Source: a virus
Taxonomy: Duplodnaviria; Heunggongvirae; Uroviricota; Caudoviricetes
Virus record (IMG/VR): IMGVR_UViG_2778261122_000001
Location: 1 to 61,573 of that record
Direction: 5' to 3' (one strand)
Length of the DNA stretch: 61,573 bases
The notes below the pieces were generated by a model. It made no database searches. It saw only the letters and a program-made list of their open reading frames with translations, and was not told the origin of the DNA. This document shows positions 1 through 61,573 of this stretch, piece after piece. The position numbers and the translations under genes are program-made. How positions within the stretch are numbered: the first letter of the stretch is position 1; each line of letters opens with the position of its first letter.

Positions 1-1028
1 CAGAAATCACTGAGAACATCCCACGCCTTACGCTGTGTGGTCAGCCAGGCATTACAGGTGATGCGCGGCTCCGTGCCGCCAAAACCATTCGGTACCAACT
101 GGTCGCAGTACTGGCCGATAACGTACAGCGCCCATTTGTCCACATCTGCCGCACCAAGACGTTTCCCCATGCCGTAGCGCGGGTGGGTCAGCATATCCCA
201 CAGACACCAGGCCATGTTGTTGCTGTATGCTGGCTTTAACGTTCCGTCCCAGATACCGCTGTATTGCCGCGTCTGCGGGTTATAGTTCGACGGCACCTGC
301 AGAATACGCCCGCGAAGATGATAATTACGGCTCACCTGCTGGCTGCCGAACTGCTCCGAATCCACCTGTACGCCGACCAGTGCCGTGTTCGGGTAGCACT
401 GTTTCACATCGATGATTTCGGTGTATGACGACCAGAGCGTTTTGTTCTGCAGCTGGTCTGTGGTGCTGTCCGGCGTCATCCTGCGCATCCGGATGTTGAA
501 CGGGCGCGGCGGCAGATTATCCACCACTACCGAGGCCAGATACTGCGAGGTGGTTTTGCCCTTAATGGTGATGTCTTTTTCCGTCACCCAGCCACCGTTA
601 CGCTGTATCTGAACCAGCAGGCGAACTTCCGACGGATTCCTGTCACCCTTTGAGGTGGTTTCCACCAGTGCCTGTACACCGAAGGTAAAGCGCAGACGGT
701 CGATGTTTGCAGACGTAATGGTGCGGGTGATCGGCGTGTCATATTTCACTTCCGTACCCAGCACCGTCTCGGAGCCGGAGGATTCAAACCCCTCCGGCGG
801 TGTCTGCTCCTGCTCACCGGCACGGAACACCACCGTGACACCGGAGATGTTGGTATTCCCCTCAGTGTCCAGCACCGGCGTACTGTTCAGCAGCACGCTT
901 TTTAATCCATCCACCGGACCTTCAATCGGCCCTTCGCTGATGGCATCGATCACACTCAGCAGCTGCGTGGATTTCAGGTTATCCTTCGCTTCGCGCGGGG
1001 TATGCCCCTTACTGCTGCCTTTACCCAT
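1..1028 (-). CDS. J: Tail tip host-specificity protein J, N-terminal part (3' end lies beyond window edge)
   Basis: Minus-strand ATG at 1026..1028 preceded by GGAG; translation MGKGSSKGHTPREAKDNLKS matches remembered lambda J N-terminus; not in ORF track because it runs off the edge. Confidence 0.85.
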   Translation of the reverse strand, partial: MGKGSSKGHTPREAKDNLKSTQLLSVIDAISEGPIEGPVDGLKSVLLNSTPVLDTEGNTNISGVTVVFRAGEQEQTPPEGFESSGSETVLGTEVKYDTPITRTITSANIDRLRFTFGVQALVETTSKGDRNPSEVRLLVQIQRNGGWVTEKDITIKGKTTSQYLASVVVDNLPPRPFNIRMRRMTPDSTTDQLQNKTLWSSYTEIIDVKQCYPNTALVGVQVDSEQFGSQQVSRNYHLRGRILQVPSNYNPQTRQYSGIWDGTLKPAYSNNMAWCLWDMLTHPRYGMGKRLGAADVDKWALYVIGQYCDQLVPNGFGGTEPRITCNAWLTTQRKAWDVLSDF

Positions 1029-1088
1029 TCGTCATGCTCCATAAACGACAAAACCGCCCGGAGGCGGTTTCACATAAAACATTTTGCA

Positions 1089-1760
1089 TCAGCGACCAAT
1101 CACCACAACCTGACCACCGTCCCCTTCGTCTGCCGTGCTGATCTCCTGAAAAACCACCCGCGACCCCACACGCATTTCACCGTACAGAACAGGCAAAACA
1201 TTGCCCTGAGCAACCATGTTATCCAGTGAGGAAAAATAGGTGTTCTGTTTGCCGTTATCCGTTGTCTGTGTACGGGGAGTTCTGGCTTTCGGTGCCAGCA
1301 TCTGCGCCACACCACCGAGCACCATACTGGCACCAAGAGAAAACAGGATGCCGGTCATACCACCGGCCCCAATGGCTGCCCCCCATGCTGCAAGGGTGGC
1401 TCCGGCAGTAAAGAATGATCCGGCAATGGCGGCAGCTCCCAGGACAATCTGGAATACGCCACCTGACTTGGCCCCGGCGACTCTGGGAACAATATGAATC
1501 ACAGCGCCATCAGGCAGAGTCTCATGTAACTGCGCCGTTAATCCGGACGTGCTGACATCCCGTCCGGCAATCCGTACCTGATACCAGCCGTCGCTCAGTT
1601 TCTGACGAAACGCCGGGAGCTGTGTGGCCAGCGCCCGGATAGCTTCAGCCCCCGTTTTCACACGAAGATCGATGCGGCGGCCAAATCGTTGCAAATCCCC
1701 GTAAAGGCAGATGCGTGCCATGCCCGGTGACGCCAGAGGGAGTGTGTGCGTCGCTGCCAT
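1089..1760 (-). CDS. I: Tail assembly protein I
   Basis: 223 aa, same length and near-identical to remembered lambda gpI; position between K and J. Confidence 0.9.
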   Translation of the reverse strand: MAATHTLPLASPGMARICLYGDLQRFGRRIDLRVKTGAEAIRALATQLPAFRQKLSDGWYQVRIAGRDVSTSGLTAQLHETLPDGAVIHIVPRVAGAKSGGVFQIVLGAAAIAGSFFTAGATLAAWGAAIGAGGMTGILFSLGASMVLGGVAQMLAPKARTPRTQTTDNGKQNTYFSSLDNMVAQGNVLPVLYGEMRVGSRVVFQEISTADEGDGGQVVVIGR

Positions 1761-2401
1761 TTGTCGGTATACCTCTCTCGTTTGCTCAGTTGTTCAGGAA
1801 TATGGTGCAGCAGCTCGCCATCACCACAGTAAATGGCGGCATGATTCGGCACCGATGAACCAAAACAGCACAGCAGCACATCGCCCGGTTGTGCTGATGA
1901 CAACGCCACCTGATACAGCCCTGTGGCCTCCAGATTATCCAGATAGAGATTCTGACCTGATTTCCACCAGTCATCATGTCGGTAAAAATCCGGCAAATCG
2001 ATACCTGCAAGATGATAGGCATCGCGGAACAGCGTATAACAGTCTGTCACCCCGTGCTCAAAACGCCGCCCGGTGAGATGCGGCACACAGCGGAACTTAT
2101 GAATCACTCCCCGGCAGACCAGCCACCACGGCAAATCACTCTGCACCTGCAGCCGCCTGTCGGCCTCACTCAGCCAGGGCAGACCACCGGGGTGGCTGTG
2201 GACCAGCGCCACAATCTCACCCTGCATTTCTGCCTGCAGCCAGTCTTCCGGCGACATACGGAAATACGCCTCCGGCTCACCGGAGATATTCACGCAGGGA
2301 AAATATCTTTCCCCCTCCGGCGTTCTCGCCACGAAGCCGCACGACTCCGCTGGCGCGCATCGCCGGGCGTGCGCCAGAATCGCTGATTCTGTCTCTGTCA
2401 T
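1658..2401 (-). CDS. K: Tail assembly protein K (peptidase-like)
   Basis: 247-aa ORF overlapping I as in lambda; HSHP and Cys/His motifs of lambda gpK. Confidence 0.85.
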   Translation of the reverse strand: MTETESAILAHARRCAPAESCGFVARTPEGERYFPCVNISGEPEAYFRMSPEDWLQAEMQGEIVALVHSHPGGLPWLSEADRRLQVQSDLPWWLVCRGVIHKFRCVPHLTGRRFEHGVTDCYTLFRDAYHLAGIDLPDFYRHDDWWKSGQNLYLDNLEATGLYQVALSSAQPGDVLLCCFGSSVPNHAAIYCGDGELLHHIPEQLSKRERYTDKWQRRTHSLWRHRAWHASAFTGICNDLAAASIFV

Positions 2402-2406
2402 GGGAT

Positions 2407-3105
2407 TTACTGCGAAAGTTTGTTAATGGAAAGGAAGCCGCCAAAGTTGCCGACGTTATTGCGGAACTTACAGCCACTCAGGCATTTGCTGCATTTATCC
2501 TTCGTGATATCGGACGTCGGCTGATCATATTCATCCGCGACCGCCGGACCGCTATAACCGCACTCATCGCCGCGATAGGTCCAGGTGCAGGTGTTGGCCA
2601 GCATGATACGTCCCGGAAAAACAGCGCCGTCCGTTTCCGTCGGCGTGGACAGTACAAAAGAGGCACTCACCGCGCTCAGTTCGCTGCACTGCTCAATGCG
2701 CCAACGGCTGATCACCTCCTGCTCCGGATCGGCGTCACTGTTTCCGTTGACGAAGTTCACCGCATCCAGAAAACGGGCGTAAACCTTACGCCGGACCACC
2801 GTTCCGCCGACCAGACTCTGCAGATCTTCCGCCATCCCGGTGACCATACCGTACAGGTTAGAAACCGTCAGCGTGGGGCGCGTACTGGTGCCTTTGCCAT
2901 TCAGTTCAAAACCACTCCCCTGAATGGGATACGGCTGATACTGTCGCCCCTGCCAGGTGACCGGCTCACCTTTTTCGTTCTGCTCATTACAGAAAAAATA
3001 ATGTTCTCCACCGACCTCTGTCAGGTCGATTTCCCAGAGCACCACGCTGGCCGACTGCTCCGCACGGGTGCATTCATTCAGTGTTTCCTGCCGGATATCC
3101 TGCAT
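2407..3105 (-). CDS. L: Minor tail protein L
   Basis: 232 aa, lambda gpL length and sequence; C-terminal Cys cluster. Confidence 0.9.
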   Translation of the reverse strand: MQDIRQETLNECTRAEQSASVVLWEIDLTEVGGEHYFFCNEQNEKGEPVTWQGRQYQPYPIQGSGFELNGKGTSTRPTLTVSNLYGMVTGMAEDLQSLVGGTVVRRKVYARFLDAVNFVNGNSDADPEQEVISRWRIEQCSELSAVSASFVLSTPTETDGAVFPGRIMLANTCTWTYRGDECGYSGPAVADEYDQPTSDITKDKCSKCLSGCKFRNNVGNFGGFLSINKLSQ

Positions 3106-3434
3106 CAGTTCACCACCTGTTCAAACTCTGCGCTGAACTCAACACGCAGCATACTGACCCGCGACGACCATTTTGCGCAGGTCACCTTTATCTGCCGCCA
3201 CTCATAAGGCGGCGTCCACAGGAAGGCTTTCCAGCCCCCGTGCTCAGCCAGAAACGACTCCAGCGCCGTGGCCTCCCAACGGGGAACAGAAAGCGTCACG
3301 CTGTACGTTTTCAGGTCGGCATTCAGCCCGGCAGGCGCTCGCTGGGAATAGCCATCACCAAAGCGCACTTTCCTGACGGAAGGGGCCGAAGCCACATCCA
3401 TACCGGGTTTCACTTTCCAGCGGAAGGTCTTCAT
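3105..3434 (-). CDS. M: Minor tail protein M
   Basis: 109 aa, lambda gpM size and position. Confidence 0.9.
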   Translation of the reverse strand: MKTFRWKVKPGMDVASAPSVRKVRFGDGYSQRAPAGLNADLKTYSVTLSVPRWEATALESFLAEHGGWKAFLWTPPYEWRQIKVTCAKWSSRVSMLRVEFSAEFEQVVN

Positions 3435-5992
3435 CGCCCACCTCCGGAGAACAGACCACCATCACGCATCTGCCCGGTCACAACATCCATTGCCGCCTTA
3501 CGGGCTACGTCATAAACAGCCTTCAGCGCCTGTGGCCCTATCTGACCGTTCGTGCCGTCGTTGTTAATCACCACATGGTTATTCTGCTCAAACGTCCCGG
3601 ACGCCTGCGACCGACTGTCCGCCATGCTGCCCGGTGTACCGACATAACCGCCGGTGGCATAGCCGCGCATCAGCCGGTAAAGATTCCCCACGCCAATCCG
3701 GCTGGTTGCCTCCTTCGTGAAGACAAATTCACCACGGTGAACAATCCCCGCTGGCTCATATTTGCCGCCGGTTCCCGTAAATCCTCCGGTCGCAAAATGG
3801 AGTTTCGCCGCAGCTGCCTGAATGGCTGTACCGCCTGACGCTGATGCGCCACCACTGGCAGCACCGCCAATGGCGCTGCCGATACTCCCGACAATCCCCA
3901 CCATTGCCTGCTTAAGCAGAATTTCTGTCATCATGGACAGCACGGAACGGGTGAAGCTGCGCCAGTTCTGTTCACTGCCGGTCAGCATCGCCGCCATATT
4001 CTGTGCAATACCATCAAAGGTCTGCGTGGCTGCACTTTTAACCTGCGACATACTGTCCGTGGCGCTCTCTTCCCACTCACTCCAGCCTGACCTGAGGCCT
4101 GCCATCCAGCTCCCGCGAAGCAGGTCTTCAGCCGCCCAGGTCTTTTTCTGCTCTGACATGACGTTATTCAGCGCCAGAGGATTATCGCCATACTGTTCCT
4201 TCAGGCGCTGTTCTGTGGCTTCCCGCGCTGCCTGCCGGTCAGTCAGCCCCCGGCTTTTCGCATCAATGGCGGCCCGTTTTGCCCGTTGCTGCTGTGCGAA
4301 TTTATCCGCCTGCTGCGCCAGCGCATTCAGGCGCTCCTGATACGTGACCTTATCGCCAAGTGCAGCCAGCTGGCGTTTGTACTCCAGCGTCTCATCTTTA
4401 TGCGCCAGCAGGGATTTCTCCTGTGCGGACAGCTGGCGACGTTGTGCCGCCTCCTCCAGTACCGCGAACTGACTCTCCGCCTTCCACAAATCCCGGCGCT
4501 GCTGGCTGATTTTCTCATTCGCTCCGGCATGCTTCTCCAGCGTCCGGAGTTCTGCCTGAAGCGTCAGCAGGGCAGCATGAGCACTGTCTTCCTGACGATC
4601 GCCCGCAGACACCTTCACGCCGGACTGTTTCGGCTTTTTCAGCGTCGCTTCATAGTCCTTTTTCGCCGCCGCCATCAGCGTGTTGTAATCTGCCTGCAGG
4701 ATTTTCCCGTCTTTCAGTGCCTTATTCAGTTCTTCCTGACGGGCGGTATATTTCTCCAGCGGCGTCTGCAGGCGTTCGTAAGCCTTCTGCGCCTCTTCGG
4801 TATATTTCAGCCGTGACGCTTCGGTATCGCTCTGCTGCTGCGCATTTTTGTCCTGTTGAGTCTGCTGCTCAGCCTTCTTTCTCGCGGCTTCAAGCGCAAG
4901 ACGGGCCTTTTCACGATCATCCCAGTAACGCGCCCGCGCTTCATCGTTAACAAAATAATCATCCTTGCGCAGACTCCAGATGTCGTCCGCTTTCTTAAAC
5001 GCAGCCTCTGCCTTAATCAGCATCTCCTGCGTGGTATCAGGACGACCAATATCCAGCACCGCATCCCACATGGATTTGAATGCCCGCGCTGTCCTGTCTG
5101 CCCAGGTCTCCAGCGTACCCATGTTCTCTTTCAGGCGGCGGGTCTGGTCATCAAACCCTTTCGTCGCGGCCTCGTTCGCCGCCTGCAATGCCCCGGCTTC
5201 ATCGCCGGAACGCTGCAACTGAGCAACATACGCAATCTGCTCCGCCGTCACGTTATGGAACTGACGTGCCATCGCTGTCAGTCCCGACGTCGGGTCTGTG
5301 GTCAGCTTCCCGAAGGCTTCAGCGACCTTGTCCACCTCCACGCCGGATGCAGAGGAGAAACGCGCCACACTCTGGCTGATCGCCTCAAACTGCTCACCAC
5401 CACGCACACCTGCATTCACCAGCGCCGTCAGTGACTCGCTGGTCTGGTTAAACGTCAGCCCTGCCGCCTGCCCGGCTCTGGACAGGACCAGCATACGATC
5501 TGCCGTCAGACCCGACTGATTGCCGGAAAGGACCAGCGTTTTGTTGAAATCGGACAGGGTTGAGTTGCCCTGATACCAGGCATACGCCAGCGCACCGGTC
5601 GCCACCGCCAGCGAGGTGGCCCCGACCATCGGCAGGGTGATCGCACCGGCAAGCCCTCTGAACATGGGGATCATCCCGCCGAAGGAGTCCTTCACCTGAC
5701 CACCCTGTTGCAGCAGGATCAGCCACGGACTTTGCCCGCCTGCAAGCTGCGTGGCCACGTCGGTGAACTGCGCAGGCAGCATACGCATGGCGGCTTTATA
5801 CTGCCCGACGGAAATCCCCGCTTTCTGTGCAGCCAGTGCCTGTCGGCTCAGCGACTGTTCAACGACTGCCGCTGTTTTTTTCGCATCACTTTCCGTACCG
5901 GAAAAATGACGCCTGACTCTGGCCATCTGCTCGTCAAATCTGGCCGCATCCAGACTTAAATCAACGACCAGATCGCCTACCGGTTCAGCCAT
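3431..5992 (-). CDS. H: Tail tape measure protein H
   Basis: 853 aa, same length as lambda gpH; long coiled-coil middle, Gly-rich C-terminus. Confidence 0.9.
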   Translation of the reverse strand: MAEPVGDLVVDLSLDAARFDEQMARVRRHFSGTESDAKKTAAVVEQSLSRQALAAQKAGISVGQYKAAMRMLPAQFTDVATQLAGGQSPWLILLQQGGQVKDSFGGMIPMFRGLAGAITLPMVGATSLAVATGALAYAWYQGNSTLSDFNKTLVLSGNQSGLTADRMLVLSRAGQAAGLTFNQTSESLTALVNAGVRGGEQFEAISQSVARFSSASGVEVDKVAEAFGKLTTDPTSGLTAMARQFHNVTAEQIAYVAQLQRSGDEAGALQAANEAATKGFDDQTRRLKENMGTLETWADRTARAFKSMWDAVLDIGRPDTTQEMLIKAEAAFKKADDIWSLRKDDYFVNDEARARYWDDREKARLALEAARKKAEQQTQQDKNAQQQSDTEASRLKYTEEAQKAYERLQTPLEKYTARQEELNKALKDGKILQADYNTLMAAAKKDYEATLKKPKQSGVKVSAGDRQEDSAHAALLTLQAELRTLEKHAGANEKISQQRRDLWKAESQFAVLEEAAQRRQLSAQEKSLLAHKDETLEYKRQLAALGDKVTYQERLNALAQQADKFAQQQRAKRAAIDAKSRGLTDRQAAREATEQRLKEQYGDNPLALNNVMSEQKKTWAAEDLLRGSWMAGLRSGWSEWEESATDSMSQVKSAATQTFDGIAQNMAAMLTGSEQNWRSFTRSVLSMMTEILLKQAMVGIVGSIGSAIGGAASGGASASGGTAIQAAAAKLHFATGGFTGTGGKYEPAGIVHRGEFVFTKEATSRIGVGNLYRLMRGYATGGYVGTPGSMADSRSQASGTFEQNNHVVINNDGTNGQIGPQALKAVYDVARKAAMDVVTGQMRDGGLFSGGGR

Positions 5993-6419
5993 ACCGGACT
6001 CCTCCTGCGATCCCTTCTGATACTGTCATCAGCATTACGTCATCCTCCGTCATGTCCGCCACATCCGGGGAAGCGGGGATAACTTCATTCCCGTCCGGGC
6101 CAAAACGAACGCCTCCGGCAAGCCCTGCCGCTTTCTGCATCAGCACATCATCTTCAGGCTCTTCGTCAGCCTCGCGCCGGTTCAGCAGACTGAAATCCAG
6201 CGGATGCATATCCGGATCGCTGAAAAACAGGCTGAGCACGGTGTACGTCAGCCCGGAAAAGTGCATATCCAGCAGAACATCATGAAAATAATGGGTACTG
6301 TAAAAGCGGTGCCAGTCGGCATACTCCGTGGATGACATCCCGGCAAGCATGGCGCGCCAGTCGGGTCGCCCCATCTCACGCGCCAGTTTCAGGGCAAAAC
6401 TCAGCTCACCGTCGAACAC
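5985..6419 (-). CDS. T: Tail assembly chaperone T segment, expressed as G-T fusion by -1 frameshift
   Basis: ORF opens at the slippery site in the -1 frame relative to G; overlaps H start. Confidence 0.8.
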   Translation of the reverse strand: MFDGELSFALKLAREMGRPDWRAMLAGMSSTEYADWHRFYSTHYFHDVLLDMHFSGLTYTVLSLFFSDPDMHPLDFSLLNRREADEEPEDDVLMQKAAGLAGGVRFGPDGNEVIPASPDVADMTEDDVMLMTVSEGIAGGVRYG

Positions 6420-6823
6420 TTTCCCGCAGAAACAGGCTCTGCGGGCCCGGCGTCCTCTGCCTGTTCAGGTGCATCATTCACAACAAACTCAGACATACCG
6501 GACAGACGCATTACCACATTTTCAGCCTGAGCAATTGCCTCTGTGGGCCAGGTGGTAAGCACTTCCTGCTCAATCTGTTTAACGGCTTCATTCATGGACG
6601 GCATCTTTGTCTTCTGCGGATGGCTATGCCACAGGGACATCGCCACCAGAAAAGCACCGGTTCTGACGAGATCTTCCACGCTCACCTGTCGATTGAGACT
6701 GGATCCCGCCTGTTCTGCCTGTCGTTTCAGCAGGGCGAGATGCTCAATACGCTGCAGGGCTGACAGTTCAGAAAGCGTGACGCTCACACCGTTATATTCA
6801 AATGATTCGGTTTTCAGGAACAT
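6401..6823 (-). CDS. G: Tail assembly chaperone G
   Basis: 140 aa, lambda gpG length; slippery site near 3' end. Confidence 0.9.
   Translation of the reverse strand: MFLKTESFEYNGVSVTLSELSALQRIEHLALLKRQAEQAGSSLNRQVSVEDLVRTGAFLVAMSLWHSHPQKTKMPSMNEAVKQIEQEVLTTWPTEAIAQAENVVMRLSGMSEFVVNDAPEQAEDAGPAEPVSAGKCSTVS
6419..6425 (-). other. Programmed -1 ribosomal frameshift slippery heptamer GGGAAAG (G to G-T)
   Basis: Plus strand reads ctttccc, i.e. G_GGA_AAG on the coding strand six codons before the G stop; T frame begins exactly here. Confidence 0.75.
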
Positions 6824-6838
6824 CGCTGACTCTCCGGA

Positions 6839-7579
6839 TTAACTGTCGGTGACGGTGATTTCTGCAACCGCAGCAAGTTCACCATTACCGGATACGACCG
6901 GAATGTTGACCTTGCCTGCAGCAACACCTTTCACGGTGATGGTCATACCACTGACCGACACGGTGGCTTTTGTTTTATCCGCAGACACCGCACGGAAGCT
7001 CTTGTCGGTTGCGCCTTCCGGCTGGAATGCCACGGTCAGCGTGGTGCTCTGCCCTTTCACCACCGAGGTGCTGGCAGGCGTCACGGTCATGCCGGTTGCC
7101 GCTGTTACCGTGCTGCGATCTTCTGCCATCGACGGACGTCCCACGTTGGTGACTTTCACCGTGCGGGTGATCACTTCCTTCGCCGTCACCGCCTTACCGA
7201 TACTGCTGACCCAGCCGCGGAACACATCGACCGTGCCGTTCGGGAAGCGGATTTTATAGGCACGGGTATCACCTTCATTAAACCACGCCAGCAGCGCCTG
7301 CTGCCCCTGCTCTCCGGGCATCCACGCCAGCGTGAAGCTGGTATCTCCGGCGGATTTCTGCCCCTGTCCGGTCGAGGTCCAGTCCGCATCTTCATCATCG
7401 AGATAACTGTCGTCATAGGACTCAGCGGTCAGTTCGCCGGGCGTCAGGTCTTTAACTTTTGCCAGACGCGACCAGTCATTGTCTGAAAGCGGGTTTGCAT
7501 AAGGGTCGCCGCTCCCGTTATAAACCCACAGGGTGGTCCCGGCCCCTTTCACCGGTGCCAGAGGATTTGGTGTTGGCAT
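6839..7579 (-). CDS. V: Major tail tube protein V
   Basis: Start trimmed to MPTPNP; matches remembered lambda gpV including C-terminal Ig-like domain. Confidence 0.9.
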
Positions 7580-7586
7580 ATCGTCC

Positions 7587-7982
7587 TCACATTTCATAGG
7601 TAATGACATAAGTCAGATCGGCTGAACTCCACAGGCCCGCATCATCGTCGCGCCGGTAGTCATAGCCACTGGCCACCATACTGGTGATCAAATCTGACAG
7701 TGCCGGGATATCGCTCATTACCGGATAAATCCGGGACTCCATCCACGAATCCAGCTCTGAATCCGGCACCTGAGCAGGCAGGAAAACTTCAATATGCAGC
7801 TCCGCCTGCCAGGTATCGCTGTCCAGCTCTTCGCCCGTGTATTCAGCGCCGGTGAGATAAACGGCAATTGCCGGAAAATCCGCCTCATCAAAAACAGCGG
7901 GGCGACCATCAAAAAGCGTCGCCCCGGTGTCATGCTTCTCCAGTGCATCCAGTACGGCTGCTCGGAGTTCAGTATGTTTCAT
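7587..7982 (-). CDS. U: Tail terminator protein U
   Basis: 131 aa, lambda gpU size and position. Confidence 0.9.
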
Positions 7983-8557
7983 CGCTTTATTACCATCCTC
8001 AGTTGATGCTGCAGCGCATAGCCCAGCTCTTTCGGAAGACGCTCACGCCGTATCCGCTCAATATTCTGTTTAAACGCCGTGGTCAGCGGCACCGCCATCG
8101 GAATTTTCACCACATCAATGGGGTAACGGTTTTTCCCGGCCACACGCTGCATGACATGCCAGCGGCCATTTTTCAGTTGCTGAATAAACGCGCCGGGAAT
8201 ACGACGGTTTCCCACCACAAGCACACTGCCGCCACCTTTCAGGGCTGAACGCTGCCCCTTTTTACGACGCCTGCGTCGGGACAGGACAACCCGCGCGTTA
8301 CCCAGCCTGATTACGGGCAAATCCCCCCGGTTAACCTTGATTCTGGCCTGCGGATTTTTGACCGTGGCCCTTTTCAGCCTGGCCCTTTCCTTTACCAGTT
8401 TCCGGCGTACCTTTGTCTCACGGGCAACCTGTGACGCCGACTGCGATATCGCGGATGAAGCAACGCGGTTAATGGCCATTGCTGCGGCACCAGGCACCGC
8501 CGTTTTGCTGATACGGCTGAGGTTTTCAACGGCCTGCTCAAGACCTTTTATGGCCAT
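7979..8557 (-). CDS. Z: Tail completion protein Z
   Basis: 192 aa, lambda gpZ size and position. Confidence 0.9.
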   Translation of the reverse strand: MAIKGLEQAVENLSRISKTAVPGAAAMAINRVASSAISQSASQVARETKVRRKLVKERARLKRATVKNPQARIKVNRGDLPVIRLGNARVVLSRRRRRKKGQRSALKGGGSVLVVGNRRIPGAFIQQLKNGRWHVMQRVAGKNRYPIDVVKIPMAVPLTTAFKQNIERIRRERLPKELGYALQHQLRMVIKR

Positions 8558-8632
8558 ACCTCCTCCTTTCAGCGACGACGGTTAACGGCAGGCGGTACGC
8601 CCCGTCCAAGCCAGAGATGACAGCTTCCGCCA

Positions 8633-8923
8633 TCATCCGGCGAAACCCGGTCTATCCAGATAGTTTTCCTCACCGATGGTCAGCGTGTCTCCACGCCGCA
8701 GCTGCCGCACATCATCAGTCCGGACAAACAGGGACGGGCTGGAGCCTTCAACGCGCACACCCTGTCCGGCATAGCTGATATTTTCAGGGTCATCAAAAAC
8801 ACCACGTATCACAGCACCGGACTGCTCACCGGATGTCATGGTGGCTGACGTTCCCATATACCCGCGTATCGTTTCATCAGCGCGGGCAATGGCAGCATCG
8901 AACAGGTTATCGAAATCAGCCAC
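8633..8923 (-). CDS. FII: Head-tail joining protein FII, apparently truncated by a frameshift (possible pseudogene)
   Basis: N-terminal 90 aa match lambda FII; ORF stops at 96 aa while another frame continues with WIDRVSPDDGGSCHLWLGRGVPPAVNRRR to a stop at 8569..8571 next to the Z start. Confidence 0.7.
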   Translation of the reverse strand: MADFDNLFDAAIARADETIRGYMGTSATMTSGEQSGAVIRGVFDDPENISYAGQGVRVEGSSPSLFVRTDDVRQLRRGDTLTIGEENYLDRPGFAG

Positions 8924-8934
8924 AGCGCCTCCCG

Positions 8935-9333
8935 TTATTGCATTCTGGCCAGGCCACGCTCTGTCATTTCGGCTGCCACACCGGCAGAGACACGAAACGC
9001 CGTTCCCGGCAGCACAAATGCCACAGGTTTATCCCTCGTGGCGTGAAGTGCATCAGTATGCAGCGTCACCAGTGCCACGACCGTGACCAGTTCAGCCGTA
9101 TCCTGAATCACGGTATCCGGCTGCGCTGATACCACCTCATTTTCATGCCCGGTCAGCACATTTTCCGGGCTGAGAGGGGTGTCCTGACCGGCAGTGTCAT
9201 CCGTGTCATCAAGCTCCTCTTCCAGCTCTGCCACACGGAGCGCCAGTTCTTCTTTCGTCCCCGTCAGGCTGACATCACGGTTCAGTTGCTCACCCAGCGA
9301 GCGGAGACGGGCAATCAGTTCATCTTTCGTCAT
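8935..9333 (-). CDS. FI: DNA packaging/head assembly protein FI
   Basis: Start trimmed to MTKDELIARLRSLGEQ, matching remembered lambda FI. Confidence 0.85.
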   Translation of the reverse strand: MTKDELIARLRSLGEQLNRDVSLTGTKEELALRVAELEEELDDTDDTAGQDTPLSPENVLTGHENEVVSAQPDTVIQDTAELVTVVALVTLHTDALHATRDKPVAFVLPGTAFRVSAGVAAEMTERGLARMQ

Positions 9334-9374
9334 GGACTCCTCCACAGAGAGAAAATGGCCCCGAAGGGCCATGA

Positions 9375-10400
9375 TTACGCCAGTTGTACGGACACGAATT
9401 CATCAGGGTCAGCCAGCAGCATCAGCGGTGCTGACTGAATCATGGTGAACTCACGCGCCGGATCGCCGGTAGTCACCCAGTTTTTCGGGTAACGGGCAGA
9501 GGCGTTAATGCCTTCGCGCTGTGCGTCCGCATCCTGAATACAGCCATAGGTACGCAGACCGCGTGCCTGAGTGTTCCCCAGCACCATCGTGTTGTCCGGC
9601 AGGAAGTTCTTTTTGACGCCGTTTTCCACGTACTGTCCGGAATACACGACGATGGCCACATCGCCATACATTCCCTTATAAGACACCGCTTTGCCCAGGT
9701 CTTTTACCGCTGTCTCCAGCTCGGAATGAGAGCCGCGACGGGTATCCAGCTTATCCTTGACGGCCTTGAAGGAACGGAACAGCGCCCATCCTTTCGGATC
9801 AAACACGATGATATTCACCACGCCGCTGGCGTTCAGCGCGTAGGCTTCGATATCGTCGGTCGGGTCATACGTGGACTTGTCGCGCTTGCTCCACTCCGTG
9901 CCACCGGACTGTGTGATGTTGTTTGCCGCACTGCGCCCCATATCCACCTCAACCGGATCAAAGGCTTCACCGGTCATGGTGTATTTGCCCTTAAGCACGG
10001 CAGAAACTGCCTGCATCTCTTCGACCTGGGCAATGGCCAGCTCTTCGTCACGCATGTTCTGCATGATGATGCGACGGCGGCGGTAAGCCGGGTCCGCCAG
10101 ATTCTGCGGATCTTCATCCGGCAGGCGACGCAGGGTCATCTGCGGATTCACCTCATGCTTCGGCTTGACATATCCCGGCGTAAATTCAGAGGTGGAGCCG
10201 CCACGGGAACGGATAACCTCACCGGAAACAATCGGCGAAACGTACAGCGCCATGTTTACCAGTCCCGGAATTTGTGAGAGATAGACTTTCTCCGTGGTGA
10301 AGGGATAGCTCTCACGGAAAAAGAGACGCAGAAACAGCGGATCAAACTTAAATTTCTGCTCATTTGCCGCCAGCAGCTGGGCGGTTGTGTACATCGACAT
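9375..10400 (-). CDS. E: Major capsid protein E
   Basis: Start trimmed to MSMYTTAQLLAANEQ, lambda gpE N-terminus; 341 aa. Confidence 0.9.
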   Translation of the reverse strand: MSMYTTAQLLAANEQKFKFDPLFLRLFFRESYPFTTEKVYLSQIPGLVNMALYVSPIVSGEVIRSRGGSTSEFTPGYVKPKHEVNPQMTLRRLPDEDPQNLADPAYRRRRIIMQNMRDEELAIAQVEEMQAVSAVLKGKYTMTGEAFDPVEVDMGRSAANNITQSGGTEWSKRDKSTYDPTDDIEAYALNASGVVNIIVFDPKGWALFRSFKAVKDKLDTRRGSHSELETAVKDLGKAVSYKGMYGDVAIVVYSGQYVENGVKKNFLPDNTMVLGNTQARGLRTYGCIQDADAQREGINASARYPKNWVTTGDPAREFTMIQSAPLMLLADPDEFVSVQLA

Positions 10401-10455
10401 AAAAAAATCCCGTAAAAAAAGCCGCACAGGCGGCCTTTAGTGATGAAGGGTAAAG

Positions 10456-10788
10456 TTAAACGATGCTGATTGCCGTTCCGGCAAACGCGGTCCGTTTTTT
10501 CGTCTCGTCGCTGGCAGCCTCCGGCCAGAGCACATCCTCATAACGGAACGTGCCGGACTTGTAGAACGTCAGCGTGGTGCTGGTCTGGTCAGCAGCAACC
10601 GCAAGAATGCCAACGGCAGCACCGTCGGTGGTGCCATCCCACGCAACCAGCTTACGGGTGGAGGTGTCCAGCATCAGCGGAGTCATTGCAGGCGCTTTCG
10701 CACTCAATCCGCCGGGCGCGGTTGCGGTATGAGCCGGGTCACTGTTGCCCAGCGGCTGGTAATGGGTAAAGGTTTCTTTGCTCGTCAT
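10456..10788 (-). CDS. D: Head decoration protein D
   Basis: Start trimmed to [12 protein letters not shown], lambda gpD; 110 aa. Confidence 0.9.
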
Positions 10789-10797
10789 AAACATCCC

Positions 10798-12097
10798 TTA
10801 CACTGGTGTGTTCAGCAAATCGTTAACGGCATCAGATGCCGGGTTACCTGCAGCCAGTGGTGCCGGTGCACCCTGCATCAGACGATCCAGCGCAGTGTCA
10901 CTGCGCGCCTGTGCACTCTGTGGTGCTGCGGCCAGAATGCGGCGGGCCGTTTCCACGGTCATTCCGGGGGTTTCTGCCAGAACGCGCGCCTGTTCTTCGC
11001 GTCCGTGAGCCTCCTCACAGTTGAGGATCCCCATAATGCGGCTGTTTTCTGCCGCAACCGCTGCGGTGATCTGCGCGTTCACGTCCGGCTGCGCCGCGCT
11101 GGCGTTTTCGCCCTCCGTCGCTTGCACCACGTCAGTAACGTCAGCCTGCGAAGCGGTGGCTGAAACAGTTGTTGATTGAGTCTCTTTGGTCATTCGCCCT
11201 CCTGAGAGACGGGATTTACGTGCATCCAGTGCATCACGCATGACGGTGATCGCATCGGTGCTGTTAACAAGTTCATCAGCCAGTCCGGCATCAATGGCCT
11301 CCTGACCGCTGTACACTGCAGCCTCGGTATCCAGCACAGCCTGCACGGACAGGCCGGTATATGCCGACACCTTCTGCGCAAACATCTGGCGGGTTGCATC
11401 CATCCGGGACTGCAGTGTCTCCCGGACGTCATCCGGAAGATGGCTGTAGGGGTTGCCATCCACCTTATGGCTGCCGCTGTAAATCAGCGTGATTTCCACG
11501 CCCTGTTTCTCCAGCGCAGCACCGTAATTACTGTGAGCCATCATGACGCCGATGGAGCCTGTCCGGGCGGTCTGCGTGACCAGACGCCGGGAGGCGGCGC
11601 TGGCAAGCAGCTGACCTGCACTGCAGTTCATGTCGTTGGCCAGCGCCCATACAGGTTTTATGTCACGCACACGGGCGATGATGTCAGCGCAGTCAAATGC
11701 CCCTGCCACCATTCCACCGGGCGTGTCCATATCGAGCAGAATGCCGTCCACCATCGGGTCACTGGCAGCCTGTTGCAGACGGGCGATAATGCCGTTGTAA
11801 CCGGTCATCCCCGAATAAGGCTGCAGCGCCCGCGTCCGGCTGACCAGCGTACCGGACACCGGCAGCACGGCGATGCCGTTCATGACCTGATAACTGCGGG
11901 CCTGTCGTGGTCCGTCACCATCACCGGCTAACGCCAGCGTCGCGGGTGCCTCCTGGGCAGTCAGGCTGTCGCCGGACACCGCATCCGTCAGGCGGCTGAT
12001 CCCTGGCTGGCCTGCAAGCGCACAAAAGAAAACCCGCGCATAGGCGGGTTCAAGCATCAGCGGCTCATTAAAGGCCATGCTGGCAATATGCGGGAGA

Positions 12098-12117
<20 letters not shown>
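10798..12117 (-). CDS. C: Capsid assembly protease C with in-frame nested scaffold Nu3
   Basis: GTG start after GAGGAGGAG; translation TAELRNLPHIASMAFNEP matches lambda gpC. Confidence 0.85.
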
Positions 12118-15798
<3,681 letters not shown>

Positions 15799-15824
<26 letters not shown>

Positions 15825-16344
15825 TCAGCAACCCCGGTATCAGTTCATCCAGCGCGGCTGCTTTGTTCATGGCTTTGATGATATCCCGTTTCAGGAAATC
15901 AACATGTCGGTTTTCCAGTTCCGGAAAACGCCGCTGCACCGACAGGGGGATCCCGTCGAGAATACTGGCAATTTCACCTGCGATCCGCGACAGCACGAAA
16001 GTACAGAATGCGGTTTCCACCACTTCAGCGGAGTCTCTGGCATTTTTCAGCTCCTGTGCGTCGGCCTGCGCACGCGTAAGTCGATGGCGTTCGTACTCAA
16101 TAGTCCCTGGCTGGAGATCTGTCTCGCTGGCCTGTCGCAGTTCTTCAACCTCCCGGCGCAGCTTTTCGTTCTCAATTTCAGCATCCCTTTCGGCATACCA
16201 TTTTATGACGTCGGCAGAGTCATAAAGCACCTCATTACCCTTCCCACCGCCTCGCAGAACGGGCATTCCCTGCTCCTGCCAGTTCTGAATAGTACGGATA
16301 CTCGCGCCGAAAATGTCAGCCAGCTGCTTTTTGTTGACTTCCAT
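15799..16344 (-). CDS. Nu1: Terminase small subunit Nu1
   Basis: 181 aa; MEVNKKQLADIFGASIRTIQNWQEQG HTH matches lambda Nu1. Confidence 0.9.
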
Positions 16345-16521
16345 TGTTCATTCCACGGACAAAAACAGAGAAAGGAAACGACAGAGGCCAAAAAGCCCGT
16401 TTTCAGCACCTGTCGTTTCCTTTCTTTTCAGGGAGTGTTTTAAATAAAAACATTAAGTTACGGCGAAGAAGAACGGAAACGCCTTAAACCGGAAAATTTT
16501 CATAAATAGCGAAAACCCGCG

Positions 16522-16533
16522 AGGTCGCCGCCC
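16522..16533. other. cosN cohesive-end site (cosB between it and Nu1, cosQ on the other side)
   Basis: Plus strand aggtcgccgccc is the reverse complement of the lambda 12-nt cohesive end GGGCGGCGACCT; flanks match lambda left and right ends. Confidence 0.8.
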
Positions 16534-16681
16534 CGTAACCTGTTGGATCGACGGAAAGGACCCAAAAACGAGAATGATTATCACTTACAGCAAGAATCGA
16601 ATCTGATCTATTATGGTGCTTGCTATTATGTGCCGGCACAAGTGCGTCGTTTACCGTCATTTCACACAGAGGCATCATCAA

Positions 16682-16933
16682 ATGAAAATCAGAAATATTC
16701 TCGCTATCTCCCTTGCAACATCATCCTTCAGTTGCCTGGCATTTAAATCCTCGCCCAATGTGCTACCAGGACCAACGAATCAACTAACTGCGGTAGAAAG
16801 TAAAATTATCGGACATTTTTATGCCCCACACAGTGCATTACCCGGAACAACCATCACAGGGACATGTGACGCCTCCCCCGTCCCGGGATGCACCTGTCCG
16901 TTTTGTACTATGCTGCGTAGCCAAAACCGATAA
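16682..16933 (+). CDS. Hypothetical small secreted protein
   Basis: Start trimmed to MKIRNILAISLATSSFSCLA signal-peptide-like N-terminus; no recognised family. Confidence 0.3.
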   Translation: MKIRNILAISLATSSFSCLAFKSSPNVLPGPTNQLTAVESKIIGHFYAPHSALPGTTITGTCDASPVPGCTCPFCTMLRSQNR

Positions 16934-17296
16934 CATCCGCATTTACCTGGTATTCCATGATGAGTTCACGCAGCGACTGATAGAGGAAGGAAAGATGGTT
17001 AGTAAAAACAAGGCGCATTGCCGCCGCATGCTGCAGGCATTGCAACAGACGAGAGCAGGTATTTTTGAGCAGTTGGAAAACTGCCAGCATACTTTGCCCG
17101 AGTATATCGCCATCTCATCGGAAACCAGTGCAACTCTTATTCATCGGGTTCCACCAGAGAAAAAGAAGAAATGAACAGTGAGGCGTTGTGTGGCATACAA
17201 CGCCTTCTTCCATCATTCCTCGTCAGCCATGACAAAAATATAACCGCTGGCTCTTTCATTTTTCTCCTGCTTCCAGCCCCTCTCTACCTGGAAGCA

Positions 17297-17623
17297 TCAG
17301 GGACGTGACGGCGTAAAGATAAATTGTCTCTTCACTCCCTGACAGGGACGATTCTTTTCAAATCGCCATTTCGCCATGGCCTTCACCACTTCATCACGAA
17401 ACAAATTATGAGGCTCTGAGCGGAGAAAAACGATCCGTGTCACAGTCCCATCAGCACCAATATCGAACTTAACCTCAACCAGTCCCTTGATATAATTTGC
17501 TGCAGCATATTCCGGATATCGTGGATACACCGTCACTAATTGCCGGGGCTCATCAGCTTTTTGCTGCGAGCATCCCACTGCCAGGACAGATAACAGAAAA
17601 AGTAGTAAAAGGCGTCTTTTCAT
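17297..17623 (-). CDS. Lipoprotein with TonB C-terminal-like domain (lambda right-end envelope protein type)
   Basis: Start trimmed to MKRRLLLLFLLSVLAVGCSQQ lipobox; position between bor and cos. Confidence 0.5.
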   Translation of the reverse strand: MKRRLLLLFLLSVLAVGCSQQKADEPRQLVTVYPRYPEYAAANYIKGLVEVKFDIGADGTVTRIVFLRSEPHNLFRDEVVKAMAKWRFEKNRPCQGVKRQFIFTPSRP

Positions 17624-18105
17624 TTTTATTCCTACGGGTCTTATTCTGACAATATATCCTGTGTTCCAGACTGCCACATCACCACATCCTGTGCCATTAT
17701 CTGACTCACATTACATACATCGCATCGGGATACAGTAGTAGCACTTTCTGTAATACAGCTTCCGGTTTCTTCCACCATCGCACCGGGATAAACCCGCGAA
17801 TCATTAACGCGGTAAAAACTCGGTGTGCATCGTTTTTGATTATTCCCGCACACTCACGCAGAAGGAATTCCCCGTCGGGCTACGGTCATGGTTAATGCGG
17901 GAATACGGCGACGATACAGCGCAGCTAAAAGGGTAATGGACGGATAGACCGGTTTATTTCATTCCACAGGATTCTGAGTGTCCCCAACTTCCTCCAATAG
18001 TCTGAGCGTACACCTATATAGTTTTAATTTTCATCAATCCATTTAACTATCGTTTAATTGTTGTCACATAGGATTCTGCCGTTTTTAACAATGCAGGATA
18101 ATAAG

Positions 18106-18399
18106 ATGAAAAAAATGTTGTTTTCTGCCGCTCTGGCAATGCTTATTACAGGATGTGCTCAACAGACGTTTACTGTTGGAAACAAACCGACAGCAGTAAC
18201 ACCAAAGGAAACCATCACCCATCACTTCTTCGTTTCGGGAATTGGACAGGAGAAAACTGTTGATGCAGCCAAAATTTGTGGCAGCGCAGAAAATGTTGTT
18301 AAAACAGAAACCCAGCAAACATTCGTAAATGGATTGCTCGGTTTTATTACTTTAGGCATTTATACTCCGCTGGAAGCGCGTGTGTATTGCTCACAATAA
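18106..18399 (+). CDS. bor: Bor lipoprotein (serum-resistance lysogenic conversion protein)
   Basis: Start trimmed to MKKMLFSAALAMLITGCAQQTFTV; matches remembered lambda Bor; opposite strand to late genes as in lambda. Confidence 0.85.
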   Translation: MKKMLFSAALAMLITGCAQQTFTVGNKPTAVTPKETITHHFFVSGIGQEKTVDAAKICGSAENVVKTETQQTFVNGLLGFITLGIYTPLEARVYCSQ

Positions 18400-18430
18400 T
18401 TGCATGAGTTGCCCATCGATATGGGCAGCT

Positions 18431-18907
18431 CTATCTGCACTGCTCATTAATATACTTCTGGGTTCCTTCCAGTTGTTTTTGCATAGTGATCAGCCTCTCT
18501 CTGAGGGTGAAATAATCCCGTTCAGCGGTGTCTGCCAGTCGGGGGGAGGCTGCATTATCCACGCCGGAGGCGGTGGTGGCTTCACGCACTGACTGACAGA
18601 CTGCTTTGATGTGCAACCGACGACGACCAGCGGCAACATCATCACGCAGAGCATCATTTTCAGCTTTCGCATCAGCTAACTCCTTCGTGTATTTAGCATC
18701 GAGTGCATCAGCAGCACGCTGGCGCTGCTGCATGTCAGTAATGGTGGCGGTCGCCTGCTTCAGCTCACTGACTTTTTTATCACGCTGTTCTTTATAGGCG
18801 ATGGCGTTATCACGGTAATGATTGACCGCCCACGACAGGCAGACGATGATGCAGATAACCAGAGCATAAATAATCGCGGCGACTCTGCTCACTGATCTAT
18901 CCCCCAA
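18431..18907 (-). CDS. Rz: Spanin inner-membrane subunit Rz
   Basis: N-terminal TM segment, coiled coil, C-terminus matches lambda Rz. Confidence 0.85.
18490..18672 (-). CDS. Rz1: Spanin outer-membrane lipoprotein Rz1, embedded in Rz
   Basis: 60 aa, lipobox VVVGC, proline-rich, embedded +1 frame. Confidence 0.8.
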
Positions 18908-19422
18908 CAGGCTAATGCGCTTTCCTGGTCACGACGAATAACCTGCCCATAGCAGTTATTTGAACGTATGCGGCAATCGCGCCCACCATCTTTTATCCAC
19001 CAACGAATCGCCTCGCATGCACCCTTACGATCACCGGCATTCAGCCGCTTATAAAACGTCGACGGGAAACACTTACCGGGGCCAATGTTATAGGGACAAA
19101 ATGACGCTATACCCGCTTTCTGTGGTTCGGTCAGAGGTACTTTAATATTGCGCTCCACCCATGCCAGCGCCTTATCACGTTCAATAGCGTTAACCTGGTC
19201 GCATTTTTCCTTCGACAGCTTCATTCCCGGTATGACGGGCTTACCATCCACCATTGTGGCACCACGACAGATGGTCCATATACCGGAACCATCGCGGTAT
19301 GCCGTAGTGTGGTTACCCTCTTTTTCATCCAGAAACTGGTCAAGTATTTGAGGAGCAGACGCGCCTGCAGCAATCAGCGCCAGAACAGCAGCTGACAGGC
19401 CGTATTTGATTTTTGCGCTCAT
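18889..19422 (-). CDS. R: Endolysin, T4-lysozyme-type with N-terminal signal-anchor (SAR-like)
   Basis: 177 aa; hydrophobic N-terminal segment then lysozyme domain; resembles Qin RrrQ. Confidence 0.8.
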
Positions 19423-19477
19423 GGATATTTATCAGGATGCTACCAATGAAAGATACTGGAAAGCCAACTGCAAAAAG

Positions 19478-19792
19478 CTAACAACCCGTAATCGAGTTAT
19501 CAGAACTGTTAATTTTTATGGTATACCGCACCTTTGAACAGGGGCGCGTTTCTGGCAACAGCTCGTCCCCTTCACATAACCCGGCAGCAACATCCAGGAA
19601 GACCTGTCTGATGCTCCTTCTGGCTGCTGCCTCATAAAACTCCAGCGCGGCACCTTCAACACGGTCCAGCGAGATGTCCAGGTCAAAAATTTCACCGTCA
19701 AAGCGTTTTTTGTCCCGTAACGCTAAAGTTACCGTAACTTTATTCTCAAAATTGCGGATCCCTTTCACAATCAGTTCATAGTTTTGAGTCAT
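19478..19792 (-). CDS. Hypothetical protein between holin and endolysin
   Basis: 104-aa ORF tightly packed between S and R; family not confidently recognised. Confidence 0.5.
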   Translation of the reverse strand: MTQNYELIVKGIRNFENKVTVTLALRDKKRFDGEIFDLDISLDRVEGAALEFYEAAARRSIRQVFLDVAAGLCEGDELLPETRPCSKVRYTIKINSSDNSITGC

Positions 19793-19796
19793 TGAA

Positions 19797-20012
19797 TTAC
19801 TCTTCCCGTGCAGCCTTACGCTTGTCTTCTTTAATCTTGAAATAAAGGTTTGTCAGATACGTCAGCAAGCCAAATACCAGACTACCCAGCACACCTATTG
19901 CCGCCCACTGTGAGGGCGTGACTTTATCGAGCAACTGTAAAAACCAGTACCCGGCACTACCTGCTGAGGTGCCATAGGCGACACCCGTTGTTAACTTATC
20001 CATGGATTTCAT
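19797..20012 (-). CDS. S: Class II holin (phage 21 S-type pinholin)
   Basis: 71 aa, two TM segments, MKSMDK dual-start motif, charged C-terminus. Confidence 0.85.
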
Positions 20013-20078
20013 AACCCCACCTCGCAGATGCGGGTGCTGTGTAATGGAAATAAAAAGGCCACCTGCGTGGCCACCAGA

Positions 20079-21131
20079 TTATTTCCCCACCAGCTCGTTT
20101 ATCTCTTTCACTGTCTGGTTAAACCGCTCTGACTCAAGCTCAACACCTAAGGCCCGACGCCCCAGCGCCATTGCTGCTTTTATTGTGGAACCGGATCCCA
20201 TAAAAAAATCAGCAACCAGATCACCAGGTCGACTACTGGCATTGATTATTTGCCTGAGCATATCCGCCGGTTTCTCACACGGATGTTTACCCGGGTAGAA
20301 CTGAACGGGTTTATGCATCCAGACATCGGTATAAGGCACGGAGACTGATACGGAGAAATAGCGCCGGAGAGATTTAAACTCATCCAGCAATTCAGAATAT
20401 TTGCGATTCAGTGAATCATAAGATGCCACCAGCTGGTGGTGTGGTTGTTCCAGTTGTTGTTCCTGAAACTTCTCTGCCGCTATACGGGAAAACAGTGCCT
20501 GTAACTTCCGATAGTCAGCCTCATTCGGCAACTGCCACTGACTGGCACCAAACCAGTGGGAAACCATATTTTTCTTACCTGTGGCTTCGGCAATTTGTTT
20601 TGCCGTTATACCCAGTTCGGCACGAGCATCCCTGAAATACGATATCAGCGGTGCCATTATGTGCTGTTTGAGTTCCCTTTCTTTTGCCGCATAGCTGTCA
20701 CTTTTGCCGCGATATGGCCCCTGGTAATGTTCAGCAAACAGAACGCGCTCTGTGGCAGGAAAATATGCGCGCAGACTTTCTTTATTACACCCATTCCAAC
20801 GTCCGGACGGCTTCGCCCAGATGATATGGTTAAGCACGTTGAAACGTTCACGCATCATAATCTCAATATCAGATGCCAGGCGATGCCCACAGAACAGGTA
20901 AAGGCTTCCGGCAGGTTTCAATACCCGCCAGAACTGGGCCAGACAGTGGTCCAGCCACTTAAGGTAATCTTCGTCCCCTTTCCACTGATTGTCCCAACCG
21001 TTGGGTTTCACCTTGAAGTAAGGCGGATCGGTAACAATCAGGTCAATGGAATCATCAGGCAGGGACTGAATAAAATGCAGGCAATCAGCGTTGATTAAAT
21101 CAACACTGTTTATTTTTACAGTATTTTTCAT
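20079..21131 (-). CDS. DNA methyltransferase (amino-MTase, DPPY motif)
   Basis: DLIVTDPPY near N-terminus and FFMGSGST AdoMet motif near C-terminus (motif IV before motif I). Confidence 0.8.
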   Translation of the reverse strand: MKNTVKINSVDLINADCLHFIQSLPDDSIDLIVTDPPYFKVKPNGWDNQWKGDEDYLKWLDHCLAQFWRVLKPAGSLYLFCGHRLASDIEIMMRERFNVLNHIIWAKPSGRWNGCNKESLRAYFPATERVLFAEHYQGPYRGKSDSYAAKERELKQHIMAPLISYFRDARAELGITAKQIAEATGKKNMVSHWFGASQWQLPNEADYRKLQALFSRIAAEKFQEQQLEQPHHQLVASYDSLNRKYSELLDEFKSLRRYFSVSVSVPYTDVWMHKPVQFYPGKHPCEKPADMLRQIINASSRPGDLVADFFMGSGSTIKAAMALGRRALGVELESERFNQTVKEINELVGK

Positions 21132-21281
21132 GGATCAGTAAGCGTAACTCTGGTAGGCTCACTCTGCTTTTGCGCTAAAGCAGTGGGCCGTGGTTCGCTT
21201 GTGACCAGTAAGCATGAGCGAATGGCTGGCAGGTGCTACCAACACCCACCAGCCGCCCATTTTCACAGCAGGAAACCGCCA

Positions 21282-21509
21282 TTACTGGCAGCGTCTGAAT
21301 TTATTCCCGTACCCGCCGTTATCCTTCGCCAGACCCGCCAGAACTAACTGAGTCAGTATTAACTGGCACCGGGCTTCGCTTACTCCGGTAGTTCTCGTCA
21401 TCATGCGTGGCGTTACCCACTTGTCAGCAGGTAAGAAATGAAGGACTGCGGCGGCGGTTTCTGTCATATCTTGCTGTTTTAGCATGTCTTTTTCCCTTCT
21501 GGTTAACAT
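21282..21509 (-). CDS. Hypothetical small protein
   Basis: 75-aa ORF upstream of the MTase; no recognised family. Confidence 0.3.
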   Translation of the reverse strand: MLTRREKDMLKQQDMTETAAAVLHFLPADKWVTPRMMTRTTGVSEARCQLILTQLVLAGLAKDNGGYGNKFRRCQ

Positions 21510-21755
21510 GACATACCAATAACTCTTGTCTAAAAAGCCAGCAAGATAAAAAGTCAGTATTCACGACCACCAGCGTGTTTACTGTACTGCACCAAGTTTA
21601 CAGGTACAAAAAAACCGCTCAGCGGCGGGTTTAAGTTGTGTGGCGAAGTAACCATTCTTAACAGCATATTTGATTTTTTACGATTGTAAACGGTTGATTA
21701 TTCATCTCCAATAAAAATAATTGTGTGGGTATGCCCTTAACAATGGATAAGAAAC

Positions 21756-22202
21756 ATGAATAAAATGACTGTACTATTACTTAGCGCAACTATCATTTCA
21801 GGTTGTACTTCTTCCGTACCATTGATAAAGAAAACTCAATCAGGAAAACCTGAGGGGGTTTATCAAAATACGACAAAAGATAAAGTCAAAGATGCCCTTG
21901 TGAATTACTGCAATAGTAGAGGGTTGATAATTTACAACGCGGATAACAGCAGTGTTATATGTGGTAAAGAACTGGAAGGCGGCTCTGCTGTTTTCGGACA
22001 AATGTTAATCGGCAATGCCTATTCAACAACCCCGGTATCAAAAGTCAGATTTACTATCGCTCAAGTTAATAACGATACAAAAGTGTGGGCCGATATGTGG
22101 ATGGAAACTCAAATGGCAATGGGGCAAGTACAACAAATGGCTATAACAGACAACGCAAGCAAAAACACTATCCAACAACGTCTTGATGAGTTAAAACCTT
22201 AA
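21756..22202 (+). CDS. Lipoprotein of unknown function (insertion gene)
   Basis: MNKMTVLLLSATIISGCTSS signal peptide with lipobox; lies in AT-rich insertion. Confidence 0.6.
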   Translation: MNKMTVLLLSATIISGCTSSVPLIKKTQSGKPEGVYQNTTKDKVKDALVNYCNSRGLIIYNADNSSVICGKELEGGSAVFGQMLIGNAYSTTPVSKVRFTIAQVNNDTKVWADMWMETQMAMGQVQQMAITDNASKNTIQQRLDELKP

Positions 22203-22429
22203 GTCAATTAATTACATAAAATGGGGAGAGAAAATCGACTCCCCACACATTAAACTGATTTAATTACCTGTACTAGCTATAACTCCAACTGACAATTTGA
22301 GTAACCAGAACGAAATCAAGTTTGACAGCCCGCTTTGAGAGAAAAGCAAAAAATACGCTGCTGTACGGCTGATAAAAGAAACTAAGAATGCAAATTACCA
22401 GCCTGAAGACCATCGTTATGCCAGTACCA

Positions 22430-23692
22430 CTATATATCCCAGATCTCGCCATTATAAAGATGCTCGCTAATCTTTGGTGGATTTTTCTTAACATTAGGGT
22501 GACTCGCCAAAATGAGTCTTAATGTCCTGATAGCAACATAGGCCTTTATAACAATATCCCTTTGTTGTTTGAAATACTCCTGATTGAAGTTATTGTTATC
22601 GATGGCATGTGCTGGTTTTTGTCTAAGTTGCCTTACCTTTCTAAAGGTGTCAATCATATCTTTAACTGGCGCAGGATCTGTTGGCTGGAAATATTTATCA
22701 AGCCATGACTCAAGTATTTGTATAGTGCCTTTAGGCCTTACGACTATTTTCCCATCCTCGCGCTCCTCTTCAATTTCAAGCTCCACATCATCCTCGAAGA
22801 ATTTCTTATTAAGATTGTCGGACATCATTTTATCCAACAAAAGCATGAAATTATTAAATTCTGAACGAGTTGGTCGCAAAAGAAACCCGAACTCTTTAGG
22901 CATGTCATCGCTGTAATCTTTTCTAAAAAGTTCAGCCTTTCCTATTAACACGCTCATTTTATTAATTATTTTAAGTTCTTCCGTAAATGCACTAAAAATA
23001 GAAATTTTAGTCCCCCAAGCTCCTAATATGCTTGCAGCATAGTAATCGGGATGCAACTTTATATCTCCTTTTACTTCTTTCGCTGCCCAAACATTTTGGT
23101 GTTCAGGACTGAGATCACTCAGGTATCTCAAGAAAACTGCAACATATCTATTTAGACTGTCATCATAAGCAAACCCAAATGTTTTAAGCAATATTTGATC
23201 GTGTTCAGGAATATTGTCTGATTCATAATACTCATCCGTAATAGATATTTCCCCATGTATAAAGTCTGTAAAGTATGAATAACGTGGATCATTTCGGTAG
23301 TATTCCAAAACAGACAAATCAAAAGTTCTATAGTCAAATTGTCCCGCACCTCTTGCTAGCTCCATTTCATATGGTGACTTACTATAAGCAGAAAGCTTAC
23401 TAGATTTGGCTAGCATATTTTCATGGGGATATAAGCATATGTAATCTAAACTCTCTGAATCATCGAAATTCTTAAGGATATTATCCTTGGGGATTTTTGA
23501 AAACGCTTTAATATGAGGGTTATCCCCAAAACAAGCAGTTAAAATATCATCTTCGATTCCTTTTCTAACCAAAACTTTGAAAGTTTCGCTTTTGATATCG
23601 AAAAGACCATCTAACTTATAAATAGGCAATCCATTAAAATCACCTGATGAAAAATATTGTTCCTCGACTATTTCATATATTTCTTTAATCAT
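22430..23692 (-). CDS. Hypothetical 420-aa protein in AT-rich insertion downstream of Q
   Basis: Long uninterrupted ORF with AT-rich codon usage unlike flanking genes; no motif recognised. Confidence 0.6.
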   Translation of the reverse strand: MIKEIYEIVEEQYFSSGDFNGLPIYKLDGLFDIKSETFKVLVRKGIEDDILTACFGDNPHIKAFSKIPKDNILKNFDDSESLDYICLYPHENMLAKSSKLSAYSKSPYEMELARGAGQFDYRTFDLSVLEYYRNDPRYSYFTDFIHGEISITDEYYESDNIPEHDQILLKTFGFAYDDSLNRYVAVFLRYLSDLSPEHQNVWAAKEVKGDIKLHPDYYAASILGAWGTKISIFSAFTEELKIINKMSVLIGKAELFRKDYSDDMPKEFGFLLRPTRSEFNNFMLLLDKMMSDNLNKKFFEDDVELEIEEEREDGKIVVRPKGTIQILESWLDKYFQPTDPAPVKDMIDTFRKVRQLRQKPAHAIDNNNFNQEYFKQQRDIVIKAYVAIRTLRLILASHPNVKKNPPKISEHLYNGEIWDI

Positions 23693-24093
23693 CTCACAAT
23701 CCCAATATATGGTTGTTTACAATTTGTTTAAATAGTCACCAGCCAAGCTAAGCGATTGTATATTCATTACGTTCGAAACTATTTATTGTGTAACAATATC
23801 AGCTAAGTTACTGGCTATAGTATATGAGTTTAAAATTCTGCGCTCTCATAAGCATACTATATATAGTTATACCCCGAGTGATTGTGCTAAGCAACTGATT
23901 GCGCCCTACTAGATTTTATTTTTATGGTAAAATGTAGACCTCACTTCTAGCTTGGAGTTATTCCCTATTTATTAAGTACTACGTCCATATATGGCATAGT
24001 GCTACCTGTCAGCTCAGGTTTGGCACTGTGCCATAATAGCTGTTTCAGCTCACGTCTGAACAAATATAAATAACCCCCTCACTTAGAAGTGTT

Positions 24094-24459
24094 CTAACGG
24101 TCCATTTCTAGCTCAATTTCTAACATCATTAACATGCCATCAACTACACCTTCAGCCTTTTGCAATAAACGCCCAACCCAGCAATCAGAACGCCCATGTT
24201 TACGGGCAAGCGCCATAAACGTCATACCACCTACATAATAATCCACTAATAAATCGTGCAAATCGCTGTTGTTCTTTTTCAGGCGAGCCATGCACCCACA
24301 AATGATCATCGCGTCATCGTCACAACATTGCGGGCGGGATTTTACTTTTGAAGGGATTAGTCCTTTAAATCCTGCAGCAATAGACGACCAGGTGACATCC
24401 TCGTGATTATTTGCCACCCATGCACCCCAACGTTCAAGAACCATTTGAATATCACGCAT
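24094..24459 (-). CDS. Q: Late-gene antiterminator Q, phage 82/QuuD type
   Basis: Start trimmed to [14 protein letters not shown]; Cys-rich core as in remembered DLP12 QuuD. Confidence 0.8.
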
Positions 24460-24476
24460 CAACTTTCTCCACAAAA

Positions 24477-25472
24477 TCAGGCCAGCACGCCAATTGCCAG
24501 CGCACGATCGATAAAACGAAATATCAGCTCCAGCTGGGAGCCATACATCTCTTCAAATGCCACGGTATCCGCATGCAGCTCGTCGTGATGCTTTCTGCAC
24601 AAAGGCAACACAAAGAGGTCATGCGCTTTTGTACCCATTCCACCCTGACCGTGACCTATCAGGTGGTGGGGATCATCAGCAGGCTTTCCACAACATGCAC
24701 ACGGCTGTGTCTTAACCCAGCGCGTGTACTTTTCATTAACCCAGCGGCGACGTTTTGGGCGTAACATAAAAGACTCCGGCGACTCTGGATCCACTTTCAG
24801 CGCCAGCACCTTTTTCGCTTTATCCTGGATAATGCTGGTGGCAGGAACCGAAGGAACAAGGTCACTCTCCCGGGTGACAGACGGCACAACAGGCTTCGGT
24901 AATCTCAGTGCCTTACGGGCTGCACTTTCCGGTAAGGCATCCGCCAGGTCATTACGAACCAGCCACCAGCACAGTTCCGGCATTGTCACAACGTGACTAT
25001 CATCAAAACCGAGATCACGGCGCACAACAGATAACACCCAGCGGGCACAGCTATCCGTTGCCATTGATTCCAGCCGTTCCGTGAACTGATCGCGCAGCTG
25101 GTTATCGCAGTGCCAGCACAGACGGATTGCGCCCGGCGCGTGTCGCATTGTGGTCATGTTCTCGCTGTGCCAGTCGGAATGAGGCCACTGGCAGCCTTTT
25201 TCACGAAGTAACCAGCTTTCAAGACATTCCACGCCACCAGCACGACGGATCACTGCCTCATTGCGGAACACGGCCCGAACGGCAGGATCATCCGCCAGCG
25301 GTTGTGATGCCGCCGGAACGGCACCACTGGCGAAAGATGAATAACGTTCCGGCTCAGGCTCCAGCAGGACACGCCCCTGCATAAACAGGGGCATCAGCTC
25401 TGAACCTGGCCTGAACAATACGATCCCCATACGCGGGGCAATTTCAGGGGTCAGTAGTGCTCTCACGGTCAC
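24477..25472 (-). CDS. nin-region protein with C-terminal Cys/His-rich HNH-like motif
   Basis: 331 aa; C-terminal [28 protein letters not shown]...CRKHHDELH. Confidence 0.55.
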
Positions 25473-25473
25473 C

Positions 25474-26271
25474 TCAATGAACGGTATCGAGCAGCTTTAA
25501 CAGCTCAGGGAATCGGGATTCGAAGAAATGCGGCTGCGTCTCGCGCGGATTTGCGGGACTGGTGATATTCTTGCCGAACATGCAGCCTTTCGCTGTCAGC
25601 GACCAGAATTTTTTGATGTTGTTAATCGCGGTACGGCTGTATCGTTCGCGCTGCTCGACGATCCCCAGCTTCACCATCTGGTGATATGCCTGATTAGCTG
25701 TCAGGCGGATACCATACTGCTTCAGCAGTGCACTCAGTGACAGCGTGGGGCGGCTTGAGCCATCAGGCGCGTCAGCAGGAGCATCAATGGCATAGCGCGG
25801 TGCCAGATTCGGTAAGCCAACAGCCTCCTGGAGTTTCTGACAGGCACCAAGCACTGAAGAGTTAGACAGGTTTAATTCCCGGTGCATAAAGTCCAGCAGA
25901 ATCACACCAGCCTGCATCTTGTCAGCAGCCTGTCCGGATAATTTTTCCGGTGCGCTGGTTACCATGTCGAAAGTACGGATCACCTTCAGATGGAATGACG
26001 GGCTGATCCACATTGCATAGGCATACACCAGTTCTTTGCAGACATACGTCCCCTGGTTATTTCCGCCACGAATAACGTTAACTGGCTCTATATTGACCGA
26101 GTTGCAAATCTGCAACTCGCTTATTAAACGCTCAGTTTGCTCATTGCGGAGCCAGAATGCAGGCTTATGCTTATCCAGAGAACCAGCAGCCCTGTGCAGA
26201 TCGTTCAGGCTGTAACGCCCATAAGCATCACGACGAACTTCAATACCATCAATGACCATCAGATTATTCAT
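25474..26271 (-). CDS. KilA-N domain protein
   Basis: N-terminal KilA-N-like pattern (YSLNDLHRAAG...KPAFWLRNEQT). Confidence 0.65.
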   Translation of the reverse strand: MNNLMVIDGIEVRRDAYGRYSLNDLHRAAGSLDKHKPAFWLRNEQTERLISELQICNSVNIEPVNVIRGGNNQGTYVCKELVYAYAMWISPSFHLKVIRTFDMVTSAPEKLSGQAADKMQAGVILLDFMHRELNLSNSSVLGACQKLQEAVGLPNLAPRYAIDAPADAPDGSSRPTLSLSALLKQYGIRLTANQAYHQMVKLGIVEQRERYSRTAINNIKKFWSLTAKGCMFGKNITSPANPRETQPHFFESRFPELLKLLDTVH

Positions 26272-26290
26272 ACTTCGTTTCTCCTCTTAA

Positions 26291-26671
26291 TCAGGCGGCT
26301 GCACCCGCCGTTTTCTCGTACTTACTGATAGTTATCTCGACCTTCCCTTCCGGGATAACCGGTCCCCACTCCACCAGCATTCTTTTCACCTGGCTGTCGT
26401 CTTCCCACACACCCGCGTGGGTCAGGGCGTCAAACAGCGCCTTGTTATAGTTGTCCAGATCGCGGATCCGGTTATCCGGAGGAAACAACACGATCTCCAC
26501 TGAAGCAGGTGCCGACGTTGGTTTCGGCAGACGATGTAACTGCTCAACTATTGCTGTGCACGCCGCACTCTGGAATTTTCGCCCCGCCGCGCTTATCAGG
26601 CTCTTACCAGCAAATGCCCCTTTGTTGGGGTAGGTGTTCACGCTGGGTGGAAAAGGCAGAATCAGCGTCAT
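26291..26671 (-). CDS. rusA: RusA-family Holliday junction resolvase
   Basis: 126 aa with the RDLDN catalytic motif and RusA-like size. Confidence 0.75.
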   Translation of the reverse strand: MTLILPFPPSVNTYPNKGAFAGKSLISAAGRKFQSAACTAIVEQLHRLPKPTSAPASVEIVLFPPDNRIRDLDNYNKALFDALTHAGVWEDDSQVKRMLVEWGPVIPEGKVEITISKYEKTAGAAA

Positions 26672-26994
26672 ACTTTCAGCCCCCTCTCATGTAACCAGTG
26701 GGCTGCACGCAGCCTGGCGTTTTCCTCACCAGCAAGCAGTGCGCGGATAATCCCGGCCGCCTCGCTGTCGTCGTCCTTCACCGCGGTATGAAGCGTGATG
26801 CCCCGGGCCACGCCACGCTTTATCGTGATGACGCCTTTTTTCTCCAGTGCGCGAAGATGCTCCACCGCTGCATTCACTGAACGGTATCCCAGCATGGTAG
26901 CCACCTCCTGATTGGTTGGCGGGAAGCCACGTTCTTTCTGGTAAGAAATCAGCATATCCAGCACCTGCTGCTGGCATTGAGTTAACGTCGTCAT
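26668..26994 (-). CDS. LexA N-terminal-type DNA-binding domain protein without peptidase domain
   Basis: Start trimmed to MTTLTQCQQQVLDML; GFPPTNQEVATMLGYRSVNAAVEHLRALEKKGVITI follows the LexA winged-helix pattern; ends at ~108 aa. Confidence 0.65.
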   Translation of the reverse strand: MTTLTQCQQQVLDMLISYQKERGFPPTNQEVATMLGYRSVNAAVEHLRALEKKGVITIKRGVARGITLHTAVKDDDSEAAGIIRALLAGEENARLRAAHWLHERGLKV

Positions 26995-27245
26995 TAAGCC
27001 CCCACGTAATTCCCTGACAGATACCACTCTTCACCCGATGCAGCGCGCTTGCTGCTTTTCCGTAAGCACCGCTCACGATGCGCCAGAAAATTGTTTCGTT
27101 CTGGCTGGGAGTGGCTTTCACGGAATGCCTCCATCCACACCGTTGCAGCACGACGGTATAAACCCCTGGACTCCAGTTCTTCAGCATGGCGGGTCAGGCA
27201 CAAAATCACCCGGGGGTCGTTAGTGCCGACATAGAAATTGCGCAC
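26994..27245 (-). CDS. Hypothetical protein
   Basis: 83-aa ORF, stop/start overlap with neighbours. Confidence 0.35.
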   Translation of the reverse strand: MRNFYVGTNDPRVILCLTRHAEELESRGLYRRAATVWMEAFRESHSQPERNNFLAHRERCLRKSSKRAASGEEWYLSGNYVGA

Positions 27246-27481
27246 AGGTCTGGTTTCACAAACTGGTTCCGCTCCTGCGATATCTCAGCCTGGCGCGGGA
27301 AATGTCTGCGTGTATCCTCTTCACAACGGTGAGCCACACGCCCACTCTGACGTAACTTGCTTGCTGACTGCAGAACTCGCTGCCGTGAGTAACCTGCAAA
27401 AGCATCCGCAATGTCTCCGGAAGTACACCCCGGATGGGCTTCAATGAATTTCTGAACGTCATTCAAAAGGCTCATGATCAC
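27206..27481 (-). CDS. Hypothetical protein
   Basis: 91-aa ORF in operon context. Confidence 0.35.
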   Translation of the reverse strand: MIMSLLNDVQKFIEAHPGCTSGDIADAFAGYSRQRVLQSASKLRQSGRVAHRCEEDTRRHFPRQAEISQERNQFVKPDLCAISMSALTTPG

Positions 27482-28419
27482 CCCCTGAATCCTGCCGGGA
27501 TCTGGCTGTAGTCCACATTGTCGTAACTGGCTTTGAAGTACGGGTCTTCGCGTTTTTCTGTGTACGTGCTGACGGACGGCGATAAGCGCAGGGAAAGTTC
27601 ATCCCATTTTTCCCGCAGCTTCGACGGGCTGAACACGTTACGGCACCAGAACGGGTCGCGGCTGACGCGGCTGTACATCTCGCAGATTTGTTTGTGGGTA
27701 CGACCGTCCTGTACACACATCAGGCGAATTTCATTTGCCCAGGCTGTCCAGTTCGGTTCTTTGGGACGAACCACCTCGCCGTCACATTCGGCGGCCTGCT
27801 CGTACAGGGCGATGATTTTTTTCCAGAGCCACTGTGCGCAGGTCAAATCATCCTGCGTTCCCCACTGGCGCTTTTTAGGGCTGAATACAACCGCATCAGG
27901 ATGGCGAGTTAAAAAATCCTGTTCAGCCTTCTGCATGTCCGGTTGCGAAGCGTCCGGACGAGAAGGTTTTTTATCTGACGGATCATGTTTTGATTTTACT
28001 GACGGATCCCCGCCAGATTCTGACGGGTGAAAACCCGCTTTTTTGCCAGATTTCGACGCATCAAATTTTGACGGGTCAGATTTTGATGCGTCAGATTTTG
28101 ACGGGTCAGAATCTGACAGTTGAGAAAATGCCGCTGCCTGAAGCTTCGCAACGTTAAGCTGATAAACATTCGACGCATTGCGGTTACCCTGGCGACGCGC
28201 CTTACGCGTTAACCAGCCTTCTGCTTCCAGCCGTGCGATAGCCGTTCTGACGGTGCTCATCCCCGCGCCAATCTGGCGGGCAATGGTTTCAATTGATGGC
28301 CAGCACACACCTTCGTCATTACTGAAATCAGCCAGGCGGGCCATAATTGCCACGCTGGATAACTTCATGCCTGACGCAGCGCAACCATCCCATACATAGC
28401 CGGTTAATTTAGTGCTCAT
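27478..28419 (-). CDS. Replication initiator protein (origin iterons inside the gene)
   Basis: 313 aa; N-terminal HTH-like region, linker SDPSKSDASKSDPSKFDASKSG encoded by the DNA iterons; lambda-O-like architecture. Confidence 0.65.
   Translation of the reverse strand: MSTKLTGYVWDGCAASGMKLSSVAIMARLADFSNDEGVCWPSIETIARQIGAGMSTVRTAIARLEAEGWLTRKARRQGNRNASNVYQLNVAKLQAAAFSQLSDSDPSKSDASKSDPSKFDASKSGKKAGFHPSESGGDPSVKSKHDPSDKKPSRPDASQPDMQKAEQDFLTRHPDAVVFSPKKRQWGTQDDLTCAQWLWKKIIALYEQAAECDGEVVRPKEPNWTAWANEIRLMCVQDGRTHKQICEMYSRVSRDPFWCRNVFSPSKLREKWDELSLRLSPSVSTYTEKREDPYFKASYDNVDYSQIPAGFRG
27970..28130. repeat. Origin iterons: about eight direct repeats of a ~15-16-bp unit (ATTTTGACGGGTCAG-like)
   Basis: Visible tandem units gattttgacgggtcag, attttgatgcgtcag, attttgacgggtcag, aatctgacag inside the replication gene. 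Confidence 0.7.
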
Positions 28420-28428
28420 GACCGACCT

Positions 28429-28767
28429 CTATTTCCCTGAATTTACGACGAAACTGTTCGAGCGGGCTGAAGCACTCATGCTCATAGCCTTCGCGGAGGT
28501 AGATAACCCGTTGTGTTTCCGGCTCCCAACGAATGACTCTGACGGGCACTCCGTAGTGATCTTTGAACCAGCGGTTAACTTGTCGCAAAGGACTGTCTCC
28601 TTTTGCCGGTTGAAATCGCCCACAGCCCACTCTGCAAAGCTGTGGGTTACAATTTCCCTGTCACCTGGTACATTCACTGCATAGCAATACTCCACCTTCG
28701 CTTTTCCACCCGGTACAGGAAGTGCAATCAGTTGCGAGCGACGGTAGTGTGTTGTTAAACTGTTCAT
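28429..28767 (-). CDS. Hypothetical early protein
   Basis: 112-aa ORF with ATGA overlap to upstream gene; alternative 73-aa ORF 28409..28630 cannot be excluded. Confidence 0.3.
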
Positions 28768-29315
28768 GCGTTAGTTTCTCCACAGTCACGACACGCCACG
28801 GCGCCCGGAGCTGCACACTCGCGGGCGTCATTACTTTCTGAAATGCAAAAAATTTTGTAGACCAGTGCTGCATGCTCCTGCAGCTTCGAAATTGAGAGGT
28901 ACAGCTCGTCATTAATTGCTGTCTTCTCATGCGGTTCCACTACACCGTCTTCGATTGCTGAACGAATCTGTTTTGAATAACTGCCGATCTGTTCAATGAC
29001 TTCCAGCAGACGCTGGTTAATATCGGCGTTGTCCACATCCTCGACGTCAGGAAGAGACACAAAGACGCCATTTGCAGACTGCGCCACAGCATCAGCAATG
29101 AAGTGAGTTCCACCAGCACGTTGCAAAATCATTGCCCATCCCAGCGGGAAAATCTGATCGCCATCGGCACGAAGGCGGTTAAATAATGCGTTCTCTGTTA
29201 CATCCAGCCAGTCAGCAGCTTCAGCGTAACCCCCCGGCAACGCTGCGATAGTTTTTCTGACAGCTTTCACGTACCACTCAGGCTGTTTGTCTACTTTCCA
29301 GTGATGCTTACCCAC
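28764..29315 (-). CDS. Hypothetical early regulatory protein at the cII position
   Basis: 183-aa ORF directly downstream of cro; positional inference only. Confidence 0.4.
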
Positions 29316-29568
29316 GGTTCACCTCCTGTTCCTGTGGTTTAAACCCATTCTGGTTTTGGCTAGATTGAAAACGTGCCGGATAAAGAATCTGCATTTCGCT
29401 GATTTCACCCTTAAAAAAATTGGCTAAACGTTCTGCAAGCTCGATAGATGGAATCTGTTCCAGCCTCTCAATACGACTCAACGTCGCTGGATTGACTTGA
29501 ACACCCGCAGCAACATGCTGCAAAGTGAAACCATGCGCCTTACGCACATTTCGTAATGGTGATTGCAT
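29308..29568 (-). CDS. cro: Cro-like HTH repressor
   Basis: 86 aa, HTH pattern, divergent from cI. Confidence 0.65.
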   Translation of the reverse strand: MQSPLRNVRKAHGFTLQHVAAGVQVNPATLSRIERLEQIPSIELAERLANFFKGEISEMQILYPARFQSSQNQNGFKPQEQEVNRG

Positions 29569-29665
29569 ATAACCTCCAAATATTGCGCGTTATGCATGTT
29601 ATTTCACGCAAGTATTTTGCGCAAGTTGATTTGCTTATCACGCAATAAAGAAATGTAATAAACGC
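29569..29665. promoter_or_regulatory. Divergent immunity promoter/operator region (PR/PRM-like)
   Basis: 97-bp gap between divergent cro and cI with repeated TTGCGC / CACGCAA half-site motifs. Confidence 0.6.
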
Positions 29666-30358
29666 ATGAACATAGGAAACCGAGTCAGACAACTTCGCCA
29701 AGCGAAGAACATGAAAATCGCCGATCTCGCTGAAGCAATAGGAGTAGATGCGGCGAACATCTCGCGCTTAGAAACGGGTAAGCAGAAACAATTTACCGAA
29801 CAAACACTGAGTAATATTGCCAAGAGCTTAGGTGTTGATATTGCTGATCTCTTTACCTCTGCCCTCAAAAGCAATACTGTATATAAAAACAGTAATGATG
29901 AGGATGTTGCGCAGGTGAAGGATGTGTTCCGTATTGAAATGCTGGATATCAGTGCCAGTGCGGGAAATGGCCTTATCCAGGGCGGTGATGTCATTGATGT
30001 GATTCATGCCATCGAATACAGAACTGATAATGCTGTATCAATGTTCGGCGGACGACCAGCCAATCACATCAAAGTTATCAACGTTCGTGGGGACAGTATG
30101 TGTCCAACCATTGAGCCAGGAGATCTCATCTTCGTTGATGTCAGCATCAATCAGTTTGATGGTGATGGTATATATGTCTTTGGTTTTGATGACAAAATAT
30201 ACGTTAAAAGACTTCAAATGATTCCTGACAAACTGCTGGTGATTTCTGATAACCAGATTTACCGTGAATGGGGAATTACTAGCGAAAACGAACACCGATT
30301 CATGGTCTTTGGAAAGGTCTTAATCAGTCAGTCGCAAACCCTTAAGAGACATAATTAA
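29666..30358 (+). CDS. cI: CI-type prophage repressor (HTH plus S24 LexA-like autopeptidase)
   Basis: N-terminal HTH; C-terminal GDSM Ser and VKRL Lys of the S24 dyad. Confidence 0.85.
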   Translation: MNIGNRVRQLRQAKNMKIADLAEAIGVDAANISRLETGKQKQFTEQTLSNIAKSLGVDIADLFTSALKSNTVYKNSNDEDVAQVKDVFRIEMLDISASAGNGLIQGGDVIDVIHAIEYRTDNAVSMFGGRPANHIKVINVRGDSMCPTIEPGDLIFVDVSINQFDGDGIYVFGFDDKIYVKRLQMIPDKLLVISDNQIYREWGITSENEHRFMVFGKVLISQSQTLKRHN

Positions 30359-30377
30359 CTTCAATATCCCATCCATC

Positions 30378-30399
30378 GGCCACCGAAAGGTGGCTTTTT
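30378..30399 (+). terminator. Intrinsic terminator downstream of cI
   Basis: GGCCACC-gaaa-GGTGGC hairpin followed by TTTTT. Confidence 0.6.
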
Positions 30400-30685
30400 A
30401 TCACCCATCATTTTGCACATCTCGCAAAATATTACTTGCGCATTTCGCATTTTAATTTTATCTTTTGTTCCAGACCAACTACAGGATTACAACAAAATCT
30501 GGTTGCAACACGGTGCATGGTGCATGTGTCGTAAGCGGTCAGTAAATGTCAAAAACGAACAGTCAGGACGACCAAGAAGTAGCCGCCTTGGGCATATGAA
30601 GTCCAAGATGATTCGTTAGCAACAAAAAAGCGCCCTATAGGACGCTTCGCTCTTTAACAATCTGGATATCCACAACAGTAGCAAT

Positions 30686-31167
30686 CTACAGATTGCCGTT
30701 AAGTTTTCTGGCCAACTCCTCAATGGATGGAGGCGATACGTAATCCGGATTTTTATTCATCAGAAACTTATTTTCACAGTGGAGGCACCTGCTTTTATGA
30801 AAAAGCTCATCTTCGCTAACCGGGAATGGTTGAAGTATCGATACTATCTTTTGTCCAAAACATTTTGGGCAAAGATGCATGGTTATGCTGCCACCGTTCA
30901 CGATTACCTCCTTCGAGTATACAAAAGTACCCGACTCAAGTTGGTTAAGGATATAGCCTTCCGTCTGAGCCTCAAAGTTTTCGAATTCTGCAATTTTAGC
31001 TTTGAGAGAAGCATTTATTTCTTGATAAGAGCCCACCAGTTCAACGAGAGACACGCATTCGCGCTGAATAGACGCAAGCTTTGAGTTCAGCTCACCAATA
31101 GCCGCATTTACTTCAGCTTGAGTTTTTGCCTCGTTCATTAGTTTTGCAATCTGGGCTGTTTCACGAA
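30686..31167 (-). CDS. Hypothetical coiled-coil protein with C-terminal CPKC...CLHC zinc-ribbon-like motif
   Basis: Start trimmed to MTAIRETAQ; upstream in-frame extension crosses hairpin-rich GC-rich DNA and is probably non-coding. Confidence 0.45.
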
Positions 31168-31214
31168 TAGCCGTCATTGCTGCCGTTAATTCAGCGATCA
31201 CATTGAATACTCTT

Positions 31215-31268
31215 ATTGTTGTTGGGGATATCCAGATTAACCGAATCCTTGTTGTTGGGGAATAACCA
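31215..31268. repeat. Two direct repeats of TTGTTGTTGGGGA(T/A)ATA(T/A)CCAG, 33 bp apart
   Basis: 31215..31234 and 31248..31268 share 18 of 20 positions; lie 50-100 bp upstream of the 30686..31167 gene. Confidence 0.5.
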
Positions 31269-31486
31269 GGTCCACCTCGCCTGATGTGGCTAAAAGCAGG
31301 CACATAACAGCTAAGTATTTTCAACCAGAGAGAATCCTTAGCGTTGTGGTGAATGCGGCTCAGCGCACGCGGGTTAAGGTTGAGGCTGACAGTCGACCTT
31401 CTGTGGATACCCACCCGCCTGGTGTGCAACCTTCGCCAGGCACCGGGAGGCACCCGGCACCACAACTTTATGCTGTGTGTAGTCCT

Positions 31487-31621
31487 GGCGGTACCAGTTT
31501 GTACCCTTGCTTCCGGCTGGTACCGTCCTTTTTACAAAACAGAGAAGAGCCTCACCGGACGACGGGCTCATAACCCAATCCATCCGGGCGGCTGCCACCG
31601 CAGGTGTTCTTCTCTGTTTTG
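31487..31621 (+). other. Hairpin-dense GC-rich noncoding element (candidate structured RNA)
   Basis: GGCGGTACCAG/CTGGTACCG stem followed by TTTTT (31487..31533), then a perfect 14-bp inverted repeat CAAAACAGAGAAGA/TCTTCTCTGTTTTG around a 59-nt loop (31535..31621); strand unknown. Confidence 0.35.
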
Positions 31622-31746
31622 TGGAGAAACTAACCGCCCCTACGGGGGCATTTATGGAAATGTAATTGACTCAATAATCGCCGGACGGTGAGGGCTTCCT
31701 TTTACCCGAATTCAGCGCGGTGCAGCGCATATACGTGGAGAACAAA

Positions 31747-32283
31747 ATGTCATTTATTAAAACTTTTTCCGGGAAGCATTTTTATTATGACAGGATAAAT
31801 AAAGACGACATCGTTATTAACGATATCGCGGTTTCCCTTTCAAATATCTGTCGCTTTGCAGGACATCTTTCACACTTCTACAGTGTCGCCCAACATGCGG
31901 TGCTTTGCAGCCAGCTGGTGCCGCAGGAATTTGCTTTTGAAGCTTTAATGCATGATGCAACAGAAGCATATTGCCAGGACATCCCCGCACCACTGAAACG
32001 ACTTCTTCCTGACTATAAACGGATGGAAGAAAAAATAGACGCCGTAATCCGTGAGAAATACGGGTTACCTCCTGTTATGAGCACGCCAGTGAAATATGCC
32101 GATCTCATTATGCTGGCAACCGAACGCCGCGATCTCGGGCTTGATGATGGCTCTTTCTGGCCTGTGCTGGAAGGTATCCCGGCAACAGAGATGTTCAACG
32201 TGATTCCACTGGCTCCAGGCCATGCCTACGGGATGTTTATGGAACGCTTTAACGAATTATCGGAGTTACGCAAATGCGCATGA
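31747..32283 (+). CDS. HD-domain phosphohydrolase
   Basis: Start trimmed to MSFIKTF after GGAGAA; H...HD metal-binding pattern (FAGHLSHFYSVAQHAV...LMHDATEAY). Confidence 0.75.
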   Translation: MSFIKTFSGKHFYYDRINKDDIVINDIAVSLSNICRFAGHLSHFYSVAQHAVLCSQLVPQEFAFEALMHDATEAYCQDIPAPLKRLLPDYKRMEEKIDAVIREKYGLPPVMSTPVKYADLIMLATERRDLGLDDGSFWPVLEGIPATEMFNVIPLAPGHAYGMFMERFNELSELRKCA

Positions 32284-32636
32284 ATGTTTTCGAAATGGAA
32301 GGGTTTCTTCGTGGGAGATGTGTACCGCGAGATCTGAAAGTGAATGAAACGGATGCTGAATACCTGGTGCGTAAATTCGATGCGCTTGAAGCTAAATGTG
32401 CAGCACAGGAAAACAAAGTAATACCAGTGTCAACTGAACTGCCACCAGCAAATGAAAGTGTTTTGTTATTCGATGCTAACGGAGAAGGCTGGCTAATTGG
32501 CTGGCGTTCTCTCTGGTACACCTGGGGACAAAAAGAAACCGGAGAATGGCAGTGGACATTTCAGGTCGGGGACCTTGAAAACGTCAATATCACTCACTGG
32601 GCAGTAATGCCAAAAGCACCGGAGGCTGGAGCATAA
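32274..32636 (+). CDS. Hypothetical early protein
   Basis: 120-aa ORF overlapping upstream stop. Confidence 0.45.
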   Translation: MRMNVFEMEGFLRGRCVPRDLKVNETDAEYLVRKFDALEAKCAAQENKVIPVSTELPPANESVLLFDANGEGWLIGWRSLWYTWGQKETGEWQWTFQVGDLENVNITHWAVMPKAPEAGA

Positions 32637-32941
32637 TGACCACTTTTACCGACAAAGAACTGATTAAAGAAATTAAAGAGCGTATCAGCAGCCTTGACGT
32701 GCGAGACGATATTGAGCGCCGTGCTTATGAAATCGCACTCCTATCTCTGGAAGTAGAACCAGATGAACGCGAAGCTTATGAATTATTCATGGAAAAGCGT
32801 TTTGGTGACTTAGTAGATCGTCGGAGAGCAAAAAACGGCGATAACGAATACATGGCATGGGATATGACTCTCGGTTGGATCGTCTGGCAGCAACGAGCTG
32901 GTATCCATTTCTCAACAATGTCACAGCAAGAGGTGAAATAA
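32636..32941 (+). CDS. Hypothetical early protein
   Basis: 101-aa ORF, ATGA overlap with neighbours. Confidence 0.45.
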   Translation: MTTFTDKELIKEIKERISSLDVRDDIERRAYEIALLSLEVEPDEREAYELFMEKRFGDLVDRRRAKNGDNEYMAWDMTLGWIVWQQRAGIHFSTMSQQEVK

Positions 32942-33291
32942 TGGAGCCATACAGCCTCACACTCGATGAGGCCTGTCATTTTCTCAAGATATCCAGACCG
33001 ACTGCCATTAACTGGATACGCACAGGGCGTCTTCAGGCAACACGCAAAGATCCCACTAAGAATAAATCTCCTTACCTCACAACACGACAAGCCTGCATTG
33101 CGGCTCTTCAGTCTCCGCTGCATACTGTCCAGGTGAGCGCGGGTGATGGCATAACAGAGGAAAGAAAATGTCACTCTTCCGCAGAGGTGAAATATGGTAC
33201 GCCAGTTTCACATTGCCGAACGGTAAAAGATTTAAACAGTCTCTTGGAACAAAGGACAAAAGGCAGGCGACAGAACTCCATGACAAGCTAA
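32941..33291 (+). CDS. xis: Excisionase-like DNA-binding protein
   Basis: [36 protein letters not shown] pattern directly upstream of int; 3' extent uncertain. Confidence 0.45.
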
Positions 33292-34331
33292 AGGCTGAAG
33301 CATGGCGGGTCAGCAAACTTGGTGAAATACCTGATATAACGTTCGAGGAAGCGTGTGTCAGGTGGCTTGAAGAGAAAGCACATAAAAAATCACTGGACGA
33401 TGACAAAAGCCGGATCGGATTCTGGCTTCAACATTTCGCAGGAATGCAACTAAGAGACATTACTGAATCAAAAATTTATTCAGCAATGCAGAAAATGACG
33501 AACCGGCGTCATGAGGAAAACTGGAAACTCAGGGCAGAAGCATGCAGAAAAAAAGGGAAACCTGTTCCAGAATACACGCCAAAACCAGCGTCCGTTGCAA
33601 CGAAGGCTACGCATCTTTCATTTATAAAGGCCCTACTAAGAGCCGCAGAGCGTGAATGGAAAATGCTGGATAAGGCACCAATTATTAAAGTGCCTCAACC
33701 AAAGAATAAACGGATCCGCTGGCTGGAGCCCCATGAAGCACAAAGGCTGATTGATGAATGTCCGGAGCCATTAAAGTCTGTTGTTGAATTTGCACTGGCA
33801 ACAGGCTTAAGACGCTCGAACATCATCAACCTTGAATGGCAACAAATAGATATGCAGCGCCGGGTGGCATGGATAAACCCGGAAGAGAGTAAATCAAACC
33901 GCGCAATTGGCGTTGCGCTGAATGATACTGCATGTCGCGTATTGAAAAAACAAATCGGGAATCATCACCGTTGGGTATTTGTGTACAAGGAAAGCTGTAC
34001 CAAACCAGACGGAACGAAAGCGCCAACAGTAAGGAAGATGCGGTATGACGCAAACACAGCCTGGAAAGCGGCGCTGAGACGGGCTGGTATTGATGATTTC
34101 AGATTTCACGACTTGAGACACACCTGGGCAAGTTGGCTGGTTCAAGCCGGAGTCCCGTTGTCAGTGTTACAGGAAATGGGAGGCTGGGAGTCTATCGAAA
34201 TGGTTCGTCGATATGCTCACCTTGCACCTAATCACCTTACCGAACACGCACAGCAAATAGACTCGATCCTGAACCCATCGGTCCCAAATTTGTCCCAGTC
34301 AAAAAATAAGGAAGGTACTAATGATGTGTAA
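33168..34331 (+). CDS. int: Tyrosine integrase, P22 Int type (thrW-targeting)
   Basis: [33 protein letters not shown] matches remembered P22 Int; C-terminal R...HxxR...Y catalytic pattern. Confidence 0.9.
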
Positions 34332-34345
34332 CTTATTGATTTAAA

Positions 34346-34392
34346 TGGTGCCGATAATAGGAGTCGAACCTACGACCTTCGCATTACGAATC
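34346..34392 (-). other. Partial tRNA-Thr(CGU) 3' end, 47 nt: attachment-site core between the two prophages
   Basis: Reverse complement GATTCGTAATGCGAAGGTCGTAGGTTCGACTCCTATTATCGGCACCA equals the 3' portion of E. coli thrW from the anticodon loop to CCA; 5' half absent. Confidence 0.8.
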
Positions 34393-34727
34393 TGTAGCAC
34401 CAATCATAACTATCTGTTTTAGCAAGCATTAACCGCATTCACTAACCTATAGTTGATGGCACAAACAGAAAGTTGATGCATGATGTTGCCATGTGTATGT
34501 CACAAATACGGCACAACGATCTTCAAACATGTAGCCACACATCCACAGAAGAGCACAAAGCCTTGCAATCCAGTGCAAAGCTTTGTGTGTTTAAATTTTG
34601 TCTAAGCATTCTAGTGAAAACATAGTAAAATCAGTAACGGCTGGAAATCATTCAATACTCGCACTATCGAAAGTTAACCAGCCAGCCGCAGTATCCTATC
34701 ATGACAAGTTACTGCGGCTTTTTATAT

Positions 34728-35024
34728 TTAACGGATCAACAGCCAGACCAGCAGACACACCACCACTGGCACAGCAAAATCCAACAAACTTCCCACATCC
34801 CACACGCGTGGATCAAAACCGCCCCACCACGGCATATTCATACGCTTGCCATGCCCGAACATTTCTATCCAGCGATATTCTGCCTGGGTGTGTTCTCGGG
34901 ATATAAAAAACACACACCCTATTACAGCCCCAGTTATCGGATCATTAAATAAACTCAAAAACAGAAACTGTAGCGATAATGATATTAGCACATGAATGAA
35001 ATGAGATATGTCCATACTTACCAA
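34728..35024 (-). CDS. Hypothetical small membrane protein downstream of tailspike
   Basis: 98-aa ORF with about three hydrophobic segments. Confidence 0.35.
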
Positions 35025-36676
35025 CTCAAAAGAATATTTACATCACCTACGCTAATAGGATTTGGAGTGACATTTTGAAATGTTACCCTGACGATATTAT
35101 CGGAAACAGCAATAGCATCTGAAATTATACCTATTGGGAGATCATTCAACACTGTCATTTGTAGAGGAACTTCATTAGATATGATATATCCGGTCAATGT
35201 TCTTTGCATTGAGAACCTGCCACTTGCTGAAATCGTGCCAACATTCAACGTTGATTTTACTTTCTTTCCTGAATATGTAACACCATTCAAATCTATATGT
35301 GAGTTATTTATTAATGTCAACGCAGAATATCCTGAAAAATCACTATTAGCCCCGGCCTGCCTTACTACAGAGAATTTATCAGCTCGTATTGCAAAGTCAC
35401 CAGTTGCTTCCGATGCATTAATGTTATTGGTAACAACAACACCTCCATCAACACAGTTAATAGCATATGTTGCATTTCCTTTTATCGTTATGTTTCTTAA
35501 ACTTAAATAAGATGCAAACTGGCATGTGGCAAAAGCAATTGCTCCATCTGATAGATACCCATCTGAAAATTCAACAGACGAAGAATACCTTGATCCTATA
35601 CACGATTGAGTTCTCGGTTTAAAAATAGATCCGCCTTTAATATAACAATCCGCCGCATGCTCAACCTTAAGAGAGTCTTCCCCTGAATTGTAAGAAGTGA
35701 ATTCTGTGCCCCTCACGCTTGCACTGTACACACATTCAAGGGAAATATTAGCATTTGATATATGAACCCCATTAACCCCAAACTGAGATCCAGAGCCAGA
35801 AACAAGAACTCCACAAACAGAGCCTCCATTTACAATCAAATTGTTTGCATCCCAAACTACGCAACTACCACATTGTGAATCAGGGTAGTATCCACCTCCG
35901 ATAATGAGTCCGTAATCACCATCTGTTTCAACAGCAACATTTTTTATGCTGTATATATTTGATCTAAATTGTATTCCTTTTGTTGTTTTTATTATGGAAT
36001 TTATTGGTTTTGCCACAACCCCGTTAACTGGGCCTGAAATTATACCATTGTGACTCATATCCAATGTTAAAACATTTCCATCCTTGGAAATTATCATCGC
36101 TCCACATGAAATGTCTCTCCTGCCAGAAAGTATACAATATTTACCAACATGAAAATTATCTGCATTCTGAACAGAAACTTTAAATATACCAGTCAACACA
36201 TCATAAGAAACATCATATACATTAACAGGACTATAATCCACACCCAATATATTCAGAGGAATATTATCAAACTCATCATAATGTGAATAACCATCAGGAA
36301 TGTGAATATACTGCCCGTATTCTATCTGTGATCTAAGCTGATCGGGATCGTACTTCAGCACATTAGGAAAATAGAACTGCTGTGATCCATATGCATCGTA
36401 CACAGCCATAGAATGCCCTTGTACAGTAACGAACTTAGCAATCTGTCCGTTATATACTGGATACCCTGCGGCATTGATGACGATTGGCTGTGCAACAGGA
36501 ACGTGAGAACCATCTTCGTTTTCTACATAAACCTGAATCTGGTTTTCTGGATTTACCGGGTCAGTATCAATTTTACCGATATAAATTTTGCCATTGGCTA
36601 CGGCTTTAAAAGAACGCGCCATAGTGAAGAGTTGCGATGGCATCGATACGATCACATTGGCTGTAATGTCTGTCAT
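35018..36676 (-). CDS. Tailspike protein with P22 gp9-type N-terminal head-binding domain
   Basis: First ~110 aa ([43 protein letters not shown]) match remembered P22 gp9; remainder divergent. Confidence 0.85.
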
Positions 36677-36813
36677 TTAATTTGCTCCAGATACAAGGAA
36701 TCGCCGCAGCGTGGCTACGGTTGGTATTTGTTTGGTTTTTGAACTACGAAAATTTCGTAGTGCTATCCATCAAGGCCATCGCCGCTGAGTTGCTGCGGTG
36801 AATTTTGGGCATA

Positions 36814-36836
36814 AAAAAACCCAGCCGAAGCTGGGT
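36814..36836 (-). terminator. Intrinsic terminator after ant
   Basis: On minus strand CCCAGC-ttcg-GCTGGG followed by TTTTTTT. Confidence 0.55.
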
Positions 36837-36876
36837 CGTTGCGTTGGTTATTGACCTACACTTTTCGTGCAGGTAG

Positions 36877-37755
36877 TTAAAGTTTAATTGAGTGGCACGC
36901 TCTATCACGTATCGCTGCGAATGAAGCTATCTCTTTAAGTGCCCAGCTTTGCTCAGCCATTAAATGGCGAAGTGCTTTTAGTTCAGCTCTTACTGCTGAA
37001 ACGTCATACCCCGCTTTTGTCAGAATATTGATTAGTTTATACGCCGGGCTGCATTCAACGAGTGCGCTTCGGTCAAGAGCAACAGTATCACCGCATTGCT
37101 GCCTGATAATGGCGTAAGGTGCATTTTCAGCAAACCATGAAATCGGGAAGTTAATATCCAGTTTTGGCGCTGGTAACTCTTCTTGTTTGCCGATGAACTC
37201 GCCTTCAAGCACTACCCTGTGGATGTACTCTACGGCCAGCGGGATTTGTTCAATTGAAAGTTCATCAATGCTGTCAATACCAAAACGCTGATGAACCATA
37301 TTGTATGCATCGTCATAGCGAAGTCCTTTCTTTCCTACCAGCATGTTTACTGCATCGCGTAGCGGTGTTCTTTCCTCAACAGTGGTTTTCTTTCCTTTTA
37401 CATACTCGTCATGTTTGCGAATTGAAGGCAGAACTTCTGCTGTTACCCACTTGCGGAATTTGTGCGGGACTGAACCTTTATTGACTGCATCGCGGCAGCG
37501 CAGAACCAATGTATACATACCTGATTCGCTCACAATGCTTATATTCTGCTCACCACCAAGGGTGTAACTTAAAGTTACTCCCTTTTCATCGTCATCAAGT
37601 GCAGTAAGCGCCTTGCGTGAGTTAGTCAAAGCTAAAGCATCACAAACATCTTTAGCTACAAACCACGGCTCGCCGCACTTGTTAATGACGCGAATTTCAC
37701 TGTCGCCAAATTTGAAGATGGTGAAATCGTTTTGTGCCTTTGCTATACTTTTCAT
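36877..37755 (-). CDS. ant: Antirepressor Ant
   Basis: 292 aa, antirepressor-like N-terminal domain; arc-ant-tailspike order as in P22. Confidence 0.8.
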
Positions 37756-37817
37756 GTCAATATTTCCTAATCCGATTTGTTGATACCGAAGCCCTGACTG
37801 TTACCGCAGTTGGGGCT

Positions 37818-38042
37818 TCAACTTTTCACTTCTTTAAAGTGCCTACCTTCTACAGTTGCTCTGAGATAAAAATTCTTATCTTTACCGTTTAGTGCTTCCC
37901 AAGCATCAACAATGCACTTATTACAGATGTGGACTTCTCGATAACCAATAGCTTTCCTGTCAATATTAGTGAACATAACAGTTTCTTTATCTGTCAATGT
38001 GGATGCATGACAGAAGTCGCAATCTATATAAGATACCTTCAT
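37818..38042 (-). CDS. Hypothetical Cys-rich protein inserted between arc and ant
   Basis: 74 aa with CDFC...CNKC spacing. Confidence 0.35.
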   Translation of the reverse strand: MKVSYIDCDFCHASTLTDKETVMFTNIDRKAIGYREVHICNKCIVDAWEALNGKDKNFYLRATVEGRHFKEVKS

Positions 38043-38197
38043 ACCGTTATCCCCTCTCTCTTCAGGCTGTCCATCACTCGCTTGTAAATCTCAGAGTTAA
38101 CAGATCGCCCGTTCTCTTCCGCCACCTTACGCACCAAATCCAATACTTCTTTAGGCCACCGCAAATTGAACTGCGGCATTTTGCTCATTCCTTTCAT
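38039..38197 (-). CDS. arc: Arc repressor
   Basis: Start trimmed to MKGMSKMPQFNLRWPKEVLDLVRKVAEENGRSVNSEIYKRVM; matches P22 Arc, 52 aa. Confidence 0.9.
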   Translation of the reverse strand: MKGMSKMPQFNLRWPKEVLDLVRKVAEENGRSVNSEIYKRVMDSLKREGITV

Positions 38198-38287
38198 ATT
38201 CACCTCACAATATAGGTCCACCGTGGACCTATTGAGAATATAGTAGAGTGCTTCTATCATGTCAATACACTAACTTGGGGTGATGGC

Positions 38288-38536
38288 ATGGCTAGAGACG
38301 ATCCGCACTTTAACTTCCGTATGCCTTTGGAAGTAAGAGAAAAATTGAAATTAAGAGCAGAGGCTAACGGAAGGTCAATGAACTCTGAGTTATTACAAAT
38401 CGTTCAGGATGCTCTCTCAAAGCCATCACCGATTGCAGGCTATCGAGACGAAGCTGAACGCTTGGCTGATCAGCAAGCAGAAATTGTTAAGAAGATGGTG
38501 TTTGAAACCCTGAAAAAAATGTACGAGACCAGATAG
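38288..38536 (+). CDS. mnt: Mnt repressor
   Basis: MARDDPHFNFRMPLEVREKLKLRAEANGRSMNSELLQIVQDALSKPSP matches P22 Mnt; divergent from arc. Confidence 0.9.
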   Translation: MARDDPHFNFRMPLEVREKLKLRAEANGRSMNSELLQIVQDALSKPSPIAGYRDEAERLADQQAEIVKKMVFETLKKMYETR

Positions 38537-38578
38537 GTCAATGTTTGTTCGTTGATATAAAATAACAAGGTATACATT

Positions 38579-39178
38579 GTGATTGAGATAGGCGTTATGG
38601 CCATCCTGAATCAAGAGCCAGGAAAAATTGAAAACGTTTTTTCTGACATATCAACATCTATCGAGCGTTCAATTTCAGACTTTGATCGCAGTCATAGCGG
38701 CTCTTTGTCTAAAAAACAGGCTTCTGAAGCTCTTAGCAAGATCTACTGCGTTATGTCACCTGTAGAGGAAGTTTGCAAAAAGTACATTACATTCATTGAC
38801 ATATTAAGTAATGGTACGGAAGAAGATATTTCCTCACTTGATATTCAACATGACGATGTAGATATGTTGAACGATCAGATATCTAAGCTTGATTATGGTA
38901 TCGCGAAACTGTTGTATACCTTCTTCATCGCTGAGAACAGCGATGCGTGGAAGCCCCATATGTCAACTCTTACAACAATGAAAAACCACTCAATAAATAC
39001 TTTTATAGAATACAAAAGGCTAACTATGGGGCTTGTGACGCTAGCAATGCAGCACATACCACTATCATATGCTGAACCTGAAGAGTTCACTGAAGAAGAG
39101 TTGGCTTCATTCAAGAAATCAGTTGAAGATTCACATAAAAGATTTGGCATGGAAGCACCAAAATGGAAAACCGCATAA
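38579..39178 (+). CDS. Hypothetical protein X1 (first gene of cluster downstream of mnt)
   Basis: 199-aa ORF, GTG start, AT-rich, no TM segment, no recognised motif. Confidence 0.55.
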   Translation: MIEIGVMAILNQEPGKIENVFSDISTSIERSISDFDRSHSGSLSKKQASEALSKIYCVMSPVEEVCKKYITFIDILSNGTEEDISSLDIQHDDVDMLNDQISKLDYGIAKLLYTFFIAENSDAWKPHMSTLTTMKNHSINTFIEYKRLTMGLVTLAMQHIPLSYAEPEEFTEEELASFKKSVEDSHKRFGMEAPKWKTA

Positions 39179-39582
39179 GCATTGTTGTAGATGCAGCGGC
39201 TGGACCATTAGAACAATACTTTGCGAAGGCTCTTGCAAACTACAAAAACAGAGGCACCGTTTCAGCTTATCTTGGTAAAATTGGTGGGTTTGAGAGAAAC
39301 CATCACGCCGTCTTATCGGGAATTTACAAGTCGCACATCAGGATCCCTGGAGTAGATGATCCTTGGTTAAAAACAACGCCAATACATCGTAGAGTTAGCG
39401 ATAACTTTTTGATATTTGCGGTACACAACACATATCCAATTCATATCCAGATCATTGCTATCATTAAACCTGATGGTCATGAGAAGGTAAAAAAACTATT
39501 GCCAGCCATCATTGATATAACTGAAAAAAGATTCCAATCTCTAAATGAGAGGGAGCTTAACTCGTTGATTTCATACAAATAA
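39163..39582 (+). CDS. Hypothetical protein X2
   Basis: 139-aa ORF overlapping X1 by 16 nt; no recognised family. Confidence 0.55.
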   Translation: MENRISIVVDAAAGPLEQYFAKALANYKNRGTVSAYLGKIGGFERNHHAVLSGIYKSHIRIPGVDDPWLKTTPIHRRVSDNFLIFAVHNTYPIHIQIIAIIKPDGHEKVKKLLPAIIDITEKRFQSLNERELNSLISYK

Positions 39583-39604
39583 AATATCAACTAAGGAGGT
39601 TGGC

Positions 39605-40027
39605 GTGTTTGGCATATTAACGAGAAGCAAGATAAAAAAATTAAGGGCGGAACTTGTCGAAACACAAAAATTAGCTTCACATTTTTACAAAATGAAACAC
39701 GACGCTGAAGAGCGTGCATTCGTTGAGTTATGCGACCTATCTATTCGTATGGGGGTAGAGCCAGATGTAGCGGCAAAAACTCAAGAAGGCGTTAATATAC
39801 TTGCAGATGTTGTTTTAAACAGACAATATGCGTTTTATCTAAACGAAAAAGCCATTCAAATTTACTCGCAAATTTTCCTCTTGGAAAAAAGGAGAGGAAC
39901 TCGCGATAGAGAAGAGTGGCTAAATGAAGTTGTTAAAAAATCTGGCTGGGAAGTTGTTTCATCAGAGCTACCTTTTATTTGTGCTGATTTAATCGAAGAG
40001 GCAAAAGAGCGCCTATCCGATGGTTAG
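39605..40027 (+). CDS. Hypothetical protein X3
   Basis: 140-aa ORF after GGAGG; no recognised family. Confidence 0.55.
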   Translation: MFGILTRSKIKKLRAELVETQKLASHFYKMKHDAEERAFVELCDLSIRMGVEPDVAAKTQEGVNILADVVLNRQYAFYLNEKAIQIYSQIFLLEKRRGTRDREEWLNEVVKKSGWEVVSSELPFICADLIEEAKERLSDG

Positions 40028-40059
40028 CCAAAGCCATCCTTGGCTTTATGGAGATTAAC

Positions 40060-40125
40060 ATGGTAACAGTTGGTTGGATTATCGCGTTCCTTATTGCATT
40101 TTGGGTTGGTCGTCACTGGCTGTAG
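40060..40125 (+). CDS. Candidate 21-aa hydrophobic peptide (MVTVGWIIAFLIAFWVGRHWL)
   Basis: ATG six nt after GGAG, following hairpin 40030..40047; overlaps 3' end of gene 16 on the opposite strand; below ORF-track cutoff. Confidence 0.3.
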   Translation: MVTVGWIIAFLIAFWVGRHWL

Positions 40126-42247
40126 TATCTTGCTGAGATAACCATGTGATAAACCCCGTGCGAGCAATGGTTTTTGCTTCATCTGTTGACAGGGTTTTCT
40201 CCCATCTCTTAAATGCATTAGATCGCATCAGCTTCCTTTCTATTACGCGTCTCACTTCTGCTCTGTCTACTGGTGCGTTTTGCAGACGAAATAGCATTGA
40301 TTTAAACTCAGGAGAGGACAGTAGAGCATCAGCAGCCTTTATCCTGCTTGTTTTCCCTGACATCAATGCAGCCGATATTACCCCTGAAGCACCTGCTCCC
40401 AAAAGGCCAAATGAGCTTGTAATTCCTTCCGCCGCAATAGCTTTTGATGCTATTCCATAAATTTTTGCGAGACTACCCTTTTCTTTCAGAAAGTTATTAA
40501 CTTGCTGATCCACAAGGCTACTAGCATACTGCTTACCAGTATTGAGTCTATTCATAGCCTTAGCTGCTTGATAAATCGTATCAAGGCGCTTTGATGCATC
40601 TGTGCCAATAGCATCACGGAGAGCCTTCATATTGGCCCCATTGCGTGACATTCCGTTATACCATTTTACAAATCCATCAACTCCTAATTGCTGACCAGGT
40701 GATTTGGCATAGCTGGTAAATGCTTTATTCATTGAGGTGAGCGCAACTTCCTGCCGCATATCCTTTGGAATCGACTTCATTAATTGCCTAAAGTCGCCAC
40801 CGTTTCCTTTTGCCATATTAACAACAGCACTTTCAACTTTTGGAATTGCTGATTGCTGAAGTTTTCTACCCAAGACGGTTACAGCATCATCTTCAATGGA
40901 TTTTCGTTTTTTTACCAACTCCTTACCAAGCGTCCATAATTCCCCTGCGCCATATTTTTCTGCGACAGCCTGTTGGTCATCTGTTATGGCTGCATATAAC
41001 TTTTTAAGAACACCTGTTTCTTCATCCTTGAATGGACCAGAGCCTTTGCCAATAGCTTGTCCAACCTGCTTTCTAGCGAGATCTAAACGCCCATACGTTG
41101 GCAAGGTGTTTGGATCAAGTCGGTTCAATGTCCGCTTCATTATTGGAGATAATTCATCAATTCCACCTATGTCATCAGCAAAATCCTCTAAAAAATTCAA
41201 TGTATTAGTTGCCTCAATCCGGTCTCTTACAGGTACCTTTTCGGCAATTTTGTTGTAGATGTTATCTGACTGATTTTGTAATGATGAAATGGTTTTATCA
41301 AAATTATCTGCAAGCCTGTCAGAAACCAGTTGCTTATCAAGGTTTCCCCCAAATGAAGTTATCATTTCATCAGCTTTTCTTCCTAATTCAGTAATAAAAC
41401 GCTTATGCGCCTCACTAATCTCTGTTCCAGGGAGACTTGCCACTGCATTATCAAGAGCCCTGACAGCAGGATTATTAGAGATCATGCCTGGAGTGGCATA
41501 ATTTTCCAGTTCTAGCTCACGAATAGCATTTATCGCGTTAAAATCAGGATTAACTTCATCGGCGAAATCTTGAATAGCTCGTTGCCCACCAATAAATTTA
41601 TTATCCATTGCACCAGCAGCTTTCTTTAACGTTGCTTTAGATGATTTACTGCCCATCCCTACGGATGAGCGATAAATATCTCCGGCACTATTTTTAATTT
41701 TTCCTGCAATCTTCCCAAGCGCTGGACCAACAATCTCGGCTACAGGGCCAGCCACAGCGCCAATAGCAGCGCCGGAAGCAACATCGCTATTTGTTCCATT
41801 GGCTACAATAGCCCCTTCTCCAGCACCAAGCCCTGCGGCGGCAGCCAGCCTTGCCGCCCCTTTGGGAACCTGAGAAATAATCCCACCACCACTAACAAAT
41901 GGCGCTGCTTGTCCAACAAACTCACCAACATCTTGTGCGGTTGATGGTTTTGCCGCTAACTTCTGCTGTAGAGACTGAATTGCGGCTTGCTCTTCTGGTG
42001 TCATATCCTGAAACAGGCCAACACCTTTACCAACATCCATCAATCCACTGAGAACGCCATACATAAAACGGTCGAAACCGTTAGCATTATTAACAACATT
42101 TTCCTGTCTGGAATTTTCCTCTGGCGAAACCAAAGGTGATTGCTGCTGTTCTGGTTGGGAATCAAGCACAAAGCCATCAGGAAGTTGTGAGTTATCAGGC
42201 TGTTCATCCAGAACAAACCCCTCTGGTAAACCTACATTGGTTGCCAT
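40091..42247 (-). CDS. Ejection (DNA transfer) protein, P22 gp16 type
   Basis: 718 aa, Gly/Ala-rich; position before gp20/gp7/gp14 as in P22. Confidence 0.75.
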   Translation of the reverse strand: MATNVGLPEGFVLDEQPDNSQLPDGFVLDSQPEQQQSPLVSPEENSRQENVVNNANGFDRFMYGVLSGLMDVGKGVGLFQDMTPEEQAAIQSLQQKLAAKPSTAQDVGEFVGQAAPFVSGGGIISQVPKGAARLAAAAGLGAGEGAIVANGTNSDVASGAAIGAVAGPVAEIVGPALGKIAGKIKNSAGDIYRSSVGMGSKSSKATLKKAAGAMDNKFIGGQRAIQDFADEVNPDFNAINAIRELELENYATPGMISNNPAVRALDNAVASLPGTEISEAHKRFITELGRKADEMITSFGGNLDKQLVSDRLADNFDKTISSLQNQSDNIYNKIAEKVPVRDRIEATNTLNFLEDFADDIGGIDELSPIMKRTLNRLDPNTLPTYGRLDLARKQVGQAIGKGSGPFKDEETGVLKKLYAAITDDQQAVAEKYGAGELWTLGKELVKKRKSIEDDAVTVLGRKLQQSAIPKVESAVVNMAKGNGGDFRQLMKSIPKDMRQEVALTSMNKAFTSYAKSPGQQLGVDGFVKWYNGMSRNGANMKALRDAIGTDASKRLDTIYQAAKAMNRLNTGKQYASSLVDQQVNNFLKEKGSLAKIYGIASKAIAAEGITSSFGLLGAGASGVISAALMSGKTSRIKAADALLSSPEFKSMLFRLQNAPVDRAEVRRVIERKLMRSNAFKRWEKTLSTDEAKTIARTGFITWLSQQDTTASDDQPKMQ

Positions 42248-43581
42248 TGTCCGTTCCTGTAAATAATTTTCTGACCAGTTTTAGGATTTTTCGCGGTCAT
42301 ACCTTCTCGAAATGTTTGACCGCCAGATGTTGCTTGTTGTGTCTGTTGTTGCGCAGGCTGCTGAATATCTTCATACAGCTTGGCTTTTCTGGATTGCAAT
42401 TGCTTAGTTAGTCCGCTGGGGAGAGAATCTCCATAAGTTGAAAGATAATCATCCATTTGCTGATTAAACTTTTCGCCTTCAGTATTTGCCATCAGTTTTG
42501 AGGTGTTGATTAAGTCTTGGACTTGCTCATTATTCAGCATCTTGCCGTTAGATAATTGGCTAACATAGTTACCAAGTGTGCCGAATATTCCATCAGTGCG
42601 TTTTACCTGCACTTGCTCACCTTCGCGTACCACAGATTGCGGATCCAGCGATTTCATATAGTTGAAAATCATTCCCAACTGCGCGGCTGGAGTGTTGCGC
42701 TTCCCAAGGGCTTGTAGGTTGTCAGAAGCACTGCGCATTGCAGAATAATTCTTTGAGAACCCATTAATATCACTATTCAGATCTCGAACAAGTTTTGGGT
42801 CAATCTTTCCGCTTTCCTGTTGTTTCATCCCTAATTCCTGCAACTTCAGGGCGACGTTATCATTATGCATTTGTGCCCGCTGAGCCCTGTCTAGTTGAGC
42901 GTTCTGGATATTTGCCCATCCTCTCGCATTCTCCATATCAGCCTGACGGATGCTTTCATCCAATCGCCCTTTCTCAAGTTGGCGACCAACCATCTTGTCC
43001 TGTAAATCCCAATACTTTTCATGGCCTAATGCAAACTGACCATATTGTCCGATAAGTTGTGATGTTGCTTGTGGGTCTTTTTGATACATGCTGAGGAGTT
43101 GTTGTGGGTCTACCCCCTGATTAGACAATCTGGTTGCATTGTTTCCAATCCACTTGCTAAATGCATCACCACCCATCATGGAGGCAATTTGACCGCCTGC
43201 CGCTAGATTGCCAATTTCATCACGCTGGTCTTCGTCAGCCCACTTCATACCAGACTGAATCTTCTCTAATTGACCAGGATATTTGGTCATCAGATCTCGA
43301 ACCTGCTGTCGATCACCGGACTGGATGGCTGCCGCATATTCTTTTTGGAATGCAGCATCCGCTTCCTGTTGCTTTGCGGCTTGATATGTTTGAGCGACAC
43401 TACCAAGTCCCTGCAACGCCTGAAGGCCGATGTTATTGCGACCTGAACGCTCCATTTCGTTGTTCTGGCGAATATAGGCCAACGCCTCACTTACATCACT
43501 TGCCTTTGGCGCATTTGAGTTTTGCCCACCGATACCAGCAAGAAAACCGCCTGAGTTGATTCCTTGTTGCCAAGTAGCCAT
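42232..43581 (-). CDS. Ejection protein, P22 gp20 type
   Basis: 449 aa; position and size. Confidence 0.75.
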   Translation of the reverse strand: MATWQQGINSGGFLAGIGGQNSNAPKASDVSEALAYIRQNNEMERSGRNNIGLQALQGLGSVAQTYQAAKQQEADAAFQKEYAAAIQSGDRQQVRDLMTKYPGQLEKIQSGMKWADEDQRDEIGNLAAGGQIASMMGGDAFSKWIGNNATRLSNQGVDPQQLLSMYQKDPQATSQLIGQYGQFALGHEKYWDLQDKMVGRQLEKGRLDESIRQADMENARGWANIQNAQLDRAQRAQMHNDNVALKLQELGMKQQESGKIDPKLVRDLNSDINGFSKNYSAMRSASDNLQALGKRNTPAAQLGMIFNYMKSLDPQSVVREGEQVQVKRTDGIFGTLGNYVSQLSNGKMLNNEQVQDLINTSKLMANTEGEKFNQQMDDYLSTYGDSLPSGLTKQLQSRKAKLYEDIQQPAQQQTQQATSGGQTFREGMTAKNPKTGQKIIYRNGQWQPM

Positions 43582-43590
43582 ATTCCCACC

Positions 43591-44265
43591 TTAAAACAAT
43601 GATCCAAGACCACCGATAATACCGCCACCAATAGCGCCAACAGCTGTACCTATTCCAGGCACCACAGAGCCAATCATCGCCCCTGATGCCGCACCGCTCA
43701 TGGCACCGCCCAAAGCTGATTGCAATCCTGATGGTCGGTTAGCATTCGCCGCAGATGCTGCCGCCTGCTGTTGATACAATTGGCTGACGTTGTTAGCGTA
43801 GTTCTGTCCGGCGTTTGCCTGACCTGTAAGAGCACCAAGGCCGATATTTGCCAGATTGTTGTAGTTGTTCATCTGACCTGACAGCCAGTTTTGACCGAGT
43901 GTAGGTGCGATTGCTGCTAACTGGTTTCCTGTTGCTGTAGAGCCTAATCCACCCGTTGCCTCTGCTGCTGCCAGACTCTGGTAACGCGCCTGCCCTGCAA
44001 GGTCTTTATACTGCTGGGAGTTGTAATACTGGTTAAGCGCCTGACCTTGCCCCTGAAGAGAGGAAAGATTCTGCAACTGTGATACGTACTGCTGAGCGAG
44101 TGGCGTGAACGGTGCAAGGTTTTGCATGTTCGTCTGCCACATTTCACGCTGCAGTTCGATGCCCTTTTCAGTTGCGCGTGCCTGGGCTTTTGAACCGCCA
44201 TCACTGCCACCTTTGCAGTAAACAGTTTTGCTGAGGTGCTTATTGGCAATCTGGAAAATTAACAT
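43591..44265 (-). CDS. Ejection protein, P22 gp7 type
   Basis: 224 aa, Gly-rich C-terminus; position and size. Confidence 0.75.
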   Translation of the reverse strand: MLIFQIANKHLSKTVYCKGGSDGGSKAQARATEKGIELQREMWQTNMQNLAPFTPLAQQYVSQLQNLSSLQGQGQALNQYYNSQQYKDLAGQARYQSLAAAEATGGLGSTATGNQLAAIAPTLGQNWLSGQMNNYNNLANIGLGALTGQANAGQNYANNVSQLYQQQAAASAANANRPSGLQSALGGAMSGAASGAMIGSVVPGIGTAVGAIGGGIIGGLGSLF

Positions 44266-44722
44266 TCTTTAGCTCCTCGTATTTTGAGCGCGGTAACTGA
44301 TAAATCGTGATGCCTACAGGCTTTCCATTGCTGGTATAAGCATCATCAAGGTGACCAACACGGGTAGCGCCAAGCAAACGGATAATTGCCCGTCCGTATT
44401 TCGTTGTGTCAGGAACCATGGTGATGCTGTTAAGGAATGGTGAGTTTTCGAGAAGCCATTTGCAGAATAATCGATGCCCTTGCAGTGCATATTCACCACG
44501 GAATCCGGGGTCGTACACCGCATGGCATTCAACAACGCTATGCCAGAAGTTACGCACTTCATGAACGCCAGCCAGCACTAATCCTTCGTAGATGCCGAGG
44601 TATACCGCATCAGGCTTGATGTAGTATTTATCTCCACTGTCTACGATATTTCCCGTGTTTGCCGGGTTGTTAAGGAATTCTGCAAGCTTCACCGGGTTAT
44701 CGATGAGCTTTATTTCCATCAC
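44240..44722 (-). CDS. Head-completion/ejection-associated protein, P22 gp14 type
   Basis: 160 aa; position and size. Confidence 0.7.
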
Positions 44723-45672
44723 TGCTCCGCAATGATTTTGATTGTTGTGGCAGTAAACGCCGCACCATTTGACTGAATGGTTAACGTGCTGCCATTTGTG
44801 GCAAGAAAGCCGTCTTTATCCACGCTGAAGAACGTAGCTAACAAGATGTTATCGGTTGTTGTCGCCGAGTTGCGACTGCTTACCAGTGTGTCAGGAACAG
44901 AGCCGGAAAAGGTTAGCTGCATTGACCTGTTGGTGGTTCCGCTGGGCCACGTCCCGACAATAGACAGCTTGAAGAACAAGGTTTTGTTCTCGTTGAACAC
45001 AACCATCTTGTTGTTAACGGTGTCGAAGAATGGTGCCAACGTGCCGGATGACGGCGTGAGCGTTTTCAGCAGGCTAACAAGGTTGGTCGGCGCTGTTGGA
45101 ATGGTTACCGATACTCCTGAGTAAACAACCTCTGACTTCTTGCGAGTAGTGGCATACTCAAGCGCAGATATTCTTGTTGAGTGATCACCAACTGTGCTTT
45201 GAAGCGTCGAAATGCTTCCTTCAGCCGCTGTTAGCCTGGTATCCAGTGCGTCGATATCTGTTGCATTCTGAGTTATGCGCGCATTATGGTTTGCTAACTC
45301 AGATTCATTGGCAGCAATTCGCGTCTCGTGATCAGCCAGCTCTGTTTCAGCAGCCGTAATCCTTGTTTCATGATCTGCAAGAGTGCTTTCCGCTGCTGAA
45401 ATTCTATGTTCATGATTGGTGAGAGTTGCTTCAGCAGCTTCAATTCTGGATTCATGGTCTGCAAGGGTGACATCCTGCTCATCATTCTTCACCTGTGCAT
45501 CATAAGCCCCCTTCCCTGCTTCGTTGGCCTTGTTTGCCACGTTACCAACATCAGCACCCTGTGCAATAACGTACAACAGATATGACTGCGAGAAGATATC
45601 GCGTGGAAGGACTGATGTGTCGAGTCGTGTAGCCTGAATGATTACCGGCTCATTGAGATTCGAATCAGCCAT
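44719..45672 (-). CDS. Tail needle protein (gp26 type) with heptad-repeat coiled coil and C-terminal knob
   Basis: Tandem [11 protein letters not shown] heptads mirrored as DNA repeats; 317 aa. Confidence 0.75.
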
Positions 45673-47090
45673 TACTCAATCCTTATCTGGCAACCAGACA
45701 GAGTGACAGGTGACTTCGTGATAACGCGCAATTTGAAGCCAACATTTTTCCTGATGCGCCCTACTCGCTTCCACAAAACGCGCTTGTCGTAAACGAACGG
45801 TTCATTCTGCTCAATCATCTGCTCACGCCCGTAATTGATGCCGTCAGTGGTTGCAGAGAGAAAAAGGCGGTCAGCATACTGCGCAACTCCAGTTGACGAT
45901 TCAACTTCAAGGTCGAAAACTCTGGTGTTATCCGCTTTGAACAACGGAGTAAACAGCAGGTGTTCCTGTTGCTTGTCGTACTGACTGCTGATGTCGAACT
46001 GCAATTTCCCGGTCACGGACTCCAGCTTATCGCCGCACGTTATCTGATTGCCTTCGTAAATGAAGTCGATAGCGCGGTACACATCGTTATACAGGCCTGT
46101 TTTCAGCACACACCATTGCGGACCATTGGCGCTTGAAGATGCGTCGTACACCAGAACATGGCGCGGAAGATGGATAATCAGCAGCTCATGCGCATCAAAT
46201 CGCAGAGACTCCATCACGCCATCAGCCAGTTCATCAGCAGTGTAGGAGCGTAGTATTTTCTCAATGCTCGCGCTGGCGATTGGTGATACCTGACCGGAGC
46301 CGATGATATACACAGACGGCGCACCTGTTGCCGGATTGCTGATAAACGCATAGGAATCAGCGAATGGCGTTTTGCAGTAAGTCCCGGCGATACCTTTTTG
46401 CACCATCAGTGATGGCTGTGCGACATACAAAGCAGCACCAACTGTGGTTGCGCCAGTCAGGGAGAAATATTCAATAGTCGATGTACCAAAGCAGACGATG
46501 AAGTCTCGCCATGTTCCGATTCCGATGATGCCGTCAGGCTGTGATTCTGCGCGATATTGTGCGCTGTATCGGTCAGGATGCGATTCGTCTCCAAGGTCAG
46601 TGATAAACCATGAATCAGTACCGTCTTTTGACCACGCATAACGCCCACGTAAGCGCGTAATATCACGAACCGAACCTAACTCATACTGCGTAAACCCGCT
46701 GTCTGCAGGCCAGTTTGAGACGGTTTTAACCGTGCCATCATAGCGATACTCGACCAGTTGACCGTTAACGCCTACCGCCTGTGATGTCCGACCATGCGCC
46801 ATTGATACACGACCACTTCCGGCGACGTCACCGACTTCGCTTTCGCCTTTGTAGAGCTTGCCGCCACACACACGATAAACAGCATTCTGCGCCATGTTGT
46901 ACTCGACGCCGCGCGATACGCCGTTTACATCAGAGCGTTTGGCAATGCCCGGGAATGAGCGAAGATATCCGCTGCTGTTCAGGATTTCTTTGGGTGTAGC
47001 CAACATATTCACTGGCAGATAGTCGATATAGTCGGCGTTTCGAAAGTCTTTGCCGACACCTTTCATAAGCGGAAGTTGCTGAATCGGCAT
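45672..47090 (-). CDS. Tail hub protein, P22 gp10 type
   Basis: 472 aa, same length as P22 gp10; position. Confidence 0.8.
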
Positions 47091-47099
47091 TTATTCACC

Positions 47100-47561
47100 T
47101 CACGTACTCGGATCATCTTTCTCGATGTAAAACCGATTCCACGTAAACGCGCTTTTGTTACCACTACCGCGAGGCATGTCATTTCGCCGCTCAAGTGGTG
47201 GTATTTTGGTTAAAGCGATACAGATTGTCTGATATGCACTGTCAGCAGCGGTAAGGAGAACGTCTGACGGCTGAATGACGTTATCCATGCACACTTGCAC
47301 AGCGAGTTTCAAAGCGACGCCATCATTTGCCCATGCAGGGATACCTGAATCATCGTCAGGTAACGGCATGATGCCGTTTTCTGTATCCGCAAACTGATAT
47401 CCAAGCTCGATACCTTTCGCCTGCCATGCTGCCATCATGTCTTCGAGGTCATTAATGGCATCTTCAATTGCCTGAGGGTCGGCATCTGTCAACGTGGCAT
47501 TGGAATACAGCCCGGCTTTTCGTAAAGCCTTAAGAACGAGATCACCCTTCGTTTTCGCCAT
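47100..47561 (-). CDS. Head-completion/tail adaptor protein, P22 gp4 type
   Basis: 153 aa; position between coat and gp10. Confidence 0.6.
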   Translation of the reverse strand: MAKTKGDLVLKALRKAGLYSNATLTDADPQAIEDAINDLEDMMAAWQAKGIELGYQFADTENGIMPLPDDDSGIPAWANDGVALKLAVQVCMDNVIQPSDVLLTAADSAYQTICIALTKIPPLERRNDMPRGSGNKSAFTWNRFYIEKDDPST

Positions 47562-47769
47562 CTTCTTCCGCCTTAGCCACTTTTTGCTTCGTTGCGGTTT
47601 CTTCAGGAGTTTTTACCCAGCCTTTTTTCAGGTGAGATTTAACTTCTTCGTCATCAACAATGATGTAATCGACAGTAAACTGACCACAGGTGATCATGTT
47701 GCCCGGCTTATAGAGCATTGTTCGTGCCATTGTCTTCTCCCAATAAAAATGGGGCCGAAGCCCCACCAA
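47542..47769 (-). CDS. Hypothetical small protein between coat and gp4
   Basis: 75-aa ORF in operon. Confidence 0.4.
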   Translation of the reverse strand: MVGLRPHFYWEKTMARTMLYKPGNMITCGQFTVDYIIVDDEEVKSHLKKGWVKTPEETATKQKVAKAEEDGENEG

Positions 47770-47771
47770 AA

Positions 47772-49025
47772 TTACTGCCCGGCAATAACGATGCCCGTAT
47801 ATTCAGGAACAAGTACAGAGCAACCGTACAGAGTGGTGAAACGAGCAGTGGTTACGCCTTTGATGTGGTCGAAGGCGTAAGACATGATCAGCGTAGCGCC
47901 CTGCTCGGTGGTTGCTGTCATTACCTGTGGACCCTGACCAGTCGGGAACGCCAGTTTGCCGTACATCAGCTCAACAGAACCATCAGCCCAGAACAGGTTA
48001 GCCGGTGCAGCATTCTTGTTGAGAATGGTGATTGCTGCGCTATTTGCCGCGTTAGCATCAACGTTTGCATATGGTCGGCTGGCGACATCCGCGTTGTCAG
48101 GCGGCAGAATTTTCGGGGAGATAGTTACTGTCGTTCCGCTTACTGCCAGAACGCGGAATACCTGCGGCTGCCCGGTGGTATCTTTGGTGATCTGGTGTAC
48201 GGAATTCACCCCTGCAATGGTAAACGCATCGCCAACCTGCAAACCTTCAGCAGATACCGTAATGGTCCCCTGTCGGTTATCAACTGGCATATCGTTAGCA
48301 TCTTTCGCGTCAACTTTGTGCGCAGGTGCTGCTGCCAGCGTCAGGGAAGTTGCTGTACCCTTCGGAACACGACCAGAAATATCGGTCTTGTAGCTATCGA
48401 AGGACGCAACCGGAGGGATCTGCGCTTTTTCGTATGCTGTCAGGGTTGCGCCCTGAGCATAAGCACGGTGACCAAGCTCGCCAGCAAGGTCTTTATAGTT
48501 GAAGGGGTTCCAGAAAGAGCGACGGTTGATACCTTGAGGTACACCAATCGCCGTCATGGTGGCATCAATACCTGCCGCACAGTTCCACAAATCACGGCCC
48601 TGTGAACCTGTGGTTGAGTCAGCCATCGTGATCACGTTAGTAGCACGCTGCGTGACCATGGAAATCAGGTCAGAGTCAATCTGTGCAGCAAGGCGCATAC
48701 CTGCGGCTCGACCAGCTTCAGTTTTATGTTCCGGGTCACGCATTTCACGCGCATCCAGAGTGTACAGAATGTTTTTCGGCTCCTTGAACACAGAAGGAAC
48801 AAGGCGCTGAACCAGTGCTGTTGGCGTTTTGCTGCTGAGATCGAGGCCTTCTTCAATGTTCATGTGGTAATGCTGCGGACGATACAGAACATCACCTGCT
48901 CGCTGCATTGCTGTATCACCGGGACGGAATTTTTTAGCGTTACGGGAAACTACGCAGGCGGCCTCAAAGCCTTCAACGTAGTTTTCGAACATGATTTCAA
49001 GGTCTTTTGCTAATTGGTTAGCCAT
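47772..49025 (-). CDS. Major coat protein (P22-like)
   Basis: 417 aa; position between scaffold and gp4. Confidence 0.8.
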   Translation of the reverse strand: MANQLAKDLEIMFENYVEGFEAACVVSRNAKKFRPGDTAMQRAGDVLYRPQHYHMNIEEGLDLSSKTPTALVQRLVPSVFKEPKNILYTLDAREMRDPEHKTEAGRAAGMRLAAQIDSDLISMVTQRATNVITMADSTTGSQGRDLWNCAAGIDATMTAIGVPQGINRRSFWNPFNYKDLAGELGHRAYAQGATLTAYEKAQIPPVASFDSYKTDISGRVPKGTATSLTLAAAPAHKVDAKDANDMPVDNRQGTITVSAEGLQVGDAFTIAGVNSVHQITKDTTGQPQVFRVLAVSGTTVTISPKILPPDNADVASRPYANVDANAANSAAITILNKNAAPANLFWADGSVELMYGKLAFPTGQGPQVMTATTEQGATLIMSYAFDHIKGVTTARFTTLYGCSVLVPEYTGIVIAGQ

Positions 49026-49043
49026 GCTTAATGCTCCGATAGG

Positions 49044-49937
49044 TTATTTTTTTGCCTTTTTAGCGGCGAAATACGGCGTCCAGTCACCAGTTTCCAGCGC
49101 CTTGGCTTTCAATTTGTCGAGGTTGTTGATTACTGCGCCGTTGCTCCCCTTAACTGTCGGGGTTGTGGCTGCCGTGGTTTTTGCTTTTGGCATGATTCTG
49201 GCCTTAGATTCGATACGTTCCAGCAGACGACCAATTGCTACGGGGTTGGTAGCTTCTGCCAGTTGCTTGCGCAGTTCAGCGTTGCGACCAAGCGCCAGAA
49301 CAACGATTTCCGGCTTCTCTGACTCAAACAGGATCGCGTTTTGTGTCTCGATGGGGATTTCCTCGAGTACGGCCTGTTCTGCTTCCTGATAGCCAGGAAC
49401 CTTGAGAGCCTTAACACGTTGCTGATATTTGGATAATCGCTCTTGATAAGCAGCCTGAAGCTCCTGCTCCTTCTGCTTGCGAACCATCTCCTGTTGCTGG
49501 TACTTTCCGTTATCCTCTGCCCACTTAGCCATGCGTTGCTGATAGATTTCTTCATCGAAACCGATGTCCTCATCATCCAGTTTTGGCATTCGCGGTGGTT
49601 GAGTTATTACCGGCTGCTGCTCGACGGGTTTCTGAGACTGACGCATCAGCTCTTTCAGCTCGCGGTCTTTCTCTTTAATCGTCTTGCGCAGGTGTTTTAC
49701 CAGTCCATGCTCTGCGCCATCTTCGCTGGTTGGCGAATCCAGCTTTTCGTCACCAAAGTAGAATTCCTGTTCTGATTCGTCGTCATCAGTTTCAGTAGCT
49801 TCCTCTGCATCATTGCCGGAGGACTCACTGCCATCTTCTGTTTCGACTTCTTCAGCCAGTTCGACATCATCAGGAATCTGCTCTGACGCGTCGGTTTCGA
49901 TTTCAACTTCTGGTGTGTTTTCTGCCATCTGGTCCAT
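49044..49937 (-). CDS. Scaffolding protein
   Basis: 297 aa, acidic N-terminus, helical, basic C-terminus; between portal and coat. Confidence 0.8.
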   Translation of the reverse strand: MDQMAENTPEVEIETDASEQIPDDVELAEEVETEDGSESSGNDAEEATETDDDESEQEFYFGDEKLDSPTSEDGAEHGLVKHLRKTIKEKDRELKELMRQSQKPVEQQPVITQPPRMPKLDDEDIGFDEEIYQQRMAKWAEDNGKYQQQEMVRKQKEQELQAAYQERLSKYQQRVKALKVPGYQEAEQAVLEEIPIETQNAILFESEKPEIVVLALGRNAELRKQLAEATNPVAIGRLLERIESKARIMPKAKTTAATTPTVKGSNGAVINNLDKLKAKALETGDWTPYFAAKKAKK

Positions 49938-50027
49938 TTGTTACCCCTGTTTACTCGATGTTCAGCCCATCGGAAGGCAATAGGGTGCCAGGCCTCATAA
50001 AGACAGCCATTGCACGTTATGGGTTAA

Positions 50028-52226
50028 TTACTGCTGTGGTTGTTGCTGAGTTGATTTTTGCAGGATGCTGCTGATGTCCATGCGCTGCGCATGACCCTGT
50101 GCCTGACTTTTCAGGACAAGCTCTGCATCAGCACGGGCATTGTCTCCTTGCTGTTGCTGGAACTGTCCGAGCAGTTTCAGAGCCTCGCGGATATCAGATT
50201 TCTGCTGACTATCGGCAGATGCGAGTATTTTCACAACATTTGCCGCTGCAACCTGAGCATCAGTCTGTGCCTGGAATGCTTTAACCTGAATGGCTGCCTG
50301 TTCGTTCTGCGCTTTCTGCAATTCAGCCTGACCAGCAAGAAGCTGACCTTGCGCAGCAACCATAGCCGGATCTGGCTGACTGGCCTGTTGTTGTTTCGCC
50401 TGCTCAACCATCTGCTGTTCTTCTGGTGTTCTCGGCTTGATAACTCCAGACAGAAGCAACTGATTGCGGTTGTATTCTTTAAGGTCGTCCATCCCTTCAC
50501 CGTCCATATTGTCGAGAATCATCGACGATACAAGGTCGTGCTTCGGCGTTCCTGGTGGGATAAGTGCCAGCATGGAAAGTAACGACTTAACCGTTGCATC
50601 ACGGCGAGTAGCGAACGACTGACCAACATCGACAGTCACTTCATAGTTACCCTGCGAAAGGTCGTTAAGCGCGATAACCTGCCCTGTCTGACGGTCAACC
50701 ACTTCACCAGTCATCAGCGCCACGTCATCGCTGCCGTCCTCATTAACGATACGCATCGGCGTATCACTGCCATAGACCTCACGCGCCATAGAAAGCCACA
50801 CGACGCCAGCGCGGCGCATGGATTTAGCCATGTTGTCCATGTAGATATAGGACTGCGTGTCCATCCGGTTAAAGATGCTATCAACGGTATCGGTGGCGAC
50901 GTTGCTCGGCATGTTCTCAAGCTGCGACGCACCTGTAATTTGCTGAATAGCCGTTCCGGTGTACTGCAATAGCCCGGCAAGAGCAGGAGGCATTTGTGTC
51001 GGAGGTGTATAACTGCTGACCTGAGCCTGCGCAGTAATATCTCCGTTTTTGTTTTTCAGACTTACCATCGGCAGGAACGCCGGGCGCTTTTTGTTGCGCT
51101 CCGCCCAATTATTGGCGAGAGGACCAGGAATCATGTCAACATCAACTACAGGAATGCCATCACCGCCAGCCTGAGTAGCGTTATCTGCAATCATGGAAAC
51201 CATCAGGTTCTCAAGACGCTGTGCATCCATCGCTTTTGCTGCGTGGCCTTCGATTCGCTCCTGATTATCAACAAATGAGCGACGCCCATATACCGGGATG
51301 AGAGGAATATGTTCGCCCGGAATACGCTTCGGTTCTTCCAGCCATTCAGCGCCAGACAGAAGACCGCAATAAACGCGGCGTTTCTTCACCGTTCGCTCGC
51401 CAATCAGTTCGAATGCACCATCGGTCAGCTCGTCGACAATATCTTTGATTTGCTCTTCATCATAGATTGCTGTTTCTCCGCTGACAGGATTGCGCCACGC
51501 CGTGAGCTTCACCTTCTCTATGCGAACTTCGTAGTAGCGTCCAACATAGATGGCATCGGGCGTTGACCAGTCATACTGAGCACCAGTGTCATCACGAGAA
51601 AGGCTTGCCGCGATGGAATCAGGATATTCAGTCTCGAACGCTTTAGGCGTCATGGAGAACATTTCCATAGCCCACATAGCATCAGAGCGGTCATATTGCT
51701 TGCTGTCCTGATCGAAGAAGACGCATGTCGCTGGGTCGTAAACCGGGAGAAGGCTGATGCGGCGCTGCTCGTTACTCGGATCCATTTCATCTTCGTAATC
51801 GGCACACATGCGGAAACAACCGAATCCGCCCGTTACGGCATCATCAAATGCGTTATCACACGCTTCGCCACCGGATGTTTCCTGATAGTCAGCGCGGAAT
51901 TTGCCGTTCATCTTTTCGGCTAACGCTTCCGATGCCTTGTCGTCCTTCGGCCTGAATTTAACGCTGATGCGATTCTGTCGATACTCGCCAATGATGCGAT
52001 CACATTCACGGGCAATCTTATTCAGTTCAAAGCGCGGGTAATGCTCAAACCTGCCTTCATCAAATGAGTAACCAGCGTTTGTGCTGCCTTCCCACTGTGC
52101 GCCGGATACCCGGACGAAACGTTGAGCCTCAATAATCTGCTCACGCATATCCTGCGTTGCTGACCAGGCATTATCAAAGTTGCACAGCACCTTGCGATGC
52201 CAGTCAGTCATCTTTTTTTCTTCCAT
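50028..52226 (-). CDS. Portal protein (P22 gp1 type)
   Basis: 732 aa; C-terminal Gln-rich helical barrel region. Confidence 0.85.
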   Translation of the reverse strand: MEEKKMTDWHRKVLCNFDNAWSATQDMREQIIEAQRFVRVSGAQWEGSTNAGYSFDEGRFEHYPRFELNKIARECDRIIGEYRQNRISVKFRPKDDKASEALAEKMNGKFRADYQETSGGEACDNAFDDAVTGGFGCFRMCADYEDEMDPSNEQRRISLLPVYDPATCVFFDQDSKQYDRSDAMWAMEMFSMTPKAFETEYPDSIAASLSRDDTGAQYDWSTPDAIYVGRYYEVRIEKVKLTAWRNPVSGETAIYDEEQIKDIVDELTDGAFELIGERTVKKRRVYCGLLSGAEWLEEPKRIPGEHIPLIPVYGRRSFVDNQERIEGHAAKAMDAQRLENLMVSMIADNATQAGGDGIPVVDVDMIPGPLANNWAERNKKRPAFLPMVSLKNKNGDITAQAQVSSYTPPTQMPPALAGLLQYTGTAIQQITGASQLENMPSNVATDTVDSIFNRMDTQSYIYMDNMAKSMRRAGVVWLSMAREVYGSDTPMRIVNEDGSDDVALMTGEVVDRQTGQVIALNDLSQGNYEVTVDVGQSFATRRDATVKSLLSMLALIPPGTPKHDLVSSMILDNMDGEGMDDLKEYNRNQLLLSGVIKPRTPEEQQMVEQAKQQQASQPDPAMVAAQGQLLAGQAELQKAQNEQAAIQVKAFQAQTDAQVAAANVVKILASADSQQKSDIREALKLLGQFQQQQGDNARADAELVLKSQAQGHAQRMDISSILQKSTQQQPQQ

Positions 52227-52227
52227 A

Positions 52228-53643
52228 TCAACCTACACCACAAGGAATTGAGTAACTGTAATAGTCGGGTTGCGCAGCCGACTCCGGGCAATGCATACAC
52301 ATCATCAGCGCATCAGCCAGGTTAGGAGATGGAATACCGAGCTTCTGCTTCATTTCGACCTTAGTCATAAGCTCCAGCTTCCCGTTGTTATTGAATTTGC
52401 GCTGAATCTGCGTCAGTTCTGCAAACAGCTTCTCCAGCATCTTCTCGCCTATTGCTTCTTTGTCGAAACTCAGCATGTCGTCGGGGTCTGCATACTCACC
52501 GTGGACAACCGCCCGATATGTCAGATAAAGCCTGTCAGCCAGCGCGTAATAGAATTGCGCTCGCTTATTGCGGAACACATCACCAATAGTGCGAACGTTG
52601 TCACCCTGTACGACTTCATCAGCCCATGCTCCGGCCTGATACGGAGCATCTTCATCGAATGGCGATTCGCTGCCCTTGAACATCGTGGCGGTGATTTTCT
52701 TGCCGGAGAACGCTTCCGTTGTCTGTCTGCGTAGCCCGGCACCAACACCATCACCATCCCACAGGTAATGGTCAGCGCCGTCTTCAATCGCCAGCGAAGT
52801 AGCCCAGTCAGCACCCTCGTTGATGTCCATCAGCAGACCTTCGGCAATGCGCTTAACTACCGAACCGTGGCGCGATGCATAACCTTTGGCATCCGGCCCT
52901 GTATCTGATGGGTCATGCGCAGAAACAACCGCGCCTTTCGCTTTCCATCCGAGTTTCTTGTGCGCATCGGTTGCGGCTTCAAGCCATTCACGTTTGATGA
53001 TTGCCATATCACTTGCGCTTACCGGCTCACCAAGCCAGATGTGACGATACAGTGTCGGATTTCTGCGTTTACACTCTTCCATCTCCAGACGGAGAACTTC
53101 AGGAAAGTGCGGATTGTCGGTGTAGTTCACCGTCAGCAGGCAAATATCATCGGGAGGATTTACAACGAATCGCTGATAGGTATCGTCGAGGATGTTCTTC
53201 GGGTTAAAGCTCACCCATATTTCGGAAAACGGCTTGCGGATGGTTGGTATCAGGATATCCCATGATTCCTTCGTTACCGCTTCCGCTTCTTCCACCCAGC
53301 AGATATCAATACCTTCGAGCGATTTAATCTTCGTCGGGTTGTTTTTGATGCCGTAGAACATGAACTCAGCATTCGTTCCGAGATGACGAATCATGGAACG
53401 CTGAATTTCAAACTCAGCCGAATACCCTTCACGCTCGATGGTATCTTCAAGCAACCGGATTACCGAATCGCTGATACTGTTTTGCAGTTCACGAGCGCAG
53501 AGAATACGCACTGGCTGACGACGCGCCGCTTCAACAAGCAGTCTCGCAATTGCCCATGACTTACCGCTACCTCGACCGCCTTTGGCGACTTTGTAGCGAT
53601 GCGCCTCAATGAACGGTTCAAAGATAGGATTAATCGAGGTCAT
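52228..53643 (-). CDS. Terminase large subunit
   Basis: 471 aa; Walker A-like VAKGGRGSGKS near N-terminus. Confidence 0.85.
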   Translation of the reverse strand: MTSINPIFEPFIEAHRYKVAKGGRGSGKSWAIARLLVEAARRQPVRILCARELQNSISDSVIRLLEDTIEREGYSAEFEIQRSMIRHLGTNAEFMFYGIKNNPTKIKSLEGIDICWVEEAEAVTKESWDILIPTIRKPFSEIWVSFNPKNILDDTYQRFVVNPPDDICLLTVNYTDNPHFPEVLRLEMEECKRRNPTLYRHIWLGEPVSASDMAIIKREWLEAATDAHKKLGWKAKGAVVSAHDPSDTGPDAKGYASRHGSVVKRIAEGLLMDINEGADWATSLAIEDGADHYLWDGDGVGAGLRRQTTEAFSGKKITATMFKGSESPFDEDAPYQAGAWADEVVQGDNVRTIGDVFRNKRAQFYYALADRLYLTYRAVVHGEYADPDDMLSFDKEAIGEKMLEKLFAELTQIQRKFNNNGKLELMTKVEMKQKLGIPSPNLADALMMCMHCPESAAQPDYYSYSIPCGVG

Positions 53644-54065
53644 TTTCCGAACAGAGTGCTCATCGGTGATGTTTCAATCTGGATTGCGCCGCCGTCTTTG
53701 CCGACAAGCTCGTTAGTTACCTTGTCGCCATACTTACGGGGATTCATTCGGGCCAACGCCCATTTGCGGGTATCAACGCGAAGTCTTGCCTTTGCCACCT
53801 CAGCAGCATCTGGAATCGCAGTGTCAGCAATTTCGAATATCTCTTCGAAAATAGAATCAGCTCGCGCCTCAGTTGCCTTCGCGTACTTGTCTCTAAATTC
53901 TTCATGCTCTGACAGCCAGCGAAATACAGTAGCCTTTGCTGGCATGCCTGGGCGCTTGCAAACCTTAACCAGACTTTCCCCGGAGGCAAGCAGCGCACAG
54001 ATATCATCAGCCACCTCCGGCAGGTAATCCGAAGGGCGACCGACATTCTTTTTCTCAGTCGCCAT
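53640..54065 (-). CDS. Terminase small subunit
   Basis: 141 aa, N-terminal HTH-like; 4-nt overlap with TerL. Confidence 0.75.
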   Translation of the reverse strand: MATEKKNVGRPSDYLPEVADDICALLASGESLVKVCKRPGMPAKATVFRWLSEHEEFRDKYAKATEARADSIFEEIFEIADTAIPDAAEVAKARLRVDTRKWALARMNPRKYGDKVTNELVGKDGGAIQIETSPMSTLFGK

Positions 54066-54144
54066 ATTGATTATTTCCCTTCTGCTTGCTTATCCCATTC
54101 ATCGCGGAATTTGGATGGGTTGTCGAAACCTTGAGTTGCCATGT

Positions 54145-54387
54145 TTACGCTCCGGTGGTGAACAGGTCTAACGCTTCCTTCGATTTACGCACCGCTTCGA
54201 TAGTGCGGGTCGTGATATCTGAATTAGCGCCGCCTGACTGGAAGTGAATTTTAAATAGCTCAAGCTTCAGCTCGTCAGTACCAATGAATTGAAATGCTTC
54301 TTCTGCGGCTGCGTTCTGGTTCATGACCAGTTTGTAAATCTCTAACTGGAATTTCTGTTCTTCAGTCATGGGAATAATCTCTGCCAT
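54145..54387 (-). CDS. Hypothetical small protein upstream of terS
   Basis: 80-aa ORF. Confidence 0.4.
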   Translation of the reverse strand: MAEIIPMTEEQKFQLEIYKLVMNQNAAAEEAFQFIGTDELKLELFKIHFQSGGANSDITTRTIEAVRKSKEALDLFTTGA

Positions 54388-54549
54388 TGTTGGCTCCGTT
54401 TATCCGTTAAAAGGGATATCAGTTAAGTTATCCCGTGCAGGGTATAAGCCATTATCAAGCCCACCCGTAGATAGGCTTTGTAATGGATAGCCGTTGCTCA
54501 GTTCTAGTAATGCTTTGATTTTTTCGATAACGCAGTTTTGCGTTTGCCA

Positions 54550-55071
54550 TCAGCACGCGATATCGAGAGTCAACTGCAGTTGCTCACGCCAGTACTCGAC
54601 ATTTGCTTCAATAACCGGCTTATCCCATCGCCAGCGAGCCATCTCTCTTGCCCCATTGCTGGCTTTTGATTTCCGGTCATCGCGAATGCGACATGCTTGC
54701 TCATATTTCTGCTGCTCAGTCAGTTCACCGCGAAGCAGACTATCAATGTGCAGGTCGCACCATACGGAGAATTTCGGATCGCACCATCTTGCAAAGGCAA
54801 CTGATAACTTTGGATGCAGCCATGTTCCGCCGCCCCTGTCCTTTCGTGCCTTGCTTGTTTTTACATACCCGGAATCACGGGTATGTAGAATTTTCGATGG
54901 TTCACCTGAATAAACCTCATCCAGAGCTCTAACGTATTCGAGAGTTTCAGCGTTGGACAACCAGTGATCCAGACGCTTCCCGAAACGTTTTGCAATATCA
55001 GTGGCATTAATCCAGCCATCAGTATTGAAGCGGATAGGTTCGCCTTTGTAATTTAGTGGAACGATATTCAT
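54550..55071 (-). CDS. KilA-N domain protein
   Basis: 173 aa; WINATDIAKRFGK...GGGTWLHPKLSVAFARW pattern. Confidence 0.65.
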   Translation of the reverse strand: MNIVPLNYKGEPIRFNTDGWINATDIAKRFGKRLDHWLSNAETLEYVRALDEVYSGEPSKILHTRDSGYVKTSKARKDRGGGTWLHPKLSVAFARWCDPKFSVWCDLHIDSLLRGELTEQQKYEQACRIRDDRKSKASNGAREMARWRWDKPVIEANVEYWREQLQLTLDIAC

Positions 55072-55415
55072 AGCGTCTTACCTTTTAGAAAGATGAGCCT
55101 GTTCGCACAGAAAAGCCGCCCCGAGATGGTCGCCACCATATACGGCAGTTCTCAGGCTCAGCTTTCTGAAAGACTCGGGATTGTTACGCGCTGCGATGCG
55201 CGGTTTACTGCAGATGTAAAAAAGCCCCGCTACTGCGAGGCTAAATCCTGGTGTTTGTGATGACTGGCCCTTATCTCAACGCAGCCCCTTACCGCGCGCC
55301 AGATGCTCAATATCAAGCATCAGCAATGAGATGTTTAATCTGGATTCACTCCAGAAGTGATCACCACCCTGTCTACAGAGCCAGATGTGAAGGATGATGA
55401 GTAAAATTATCGCTA

Positions 55416-55895
55416 TCATCGAAGGCATTGCGTCCCGATGTATTCCTGAAGCGTTCTCAGTGCTGTTTGGTCGCGGATAATTCCGTCCCGGATACCGAGA
55501 ACGTTTCGTCCAGCAACTGGAGAGAGTTCGACGGTGGCATCATTGCCCATGCCGGAGGCGCTGGAGGTTTCGGCTGAGGATGGCACAGGGCATTTTCCTT
55601 TGACGAGCACCCTGCCACCATTATCAAGCTTGCGCCGAAGAGCATCATTTTCAGCTTTCGCATCAGCTAACTCCTTCGTGTATTTAGCATCGAGTGCATC
55701 AGCAGAACGCTGGCGCTGCTGCATGTCAGTAATGGTGGCGGTCGCCTGCTTCAGCTCACTGACTTTTTTATCTCGCTGTTCTTTATAGGTAATGGCGTTA
55801 TCACGGTAATGATTAACAGCCCATGACAGGCAGACGATGACGCAGATAATCAGAGCGGAAATAATCGCGGTTAACCTGCTCATTGCTGCCCCCAC
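55416..55895 (-). CDS. Rz: Spanin inner-membrane subunit Rz
   Basis: N-terminal ~80 aa almost identical to prophage A Rz; C-terminus differs. Confidence 0.85.
55457..55663 (-). CDS. Rz1: Spanin outer-membrane lipoprotein Rz1 (embedded)
   Basis: MRKLKMML...AGCSS lipobox, proline-rich. Confidence 0.75.
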
Positions 55896-56377
55896 AAACA
55901 GACTTCACGCTCAATATCACGACGGGTCATCAGCCCTTTCCATTGCTTACCGCCAGCGTATGTCCAGCGACGTAGCTGGTCACATGCGCCTTTGATATCG
56001 CCCTGGTTTATTTTGCGAAGAAGCGTCGATGTTCTGAAATTGCCTGCACCCACGTTGTAAACGAACGAGTAAAGAGCGCCGCGCGTTGTTTCCGGTATAT
56101 CGACTTTGATGTACGGGTTAATTTGTCTGGCGACCGTGGCAAGGTCTTTATTCAGGAGGGCTTTGCATTCTGCTTCGGTATACGTTTTACCGGGAATGAT
56201 GTCTTTTCCTGTATGCCCGTAACATACAGTCCATACACCAACTATGTCTTTGTAAGGATTATGTCTCACACCTTCCAGACCATCGTTACCACTTGGGCCA
56301 GTGATTAACACAGATGCTATGGCAATAGCCCCGCCACCAATAGCAGCAGCAACGGCTTTTCGTAATGATGGAGGCAT
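55880..56377 (-). CDS. R: SAR-endolysin (phage 21 R / RrrD type lysozyme)
   Basis: 165 aa; matches remembered E. coli RrrD/R21. Confidence 0.85.
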
Positions 56378-56592
56378 TATTCACCTCTCGCAGCCTTTCG
56401 TCTGTCTTCTCTGATTTTGAAATACAGATTTGTCAGATAAGTGAGAAAACCCAACACAAGGCTTCCAAGCACTCCAATCGCAGCCCACTGTGACGGACTG
56501 ACCTGATCCAACCACTGCAAAAACCAGTATCCTGCACTACCAGCAGATGTTCCGTAGGCAATGCCAGTTGAGATTTTGTCCATTGATTTCAT
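56377..56592 (-). CDS. S: Pinholin S (phage 21 S21 type)
   Basis: 71 aa, close to remembered S21. Confidence 0.85.
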
Positions 56593-56862
56593 AGCAACGC
56601 CTCCGCCAGTAACGGATTGCGTAGTTCTTATATTGGGAAGGGGAAAAAAGAAGGCCGCAGCGTAACTATCACTGATGAATTCAGGATAGCCAGTGGCTAC
56701 GGCTCAGTTTTGGTTGTGCTGTTGCTGGGCGGCGATGACGCCTGTACGCATTTGGTGATCCGGTTCTGCTTCCGGCATTCGCTTAATTCAGCACAACGGA
56801 AAGAGCACTCGTGCATTTAAGCCAAGCCCCATAAGGGAGAATGCTCTTACCTGTTACACAGA

Positions 56863-56924
56863 TATAAAAAATCCCGAAACCGTTATGCAGGCTCTAACTA
56901 TTACCTGCGAACTGTTTCGGGATT
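56863..56924 (-). terminator. tR'-like terminator at the end of a lambda-type 6S leader
   Basis: Minus strand AATCCCGAAAC...GTTTCGGGATT hairpin followed by TTTTTTAT, as in the remembered lambda 6S RNA 3' end. Confidence 0.7.
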
Positions 56925-57054
56925 GCATTTTGCAGACCTCTCAGCCTGCGATGGTTGGAGTTCCAGACGATGCGTCGAAGTGACCAACTAGGCGGAATCG
57001 GTAGTAAGCGCCGCCTCTTTTTATCTTACTACCACAACGAGCGAATTAACCCAT

Positions 57055-57546
57055 CTATCCCATACTGGAGAATTCACCATGATATTTTATCCTGGCATTT
57101 TCCATTGCCTTTCTAGCCTCCTCGATATCGTCAAAACACCCTACATGAATCCTTTTACCATTAACTCTAATTCTTCCAACCCACTTGTTTGCAGCAGAAT
57201 TAAAAGTCACCCCCTTCACACCAGATGAATTGTTTTTCCTCATCTTGCTGTTCCATGAGTTTTGAGTGTTAGTAACAACACGAAGATTGGCTATCCGGTT
57301 ATCAGACCTATCACCATTAATATGGTCAATAACATCGGTTGGCCAATCATTGTAAACCATCAGCCATGCAATTCTATGGACATATAGCCGCATTCCATAA
57401 AGTTTTACCTGCAGATATCCATTTGTTTTATAGCCAACAACAGCGCCATAGATAAATCTAGAGGACCGAGGTGGATTCTTCCATGTAAGAATTCCAGTAT
57501 CTGGATTGTAATTAAAAAGTCTCAATGCATCTTCACGTTTTAACAT
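57055..57546 (-). CDS. HNH homing endonuclease with AP2-like C-terminal DNA-binding domain
   Basis: YVHRIAW...DHINGDRSDNRIANLR HNH motif; C-terminal GVTFNSAANKWVGRIRVNGKRIHVGCF AP2-like. Confidence 0.8.
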   Translation of the reverse strand: MLKREDALRLFNYNPDTGILTWKNPPRSSRFIYGAVVGYKTNGYLQVKLYGMRLYVHRIAWLMVYNDWPTDVIDHINGDRSDNRIANLRVVTNTQNSWNSKMRKNNSSGVKGVTFNSAANKWVGRIRVNGKRIHVGCFDDIEEARKAMENARIKYHGEFSSMG

Positions 57547-57739
57547 AGGCGAACCACATAGATATTAGAGCCTGCTGACATAGAAATATCACCACGAGAG
57601 AAGTCGCCAAAAGCGATATTTCTCAGGCTCTATTCCTATGTGCTCTCGAGTTTATGATGCGCATGTCAGTGCGCTTAGAACTTAAAGATGAGGTGGGTAA
57701 AAGCTGAAAGAATGTGAACGGATATAAATCTGCCATTCT

Positions 57740-57780
57740 TGGGTCAAATTTACCCAACTTTATTCAAAAAGTCAATATCA
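57740..57780 (-). promoter_or_regulatory. Late promoter pR' with Q-utilisation region (lambda type)
   Basis: Minus strand TTGACTTTTTGAATAAAGTTGGGTAAATTTGACCCAAGAATGG closely matches remembered lambda pR'. Confidence 0.65.
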
Positions 57781-57817
57781 TGCCGTCAATATGTTGCCAT
57801 CCGTGGCAATCATGCTG

Positions 57818-58441
57818 CTAACGTGTGACTGCATTCAAAATATTGTCTGCAATTGACTCTTCCTTGTGGCATTGCACCACCAGAGCGTCATACAGCGGCT
57901 TAACAGTGCGTGACCAGGTGGGTTGGGTAAGGTTTGGGATTAGCATCGTTACAGCGCGATATGCGGCGCTTGCTGGCATTCTTGAATAGCCGACACCTTT
58001 GCATCTTCCGCACTCTTTCTCAACAACTCTCCCCCACTGCTCTGTTTTGGCTATATCAACCGCACGGCCTGTACCGTGGCAATCTCTGCATCTTGCGCCC
58101 GGCGTCGCGGCACTACGGCAATAATCCGCATAAGCGAATGTTGCGAGCACTTGCAGTACCTTTGCCTTAGTATTTCCTTCAAGCTTTGCCACACCACGGT
58201 ATTTCCCCGATACATTGTGTGCAAATTGCATCAGATAGTTGATAGCCTTTTGTTTGTCGTTCTGGCTGAGTTCGTGCTTACCACAGAATGCAGCCATTCC
58301 GAATCCGGCTTGTGATTGCGCCATCCCCATAGCAGCCATCACATCAGTACCGGAAAGAGAGTCAGAAGCCGTAGCCCGTGGTGAGTCGCTCATCATCGGG
58401 CTTTTTGGCGAGTGAAATTTAGCTACGCTTTCGAGTCTCAT
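57818..58441 (-). CDS. Q: Late antiterminator Q (lambda type)
   Basis: 207 aa, near-identical to remembered lambda Q. Confidence 0.9.
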   Translation of the reverse strand: MRLESVAKFHSPKSPMMSDSPRATASDSLSGTDVMAAMGMAQSQAGFGMAAFCGKHELSQNDKQKAINYLMQFAHNVSGKYRGVAKLEGNTKAKVLQVLATFAYADYCRSAATPGARCRDCHGTGRAVDIAKTEQWGRVVEKECGRCKGVGYSRMPASAAYRAVTMLIPNLTQPTWSRTVKPLYDALVVQCHKEESIADNILNAVTR

Positions 58442-58626
58442 CGTCTTCCCTTTTTGCCTGGCGTGACCATCAGGACGCCGTTAACTATTACGTGACGCTC
58501 GCCTTTGCTGTCTCGGTTGTACTTGAGCACTGTTCCTCTTGCGCAGGAAAGCATCCTCGCCACTTCGGTCTGATTGCCTCGTGTCTGGATAAGAAGCTCT
58601 GGTATCGTTTGAATTGTGGCGTTCAT
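58438..58626 (-). CDS. NinH-like small DNA-binding protein
   Basis: 62 aa; GNQTEVARMLSCARGTVLKY resembles lambda NinH. Confidence 0.6.
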   Translation of the reverse strand: MNATIQTIPELLIQTRGNQTEVARMLSCARGTVLKYNRDSKGERHVIVNGVLMVTPGKKGRR

Positions 58627-58985
58627 ACGTTCTCCAGTTCGGTGATTTTTATTCCAAGCCTTCCGCCTGGTACTTTCACGCCACGAATTACGCGAATGTC
58701 ATCGAATTGCTCGTCGTCTTCCGCAAATCCGGCGTGGATAAGGGAGTCGAGTAAACCCTTCAGGATGTTATCGAGGTCGCGGCGGCGGGAGTCTGGAACG
58801 TCTGCGATGACTTTGATGCGGAGTCGTGATTTGGTGAAAATGTCTAACTTAAGTTGGCGGATGATTTGCTGAACATCTTTTCGGTATTTCTGGCCTTTAT
58901 CGCTGATGTAGTATTGACTTCCCCTTCTTCGCCAGTAGGTATTCAGCGACGGTGGGTATGGAAGCACAAACTGATATTCGTTCAT
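58623..58985 (-). CDS. rusA: RusA-family Holliday junction resolvase
   Basis: 120 aa with RRRDLDN motif. Confidence 0.8.
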   Translation of the reverse strand: MNEYQFVLPYPPSLNTYWRRRGSQYYISDKGQKYRKDVQQIIRQLKLDIFTKSRLRIKVIADVPDSRRRDLDNILKGLLDSLIHAGFAEDDEQFDDIRVIRGVKVPGGRLGIKITELENV

Positions 58986-59272
58986 GGCTTAATCTTCCCC
59001 TCCTTCAGCAGTATCGCCTGCGTCCTGATCACGCCTTCGAGGTGGTAAAGTCTGGCGTCTTTGTTGTCGAGATTATGGGTGCGTCGGTCGATTTCATCGT
59101 GACACGCGCTACAAGCCCATGCGCCGATCAGGTCGTCAGGCTTCATCCCCGTTCCACAAATTCCAGCCATTCTGTAATGTGCCAGAACTGTAGTTTCAGG
59201 ATTTCCATTACATACGCCGTAAATACGTACCTGGCATTCTCTGCCGCGCGCTTCTTTGCGTAGGTTAGCCAT
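58982..59272 (-). CDS. nin-region Cys-rich protein (YbcO-like)
   Basis: 96 aa with CxxRxxGVC...CSACH pattern. Confidence 0.55.
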   Translation of the reverse strand: MANLRKEARGRECQVRIYGVCNGNPETTVLAHYRMAGICGTGMKPDDLIGAWACSACHDEIDRRTHNLDNKDARLYHLEGVIRTQAILLKEGKIKP

Positions 59273-59477
59273 TTACCTTCCCTCGCAATTGAAGAATTGA
59301 CTGAAGGTCTTTTTTAATAAATATGCGAGTGCGAATTGAGCAGTAGTTTTCCTTCATTCTGGCGTAGTAATAGTCCTTTCGTTGTTTAAGCTTGTTGGCA
59401 TCCGCTGTCATCCAGTCTTTTACAGCAAACTTAATTAACCAGCGGTGGCAGAGATACCATTTCAGGTAATCACTCAT
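59265..59477 (-). CDS. Hypothetical nin-region protein
   Basis: 70-aa ORF. Confidence 0.35.
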   Translation of the reverse strand: MSDYLKWYLCHRWLIKFAVKDWMTADANKLKQRKDYYYARMKENYCSIRTRIFIKKDLQSILQLRGKVNG

Positions 59478-59646
59478 CGTCTTCTTCCTCGTACATTGAG
59501 CTATTCGGATCGCTCATCAGTTCTGCGCAGCAGTGCTCACACACGTGAACTTCCAGCACATGCAGCTTCTGACCGCAGTTAGCGCACGTTAAAGCTCGCT
59601 CGACGCTTTCTTTCTGGTATTGAAGGGATTGGGATGGGCTAAGCAT
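59470..59646 (-). CDS. ninF: NinF-like protein (coordinates approximate)
   Basis: Hand translation [46 protein letters not shown] matches remembered lambda NinF; below ORF-track cutoff. Confidence 0.55.
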   Translation of the reverse strand: MLSPSQSLQYQKESVERALTCANCGQKLHVLEVHVCEHCCAELMSDPNSSMYEEEDDE

Positions 59647-60047
59647 TATTGGATTCTCTGCATCATGAGAAAGACAATCATGGCGGCGCGGAGGGGATTT
59701 TCATGTATAGCTCGCTTAGATTTACAGTAGGCCACACCGCGTGCCCCCCACTCGTCTTCATCGAGATTGATAATGCTAATCCTGTATTTTTCAATAATCG
59801 GCCATGCGTCTGCTGGGTTTGCGCATGGGTTAAAGGATCCGCGCTCAACTTCTACTTCAACTGCGTCTCCGTTTACAATGTCTCCCTCAAATGAGACAAA
59901 CACCATATCGCCATTCTCACCTTCTTTGTAATCCGGTGATCCGTTATGAATGGCTTCGAATACCGCCACGTTAATTTCAAAATCACTTAACTGTGAATAA
60001 TCCATTGTCATTTCCTCGCACGATGTCTTAGCCACCGGATATCCCAC
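59646..60047 (-). CDS. Hypothetical nin-region protein (true start probably internal MTMDY near 60005)
   Basis: 133-aa ORF; TAATG overlap with NinF-like start. Confidence 0.45.
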
Positions 60048-60184
60048 AGGTGAGCCGTGTAGTTGAAGGTTTTTACGTCAGATTCTTTTGGGATTGGCTT
60101 GGGTTTATTTCTGGTGCGTTTCGTTGGAAGGTATTTGCAGTTTTCGCAGATGATGTCGGTGATACTTCGTCGCTGTCGTCTCAT
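60008..60184 (-). CDS. ninE: NinE-like protein (coordinates approximate to within a few nt)
   Basis: Hand translation [34 protein letters not shown] matches remembered lambda NinE; below ORF-track cutoff. Confidence 0.5.
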
Positions 60185-60591
60185 TCGTACCTCCTGTCGG
60201 TAAACCTGACACCCTGACCAATAGCCCAGGCTGTTGTGTACTCGATCAGACTTGCCATACGCTTCACGCTCATCTGCGCGCTGCTTTCGCGAATGTTGAC
60301 GAATTCGCCTTCAAGGCCGCGCAAAACATCAGCTTCCTGTTTTGTTGCCACTGCATGACCGCTAATCAACAAAACCTTCCATTGTTCTGGTTTTAACCAT
60401 TTGCCGCACCATTGAACCTGACGAGCGATATCCGCCAGCATCGCGTGAAATTTTGCGTTCTGGTCAAGGTTGCGCTTGTAGTCAGTAATGCGGATGGTAA
60501 CTGGCTTGTCTTTATCGAGTGGTGTTGCGAGGATGGCGTTGATTGCGGCTTGCTGTTGTTGCTTACTTCGGAGGAAGATTGTTTGCTTCAT
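60181..60591 (-). CDS. ninB: NinB recombination protein
   Basis: 136 aa, NinB-like pattern and position. Confidence 0.7.
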
Positions 60592-60593
60592 CG

Positions 60594-60860
60594 TTACTCC
60601 TTCACTTTGACTCCAGCGGCGCTTAGCTCTTTTCTCATGTCATCTCTGCGGTGGTAAGTCCCGCCAGAAGCGTCTATTCCATGAGATGGCCATTTAATTT
60701 CGATAGCTGCGCGAGACTTAACCCATGACTGCCAAGCAATCATCTTGATGGCCTGAACGTGAAGTTCTTCGCTGTTGTTAATAGACTCGAACTCTTCACC
60801 AAACCACTCCAAAAACTGCTTTCTTGATTCGTCCATATCAATCCCCGTTAGTCGTTTCAC
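60594..60860 (-). CDS. Hypothetical nin-region protein
   Basis: 88-aa ORF upstream of ninB. Confidence 0.35.
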   Translation of the reverse strand: MKRLTGIDMDESRKQFLEWFGEEFESINNSEELHVQAIKMIAWQSWVKSRAAIEIKWPSHGIDASGGTYHRRDDMRKELSAAGVKVKE

Positions 60861-61239
60861 TCACGAATATGACAAAACCAGCCATGTTAATTTGCATGAG
60901 TTTTTTCAACACTTTGTCTCGCCGGCTACGTTTTGGTTTTGGCCTGTGGTTGAATCTTTCACAAACTGGAAGGCTTGATGATTTCCAGTACCTATTACGC
61001 CTTGCTCCATCTTCCGCCATATCGGCATGAATAAGGTCTGCTAGTGTGCTCATATTCACCTCTCCAGTTACATTGGTTTTGTAATGTTGCTAGTCATCTT
61101 GCGAATAAAAAGATGCGTACGTAGCTTTGCTTCCCACATGTAAATCTCCTCAAGGCGAGATAAATCTACGAATACCGGACCTTTGTAATCTGGTCTTGAT
61201 GCCCTTATGTATGAGCTAATAGTTTGTGCATCTTGCTCG

Positions 61240-61443
61240 TCAAGATTCATGACTTCCCTCTCTAACAGATTTCAGGCTATTCCACTCCGTTACCGCACTG
61301 CGATAATTCGCGGCCGCCACAGCAGCGTGGTTAGCGCAGTAGATTTGGCACCCGTTCTCCATATCGAATATTGTCGGTGATTTTCCGCATTTACATTTTT
61401 TGGCACGCGGTGCGTCTGAACACATTCCGTTAACGGTGTCCAT
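61240..61443 (-). CDS. Hypothetical Cys-rich small protein
   Basis: 67 aa with CKCG...C...C pattern. Confidence 0.3.
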   Translation of the reverse strand: MDTVNGMCSDAPRAKKCKCGKSPTIFDMENGCQIYCANHAAVAAANYRSAVTEWNSLKSVREGSHES

Positions 61444-61573
61444 CAGGATCCCCCTCGTTCTTAATCCAATAAAAAAGGGCTACTGTGTAAATAGCCCCTG
61501 TTATTAGCTCAGTGATGTAGATGGTCATACGTCAGCCCCTTGTGCATATCGTCTGCCACGCGCAGCAGGTGCA

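Follow-up and report, generated by a model that had tools for sequence, protein, structure and literature searches.

The gene at positions 26668..26994 on the minus strand of the window (the whole 61,573-nucleotide stretch of DNA that was analyzed) was found to encode the DNA-binding head of LexA joined to a predicted helical tail of its own, with no autoprotease domain. We tentatively propose that the phage makes this product during lytic growth as a RecA-proof surrogate for LexA, a reading to which we assign a probability of roughly 0.4. Speaking for this proposal were the LexA-specific identity of the domain, the retention of four of the five contact residues of LexA, the conservation of S39 and N41 among relatives, the repression reported for the isolated N-terminal fragment of LexA, a conserved tail under purifying selection, the position of the gene in its operon, and the SOS box as the one palindrome in common with the locus of a 42%-identical homologue. 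Speaking against it were the E44V substitution, the variation at residues 42 to 45 among relatives, the precedent of the phage protein gp6, and a set of candidate phage targets none of which was tied to the gene.

The reading frame (108 aa plus stop) begins with ATG, and its product reads MTTLTQCQQQVLDML...GYRSVNAAVEHLRALEKKGVI..., as taken from the list of open reading frames and the sequence. A Shine-Dalgarno ribosome-binding site, GGGGG, was read from the sequence at 26999..27003 on the minus strand, where it precedes the ATG by 4 nt. The upstream ORF ends in a stop codon that has one base in common with the start of the LexA-like gene (TAATG), and the stop codon of the LexA-like gene is overlapped by the start of rusA over 4 nt (ATGA). 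A 119-aa ORF starting from GTG at 27027 was also considered and was rejected; GGGGG precedes the ATG at 26994, and both PGAP and the phage records give the 108-aa form. PGAP names the identical 327-bp ORF "LexA family protein", and the ORF matched PF01726 and PHROG 362 as well. An earlier note on this DNA had claimed that a LexA DNA-binding domain of about 108 aa is encoded alone at 26668-26994, and the intact minus-strand ORF with a full PF01726 domain bore this out.

To judge from its alleles, the LexA-like ORF is a real, functional gene. The frame was intact in 48 of 48 distinct nucleotide alleles (81 copies), and most of the polymorphism was synonymous, the tail included. The pN/pS ratio across the 48 alleles was about 0.04, a value that is biased downward because the loci were selected via protein identity. 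These data bear on the idea that the gene is a decaying, functionless remnant of a captured lexA gene, which we consider highly improbable. It is true that residues 86 to 90 of the protein (LLAGE) align with the VAAGE cleavage region of LexA, which suggests descent from a full-length gene. However, decay was effectively refuted by the selection data, that is, by the intact frame in all 48 alleles and by a pN/pS of about 0.04 that includes the tail. Also at odds with decay were the presence of the gene in 41% of complete E. coli genomes in up to four copies and the conservation of the tailed family down to 40% identity. The A88-G89 dipeptide is placed by the model where a helix ends, in a protein with no catalytic domain; because the AGE of LLAGE is not conserved among the tailed relatives, LLAGE is not a functional cleavage site.

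The gene proved to be common. Of 5426 complete E. coli genomes, 2233 contained it, under the annotation "LexA family transcriptional regulator", and it was also found on at least 582 IMG/VR contigs. The protein was encoded at 95-98% identity by about 50 phage genomes on deposit, among them those of SfV (orf42), SfII, SfIV, mEp460, phi-cdtI, and Stx2a, Stx2c, and Stx2k phages, and the gene adjoined rusA in most of these records. One annotation in the phage records reads "LexA DNA binding domain protein". Residues 1-108 matched profile positions 1-106 of 106 of PHROG 362, a phage "transcriptional repressor" family (E=1.2e-58), and the gene was found in the nin-region context next to rusA that goes with this family. 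The bare finding is not new because the gene is common and already labeled in databases; as an observation, a gene that is already called LexA-family or LexA DNA-binding-domain protein is ordinary. A literature search returned no functional study of this enterobacterial LexA-like family, and the names rest on annotation. The "bully phage" effect of phi1720a-02 was considered and set aside, as it has been attributed to Cro and not to this gene.

Of the 11,543 proteins that a profile search of 1.8 billion representatives returned at E<=0.001, the best 150 included many short ones. Among the listed matches, many short proteins (P0127, P0128, P0133, and P0148, for example) contained two tandem LexA_DNA_bind-like stretches or had N-terminal extensions, which suggests a large unexplored diversity of LexA-head-only proteins.

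The head spans residues 1-69 (26788..26994, minus strand) and was assigned to the LexA-type winged helix-turn-helix by AF2, Foldseek, and phmmer, with a numbering that is co-linear with that of E. coli LexA. In the AF2 model of the protein (mean pLDDT 77.5), the head contained helices at residues 6-22, 28-35, and 40-52 and wing strands at 56-58 and 66-68. The Pfam profile PF01726 (LexA_DNA_bind) was matched over positions 1-65 of 65 with E=2.9e-19 and 69 bits, against a cutoff of 23.7. A search of solved structures with phmmer gave best matches that were all LexA (1lea, E=8e-16). Foldseek superimposed the head onto 3jso_B, the DNA-bound LexA of 3JSO, with an rmsd of 1.3 A over 68 columns at 50% identity, and other winged-helix families scored far below LexA. 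A generic winged helix was thus rejected, with LexA the top match by both sequence and fold, far above the MarR, MntR, and GntR-type matches. The Pfam, TIGR00498, PDB, and Foldseek results favored LexA, so the earlier observation of a LexA-type winged helix was correct and did not reflect a generic resemblance.

The rest of LexA was missing. Only positions 1-91 of 203 of the lexA equivalog model TIGR00498 were matched, and the 67.7 bits fell below the cutoff of 110.95. The 108-aa protein had no PF00717 (S24 peptidase) match, it lacked the Ser/Lys dyad of a TIGR00498-type LexA repressor, and its C-terminal end was reached at residue 108. In line with the earlier note, the protein ends before the autoprotease domain.

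What follows the head is a flexible linker at residues 70-74 (26773..26787, minus strand), which was modeled with low confidence (AF2 pLDDT <50 at 71-73), and then a predicted two-helix hairpin at residues 75-108 (26671..26772, minus strand). The hairpin was modeled as a block with a pLDDT of about 84, with helices at 75-88 and 93-102, and it stands in the position of the S24 domain of LexA. In the close family the tail was near-invariant at I82, L86, L87, W100, and L101, among other residues, and relatives at 40-49% identity also carried a helical tail. The 34-residue tail, which the earlier note did not mention, is therefore predicted to be a conserved helical hairpin rather than a mere truncation. 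LexA is known to dimerize via its C-terminal domain and to read its operators as a dimer (PMC3159453). In the LexA-like protein, the hairpin may provide the dimerization that LexA takes from that domain.

The alignment with host LexA, which the earlier note had put forward as a check, showed 51.5% identity between residues 1-68 of E. coli LexA and residues 1-68 of the phage protein, with no gaps (BLASTP, E=1e-22). The start of the recognition helix, residues 39-47 (SVNAAVEHL; 26854..26880, minus strand), was located with alignments and published contact residues. The DNA-contacting residues of E. coli LexA are Ser39, Asn41, Ala42, Glu44, and Glu45 (PMC3091678). Four of the five (S39, N41, A42, and E45) were retained in the phage protein, and the fifth, E44, was replaced by Val. 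Other changes relative to LexA were P40 to Val and R28 to Asn; the wing residues R64-G65-I66 were kept, and N41, A42, A43, E45, and H46 were identical to LexA in this lineage. The earlier claim that the recognition region follows LexA "residue for residue" was therefore overstated: S39, N41, A42, and E45 conformed to it, whereas the overall identity of 51% and the E44V, P40V, and R28N substitutions did not.

Among tail-bearing relatives at 40-49% identity, no acidic residue occurred at position 44, which was V, A, T, F, L, or Y. S39 was invariant and N41 nearly invariant in this group. About half of these relatives kept the N-A-A-x-E-H motif, and the remainder were also altered at position 42, 43, or 45, as in NTIAGH and NAVLLH. 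The family-wide variation in the helix looks like diversifying specificity rather than the tracking of an invariant host operator. The pattern cuts both ways: in its reading helix this lineage is near LexA, but taken together the family resembles a phage regulator that is diversifying more than it does a strict mimic of an invariant host protein.

These findings raise the possibility that the protein is a diverged, phage-specific regulator, like gp6 of phage GIL01, which would act at one or a few operators in its own genome, activate or repress a phage promoter, and have no direct effect on the host SOS regulon. We view this explanation as nearly as likely as a LexA surrogate. The family-wide loss of E44 and the variation of residues 42 to 45 among tailed relatives argue for it, as do the gp6 precedent itself and the many carrier phages that had no SOS box near the gene. 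The pace of divergence pointed in the same direction. In the locus L081, a 44%-identical homologue lies after the replication genes, with RusA immediately downstream and DUF968 and Q further on; there, the LexA-like gene had diverged faster than its neighbors (44% identity versus 71% for RusA and 64% for DUF968), so that it appeared to evolve faster than either. On the other hand, this lineage keeps N41, A42, A43, E45, and H46 exactly as in LexA, and no repeated or conserved palindrome other than the SOS box was found in the prophage or in diverged loci.

That palindrome search covered several kinds of sites. As an alternative operator in the prophage, we found no 5-mer palindrome with at least four copies and no 6-mer palindrome with at least two. 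Short inverted repeats near the LexA-like gene consisted only of origin iterons and chance pairs. The only palindrome common to the prophage and the locus of a 42%-identical homologue was the SOS box, ACTGT-N8-ACAGT, and no palindrome besides the SOS box was shared with the diverged loci. These negative results weigh little against a phage-specific regulator because a single operator would escape such scans. In the locus of the 42%-identical homologue (L083, GCA_011752865.1), two strong SOS boxes were present, at 3560-3579 and 8164-8183. One was intergenic, between an RNase-toxin/immunity moron and an 82-aa ORF that precedes the LexA-like gene, and the other followed a lysozyme gene.

Roughly the first 34.4 kb of the window belong to a lambda-like prophage, and the LexA-like gene is located in its nin region. 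The gene order is cI-like, cro, CII-like, O-like, yfdN/PerC, LexA-like, rusA, KilA-N, DUF968/HNH, and Q, with all genes but cI on the minus strand. The cI-like repressor gene with an S24 domain lies at 29666-30358 (plus strand), and the O-like replication gene lies at 27478-28419 (minus strand) with the origin iterons inside it. The latter are four repeats of the GTCAGATTTTGAC type, arranged as inverted pairs at 28055-28117, which resemble the iterons of a lambda-like replication origin. Directly upstream of the LexA-like gene is a yfdN/PerC-family gene (26994..27481, minus strand), which is split into two overlapping ORFs of 91 aa and 83 aa and whose stop codon overlaps the LexA-like start. 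The split corresponds to a 7-bp deletion near 27255, as compared with the intact 164-aa gene of E. coli FCI55. In most related phages a dam methylase gene is found between yfdN and the LexA-like gene, and dam was absent from this window. Downstream is rusA, a Holliday-junction resolvase gene (26291..26671, minus strand; PF05866). In the 80 fetched loci, the block cII, O, yfdN, (dam), LexA-like, rusA, KilA-N, and DUF968 was conserved, and cI/cro and Q were variable.

Between the O-like gene and rusA, the coding strand had no promoter-like signals above chance in a scan that was insensitive, as it also missed PR and PRM, and it had no terminator-like site. Because neither an above-chance promoter nor a terminator was found from the replication gene to rusA, we infer that the LexA-like gene belongs to the PR early-right operon. 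For its late genes, this prophage has a Q antiterminator. A 420-aa ORF between Q and a methylase gene (22430-23692, minus strand) had no match in Pfam, PHROGs, or PADLOC and is a possible moron. A search for membership in a defense system yielded only a marginal CARF match. A second, P22-like prophage directly adjoins the lambda-like one at about 35000-61573 of the window, with a tailspike head-binding domain (35018-36676), a P22 portal (50028-52226), a Q-type antiterminator (57818-58441), NinB (60181-60591), a Bro-N protein, and a large terminase. ARAGORN found no tRNA genes in the window, and related prophages adjoin tRNA-Thr by proA.

The constant company of rusA (RusA was present in 80 of 80 loci carrying the LexA-like gene) might indicate a role other than that of a transcription factor. 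In such a case, the protein would be a DNA-binding accessory of the linked recombination or replication functions, for example one that targets or modulates RusA. This explanation, which we consider improbable, is in keeping with the 4-nt overlap between the LexA-like gene and the rusA start and with the synteny with rusA and DUF968, which is preserved around homologues that are 42-44% identical and also where RusA belongs to another clade. In the 42%-identical case, for instance, the homologue follows the replication genes and is separated from RusA by a 67-aa ORF, with DUF968 and Q beyond. However, six loci that carry the cI-internal SOS box described below had no LexA-like match covering at least half of the protein, and five of the six kept RusA at 93-95% identity. 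Since these five geneless loci still carry RusA, RusA does not need the LexA-like protein. In addition, the fold is that of a sequence-specific repressor domain, and linkage in the nin region often comes without functional coupling.

If the protein acts as a LexA surrogate, SOS boxes are its expected sites. The window contained three matches to CTGT-N8-ACAG, two of which were outstanding when scored with a weight matrix. The matrix was built from E. coli operators, of which the umuDC sequence alone was verified, and no shuffled sequence reached a score of 18.

The stronger box, TACTGTATATAAAAACAGTA (29875-29894, unstranded; score 26.7), lies inside the cI-like gene, in the part that encodes the linker between the HTH and S24 domains of the repressor, and it is a candidate target only. 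It is identical at 20 of 20 positions to the chromosomal umuDC operator, which was recovered beside umuD in at least 4792 genomes. All 18 loci that had this cI allele contained the box, which also occurred in at least 120 IMG/VR stretches. When 12 cI alleles were compared, both 6-nt arms were invariant, the spacer varied, and the surrounding 39 bp contained 12 variable sites, including non-synonymous ones; the invariance of the arms had a hypergeometric p of about 0.004 (calculated by hand).

The plus strand at the box reads TTTACC-17 nt-TACTGT, an arrangement that we take to resemble the geometry of the umuDC promoter. The box could be a roadblock to cI transcription or part of an internal, LexA-gated promoter. 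A consensus scan found no internal promoter at the cI box, a result that is uninformative because the scan also missed PR and PRM. A literature search turned up no paper on an SOS box inside cI. A umuDC-identical operator that is conserved in a prophage repressor gene is, in our opinion, the most intriguing by-product of the analysis.

The second box, CACTGTTTATTTTTACAGTA (21104-21123, unstranded; score 22.3), covers codons 3-9 of an N6/N4 DNA methylase gene (20079-21131, minus strand) that lies downstream of Q, and it too is a candidate target only. About 25 of the 80 loci contained it, a count near that of the loci with the methylase gene (22), and it travels with the methylase module rather than with the LexA-like gene. 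Within 10 kb of the LexA-like gene, no SOS box was found in about 35 of the 80 loci. Conversely, of 54 loci picked by the cI box alone, 48 had the LexA-like gene and 6 lacked it. A partnership between the gene and the SOS boxes was thus not supported, as the boxes follow the cI and methylase modules, about 35 of 80 loci are boxless, and 6 of 54 are geneless. The proposal in the earlier note that CTGT-N8-ACAG boxes be sought in the prophage led to two strong boxes, yet across phages these were unlinked to the LexA-like gene. Candidate targets thus exist in the prophage, host LexA would bind them too, and none is tied specifically to the LexA-like protein.

As a LexA surrogate, the protein might work as follows. 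It would be synthesized from the early rightward (PR) transcript only, after inactivation of the prophage repressor or on infection, and it would bind CTGT-type palindromes or SOS boxes. Removal by RecA*-stimulated autocleavage or by the proteolysis that follows it should be impossible, because the protein has no catalytic domain and is assumed to lack the C-terminal ClpX degron that cleavage exposes on LexA 1-84. During lytic growth, repression would then be kept or re-imposed at strong LexA operators of the host, of co-resident elements, and, in some phages, at SOS boxes of their own. The N-terminal fragment of LexA is reported to bind SOS boxes and repress even on its own, and cells for this reason remove it with ClpXP (PMC10584840). 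A stable, dimerizing version should therefore repress. The idea in the earlier note that a non-cleavable LexA-like binder could hold SOS boxes during induction is thus plausible.

The wider reading, in which this common prophage gene supplies a RecA-proof, self-dimerizing LexA mimic that re-closes the tightest LexA operators after induction and thereby uncouples the lytic program from the host SOS state, is doubtful. If it were true, the targets would include late-SOS genes of the host such as umuDC and sulA, LexA-controlled rivals such as colicins and antirepressor-type prophages, and, in some phages, their own umuDC-identical cI operator. Should the protein bind SOS boxes, an uncleavable LexA surrogate that is switched on during prophage induction would be present, in one to four copies, in nearly half of all E. 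coli strains, which would bear on the extent and duration of the SOS response in induced lysogens. The processes affected would include umuDC mutagenesis, sulA filamentation, colicin release, and competition among co-resident prophages. The biology of Shiga-toxin phages would also be concerned, as Stx2a, Stx2c, and Stx2k phages carry the gene. If the protein instead has an operator of its own, it would be an uncharacterized regulator in one of the best-studied groups of phages, and with GIL01 gp6 there would then be two independent cases of phages that re-purpose the LexA head.

The closest relatives of the protein in the databases, the PHROG 362 and PGAP entries such as SfV orf42, are the same protein at 95-98% identity and represent allelic variation, and most of them have dam just upstream. 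With the N-terminal domain of E. coli LexA (1LEA and 3JSO), the phage protein has in common the winged-HTH fold, 51% identity over residues 1-68, and R64-G65 of the wing. It differs from LexA in that the S24 domain, Ser119/Lys156, and the cleavage-site hairpin are all absent and in that it has a helical tail of its own. Moreover, the phage gene sits in an early operon, whereas lexA is autoregulated from an SOS promoter.

The host also makes an isolated LexA DNA-binding domain, namely, the autocleavage fragment LexA(1-84). That fragment is an unstable ClpXP substrate with no dimerization element, whereas the phage protein ends in ...ERGLKV and has a conserved tail. The ClpX signal on LexA 1-84 is the new C-terminus that cleavage exposes. 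The fragment is reported to bind SOS boxes and to repress to some extent, and its degradation by ClpXP is needed for full induction (PMC10584840). The LexA(Ind-) mutants (such as G85D and S119A; 1JHF and 1JHH) offer a functional analogy, a LexA activity that RecA* cannot remove, but these are full-length point mutants that dimerize via the S24 domain, which the phage protein lacks.

The only characterized precedent is GIL01 gp6, which likewise consists of a LexA DNA-binding domain that lacks the protease part and is made by a phage from an early operon. The gp6 protein is 44% identical to its host LexA, binds a different palindrome (GaCACA..TGTGtC), and activates a late promoter, with activators of its type acting at a site that overlaps the -35 element; our palindrome scans of the prophage and the diverged loci gave no candidate for a late-promoter site of this kind. 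At 66 aa, gp6 is tailless and derived from a Gram-positive LexA, whereas the enterobacterial protein is tailed. No BLASTP alignment between the two was obtained at E<=100, and by eye they had only the general LexA-domain pattern in common. In its recognition helix, the protein described here is much closer to the LexA of its host than gp6 is to its own. In view of the differences in length and tail and the lack of any BLASTP alignment, the two are independent derivations of the same idea.

Follow-up and report, generated by a model that had tools for sequence, protein, structure and literature searches.

The locus raises the question of what is encoded by a small gene that converges on the repressor gene cI of a lambdoid prophage. 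The window, i.e. the whole stretch of 61,573 nucleotides that was analysed, carries an SfII/SfIV/SfV-like lambdoid prophage. A sequence-only reading had described an ORF of ~160 aa at positions 30686-31167, just past the cI terminator and pointing toward cI, and had guessed from this position that it was a lysogen-expressed exclusion gene. The minus-strand ORF does converge on the plus-strand cI gene, and the cI terminator is found between the two (Table 1). The ORF itself is real and the size given was about right, but the 5' end at 31167 is out of frame with any start codon. An N-terminus with the sequence MIAELxAAM is common to 25 homologues and begins at the GTG at position 31201; because of this conservation, translation was taken to start at this codon, which gives a 171-aa protein ending at the stop codon at 30686. 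A Shine-Dalgarno sequence (AAGAG) is present 8 nt 5' of the GTG, and PGAP annotated an identical 171-aa CDS in a genome that is 99.6% identical. An internal ATG at 31177 would give an alternative product of 163 aa. A 259-aa ORF from a TTG at 31465 was rejected as an over-extension of the same CDS.

Table 1. Features of the region surrounding cI and the rip1-like gene, with their positions in the window.
Feature	Position	Strand	Description
Cro-like gene	29308-29568		diverges from cI
cI	29666-30358	+	HTH and Peptidase_S24 domains
cI terminator	30378-30395		
Intrinsic terminator of the rip1-like gene (predicted)	30627-30648	-	GC-rich 9-bp stem, then a U run
Partial promoter-core copy in inverted orientation, AATCTGGATATCCACAACA	30659-30677	+	palindromic centre GGATATCC; 9 nt past the stop codon
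rip1-like CDS	30686-31201	-	171 aa, GTG start; predicted helices at residues 2-79, then C-terminal beta domain with CPKC and CLHC
sieB-type promoter and short leader (by homology to P22)	31202-31264	-	-35 TATTCC at 31264-31259; -10 GTTAAT at 31241-31236
Direct repeats CCCCAACAAC	31251-31260 and 31218-31227	-	one copy covers part of the -35/spacer; the other is at the predicted mRNA 5' end
Conserved element GCCTG-CTTTTAGCCACAT-CAGGC-GAG-GTGG	31272-31301	-	5' of the promoter; invariant blocks in alignment A3

Structure prediction and a remote homology search had been proposed as checks on the exclusion guess, and both point to Rip1, a characterised prophage defence protein. When the family profile (A1, built from 26 homologues) was compared with the PDB sequences, a single significant match was obtained, 9oox_L, 'ring interacting pore 1 (Rip1)' (E=2.4e-17), spanning positions 6-152 of the 171 in the profile and residues 16-160 of the chain. 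The title of entry 9oox describes HK446 Rip1 in complex with the small terminase of phage T6. In pairwise comparisons, BLASTP gave 27% identity over 148 aa with HK446 Rip1, the 9oox chain (E=2e-11), and tblastn gave 29% identity with genes of the Pseudomonas Mu-like phages JBD30, DMS3 and D3112 (E=2e-11). AlphaFold2, supplied with an alignment of 26 sequences, predicted two helices (residues 2-24 and 28-79) and, C-terminal to them, a domain of six strands (pLDDT 88); the long helix expected from the sequence is thus found in the model. A single-sequence model (pLDDT 63) was discarded and the alignment-based one used instead. The only significant PDB matches returned by Foldseek were 9oox_L and 9oox_M (E ~6e-7, probability 1.00, TM 0.52-0.71).

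The CPKC...CLHC motif noticed earlier is present at residues 111-114 and 139-142, respectively, and its four cysteines (C111, C114, C139 and C142) are invariant throughout the family. In an alignment of 26 sequences made up of the window protein, HK446 gp37, JBD30 gp30 and 23 diverse relatives, Y95 is also invariant, L66, Y83 and S121 are nearly so, and residues are kept across genera, down to 50% identity. HK446 gp37 and JBD30 gp30 are homologous to the window protein over approximately the full length, have the same size and the same two-part fold, and share with it the four cysteines, the conserved tyrosine and an SILQ motif. The segment that had been read as a coiled coil corresponds to the N-terminal helix of Rip1 that a review (PMC13434031) terms amphipathic. 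The mean hydrophobic moment of this helix is 0.275 compared to 0.205 +/- 0.041 for shuffled sequences, 27 of the 500 shuffles being as high, which represents a modest excess; the N-terminal helix of HK446 Rip1 has a moment at the same level. A transmembrane segment is absent, the maximum Kyte-Doolittle mean over 19 residues being 0.85. Combined, these sequence and fold comparisons support the assignment of the gene to a divergent branch of the Rip1 family.

The family is large. At E<=1e-3, the profile matched 2,375 representatives of 50%-identity clusters in a library of 1.84 billion proteins, and the ORF is therefore not a chance one. Among the 150 matches listed, most proteins are about 145-180 aa long with a single matched stretch, and a single architecture is seen. 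An initial homologue search returned Enterobacterales proteins only, all named 'hypothetical protein'. HkaP of phage HK620 and its homologues in HK629 and HK630, which are also lambdoid phages, belong to the same family (tblastn 28% identity, E=3e-13), are more distant from the window protein and are apparently uncharacterised. In PHROGs the protein matched family 1244, for which the function is given as unknown, and searches of Pfam, NCBIfam and PADLOC-2023 returned chance-level matches only, to coiled-coil families; with the PADLOC models, nothing was found beyond a chance-level match at E=0.059.

Rip1 was reported by Patel et al. (Nature 651:1060, 2026). As summarised in the review (PMC13434031), a meeting report and a citing paper, Rip1 is a single prophage-encoded defence protein that is not toxic alone. 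[quoted passage not shown] In these summaries, an 11-mer ring of small terminase is encircled by 12 copies of Rip1, whose amphipathic N-terminal helices assemble into a pore; the complex provokes dye release from liposomes and holes in cells, and the outcome is premature lysis late in infection. The JBD30 gene (gp30) is flanked by genes for a 166-aa DUF1804/HTH protein and for a 550-aa protein; this fits what the review says of the original Rip1, located between the two terminase genes, and the two neighbours would then be putative terminases.

As the identity to the characterised Rip1 proteins is only 27-29%, the window protein may respond to another trigger and may even have another output. 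The fold might have been put to another use, for instance sensing a different oligomeric phage protein with an output other than a pore, or modulating the timing of lysis or packaging of the prophage itself instead of defence against other phages. This seems unlikely. Besides the low identity, a region C-terminal to the second CxxC that is unlike that of the HK446 and JBD30 proteins speaks for it, as does the distinct subfamily, which is confined to Enterobacterales, has its own C-terminal tail (PDYVSPPSIEELARKLNGNL) and comes with its own flanking inverted repeat. However, the architecture and the invariant residues are conserved over the full length, the genomic placement resembles that of bona fide Rip1 and of sieB, and a separate unit antisense to the lytic genes is unlike the arrangement of lytic-cycle functions. 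A defence role of the Rip1 type remains our preferred reading of the gene.

The position of the gene had been equated with that of rexAB in lambda. This part of the reading did not hold: the slot is the sieB one, the gene being antisense, beyond an operator-like region and within the putative PL operon, and not a rex slot co-transcribed with cI. In alignment A3, which takes in lambda, P22, HK446 and other loci, the region upstream of the window gene aligned with the regions upstream of sieB in P22 and lambda. In P22 (NC_002371) this region carries an annotated sieB promoter and RNA start site, and by homology the RNA of the window gene would start near 31229. A scan of positions 29200-32000 for consensus sigma-70 promoters found none and the mapped promoter is weak by consensus, so that its assignment derives from the homology to P22; in several variants of the module the -10 hexamer is a perfect TATAAT at the same place. 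The predicted leader is 28 nt long, CA-rich and unstructured. The repeats that had been noticed upstream of the ORF proved to be the two CCCCAACAAC copies of Table 1. A type III toxin-antitoxin-like array of tandem repeats was considered and rejected, as there are only two copies and they are part of the sieB-type promoter/leader. The idea that the conserved element represents terminator tL1 of lambda, or the end of a sas-like RNA, was also dropped; no usable literature was found and the plus-strand fold is unremarkable (z -1.8). Rfam holds no family for the upstream module.

The upstream block of ~105 nt is conserved before members of the subfamily in Salmonella, Citrobacter and Cronobacter prophages. 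It is also found before HK446 rip1, before the unrelated genes SfIV_36 and SfII_36, and before sieB of lambda, P22 and a Hafnia phage. The position of HK446 rip1 is exactly that of sieB in lambda: the gene adjoins the end of N, is read against PL transcription, and lies behind the same promoter module as the window gene; the window variant of the module has CCCCAACAAC repeats whereas that of HK446 rip1 has CCCCTACAG. SfII, SfIV and SfV carry other small genes in the same slot, and the window gene is part of a cassette that can be exchanged while its flanks are conserved (the flanks span roughly 30551-30617/30665 on one side and 31218/31272-31647 on the other). In all eight loci examined, which cover five enterobacterial arrangements and JBD30, the gene is antisense to the flanking lytic genes. 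It is placed on the PL side in the window, Citrobacter, Cronobacter and HK446, and on the PR side, directly after cro, in one Salmonella prophage. It has no co-oriented neighbour in the window, and the same holds for the HK446, JBD30, Salmonella, Citrobacter and Cronobacter loci; like the characterised Rip1 genes, it is a lone prophage gene.

On the 3' side, the predicted terminator folds with -13.7 kcal/mol on the minus strand (z -2.9) and with only -7.2 kcal/mol on the plus strand. Because it combines a sieB-type promoter with a strong terminator on its own strand, the gene appears as a self-contained promoter-gene-terminator unit. Between the terminator and the stop codon lies the inverted copy of the promoter core: positions 30659-30677 (AATCTGGATATCC...) and 31220-31238 form a 19-nt inverted repeat that is 95% complementary. 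An equivalent inverted copy is present 3' of the gene in Salmonella, Citrobacter and Cronobacter contexts (L008 4522-4540, L010 4533-4551 and L013 4504-4522), and it distinguishes the window gene from the characterised Rip1 genes. The breakpoints of homology with SfIV fall within the inverted promoter-core repeats. The inverted copy may mark a recombination boundary, bind a protein or be what is left of an antisense promoter. Two other interpretations were discarded. A mobile or invertible segment bounded by the repeat is not supported as no recombinase is encoded close by and what is conserved is a promoter-core copy; pairing between the 5' and 3' ends of the mRNA is not supported as the complementarity is not kept in the Cronobacter and Salmonella versions and the greater share of the conserved part lies 5' of the predicted RNA start.

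The 330 bp that separate cI from the rip1-like gene contain the cI terminator, an operator-like region and the terminator of the rip1-like gene. The 9-mer ACTTGCGCA has exact copies only at 29618-29626 (minus strand) and 30434-30442 (plus strand) in the 61.5 kb; the two copies flank cI inside CGCAA...TTGCG inverted repeats, the first in the cI-cro intergenic region. These sites are likely the OR and OL operators, and PL would then be located just past the cI terminator, pointing rightward. It is from these operator-like repeats only that we infer the position of PL and antisense read-through of the gene. Just downstream of the putative PL, a short and very basic frame (...RKRSVNVKNEQSGRPRSSRLGHMKSKMIR) is found at 30500-30619 on the plus strand; it has no family matches, and its 3' part (block 30551-30617) is conserved in PhiR29, SfIV and SfV, phages with different immunity regions. 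This frame could be an N-like or leader element.

The proximity to cI and cro, together with a CxxC...CxxC motif and a long helix, would also suit a regulator of the zinc-ribbon/coiled-coil kind. Like DksA/TraR or the N-domain of MqsA, such a protein would bind nucleic acid or RNA polymerase and tune transcription of the immunity region. A weak local likeness of CLHCENKFLMNK to the zinc-finger region of MqsA counts in its favour. We nevertheless regard such a regulator as highly improbable: there was no Pfam or NCBIfam match to zf-dskA_traR, MqsA or any DNA-binding domain, the significant Foldseek matches were to Rip1 only, and the homologues in Pseudomonas phages are located between structural genes, far from any immunity region.

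The comparison with the two classical exclusion systems of lambdoid phages specifies what is shared and what is not. The sieB gene of lambda and P22 (product PF14163) also lies in this slot, against the direction of the early-left operon and close to the repressor gene, and is preceded by a homologous promoter/leader module; slot and regulation are shared but not the protein family. SieB has hydrophobic helices and resides in the membrane, whereas the window protein has no transmembrane segment and no match to PF14163 (no match at E<=1 and no hydrophobic segment), and there is no relationship between the two in sequence or fold. For sieB, expression from the prophage and an action of the abortive-infection type are established, as reported by Ranade and Poteete in 1993; the window gene would be of the same type. 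RexAB of lambda, like the window gene, adjoins cI, and provides abortive infection that is expressed in the lysogen and ends in membrane depolarisation. It consists of a gene pair that shares the PRM transcript with cI and is located between cI and OL; in contrast, the window gene is single, is read toward cI from past the operator-like region and is unrelated to rex in sequence. The co-transcription of two genes that characterises RexAB was not found in the window, where a lone gene lies on the strand opposite cI with the cI terminator in between.

The surroundings of the gene showed additional features. On the plus strand, a structured small RNA-like element at 31313-31535 matches Rfam STnc100 (RF02076) with 43.1 bits, under the gathering score of 47 (E=5.8e-07). 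It has a terminator-like 3' hairpin, points away from the rip1-like gene and is also kept in SfV, SfII, SfIV and ST64B; a 2026 preprint links STnc100 to the PasD prophage sRNAs. At 31636-31647, ~1.3 kb with yfdP and yfdQ are absent from the window and SfII relative to PhiR29, SfIV and SfV, and the junction is a 12-nt overlap of two homology blocks. The early-left operon runs directly into a gene for a YfdR-like HD-domain 5'-deoxynucleotidase (ORF 31720-32283). On the other side of cI, four 15-bp tandem repeats (CAGATTTTGACGGGT) at 28047-28110, within an O-like replication gene (27478-28419), are probably origin iterons; an Rfam 'mir-5880' assignment at the same positions was rejected as a chance match to the tandem repeat.

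The distribution of the gene was analysed in 5,426 complete E. coli genomes. The 516-bp gene was found at >=90% nucleotide identity in 650 of them (~12%), always on the chromosome. Copies in O157:H7 strains are ~95% identical, and O26 and O103 strains also carry the gene. All 12 matches listed were annotated 'hypothetical protein'. These data bear on a further possibility, namely that the ORF is silent or decaying and has no function in the lysogen. The promoter, weak by consensus, and the 'hypothetical' annotation of the matches examined would agree with a dead gene. On the other hand, the gene is kept over >=80% of its length, at the same identity threshold, in 645 genomes, residues are conserved across genera to 50% identity, and the promoter module and the terminator are conserved as well, and we consider a functionless ORF to be extremely improbable.

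Since the protein is homologous to Rip1 and the upstream region to the sieB promoter, a defence function is supported, and the guess of an exclusion gene was in this respect well founded. We consider it likely that the gene encodes a single-protein abortive-infection defence of the Rip1 family and that, as a self-contained unit, it fills the sieB slot of a lambdoid prophage of the SfII/SfV type. By sequence relationship, the mode of action is likely abortive infection by pore formation and not exclusion at entry. In the lysogen, as judged from P22, the gene would be transcribed toward cI from the sieB-type promoter, from a start near 31229 to the terminator. The 171-aa product would be soluble and, as published for Rip1, harmless alone. 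Late in infection an incoming phage would make ring-shaped packaging proteins, small terminase or portal; the four-cysteine beta domain, by analogy with the 9oox complex and the review, would bind around such a ring and template a Rip1 ring of ~12 subunits. The inner membrane would then be breached by a pore of the N-terminal helices, and the cell would be permeabilised before progeny mature. Upon induction of the prophage, PL transcription might run antisense through the gene, which is speculative. The resident packaging genes encode a small terminase of the lambda Nu1 type (15799-16344) and a lambda-type portal (12098-13699); neither the resident small terminase nor the portal showed a sequence relation to the partner chain of 9oox. 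Again speculatively, the Nu1-type protein of the prophage might fail to act as a trigger.

The promoter module was also searched for in other phages. IMG/VR was scanned for the 30-nt pattern GCCTG(N)CTTTTNNCCACNTCAGGCNNNGTGG, and at least 120 viral contigs were recovered (loci L018-L137). A downstream ORF was found in 105 of the contigs matched, and the products fall into at least 34 unrelated clusters of small proteins. Among the matches listed, the cargoes include Rip1-like proteins (12), SfIV_36-like proteins (12), a 106-aa membrane protein (12) and a 76-aa zinc-ribbon protein (11); true SieB proteins that match PF14163 make up two clusters, C5 and C23, with 10 members in total. Many cargoes among these matches are singletons, ~30 of the families behind the module are uncharacterised, and PADLOC-2023 gave only weak matches, for the 76-aa zinc-ribbon protein and for the 136-aa C24 protein. 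One cargo (L072, 136 aa, ORF 71 nt past the element) has a Rip1-like layout, with an N-terminal helix/coiled coil followed by CPNC...CSFC. The Rip1 profile did not detect this protein, which may be a more distant Rip1 relative or an analogue.

Two spacing classes were observed, with the start codon either 36-41 nt (short) or 66-75 nt (long) past the element. In the short class (e.g. L018, L022, L037 and L045) the element reads TT(C/A)ACC-N16-TGgTATCCT, which amounts to an extended -10 promoter, and is followed by a stem-loop that holds the Shine-Dalgarno sequence in its 3' arm. Variants of this stem show compensatory differences (CCTTAAAA/TTTTAAGG, CTTGG/CCAAG and GCTGG/CCAGC). The stems of the element are fixed by the pattern used for the scan, which therefore provides no covariation evidence for the element itself. 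The long class comprises lambda, P22, HK446 and the window, and has a P22-type promoter between two direct repeats. These repeats are identical or nearly identical within a module and differ between modules (CCCCTACAG, CCCCAACAAC, TCCACAGTCAA, CCCCAATGCAA and CCCCCACAA); five variants of the pair were found, with examples beyond the window at L015 638-681 and L017 3694-3737. This pattern suggests that the matched copies may be under selection to stay alike.

A broader scheme can be drawn from these observations, which we regard as possible but doubtful. Together, the module and the inverted copy might act as a portable cassette for expression and self-immunity and define a hypervariable defence slot in lambdoid phages. 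The direct repeats and the GGATATCC palindromes might be regulatory, perhaps bringing about a silencing of the P22 sas/esc type at the lytic switch of the prophage itself. The ~30 cargo families might be new antiphage genes, and the Rip1 subfamily of the window might sense a ring protein other than a small terminase of the T6 type. The sieB-slot promoter module may serve to mark a hypervariable site for cargo genes, and with the 30-nt element as a simple sequence handle, further candidates for defence genes can be collected from lambdoid prophages.

That the gene is preceded by a sieB-type promoter module explains why a guess based on position had turned out well. A gene that is present in ~12% of complete E. 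coli genomes had been missed by the 2023 defence-system models and by Pfam, and its assignment to the Rip1 family provides it with a testable function and mechanism. As a divergent subfamily, these proteins could reveal how the specificity for the trigger varies within the Rip1 family.

Follow-up and report, generated by a model that had tools for sequence, protein, structure and literature searches.

The window (the whole stretch of 61,573 nt that was analysed) was studied at positions 31168–31746, where 580 bp lie between a minus-strand moron (30686–31178) and a plus-strand yfdR-like HD-domain gene (31747–32283). The moron product is a coiled-coil protein of 163 aa that carries a CxxC...CxxC motif at its C terminus; the gene is antisense to the putative pL transcript. 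The HD-domain gene gave weak, sub-threshold Pfam matches (YfbR-like/HD_3), and its homologue is named yfdR in RefSeq. Upstream of the moron is the cI terminator (30378–30395). The repeats and hairpins previously described in the 580 bp by a sequence-only reading were all present at their coordinates.

That reading had found no convincing ORF, and this was borne out. Four ORFs of 52–112 aa were without a Pfam match, no frame survived in homologues, and stop codons were present in all six frames of 11/11 homologous leaders (the window and 10 others). A decayed protein-coding gene is what the existing annotation implies, with PGAP placing a 'frameshifted hypothetical protein' here and SfIV_34 and SfIV_35 of the SfIV record overlapping the region. 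However, what is conserved is base pairing, maintained by compensatory changes, and the indels do not come in multiples of three; together with the stops and the lack of Pfam matches, this leaves a decayed gene with next to no chance of being correct.

Folding of the plus-strand RNA gave −215.4 kcal/mol compared with −187.5±7.4 kcal/mol for shuffled sequences (z=−3.77), and 0/100 shuffles folded as well. The minus strand was weaker at z=−2.01. The pairing was also conserved among homologues, with compensatory changes that were statistically supported in element D (below). The proposal of a cis-acting structured RNA leading into the HD-domain operon was upheld as regards structure and position, with the plus strand as the one read; its put-like version was not. 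The Rfam scan gave a sub-threshold match to RF02076 and no family over element D.

The same succession of modules (cI, terminator, operators/pL, element A, terminator, element D, element E, first gene) was also seen in SfV, SfIV, ST64B and phiNP, and in dozens of IMG/VR contigs. The entire 0.8–1.0 kb that separate cI from the first gene carry no annotation and no moron in ST64B and phiNP. SfV is 96% identical to the window across 31272–31647. Of 5426 complete E. coli genomes, 3114, or more than half, contain DNA that matches the leader, and related leaders were found in numerous phages of Shigella, Salmonella, Citrobacter and Klebsiella. Nevertheless, the sequence has either no annotation or a wrong one, as a frameshifted pseudogene. 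A search of the window for second copies of the leader modules found none. The 580 bp are read as the distal section of a ~1.3-kb untranslated leader that belongs to the pL operon of a lambdoid prophage of the SfV/ST64B/CPS-53 type and is assembled from exchangeable RNA modules. This reading, taken together with the course of transcription proposed below, is the one that we favour, with a probability of roughly 0.55.

The promoter-proximal part of the leader

Just past the cI terminator, the OL/pL region (30400–30470, plus strand) contains the operator-like repeats TTTTGCACATCTCGCAAAATA and TTACTTGCGCATTTCGCA, which resemble the OR repeats at 29585–29650. As a scan of 29400–32000 found no sigma-70 consensus promoter, pL was assigned by analogy. 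The candidate, TTGCGC-17-TATCTT, would initiate transcription at ~30470.

Element A (30550–30620, plus strand) is a conserved pL-proximal RNA closed by ACGAA/UUCGU, with the layout GAAGUAGCCGCC, a 5-bp stem arm, GCAUAUGAAGU, the other stem arm and GAUGAUUCG. Its homologues were recognized in the loci compared here; a strict pattern scan of IMG/VR gave a single match, which was unrelated. In these loci it lies directly after the pL promoters, and the flanking operator-like sequences are of at least five types. For the alignment, 91.6% of cells were paired, three of the five hairpin pairs showed compensatory changes and 0/500 shuffles reached the covariation score. The hairpin was also predicted by RNAalifold.

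Element A is followed by a hairpin and boxA (30626–30660, plus strand), the hairpin doubling as the terminator of the minus-strand gene. The boxA, GCUCUUUAACAA at 30649–30660, is a perfect match to the rrn boxA consensus, the sole exact match in the window, and is positioned ~180 nt past the putative pL. SfIV has this hairpin and boxA as well, beside different cargo, and a boxA-like sequence was seen again in other leaders. The arrangement is that of the lambda nutL and rrn antitermination leaders (boxB-boxA), in which a hairpin is likewise followed by boxA. It differs from them in that this boxA is outside the 580 bp, its hairpin is also the moron terminator, it is missing from the SfV, ST64B and phiNP leaders, and the phage belongs to a group reported to have no N gene.

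The absence of an N-like antiterminator, pointed out earlier from the sequence, agrees with published reports for SfII, SfIV and SfV, in which no N was found (PMC3851460). The ORFs of the leader and just downstream gave no N-like Pfam match. Element A (30550–30620) and boxA (30649–30660) are better candidates for antitermination than the 580 bp.

An HK022 put-like RNA, which would confer protein-free terminator resistance on RNA polymerase, had been suggested for the 580 bp. As with putL and putR, the RNA is non-coding, belongs to the early leader of a lambdoid phage from a group reported to lack an N gene (PMC3851460) and is upstream of terminators, which here stand before xis and int and must be passed. 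A marginal 19/22 match also connects putL 39–60 with 31362–31384. However, putL begins at ~+3 (PMC9378689), whereas the RNA in question is ~800 nt downstream of pL, and it is single-copy, with no pR-side partner in the window. The comparison of putL with the 580 bp scored 22, which 5/200 shuffles equalled, against 35 for putL with putR (0/200), and the stretch that matches putL folds differently. The similarity is marginal and probably due to chance, and a put-like antiterminator at this position must be considered extremely unlikely. Any put role would more likely fall to element A, yet that element is outside the 580 bp and showed no put similarity (score of 13 against putL, with 77/200 shuffles as good).

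The moron and its flanking repeats

Neither a PADLOC family nor a significant Pfam match was obtained for the moron protein, and its identification as a known defence gene was rejected on these grounds. The two ~20-bp direct repeats noted previously next to the moron were located at 31216–31236 and 31249–31270, 33 bp apart from start to start. Two further copies had escaped that reading: a third, weaker direct copy at 31332–31349 and an inverted copy of repeat 1 at 30659–30677 (19 nt, 95% complementary, E=0.035), beyond the far side of the minus-strand gene. With this inverted copy, the moron is bracketed by repeats.

Repeats 1 and 2 (31216–31270, plus strand) derive from the 5′ edge of the STnc100-like module described below, to whose first 25 nt they are related, and are degenerate duplicates of it. 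They lie at mosaic joints: the homology shared with SfIV sets in at 31218, and that shared with SfV and SfII at 31272. Judging by this relatedness, the direct repeats are decayed copies of the small-RNA module's edge and mark the joint at which the moron was inserted. They had instead been proposed as an operator for the minus-strand gene (then delimited as 30686–31167), and recombinase sites for the swapping of morons would be a variant of the same idea. The repeats do bracket the moron, they contain a partial palindrome, GGATATCC, and they are located where the moron promoter must be. In SfIV, however, the same layout of direct and inverted repeats surrounds different cargo and is thus not specific to this gene, while SfV and SfII are without the repeats and no recombinase gene is nearby. 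Considering also the origin of the repeats from the module edge, the operator proposal was not sustained, and sites for either kind of protein are quite improbable.

The STnc100-like module and terminator C

The sequence shared with SfV begins with a conserved pre-core segment (31272–31312, plus strand), composed of a CCACC...GUGG hairpin followed by AAAAGCAGGC. The same segment occurs in the minimal leader of locus L210, directly 5′ of its terminator. It is followed by a small-RNA module (31313–31535, plus strand; core 31343–31466) that was assigned to a divergent 'GCG' subtype of the STnc100/PasD family. The match to RF02076 extended over model positions 1–206 of 206 with a score of 43.1 bits (E=1.7e-7), which does not reach the gathering score of 47. 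Copies of the same subtype scored 35–48 bits (L014, 47.8; L038, 39.3; ST64B, 35.1), and the main-type loci tested scored 60–92 bits.

The assignment was supported by individual features of the fold. The GUGGUG/CACCAC closing helix of STnc100 is formed by GUUGUGGUG (31343–31351) and CACCACAAC (31458–31466). Across 49 representatives, its six core pairs were 94–100% paired and position 5 covaried (G-C in 37, A-U in 6 and G-U in 3). The invariant 3′ hairpin (CACCGGGAGGCACCCGG) is present, with the exact 22-mer CACCGGGAGGCACCCGGCACCA at 31441–31462, and this 22-mer was found in 110 DNA stretches, most of them from a wide range of enterobacterial genera and a few from other genomes. After the AAU junction, the P2 hairpin has GCG...CGC in place of the main-type CCC...GGG, a flip from C-G to G-C, while its loop, CUCAGCGCA, keeps U.AGCG; the pairing register and the compensatory reading of P2 were judged by eye. 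A single-sequence fold of the module showed the same multi-branch shape. The central hairpins are unlike those of the main type.

A single strand, GCUGUGUGUAGUC (31464–31488, plus strand), leads to the intrinsic terminator C (31487–31533, plus strand), which had been recognized as a GC-rich hairpin with a T-run. Its 11-bp stem (31487–31497/31517–31527) includes one G-U pair and encloses a 19-nt loop; it is followed by CUUUUU and was reproduced in the minimum-free-energy fold. An alternative antiterminator pairing that would compete with terminator C was not found. In nearly all homologues, the terminator is immediately 5′ of element D.

Thus, the module shares its full length, closing helix, 3′ hairpin, P2 loop, 3′ terminator and prophage location with the STnc100/PasD family. 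It differs from other members in lying within a pL leader, neither stand-alone nor near Q/stx, and in having no sigma-70 promoter of its own. Evidence that the family is expressed and Hfq-associated comes from other members (PMC5331693; PMC12711010): in EDL933, 11/11 STnc100 copies were covered by transcriptome reads, with Northern-blot confirmation for one (PMC5331693), and Hfq RIL-seq in EPEC picked up related small RNAs of the PasD type (bioRxiv 10.64898/2026.05.13.724894).

Such data would also fit a stand-alone gene for a trans-acting, Hfq-binding small RNA, transcribed in lysogens from its own promoter and surrounded by hairpins without a role in cis. All EDL933 copies are transcribed in lysogens, tandem arrays occur (L031, for example, has three copies), 49/92 main-type copies have their own terminator, and a sigma-70-like promoter was detected just upstream of 33/92 main-type copies compared with 16/102 shuffled upstream sequences. 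For the 'GCG' subtype, however, a recognizable promoter was present in 0/10 copies, and the copy in the window was likewise without one. The subtype is found inside leaders downstream of cI-like genes (in L013 and L038, downstream of a cI-like HTH gene, as here), and in leaders that have no STnc100 core, such as those of phiNP and L210, elements D and E are nonetheless kept with the terminator. A stand-alone gene is an alternative that we consider unlikely but still give some weight, and the module is preferably read as part of the pL leader.

Element D

Element D (31534–31622, plus strand) is a three-way-junction RNA made up of a 20-bp P1 (31534–31553/31603–31622), P2 (31555–31559/31583–31587) and P3 (31588–31591/31598–31601). 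What had been taken for a perfect 14-bp inverted repeat (31535–31621) actually has 15-bp arms (31534–31548/31608–31622) that are 59 nt apart. The 32 pairs of the structure were 95% paired in the alignment, nine of them with compensatory changes, and 0/500 shuffles matched this; controls slid along the alignment were 35–51% paired. The same fold was returned by RNAalifold. Element D was found in more than 120 IMG/VR contigs, and a search of Rfam over its length gave no family even at E≤10. It is apparently an undescribed conserved RNA that has no Rfam family.

The extended arm of D includes CGGGCUCAUAACCC (31563–31576, plus strand), with three G-C pairs and a CAU loop. These 14 nt match without exception the anticodon stem-loop, with its CUCAUAA loop, of a tRNA-Met from E. 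coli, and in 20 aligned homologues the corresponding columns showed little or no variation. The matched gene is annotated as tRNA-Met and has a median of four matching places per E. coli genome; from its copy number, we take it to be the initiator tRNA-fMet. Three G-C pairs in the anticodon stem mark initiator tRNAs.

ARAGORN found no tRNA in the window, and RF00005 gave no match at E≤10 over D or over its Klebsiella-phage version. With no model matching, D was rejected as a tRNA or C4 RNA. The resemblance is rather to tRNA-like elements and anticodon-arm mimics such as the thrS operator, and it extends to the Klebsiella-phage version, which is positioned as though it were a third tRNA gene and has NCCA at its end. 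Unlike a tRNA, D is without a D arm and a T arm, and in the window it has a 20-bp helix where the acceptor-like stem would be.

A speculative reading, and in our view a distinctly doubtful one, is that D represents a new phage tRNA-like family that mimics the anticodon arm of tRNA-fMet and engages an initiator-tRNA-specific factor. Such a mimic would be expressed among the first phage transcripts, in the pL leader here and in a late leader after the tRNA genes in the Klebsiella phages. It could possibly act as a decoy for a tRNA-fMet-cleaving toxin of the PIN/VapC type or another anticodon nuclease; alternatively, it might bind the 30S P site/IF3 or MetRS and so tune translation of the adjacent first gene. 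Binding of a factor specific for tRNA-fMet, if real, would make D a phage RNA mimic of a new kind.

The architecture of D also brings to mind the RNA immunity modules of P4 and P1. The P4 leader contains isrK (RF01394) with a terminator, then C4/CI (RF01695), a 17-bp stem around two hairpins; the window has the STnc100-like RNA with a terminator, then D, a 20-bp stem around two arms, again in the leader of an early operon. By analogy, D would be a CI/c4-like RNA processed from the leader, whose loops pair with repeated leader targets and cause premature termination. SfV is said to have 'transcription-termination-mediated immunity', as worded in the title of a 2007 paper by Roberts, Allison and Verma, and with SfV 96% identical to the window, the 580 bp were considered as its immunity locus. 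This was rejected, as the isrK and C4 RNAs of SfV are in the early-right arm (27603–27791), inside orf37, which is annotated as 'immunity region', and those of ST64B are likewise on the pR side.

The C4 and isrK models performed well on the positive controls (P4, 74.9 and 60.8 bits; SfV at 27603–27791, 82.3 and 64.2 bits), whereas the window had neither at the gathering score, and over 31525–31660 neither was found at E≤10. Conserved complementarity between the D loops and the flanking leader was not found either. A search for antisense targets in cis gave only 8-nt matches, G-U pairs included, at non-homologous places, and the duplex energies equalled those of shuffled controls. The likeness to P4 is confined to architecture, and an immunity module of this type is very improbable and already largely refuted.

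Proposed transcription through the leader

The following sequence of events is proposed. Transcription from pL (~30470) would first produce element A and then the hairpin with the rrn-type boxA, cross the inserted minus-strand moron in antisense and reach the 580 bp. Here the divergent STnc100/PasD-type small RNA would be made, with its 3′ end at the terminator (31487–31533). This terminator would act as an attenuator at which most transcripts end, and the stopped transcripts would yield, perhaps after 5′ processing, an Hfq-binding STnc100-type RNA of ~200 nt. Polymerases that read through, possibly aided by element A and/or by Nus factors recruited to boxA, would go on to make the very stable, tRNA-like D and the hairpin E, directly before the first early-left gene. 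There, D and E may serve as a cis cap for mRNA processing, stability or translation control. The sequence comparisons establish where the region lies, its modular anatomy, its lack of coding capacity, the conserved pairing with its compensatory changes and the resemblance to the family; the promoter assignment, attenuation, release of the small RNA, antitermination and the part played by D are inferred, as is every function proposed here.

Small RNAs released by premature termination of a leader (lambda 6S/tR′, StxS and the short IsrK isoform) offer a parallel, as a strong terminator ends the operon leader and a stable structured RNA would be freed unless the polymerase reads through. Their promoter, however, is directly upstream, whereas the nearest assigned promoter in the window is ~0.85 kb upstream. 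From pL to the terminator the distance is ~1 kb, of which 0.5 kb is antisense to the moron, so that a discrete 200-nt RNA would need processing or an unrecognized promoter.

In lambdoid phages of this group, which are reported to lack an N protein, the early-left transcripts have to get past several strong terminators, and element A, the rrn-type boxA and the terminator at 31487–31533 are testable candidates for a part in this. One subtype of the abundant, functionless STnc100 family is now placed inside an operon leader, which suggests a link between phage induction and small-RNA production.

Element E and the deletion joint

Element E (31623–31649, plus strand) begins with UGGAGAAAC and continues with the hairpin previously written as GCCCC-tac-GGGGC. 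This was identified as GCCCC-UACG-GGGGC at 31636–31649, with a UNCG-type (cUACGg) tetraloop. The element is the mosaic and deletion joint. Relatives have a GCAG-loop hairpin at this position, followed by the Shine–Dalgarno sequence and ATG of an orf32/sb37-like gene. The sequence that runs on from 31636 here is displaced by 1.3 kb, to a place further on, in SfV and SfIV. The window has lost the two genes that D and E normally precede, orf32/sb37-like and DUF2303, and with this loss the 3′ modules may be relics in this prophage. Downstream of E, a spacer with the ribosome-binding site GGAGAACAAAATG (31650–31746, plus strand) serves the yfdR-like HD-domain gene. Phage records showed two match places each, which had been considered as a putL/putR-style duplication; the second is only the yfdR start, displaced by two extra genes.

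Genomic setting and noncoding character of the region

Judging by its neighbouring genes, the noncoding region at 31168-31746 belongs to a lambdoid prophage of the SfV/SfII/SfIV/ST64B/CPS-53 type. First come a cII-like gene and cro, both on the minus strand, and then cI (29666-30358, plus strand) with a terminator at 30378-30395, a minus-strand gene (30686-31178, the moron) and the noncoding region itself. A yfdR-like HD-domain gene (31747-32283) comes directly after the region, and then, in order, a DUF551 gene, a yfdT-like gene, xis and int. Operator-like repeats at 30400-30450 resemble those separating cI from cro, and OL and a rightward pL were therefore placed there; since a consensus scan of 29400-32000 found no sigma-70 promoter, the position of pL is inferred from these repeats. 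In ST64B and phiNP, 0.8-1.0 kb devoid of annotated genes separates cI from sb37, the first early-left gene. Judged by this gene-free interval, the noncoding region is shown to be part of a long, putatively untranslated pL leader, which in the window is interrupted by the minus-strand moron.

The sequence-only reading that no convincing ORF exists here was borne out, the ORFs being of 52-112 aa and without a Pfam match. Stop codons were present in all six frames of the window and of ten diverse homologous leaders, which excludes a protein-coding gene. The plus strand folded at -215.4 kcal/mol compared to -187.5 +/- 7.4 for dinucleotide shuffles (z -3.77; 0 of 100 as good), with a z of only -2.01 for the minus strand. 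The three proposed structures were all recovered: a GC-rich hairpin and U-run at 31487-31533 (11-bp stem with one G-U pair, 19-nt loop, then CUUUUU), a perfect inverted repeat with 15-bp arms at 31534-31548 and 31608-31622 enclosing 59 nt, and a GCCCC-UACG-GGGGC hairpin at 31636-31649.

An STnc100-type small RNA module

Positions 31313-31535 matched the whole Rfam STnc100 model (RF02076) at 43.1 bits (E = 1.7e-7), just under the gathering score of 47. The terminator at 31487-31533 belongs to the model and closes the module. Main-type examples scored 60-92 bits and other copies of the minority 'GCG' subtype, to which the window copy belongs, 35-48 bits. In this subtype, as read by eye, two of the three pairs of the P2 stem have G-C in place of C-G, and U.AGCG is retained in the loop. 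Probing a collection of one genome per species with an invariant 22-mer, CACCGGGAGGCACCCGGCACCA, retrieved 110 stretches, mostly from Enterobacteriaceae. Across 49 representatives (mutual similarity <80% by string-match ratio), the closing helix GUGGUG/CACCAC was 94-100% paired with one covarying position. The predicted small RNA is a divergent member of the known STnc100 family. These prophage small RNAs gave transcriptome reads for 11 of 11 copies in EDL933, one confirmed by Northern blot (PMC5331693), are related to the PasD small RNAs from Hfq RIL-seq (bioRxiv 10.64898/2026.05.13.724894) and have no assigned function (PMC9029176).

DNA matching the noncoding region was found in 82-97 phage records. 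It also occurs in 3114 of the 5426 complete E. coli genomes, where PGAP labels it 'frameshifted hypothetical protein'. Such a pseudogene is annotated on the STnc100-like RNA of E. coli PCN061 (3129-3448 of the fetched locus), and in SfIV (5904-6816 of the fetched locus) the overlapping hypothetical ORFs SfIV_34 and SfIV_35 occupy it. These public annotations are very likely spurious.

A recognisable promoter of its own was seen in none of 10 GCG-subtype copies examined, compared to 33 of 92 main-type copies, and in two loci (L013 and L038) a cI-like gene precedes the GCG-subtype copy. A stand-alone small RNA gene is a possible reading of the region; it leaves unexplained the conserved order of terminator, element D (31534-31622) and element E (31623-31649) in leaders without an STnc100 core.

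Related sequences were also seen elsewhere. In the ban operon of phage P1, between upl and tciA, 32 nt (2501-2532 of the fetched locus) are 94% identical to the 5' part of the module, and the P1-like plasmid phages SJ46, RCS47 and JL22 carry ~130 nt matching it at 71%. STnc100 genes occur in tandem, two or three per enterobacterial prophage region (L031, 6323-7018; several sites in L021), adjoining isrI-like RNAs and a tRNA. In phiNP, the position of the STnc100 core is taken by another insert (~3230-3330 of the fetched locus) with two hairpins resembling tRNA T arms, GUCCGG-UUCGAUU-CCAGAC and GUCCG-UUCAAUU-CGGAC.

Direct repeats and the moron

The two direct repeats were located at 31216-31236 and 31249-31270, 33 bp from start to start. 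A third, weaker copy at 31332-31349 and an inverted copy at 30659-30677, on the far side of the minus-strand gene, had been overlooked. The repeats resemble the first ~25 nt of the STnc100-like module (GAAUCCUU..GUUGUGGUGAAU at 31332-31358) and lie at mosaic joints, since homology to SfIV starts at 31218 and that to SfV and SfII at 31272. The moron is flanked by 19-nt inverted repeats (30659-30677 and 31220-31238) and encodes a coiled-coil protein of 163 aa, which has a CxxC...CxxC motif near its C terminus and lacks a significant Pfam match or a PADLOC family. The suggestion that the repeats are an operator for the 30686..31167 gene was not supported, because in SfIV the identical arrangement of direct and inverted repeats flanks other cargo genes and the repeats resemble the 5' edge of the small RNA module. 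They are read instead as probable duplicated junction sequence from insertion of the moron.

Elements D and E

The most conserved stretch of element D, ACGGGCTCATAANCCAATCCA, used as a probe, was present in >120 IMG/VR contigs. An alignment of twenty diverse copies supported a three-way junction at which a 20-bp helix P1 meets an arm P2 and a variable arm P3. Its 32 pairs were 95% paired, with two-sided changes in nine. None of 500 shuffles reached the observed values, slid controls were only 35-51% paired, and RNAalifold independently gave the same fold. No Rfam family was found for D, even with 136 nt alone at E <= 10, and the tRNA and C4 models gave no match.

At its tip, P2 carries CGGGCUCAUAACCC (31563-31576), an exact 14-nt match to the anticodon stem-loop of an E. 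coli tRNA-Met that is found at a median of four places per E. coli genome. From its copy number, this tRNA is presumably the initiator, tRNA-fMet; initiator tRNAs are distinguished by a run of three G-C pairs in the anticodon stem. Such a mimic of the initiator anticodon arm could be new, if a specific partner exists. In Klebsiella phages, the D core directly follows tRNA-Asn and tRNA-Arg downstream of Q; there it ends in NCCA and its acceptor-like stem is short. Neither ARAGORN nor RF00005 called it a tRNA.

In relatives, element E consists of UGGAGAAAC and a GCAG-loop hairpin, followed by the Shine-Dalgarno sequence and ATG of an sb37/orf32-like gene. The window has a cUACGg hairpin (31636-31649) in place of the GCAG-loop hairpin, and comparison with SfV (24640 and 23347) put a deletion joint there. 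The orf32/sb37-like and DUF2303/orf31 genes, found between hairpin E and yfdR in SfV, SfIV and ST64B, are absent, so that yfdR comes next after element E.

Upstream elements and a proposed attenuator

Element A (30550-30620, plus strand), a conserved structured RNA, lies immediately 3' of pL promoters flanked by operator-like sequences of at least five types. Its hairpin has three compensatory pairs and its closing stem one covarying pair (G-C 9, A-U 6); 91.6% of cells were paired, and the covariation score was reached by 0 of 500 shuffles. For lambdoid phages without N, element A is a candidate for a cis element of early-left transcription. Downstream in the leader, a plus-strand hairpin (30626-30660 with the boxA) is followed by GCUCUUUAACAA (30649-30660), the window's single exact match to an rrn-type boxA, preceding 0.5 kb of untranslated antisense moron that RNA polymerase must cross. 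The hairpin and boxA are shared with SfIV, and a boxA-like sequence is present in some other leaders.

Of the cis-acting RNAs envisaged for the noncoding region, a leader of the HD-domain operon was supported, the region being part of the early-left leader with yfdR next. An HK022 put-like RNA was not supported, as the position is wrong, only one copy is present and the similarity is within the range of shuffles. Element A and the hairpin with boxA are better antitermination candidates than anything within 31168-31746; element A has no similarity to HK022 putL or putR.

The pL leader may act as an attenuator, in which most pL transcripts would stop at 31533, giving rise to an STnc100-type small RNA. 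Polymerases reading through would make D and E, capping the mRNA of the first early-left gene; read-through may be aided by element A, by Nus factors that boxA recruits, or by both. The observations are of anatomy and conserved base pairing only; promoter use, termination efficiency, small RNA release, antitermination and what D does are all inferred. The main weaknesses of this proposal are the ~0.85 kb between pL and the small RNA module and the loss from this prophage of the genes normally behind D and E. The whole is a variant of two known kinds, attenuators in phage leaders and small RNAs of prophages. Rfam contains neither the leader context nor elements A and D, and no description of them was found in the literature searched.

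Immunity RNAs

A P4-like immunity RNA, analogous in architecture, was considered and rejected: SfV and ST64B have genuine isrK and C4 elsewhere, neither was found in the window prophage, and no conserved targets of the D loops were found. In SfV the pair lies at 27603-27791 of the fetched locus, in the early-right arm inside orf37, annotated 'immunity region'; in ST64B the P4-type pair (909-1097 of the fetched locus, minus strand) is likewise in the early-right arm, inside the annotated gene sb41. Separately, a sar RNA (RF00262, 72.7 bits), the P22-type immI antisense RNA, was detected at 37757-37823 (plus strand), which indicates a second, P22-like prophage or an immI module ~3.4 kb beyond the prophage integrase.

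Follow-up and report, generated by a model that had tools for sequence, protein, structure and literature searches.

A yfdR-yfdS-yfdT early-left operon in a lambdoid prophage of the class without N and Rec module, and a candidate leader RNA upstream of it

The early-left operon of phage lambda (N-nutL, cIII, kil, gam-bet-exo, xis-int) lies downstream of cI and oL and ends in xis-int-att. Other plans are known among lambdoid phages. SfII, SfV, and SfIV have been described as being without cII, cIII, and N (PMC3851460), and PMC12315714 (Genome Res 2025) describes a "no Rec module" class (class A, LLS-type), with yfdP/Q/R-type early-left genes, O-only replication, no N, and Chi sites at the right end. 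For N-less lambdoid phages, PMC12315714 offers a "put-like RNA" as no more than a guess. HK022 and HK639 have put antiterminator RNAs, of which putL is positioned at the head of the pL transcript. Here we describe the early-left operon of a prophage contained in part in a stretch of 61,573 nucleotides (IMG/VR virus record IMGVR_UViG_2778261122_000001), hereafter the window. The operon has the position and direction of its lambda counterpart; unlike in lambda, N, cIII, kil, and Red genes were not detected in it.

The yfdR-yfdS-yfdT string and its relatives

Three closely packed ORFs occupy positions 31747-32941 on the + strand and lead directly to xis and int. The original prediction had placed three ORFs at exactly these positions, with an HD-domain hydrolase as the first one, and both points were borne out. 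The first ORF (31747-32283, 178 aa) matches Pfam YfbR-like/HD_3 and PHROG 318 (E 6e-110), and its HD motif could be aligned to PDB 2GZ4. It is yfdR, a gene for an HD-domain 5'-deoxynucleotidase/DnaA-binding protein; the comparison with E. coli prophage HD proteins that had been proposed showed 99% identity to YfdR of the K-12 prophage CPS-53 (176/178 residues, gap-free and over the full length). The two following ORFs had been regarded as unknowns and turned out to be named genes, yfdS (32274-32636, + strand, 120 aa) and yfdT (32636-32941, + strand, 101 aa; PHROG 660), whose products are each 96% identical to the K-12 proteins (115/120 and 97/101 residues, respectively). YfdS passes the gathering cutoff of Pfam DUF551 (22.2 bits; cutoff, 22), and its single-sequence AlphaFold model was unusable (pLDDT 41). 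The ratios of synonymous to nonsynonymous codon differences from K-12 were 17:2 for yfdR, 11:5 for yfdS, and 11:4 for yfdT. Judged by their sequences, the three ORFs are genuine genes and near-identical copies of the K-12 prophage genes yfdR, yfdS, and yfdT.

The yfdR/yfdS junction overlaps via ATGCGCATGA, and a TAATG overlap forms both the yfdS/yfdT and the yfdT/xis junction, coupling the xis start (ATG at 32941) to the yfdT stop. Because stops and starts overlap, yfdR-yfdS-yfdT, xis, and int are a single translationally coupled gene string. The excisionase gene xis (32941-33291, + strand) matches Pfam HTH_17 and PHROG 2907, the latter from residue 29 of a longer ORF, and the 5' extension of this ORF has its counterpart in K-12 ypdJ. 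It is followed by the integrase gene (33168-34331, + strand; Pfam Phage_integrase, E 3e-48). A 3' tRNA gene fragment at 34346-34392 (- strand), read directly as TGGTGCCGATAATAGGAGTCGAACCTACGACCTTCGCATTACGAA, represents the attachment-site core at the prophage end. We take this fragment to be thrW (tRNA-Thr); ARAGORN did not report a whole tRNA.

In the cryptic K-12 prophage CPS-53 (KplE1), the order, lengths (537/363/306 nt), and overlaps of yfdR-yfdS-yfdT (b2361-b2363) equal those in the window, and 111 bp of upstream sequence, starting at window position 31636, are also in common. CPS-53 retains yfdP and yfdQ upstream, which the window does not; it has lost the cI/cro region, carries a different excisionase (torI) after yfdT, and has its integrase at the opposite prophage end. 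The Shigella flexneri serotype-converting phage SfII (NC_021857) is 96.8% identical to the window in cI/cro/oL and 98.65% identical, in one HSP, over 31272-34391 (sRNA gene, yfdRST, xis, int, and att), with the homology stopping at 34391. The SfII counterpart of the 0.65 kb at 30618-31271 is a replacement sequence that lacks boxA and carries another small - strand ORF, and gtr genes follow att in SfII. SfII is described as a myovirus, whereas the head and tail genes of the window prophage are of the lambda type. SfV and SfIV resemble the window in yfdR-int and in having the leader RNA motif described below, but keep yfdP-yfdQ.

Homology to SfIV, mEp460, and K-12 stops at 31634-31636, where these sequences carry about 1.3 kb extra containing yfdP-yfdQ (BLAST breakpoints). 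The junction alignment places the deletion endpoints in two similar short hairpins. In the window, a long hairpin (31540-31625) is followed by a short one (31635-31650) that holds the junction (31540-31650, + strand; RNA fold z = -3.8). These data indicate that a clean 1.3-kb deletion between two similar short hairpins took out yfdP and yfdQ, and that the early-left module is short, or "minimal", because of this deletion. The contiguous deletion junction was found in 459 of 5426 complete E. coli genomes (approximately 8%), and the infectious phage SfII carries the identical deletion. We conclude that the three ORFs are the distal part of an SfII/SfV/CPS-53-type early-left module in a lambdoid prophage at a tRNA-derived att.

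Membership of the class without N and Rec module

N, cIII, kil, and recombination genes had been predicted to be absent, and none was detected by PHROG and Pfam scans. The families N, cIII, kil, Red/Erf/RecT/RecE, and anti-RecBCD were absent from the + strand ORFs of at least 30 aa between cI and xis, as well as from the larger nin/replication-region ORFs. The scans brought up only a RusA resolvase, encoded in the nin region, and a Q-like antiterminator. Across the full set of ORFs running from cI through int, neither a SAP gene nor one for an exonuclease, SSB, or anti-RecBCD protein was found, and the + strand ORFs in 30359-31746 gave no match to the N family (PHROG/Pfam). Among the replication genes tested, only the O-type was present. 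The window contains 11 Chi sites versus 2.2 expected, 9 of them on the - strand (the top strand in the standard map orientation). The sites are confined to 20087-32449, 3.6-16 kb from the cos/lysis end. As the window holds only part of the prophage, this count does not extend to the whole phage genome.

The lambdoid gene order is common to this prophage and the class A phages. Both have yfdR-type early-left genes, both are devoid of N, SAP, exonuclease, SSB, and anti-RecBCD genes, and both have abundant Chi sites in one orientation clustered at the right end; unlike class A, the window prophage is also missing yfdP and yfdQ. The prophage is a member of this published lambdoid class without N and without a Rec module, and this type of early operon was described previously for SfII and relatives (PMC3851460) and for the LLS class (PMC12315714). 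Recombination for the phage would be performed by host RecBCD acting at Chi. The overall explanation, in which a yfdR-yfdS-yfdT module was shortened by deletion in a phage of this class, is in our view highly probable.

Possible function of YfdR

The biochemistry of K-12 YfdR is published (PMC4776307). According to that paper, YfdR is a low-affinity nucleotidase with dNMP phosphatase activity, its substrate affinity being far lower than that of YfbR, and it binds DnaA directly, at domain I. Multicopy yfdR and yfdQ together with yfdS or yfdT inhibited replication initiation, yfdQ was indispensable for the effect on initiation in vivo, and deletion of yfdQRST had no phenotype. The paper terms the function of YfdR "elusive" and mentions SfV orf29-31 as homologues. 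In the window, the initiation-inhibiting set is incomplete: yfdR, yfdS, and yfdT are kept and yfdQ (DUF2303) is gone. The deletion of this gene, required in the K-12 experiments, counts against a mechanism through DnaA.

YfdR would be an early protein aimed at host DNA metabolism. Our leading, still tentative suggestion is that it may bind DnaA domain I and, with the help of YfdS or YfdT, damp oriC initiation and the DnaA-DnaB contact; the dNMP phosphatase activity would be secondary and metal dependent.

Alternatively, and this we regard as rather doubtful, YfdR could be chiefly an enzyme, acting on dNMPs as a 5'-phosphatase and thereby altering the deoxynucleotide pool soon after induction, its DnaA binding being incidental. 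The early 5'-deoxyribonucleotidase of phage T5 is a model for such a pool-reshaping enzyme. Consistent with an enzyme, the HD motif of YfdR is intact (VAQH50, MH69D70, and QD78 align with the same residues of PDB 2GZ4, E 1e-13), yfdR is under strong purifying selection, the matching families PHROG 318, 6402, and 8467 are annotated as "deoxyribonucleoside 5' monophosphate phosphatase", and K-12 YfdR bears the RefSeq name "5'-deoxynucleotidase". Since an enzymatic role requires no YfdQ, it also agrees with the yfdQ-deleted form. However, YfdR stays below the curated cutoffs of the NCBIfam 5'-deoxynucleotidase equivalog (19.9 versus 122 bits) and of Pfam YfbR-like (24.2 versus 25.9 bits). The HD fold family and the H...HD...D motif are common to YfdR, the E. 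coli HD-domain 5'-deoxynucleotidase YfbR, and PDB 2GZ4 (Atu1052), but the relationship is only a distant one. The "simple housekeeping nucleotidase" that the original prediction had named as refuting its functional proposal is near to the reported K-12 activity, and DnaA binding comes in addition (PMC4776307).

The three ORFs could also be non-functional, the short operon being debris of a decaying prophage that lost N, the recombination genes, and yfdPQ. The deletion is demonstrably there, the leader RNA motif of the window is an atypical copy, and the K-12 counterpart lies in a cryptic prophage. Yet yfdR, yfdS, yfdT, xis, and int are all intact, the substitutions in the three yfd genes are largely synonymous, and SfII, which has the identical arrangement, has been obtained by induction as a phage, tested on different hosts for plaque formation, and sequenced (PMC3772137). 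In addition, the N-less, Rec-less design defines a coherent class in which a Chi cluster compensates (PMC12315714), not random loss. We therefore consider decay improbable.

It is very improbable that YfdR is, as had been floated, an anti-defence enzyme degrading signalling nucleotides or opposing nucleotide-depleting immunity: the early-gene position, broad HD superfamily chemistry, and a weak secondary match to PHROG 7076 ("dATP triphosphohydrolase", E 1e-4) speak for it, but a PADLOC scan of yfdR, yfdS, yfdT, and two adjacent small genes matched nothing, the activities on record for YfdR are hydrolysis of dNMPs and binding to DnaA (PMC4776307), yfdR is near-ubiquitous across E. coli prophage remnants, K-12 included, a phage-related phenotype of a K-12 yfdR deletion is not reported, and the relevant passages of four papers (PMC4776307, PMC3851460, PMC12315714, and PMC10834534) do not tie YfdR-type proteins to anti-defence.

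The region between cI and yfdR and a conserved leader RNA

The claim that only three ORFs lie between the immunity region and xis held for the shortness of the operon and missed the 1.39 kb between cI and yfdR (30359-31746), which carry a - strand gene and RNA features. At the left edge of the immunity region is a cI-like repressor gene (29666-30358, + strand; Pfam HTH_3 and Peptidase_S24; cI in the SfII annotation), followed by the intrinsic terminator of the cI transcript (30378-30395, + strand; terminator scan and SfII annotation). Two oL-like operators read from the sequence, TTGCACATCTCGCAA and TTGCGCATTTCGCAT, lie together with a putative pL (TTGCGC-18-TATCTT) at 30413-30465 on the + strand and match the TTGCRC-N5-GCA motif found between cro and cI. 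Because a consensus scan called no + strand promoter across 29400-34700, we infer pL and the route from it to yfdR.

A perfect rrn-type boxA, CGCTCTTTAACAA, is located at 30648-30660 (+ strand) as an exact 12-mer with a single occurrence in the window; as in lambda, it lies downstream of oL, here by approximately 190 nt. Directly 5' of it on the + strand is a hairpin (30627-30648) which the terminator scan of the - strand (9 bp, then TTTTTTG) identified as a strong intrinsic terminator serving the - strand gene. In lambda the order is boxA and then boxB, whereas a hairpin 5' of boxA is the arrangement of rrn leaders. At 21 nt 3' of boxA there is a 6-bp hairpin with a 4-nt loop (30681-30696) that overlaps the - strand gene's stop codon. 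This convergent gene (30686-31177) encodes a protein of 163-171 aa with a coiled coil and a C-terminal CxxC...CxxC; it belongs to PHROG 1244 (E 2e-58, function unknown), all of its homologues (56/56) are named "hypothetical protein" and none has a Pfam domain, and there was no PADLOC match. Further downstream is an sRNA gene (31313-31535, + strand) with a full-length match to Rfam RF02076 (43.1 bits, E 5e-8); since this score is under the gathering score of 47, the gene is best called STnc100/PasD-like. It ends in an intrinsic terminator, a 13-bp GC-rich hairpin with U5 (31490-31535). Both the convergent gene and the sRNA gene are located inside the leader, which sets it apart from that of lambda.

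A conserved structured leader RNA motif is present at 30552-30623 (+ strand; covariance model R1, 78.4 bits, E 4e-25). It occurs in the window as a single copy (R1), with no second copy on the pR side. The motif (approximately 65 nt) consists of a closing stem P1, the hairpin GGC-AGGAC-GCC, a joint with the core ACGAAGUAGCC, a variable stem P2, and then GAUGA; motif sequences were collected by a fixed 20-base pattern, and the core is invariant within that set. Covariation is strong: in 45 distinct sequences, pairing was found in 95.2% of cells versus 75.6% after shuffling, and the covariation score was 0.51 versus 0.13. Wobble pairs do not give the strand, as G-U and A-C occur in roughly the same numbers; for this reason it was assigned from the promoter position only. 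There was no match in Rfam, and a literature search on the exact GAAGTAGCCGCC returned unrelated primers only. A hammerhead-like reading of the words GAUGA and CGAAG was rejected by hand, the junction strands misfitting the hammerhead core.

A strong consensus promoter was predictable at 92 of 154 unique motif loci, the motif start there lying mostly about 5-8 nt past the expected transcription start, and in 76 of the 154 the motif is 12-15 nt from the -10 hexamer of the strong promoter. Across loci, boxA is enriched approximately 46-fold within 150 nt downstream of the motif. According to annotations, eight motif-bearing phages have no annotated N (SfII, SfIV, SfV, phiNP, AH07, ST64B, SPN3UB, and mEp237). 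The motif was also found in mEp460_4F5 (BLAST), and ZF40 belongs to the motif-bearing group of Enterobacterales temperate phages; in mEp460, an operon of this kind occurs with the motif absent. When the ORFs that come first after the motif in other phages were clustered, 51 unrelated clusters resulted. Among 10 representatives of these ORFs there was no N-type PHROG (8 matched only families of unknown function and 2 matched nothing). The window's copy is less typical, with five substitutions at otherwise conserved positions and 78 bits versus about 85-95 for other copies.

The motif, a structured RNA at the very beginning of the putative pL transcript in N-less phages, is placed like putL. It differs from put RNAs in topology, with two hairpins within a closing stem, and in lacking a second copy downstream of pR. 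By eye, similarity is limited to short words, and R1 matches nothing at HK022 putL and putR or at the annotated HK639 putL. No homology to these elements could be demonstrated, as neither comparison connects them to the motif.

Transcription from pL would have to traverse 1.3 kb of untranslated RNA including the sRNA terminator. Possibly, though rather less likely than not, boxA and the conserved 5' leader RNA would render the pL transcription complex termination-resistant and so replace N. Complexes formed at rrn-type boxA counter Rho-dependent terminators and are not known to counter intrinsic ones, and the sRNA terminator is intrinsic, which speaks against antitermination by boxA. The atypical copy in the window and the motif-free mEp460 operon speak against a role of the leader RNA. 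As an alternative, read-through from the sRNA promoter could feed yfdR-xis instead. The leader RNA is a candidate substitute for N.

The yfdRST finding is real yet ordinary. The natural yfdQ-less variant in infectious SfII can be used to test the need of YfdR for YfdQ in acting on DnaA. The conserved, unannotated leader RNA is a by-product that outweighs the original three-ORF finding in importance and merits a further look. If the motif confers termination resistance in cis, it would define a second class of phage antiterminator RNAs, one with no relation to put. We think it somewhat unlikely, though conceivable, that early-left operons lacking N open, in a wide range of temperate phages of Enterobacterales, with such an undescribed cis-acting RNA of about 65 nt that replaces N, here assisted by boxA. 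For the question of how N-less lambdoid phages pass terminators on the way to xis, the leader RNA with boxA would provide a concrete, mutable candidate.

The yfdRST string and its phage class

The three ORFs predicted downstream of cI were confirmed exactly: yfdR (31747-32283, +), yfdS (32274-32636, +) and yfdT (32636-32941, +) run straight into xis (+), whose ATG lies at 32941 with no gap after yfdT, and int (33168-34331, +). Stop and start codons overlap along yfdR-yfdS-yfdT-xis (ATGCGCATGA, TAATG and TAATG), as is characteristic of genes coupled in translation. The immunity region of this lambdoid prophage contains genes for a cI-like repressor (29666-30358, +), a cro-like (29308-29568, −) and a cII-like protein (28764-29315, −) and an O-like replication protein (27478-28419, −).

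YfdR, YfdS and YfdT are equal in length to their counterparts in prophage CPS-53 of Escherichia coli K-12 MG1655, with 176/178, 115/120 and 97/101 identical residues, respectively. By this identity, the two supposed unknowns are YfdS (family DUF551) and YfdT. Codon differences from K-12 are mostly synonymous (synonymous:nonsynonymous, 17:2 in yfdR, 11:5 in yfdS and 11:4 in yfdT). The infectious Shigella phage SfII shows 98.65% DNA identity to positions 31272-34391 in one HSP, and the yfdRST-int block is shared with SfIV, SfV, mEp460 and many E. coli prophages. The K-12 gene ypdJ (12095-12235 of the CPS-53 locus) matches the start of the window's xis ORF together with its 5' extension (32857-32997), so that it is probably what remains of an excisionase gene that was replaced.

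PHROG and Pfam scans of all + strand ORFs of at least 30 aa from cI to xis, plus the larger ORFs of the replication/nin region, gave no match to families of N, cIII, kil, Red, Erf, RecT/RecE or anti-RecBCD proteins; they turned up no more than a resolvase of the RusA type (26291-26671) and a Q-like antiterminator (24094-24474). This bears out the original prediction of an operon without N or recombination genes, an arrangement already described. In the SfIV genome paper, cII, cIII and N are reported absent from SfII, SfV and SfIV (PMC3851460). A 2025 Genome Research study describes a class without a Rec module (68/314 lambdoid phages) with early-left genes of the yfdP/yfdQ/yfdR type, often only an O-type replication gene, and numerous Chi sites that share one orientation and gather at the right end; its prototype, LLS, is said there to have no N homologue, and a put-like RNA is offered as a guess (PMC12315714). 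The window contains 11 Chi octamers (2.2 expected), nine of them on the − strand, the equivalent of the top strand in the standard lambda map. All 11 fall within 20087-32449, i.e., 3.6-16 kb from the lysis/cos end, and are confined to the side of the first prophage that carries Q, nin and the replication and early genes. Thus, the prophage fits the no-Rec class including its Chi pattern, and the finding as originally stated is real but already known, with named genes, a published phage and a published architectural class.

Directly after int, a 3' tRNA gene fragment of 47 nt, which we take to be thrW, was found at 34346-34392 (−), with no whole tRNA. Beyond it lies the right end of another prophage, which is P22-like (34392-35018), suggesting that two prophages occupy one att site in tandem. 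The second prophage (35018-59000; injection proteins, portal, terminase) carries genes for a tailspike (35018-36676, −), an antirepressor (36877-37755, −) and the sar antisense RNA (37757-37823; Rfam, 72.7 bits), and its closest relatives are Kapi1, CUS-3 and Sf101. A low-GC island (0.34-0.37; 22430-23692, −, and 21756-22202, +) lies between the Q-like antiterminator and lysis genes. Its 420-aa ORF, without a PHROG match, sits downstream of Q in the cargo position that holds stx genes in Stx phages.

Loss of yfdP-yfdQ and a proposed role of YfdRST

Homology of SfIV, mEp460 and K-12 to the window stops at 31634-31636; between the two flanks, these three carry approximately 1.3 kb with yfdP and yfdQ (DUF2303) that the window lacks. 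The breakpoints fall in two similar short hairpins, CCTTGCAGGG 5' of yfdP and CCCCTGCGGGGG 3' of yfdQ, and a single hybrid hairpin is present at the window's junction. Judged by these sequences, yfdP and yfdQ were lost in a homology-assisted deletion, one that also occurs outside the window: SfII has the same deletion, and among 5426 complete E. coli genomes, 459 contain a contiguous match to a 201-nt probe across the junction.

Functional evidence comes from the K-12 proteins, which are 96-99% identical to those of the window. According to the K-12 study, purified YfdR binds DnaA, with DnaA Phe46 being important for contact; multicopy yfdQ and yfdR together with yfdS or yfdT inhibit initiation at oriC, and deletion of the cluster had no phenotype. 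Its authors, who name SfV orf29-31 as homologues, propose a lambda-P-like shutdown of host initiation (PMC4776307). On this evidence we tentatively favor an early role of YfdRST directed at host replication, with the main caveat that yfdQ, required in vivo in K-12, is absent here. A role in the dNMP pool ranks next and appears rather unlikely. YfdR keeps the HD motif (H50, H69-D70 and D78 in an alignment with PDB 2GZ4) and matches PHROG 318, "deoxyribonucleoside 5' monophosphate phosphatase" (E 6e-110). The anti-defense role once thought conceivable for the HD protein has no support: PADLOC gave no matches, and the papers on YfdR consulted draw no such link.

The early-left leader

The count of only three ORFs between the immunity region and xis stood for yfdRST but skipped 1.39 kb at 30359-31746, which carries further features. 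The cI terminator (30378-30395) is followed by two oL-type operator repeats (30413-30450) with the same motif as oR and a weak candidate for the early-left promoter pL alongside, and by a conserved RNA motif (30552-30623, +; covariance model R1). Next come a hairpin terminating a − strand gene (30627-30648) and, directly 3' of it, a perfect rrn-type boxA, CGCTCTTTAACAA (30648-30660, +). The distance from oL downstream to this boxA is ~190 nt, and its exact 12-mer occurs once in the window. The boxA is common to SfIV-type leaders and is not in those of SfII or SfV.

The convergent gene (30686-31177, −; PHROG 1244) encodes a protein of 163-171 aa with an N-terminal coiled coil and a C-terminal zinc ribbon (CxxC...CxxC). 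Neither Pfam nor PADLOC nor NCBIfam gave a match for this protein, and its homologues are all "hypothetical." Its location between pL and the early-left genes is moron-like, and such positions often hold lysogenic-conversion or exclusion genes. An STnc100/PasD-like sRNA gene (31313-31535, +; RF02076, 43.1 bits versus a gathering score of 47, E 5e-8), embedded in the leader just 5' of yfdR, ends in a strong intrinsic terminator; two further hairpins lie at 31540-31650. In EHEC lysogens, copies of STnc100 are abundant and are expressed (PMC5331693); STnc100 copies also serve as prophage markers (bioRxiv 10.64898/2026.05.13.724894). Therefore, before it could reach yfdR and xis, any pL transcript would have to pass an antisense gene, an intrinsic terminator and 1.3 kb of RNA that is not translated, without the help of N.

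Three side observations concern this region. SfII_35, a 112-aa ORF annotated over the sRNA gene in SfII, is probably spurious. The direct repeat TTGTTGTTGGGGA (31216-31228 and 31249-31261, 33 bp apart), noted by eye only, lies in the divergent stretch that separates the − strand gene from the sRNA gene and may bind a regulator. At ~2650-3270 of the SfIV locus, where p35/p36 are annotated on the − strand, the boxA is followed by a + strand ORF that has relatives in PHROG 1744 and a good Shine-Dalgarno sequence (MHKTEPKIVAPGYT...); p35/p36 may have been assigned to the wrong strand.

The leader RNA motif as a candidate for the N function

A 64-nt core of the motif is common to SfII, SfIV, SfV, Citrobacter phiNP and Pantoea AH07, which differ in immunity type. 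Loci with a copy include L001 (4046-4110), L002 (SfIV, 2504-2568), L007, L008, L009 and L207-L209. The copies were collected with a 20-base pattern, which itself fixed the "invariant" core. This pattern was found in at least 120 IMG/VR contigs, in 77 genome contigs (54/77 above 72 bits with R1, almost all Enterobacterales) and in 51 deposited phage genomes, including ST64B, mEp460_4F5 (the closest cI relative of LLS), SPN3UB, mEp237, ZF40 and YeP1-3. In 45 of the 51 phage records listed, the match lies over unannotated sequence or the record lacks annotation; it overlaps a "hypothetical protein" in four and a repeat region in two. Rfam 15 gave no match to the motif, R1 gave none at HK022 put or the annotated HK639 putL, and the sequence was not found printed in the literature searched.

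In 45 distinct sequences, the closing stem P1, the hairpin and the variable second stem P2 were paired in 95.2% of cells (75.6% when shuffled), with a covariation of 0.51 versus 0.13 and 120 double-change cells. Slid controls all reached 44% or less, and RNAalifold independently found the same helices. The window's copy (78 bits with R1) has five substitutions at conserved positions: the G12U/C20A pair is compensatory in the small hairpin, and the others shift the P2 register. A strong sigma-70 promoter-like site lies just 5' of the motif in 92/154 unique loci; its position, not wobble pairs, set the strand. In 76 of these 92 loci the −10 hexamer ends 12-15 nt before P1, and the motif therefore begins at approximately +6 to +9 of the transcript.

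The first ORFs downstream form 51 unrelated clusters. No N-type PHROG family was detected among 10 cluster representatives (eight matched families of unknown function only, two nothing), and no N is annotated in eight motif-bearing annotated phages inspected. A boxA follows within 150 nt 3' of the motif in 17/154 loci, ~46-fold over background. The operon also occurs without the motif, in mEp460. We consider the motif, which is ~65 nt long and is placed at the 5' end of the pL transcript in many N-less temperate phages of the Enterobacterales, a candidate cis-acting leader or antiterminator RNA. That this conserved 5' leader RNA, here with boxA, might be the missing N substitute of the N-less phages is a candidate reading we hold to be doubtful; if true, it would make directly testable how early transcription in N-less lambdoid phages passes terminators on the way to xis.

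Follow-up and report, generated by a model that had tools for sequence, protein, structure and literature searches.

In the lambda tandem dilysogen, the elements are arranged in the order gal, BOP', prophage, POP', prophage, POB', bio. The internal core, with phage arms on both sides, is flanked by the two prophages, and this internal site is a true homotypic attP that can be used by lambda Int. Tandem lysogeny is also known for phages that integrate at the tRNA-Thr gene thrW. A lysogen carrying SfI and SfX in tandem at thrW of Shigella flexneri was produced experimentally (Sun et al., 2011; PMC3306764). SfX was the first phage and SfI the second, and the second phage entered the att site adjoining thrW (PMC3306764). 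The 46 bases that we describe below were printed as the att core of SfI, common to SfII, SfV, SfX, and P22 (PMC3636060). For P22, strand exchange was placed at ATGCGAAGGTCGTAGGTTCGACT (Lindsey et al., 1992, in the part quoted in PMC8022706).

The locus described here is located in a stretch of 61,573 nt (hereafter, the window), which is the whole of draft contig NNWE01000030.1 (GCA_002486805.1); the outer junctions of the prophage array would lie beyond it. As in the SfI and SfX lysogen, two different phages with an internal att site share the 46-nt thrW core at the same proA-adjacent locus, and a phage with an Sf/P22-type Int (SfI in that lysogen) is paired with a phage of HK75 type (SfX, according to our reading of the SfX sequence). 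The classes are placed the other way round, however. The internal junction of the SfI and SfX lysogen would be SfX int, core, SfI gtr arm, whereas in the window the Sf-type int belongs to the distal prophage and the HK75-type arm to the proximal prophage. The partners also differ: here, a lambda-like siphovirus is combined with a P22-like podovirus whose tailspike is rare, and gtr genes are absent at the junction. The window resembles the lambda dilysogen in its internal core with phage arms on both sides between two prophages, but its arms are heterotypic. The tRNA-Thr fragment in the window is very probably the crossover core between two different prophages, designated A and B, which were stacked at thrW of an Escherichia coli-type chromosome by Int-mediated site-specific recombination. 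The features of the locus are as follows.

1..34345, no strand assigned: prophage A, a lambda-like siphovirus (virion-gene identity and Pfam families)
32857..33291, plus strand: excisionase gene (xis) of prophage A, overlapping the start of int (HTH_17 domain)
33168..34331, plus strand: tyrosine integrase gene (int) of prophage A, Sf/P22 type (PF00589)
34281..34286 and 34292..34297, plus strand: two GTCCCA repeats, presumed Sf/P22-type Int arm sites (offsets -65 and -54)
34346..34391, minus strand in the tRNA sense: att core, the 3' end of tRNA-Thr (thrW) (identity to thrW and to attP cores); it comprises part of the anticodon loop, the 3' side of the anticodon stem, the variable loop, the T arm, the acceptor 3' strand, and CCA
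34362..34384, minus strand: match to the P22 attP site ATGCGAAGGTCGTAGGTTCGACT (read directly)
34392..61573, no strand assigned: prophage B, a P22-like podovirus (P22-type gene families)
34392..34547, plus strand: arm of prophage B specific to HK75/SfX-type att sites (identity to free-phage arms)
34458, 34499, and 34510, plus strand: right-arm repeats GGCACA, GTCACA, and GGCACA, respectively (offsets +67, +108, and +119)
34553..34588, plus strand: conserved hairpin, stem of 14 bp, located beyond the att site as seen from int (folding and conservation)
34684..34729, plus strand: intrinsic-terminator-like hairpin (stem at 34684..34719, T-run at 34720..34729)
34728..35024, minus strand: small ORF of 95-98 aa downstream of the tailspike gene (gene call in the source record)
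35018..36676, minus strand: tailspike gene of prophage B, 552 aa (P22 head-binding domain PF09008)
36877..38536, no strand assigned: immI-like region of prophage B (Pfam families of the genes called in the source record)
36877..37755, minus strand: Ant-like Bro-N protein
38039..38197, minus strand: Arc
38288..38536, plus strand: Mnt/Arc-family protein

The plus strand reads TGGTGCCGATAATAGGAGTCGAACCTACGACCTTCGCATTACGAAT at positions 34346..34391. For comparison, this region was aligned to the int/thrW/proA region of Escherichia coli strain 165 and to the attP regions of SfI, SfIV, P22, and HK75. Its reverse complement is identical to the 3' end of thrW as found in E. coli strain 165, CCA included, and all 46 positions are invariant across the window, strain 165 thrW, and the four attP regions. 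The next position, 34392, is C in the window, G in thrW, and T in the Sf phages and P22. An earlier note on this sequence had described the 3' 47 nt of a thrW-like tRNA; the fragment is indeed an exact thrW 3' end, but the identity covers 46 nt rather than 47 because the C at 34392 differs from the G of thrW. An exact match of 46 nt in 2 x 61.6 kb is expected by chance with a probability of the order of 1e-23. The core is single-copy; a further copy that would indicate the outer end of prophage A was looked for within the window and not detected, even at the level of 15-mers. A complete tRNA at this site, which had been named in advance as an observation against double integration, is absent. 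ARAGORN detected no tRNA over the window, and the Rfam tRNA model RF00005 scored 15.7 bits at the core, below its gathering score of 29, with unpaired or mismatched positions in the acceptor stem. Other Rfam families gave only chance-level matches in 33500..35500. By correspondence with P22, strand exchange in the window element would occur within 34362..34384.

To the left of the core, the virion genes of prophage A were 96-97% identical to those of the inducible lambda-like phages PhiR47_2, PhiR11_1, and mEp332. Their Pfam families included terminase gpA, lambda-type portal, capsid E, tape measure (853 aa), and tail L and I. Prophage A has its own regulatory and lysis set, consisting of Q, lysozyme, Rz, a CI-type repressor, xis, and int. 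Its left end is truncated by the contig start, near the junction with the upstream tail-tip gene J. The integrase gene reads toward the core and stops 14 nt short of it. The encoded Int was 99.7% identical to Int of SfIV, 89.7% to that of P22, and 55% to that of HK75, and in SfIV and SfV the homologue of the overlapping xis ORF carries the annotation excisionase.

Prophage A also contained a low-GC island (21200..24000; 35-41% GC vs. about 50-57% in the surroundings). The island is flanked by the Q antiterminator gene (24094..24474) and by a gene for a type II-like DNA methyltransferase (20079..21131), which is located upstream of the lysis genes. Two ORFs of the island, of 420 aa (22430..23692, minus strand) and 148 aa (21756..22202, plus strand), had no Pfam or PADLOC matches. 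The position of the island, downstream of Q, is the classic one for a moron.

To the right of the core, prophage B contained P22-type families: the P22 portal, Terminase_3, P22_gp7, Inj_translocase, the tail needle, NinB/E/X/F/H, RusA, and Q. The gene order, starting from the core, was tailspike, Ant-like protein, Arc, Mnt, an ORF at the gp16 position, gp20, gp7, gp14, needle, and gp10. Beyond gp10 followed the coat and scaffold genes, the P22-type portal and terminase, a second lysis cassette, a second Q, and the nin genes. The right end is truncated by the contig end within the replication/nin region. Relatives of the tailspike are annotated as head-binding or tailspike protein. The earlier note had placed the int of one prophage and the tailspike of another on either side of the core, converging on it from left and right, and these assignments agree with the PF00589 ORF at 33168..34331 (plus strand), ending 14 nt from the core, and with the 552-aa ORF at 35018..36676 (minus strand), which carries PF09008. 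The 718-aa ORF at 40091..42247 was also considered as a tailspike candidate but rejected, since the head-binding domain is absent from it; it is located between the gp20-like gene and the immI region, which is the position of ejection protein gp16. No gtr O-antigen genes of the P22 style were present between the core and the tailspike gene, where the sole ORF is the one of 95-98 aa at 34728..35024. This small ORF had no Pfam family and is homologous to a hypothetical protein of strain MS14385. The immI-like region was 87-89% similar to ant, arc, and mnt of P22.

Two further observations were made on prophage B. The exact 552-aa tailspike was found in only four contigs on record, and the three long ones have the same neighbourhood. 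A gene for a YafO-family toxin (39163..39582, PF13957) was located between mnt and the ejection-protein genes (38579..40027). It is flanked by ORFs of 199 aa and 140 aa, and the annotation of E. coli MS14385 includes the same three genes.

Distinct and self-sufficient phage genomes, each with Q and lysis genes, thus lie on either side of the internal core. A single chimeric phage genome, the other observation that the earlier note had regarded as decisive against its reading, is contradicted by the two distinct virion, lysis, and regulatory gene sets. In a self-comparison of the window, two short matches between lysis genes were the only internal repeats; a concatemeric or over-length phage contig was rejected on these grounds. 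One shared stretch, in the Rz-type lysis genes (18645..18879 vs. 55636..55870), was 235 bp long with 95% identity, and it is a possible substrate for recombination between prophages A and B.

The homology to free phages changes at the core. Matches to the free phages SfI, SfII, SfIV, and SfV run through int and end at 34391, the last base of the core, and the sequence at 34392..34692 is unrelated to the gtr-side arm of SfI, SfIV, and P22. Homology to free HK75, mEpX2, HK446, and SfX is limited to the core and the right arm (34320/34328..34692). This right arm was 94-97% identical to the attP arm of free HK75, mEpX2, HK446, HK542, mEp213, and SfX. In free phages of the HK75 type, the arm is located between the same core and a tail-fibre gene, and the site is described in several of their records as an attP resembling thrW and ptwF. 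In the prophage B relative located beside dacD, the arm at 34392..34547 is missing and homology begins at 34548. The break points are positioned at the edges of the core and therefore match the prediction for site-specific insertion.

The repeats in the arms followed the same division. The attP regions of P22, SfI, and SfIV had GTCCCA at -65 and -54, and GTCCCA or GTCTCA at +55, +109, and +120. Those of HK75 and SfX had GGCACA at -65 and -54, and GGCACA, GTCACA, and GGCACA at +66/67, +107/108, and +118/119, respectively. The P22 att site reportedly has two arm sites on one side and three on the other, which is the same layout. In the window, the Sf/P22 pair lies to the left of the core and the HK75 triplet to the right of it, i.e., one class per side. 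Its GTCCCA pair lies within the 3' end of int, with the same motif and offsets as in P22, SfI, and SfIV. Both hexamer classes occurred at about 0.26-0.36 per kb across the window; therefore, the repeat clusters are beyond chance. Judging from their position and class, the GTCCCA and GGCACA/GTCACA repeats are probably Int arm sites.

Compared with the attP of P22, SfI, and SfIV, the window has an identical core, the same two GTCCCA repeats at -65 and -54, and an int-side arm of prophage A that is 99% identical to the Sf phages and 82% to P22; however, the far arm of these phages has GTCCCA/GTCTCA followed by gtrA, and the far arm of the window is unrelated to it. Compared with the attP of HK75, mEpX2, HK446, and HK542 (thrW/ptwF, CP4-6 type), it has an identical core, the same repeat offsets, and both hairpins, but the int-side arm of these phages has GGCACA, and their Int is 55% identical to that of the window. 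The Sf/P22-type and HK75-type Int lineages are 55% identical to each other. The description of the core as attP-like is correct as far as its appearance is concerned. It is not a true attP but a heterotypic hybrid with arms from two Int specificities, GTCCCA twice on the left and GGCACA/GTCACA three times on the right, and it should not work as an attP for either Int.

The known SfX sequence (U82084.1, 2660..3029) was also assigned to one of these classes: it has an Int C-terminus of HK75 type and GGCACA/GTCACA arm repeats, not those of the Sf/P22 type. The serotype-converting Shigella phages with the thrW core are therefore split into two Int/arm classes.

A probe of 346 nt spanning the hybrid site was used to search for the junction elsewhere. 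Matching phage records fell into two classes, with either the int arm and the core (probe positions 1-192) or the core and the far arm (121/129-346); none of 50,697 phage records contained both arms together. This bears on the possibility that a single unintegrated or episomal phage, or a single chimeric phage, has this site as its genuine attP, given that the local order of int, core, arm, and tailspike is that of free P22-like and HK75-like genomes. Such a phage would have to exceed 61.5 kb and carry two different sets of head, tail, lysis, and Q genes, its arms would belong to two different classes in a combination seen in no phage record, and terminal redundancy was absent in the self-comparison of the window. 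We regard this explanation as scarcely conceivable.

Of 5,426 closed E. coli genomes, 48 (about 0.9%) contained the whole hybrid junction. E. coli 1506 contains a degraded prophage with an Sf-type int, the core, the HK75-type arm, and then a P22-like prophage extending from tailspike to xis; the array ends with a 384-aa int, intact tRNA-Thr, proA, proB, and phoE. In VTB97584v, the left prophage is HK97-like and the right one has myovirus-type tail genes and ends with a 384-aa int followed by thrW and then proA. The right-hand Ints of 1506 and VTB97584v were 98.7% identical to HK75 Int, with GGCACA at -65 and -54. Together, these two closed genomes show all the elements of the layout predicted in the earlier note. 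By analogy with them, prophage B is expected to have an HK75-type Int of its own, not a second copy of the prophage A int, and this int is probably located beside intact thrW in the strain of the window.

In strain 13C1065T, which has a single prophage at the site, the outer junction consists of a chromosomal LysR-family pseudogene, the core, and the HK75-type arm. A fossil of the 3' end of an HK75-type int (L009, 5880..5955) was observed there, to the left of the outer core and beside the LysR-family pseudogene, with GGCACA repeats at -64 and -53. It appears to be the remnant of an earlier prophage that occupied this hotspot and decayed.

The junction in the window rests on short-read assembly across a sequence that is repeated at least three times in such an array. 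An assembly artefact would mean that the two prophages are located at separate places, or in another order, and were joined via the shared core. The window is a draft contig with ends in phage repeats, both att classes share 34320/34328..34391 (about 64-72 bp), and a Logan contig that encodes the same tailspike ends 182 nt beyond the gene. All of this is compatible with misjoining. However, the shared repeat is below the usual read lengths, the identical junction is present in the 48 closed genomes, and in two of them it lies within fully resolved tandem arrays. Moreover, the sister contig NLXQ01000024.1, from a second, independent assembly, repeats the join with 99.98% identity over 10.3 kb, so that the same join has been assembled in at least two independent draft genomes. 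We consider an artefact very unlikely. The sister contig continues for 5.8 kb through genes for DnaB, O, CII, Cro, CI, a P63C protein, and N, and ends at N. A 133-kb contig, NLXU01000014.1, carries a prophage with a nin region 99.5% identical to that of prophage B and should contain the int end of its prophage.

An array of this kind could be real and yet have acquired its junction by general homologous recombination across the homology of the int end and core, for example, after transduction. The 64-72 bp of shared sequence at the site would permit this, and mosaic exchange is widespread among lambdoid prophages. The homologous and Int routes give the same sequence, and sequence alone cannot separate them. 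Nevertheless, the homology breaks off at the edges of the att core, as Int exchange predicts, and there is laboratory precedent for Int-mediated tandem insertion at thrW. We consider homologous recombination a highly improbable origin of the junction. Core identity, the two phage genomes, the arm classes, the break points, and the arrays in closed genomes all support double integration at one tRNA site, as originally proposed.

For the tandem thrW lysogen, the predicted order is thrW-distal flank, core, [A ... xis, int], core (34346..34391), [tailspike ... B ... xis, int], thrW, proA. In the genomes examined, the thrW-distal chromosomal flank is yagP or yaiC. The junction would serve both as the int-side att site of prophage A and as the tailspike-side att site of prophage B, with two Int lineages presumably using the same core with different arm repeats. 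The first phage would integrate at thrW by Int exchange within the core, leaving a full core at both ends of the prophage, and the second phage would then use one of the two resulting cores. Either prophage B would enter the rebuilt thrW beside the int of prophage A, or prophage A would enter the distal core beside the tailspike arm of prophage B. Both entry routes lead to the same sequence, and therefore the order of arrival is not readable from the window. Prophage A would probably be excised by pairing of the junction with the distal site via its own arm repeats, and prophage B by pairing of the junction with the thrW-adjacent site; for each Int, the foreign arm would serve as the bacterial flank. 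For joint excision of A and B, a single reaction would have to combine Sf-type and HK75-type arms, and its efficiency is predicted to be poor. Either prophage could be inactivated by lesions beyond the window.

Two hairpins are located to the right of the core. The distal one, at 34684..34729, corresponds to the hairpin and T-run that the earlier note had recorded at approximately 34686..34730. Its stem arms are GCCGCAGTA/TACTGCGGC, followed on the plus strand by TTTTATATTT at 34720..34729. The stem is 10 bp long, with a folding energy of -16.6 kcal/mol and z = -3.3. A simple terminator scan missed this hairpin because the loop is 16 nt long. With its G+C-rich stem and T-run, it is a putative rho-independent terminator. 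The T-run is present only on the plus strand, and therefore the hairpin is predicted to stop transcripts from the int side more readily than transcripts of the tailspike gene. The homology with the HK75-type arm runs into this hairpin and breaks off at about 34688..34692.

The hairpin at 34553..34588 (-18 to -21 kcal/mol, z from -3.5 to -4.4) is conserved far more widely than that at 34684..34729. Its conservation in Stx phages is about 91%, and it also occurs in HK106, phi80, and the dacD-adjacent relative of prophage B. The region of this hairpin is 84% identical over 70 nt to lambda positions 27473..27536, just distal to tI/sib. An assignment of the hairpin as the lambda sib/tI retroregulator was considered and rejected, as the tI hairpin is at about 27538..27585 and the conserved hairpin about 30 nt distal. 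The sequence at 34548..34688, adjoining the att arm, is conserved among lambdoid phages whose integrases are unrelated, such as Stx phages, HK106, phi80, and lambda.

In lambda, int is regulated by sites distal to the gene (PMC2951348; PMC5300877). The junction with the hairpins of prophage B mimics the arrangement downstream of int in free phages. We can speculate that the rejoining of the prophage A int to the int-distal region of prophage B could alter the levels of Int. A further idea, which we find rather doubtful, is that the prophages excise independently, joint excision is blocked by the hybrid arms, and the hairpins of prophage B keep Int of prophage A low, resulting in ordered induction. 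If the hairpins terminate or destabilise int transcripts, Int of prophage A would stay low until prophage B leaves, and induction would be ordered.

The arrangement as such is real, recurrent, and ordinary, and it is already understood, tandem lysogeny being known for related phages; current understanding of site-specific recombination is left unchanged. The junction is of use mainly for annotation: it accounts for a tRNA fragment without a tRNA gene, marks the boundary of two prophages that prophage finders could take for one element of 60+ kb, and predicts what lies past both contig ends. The detail added to known tandem lysogeny is the heterotypic, hybrid nature of the junction. Two Int lineages that are 55% identical share one thrW core and presumably use different arm repeats, and the stacked prophages are therefore joined by hybrid sites and not by true attP sites.
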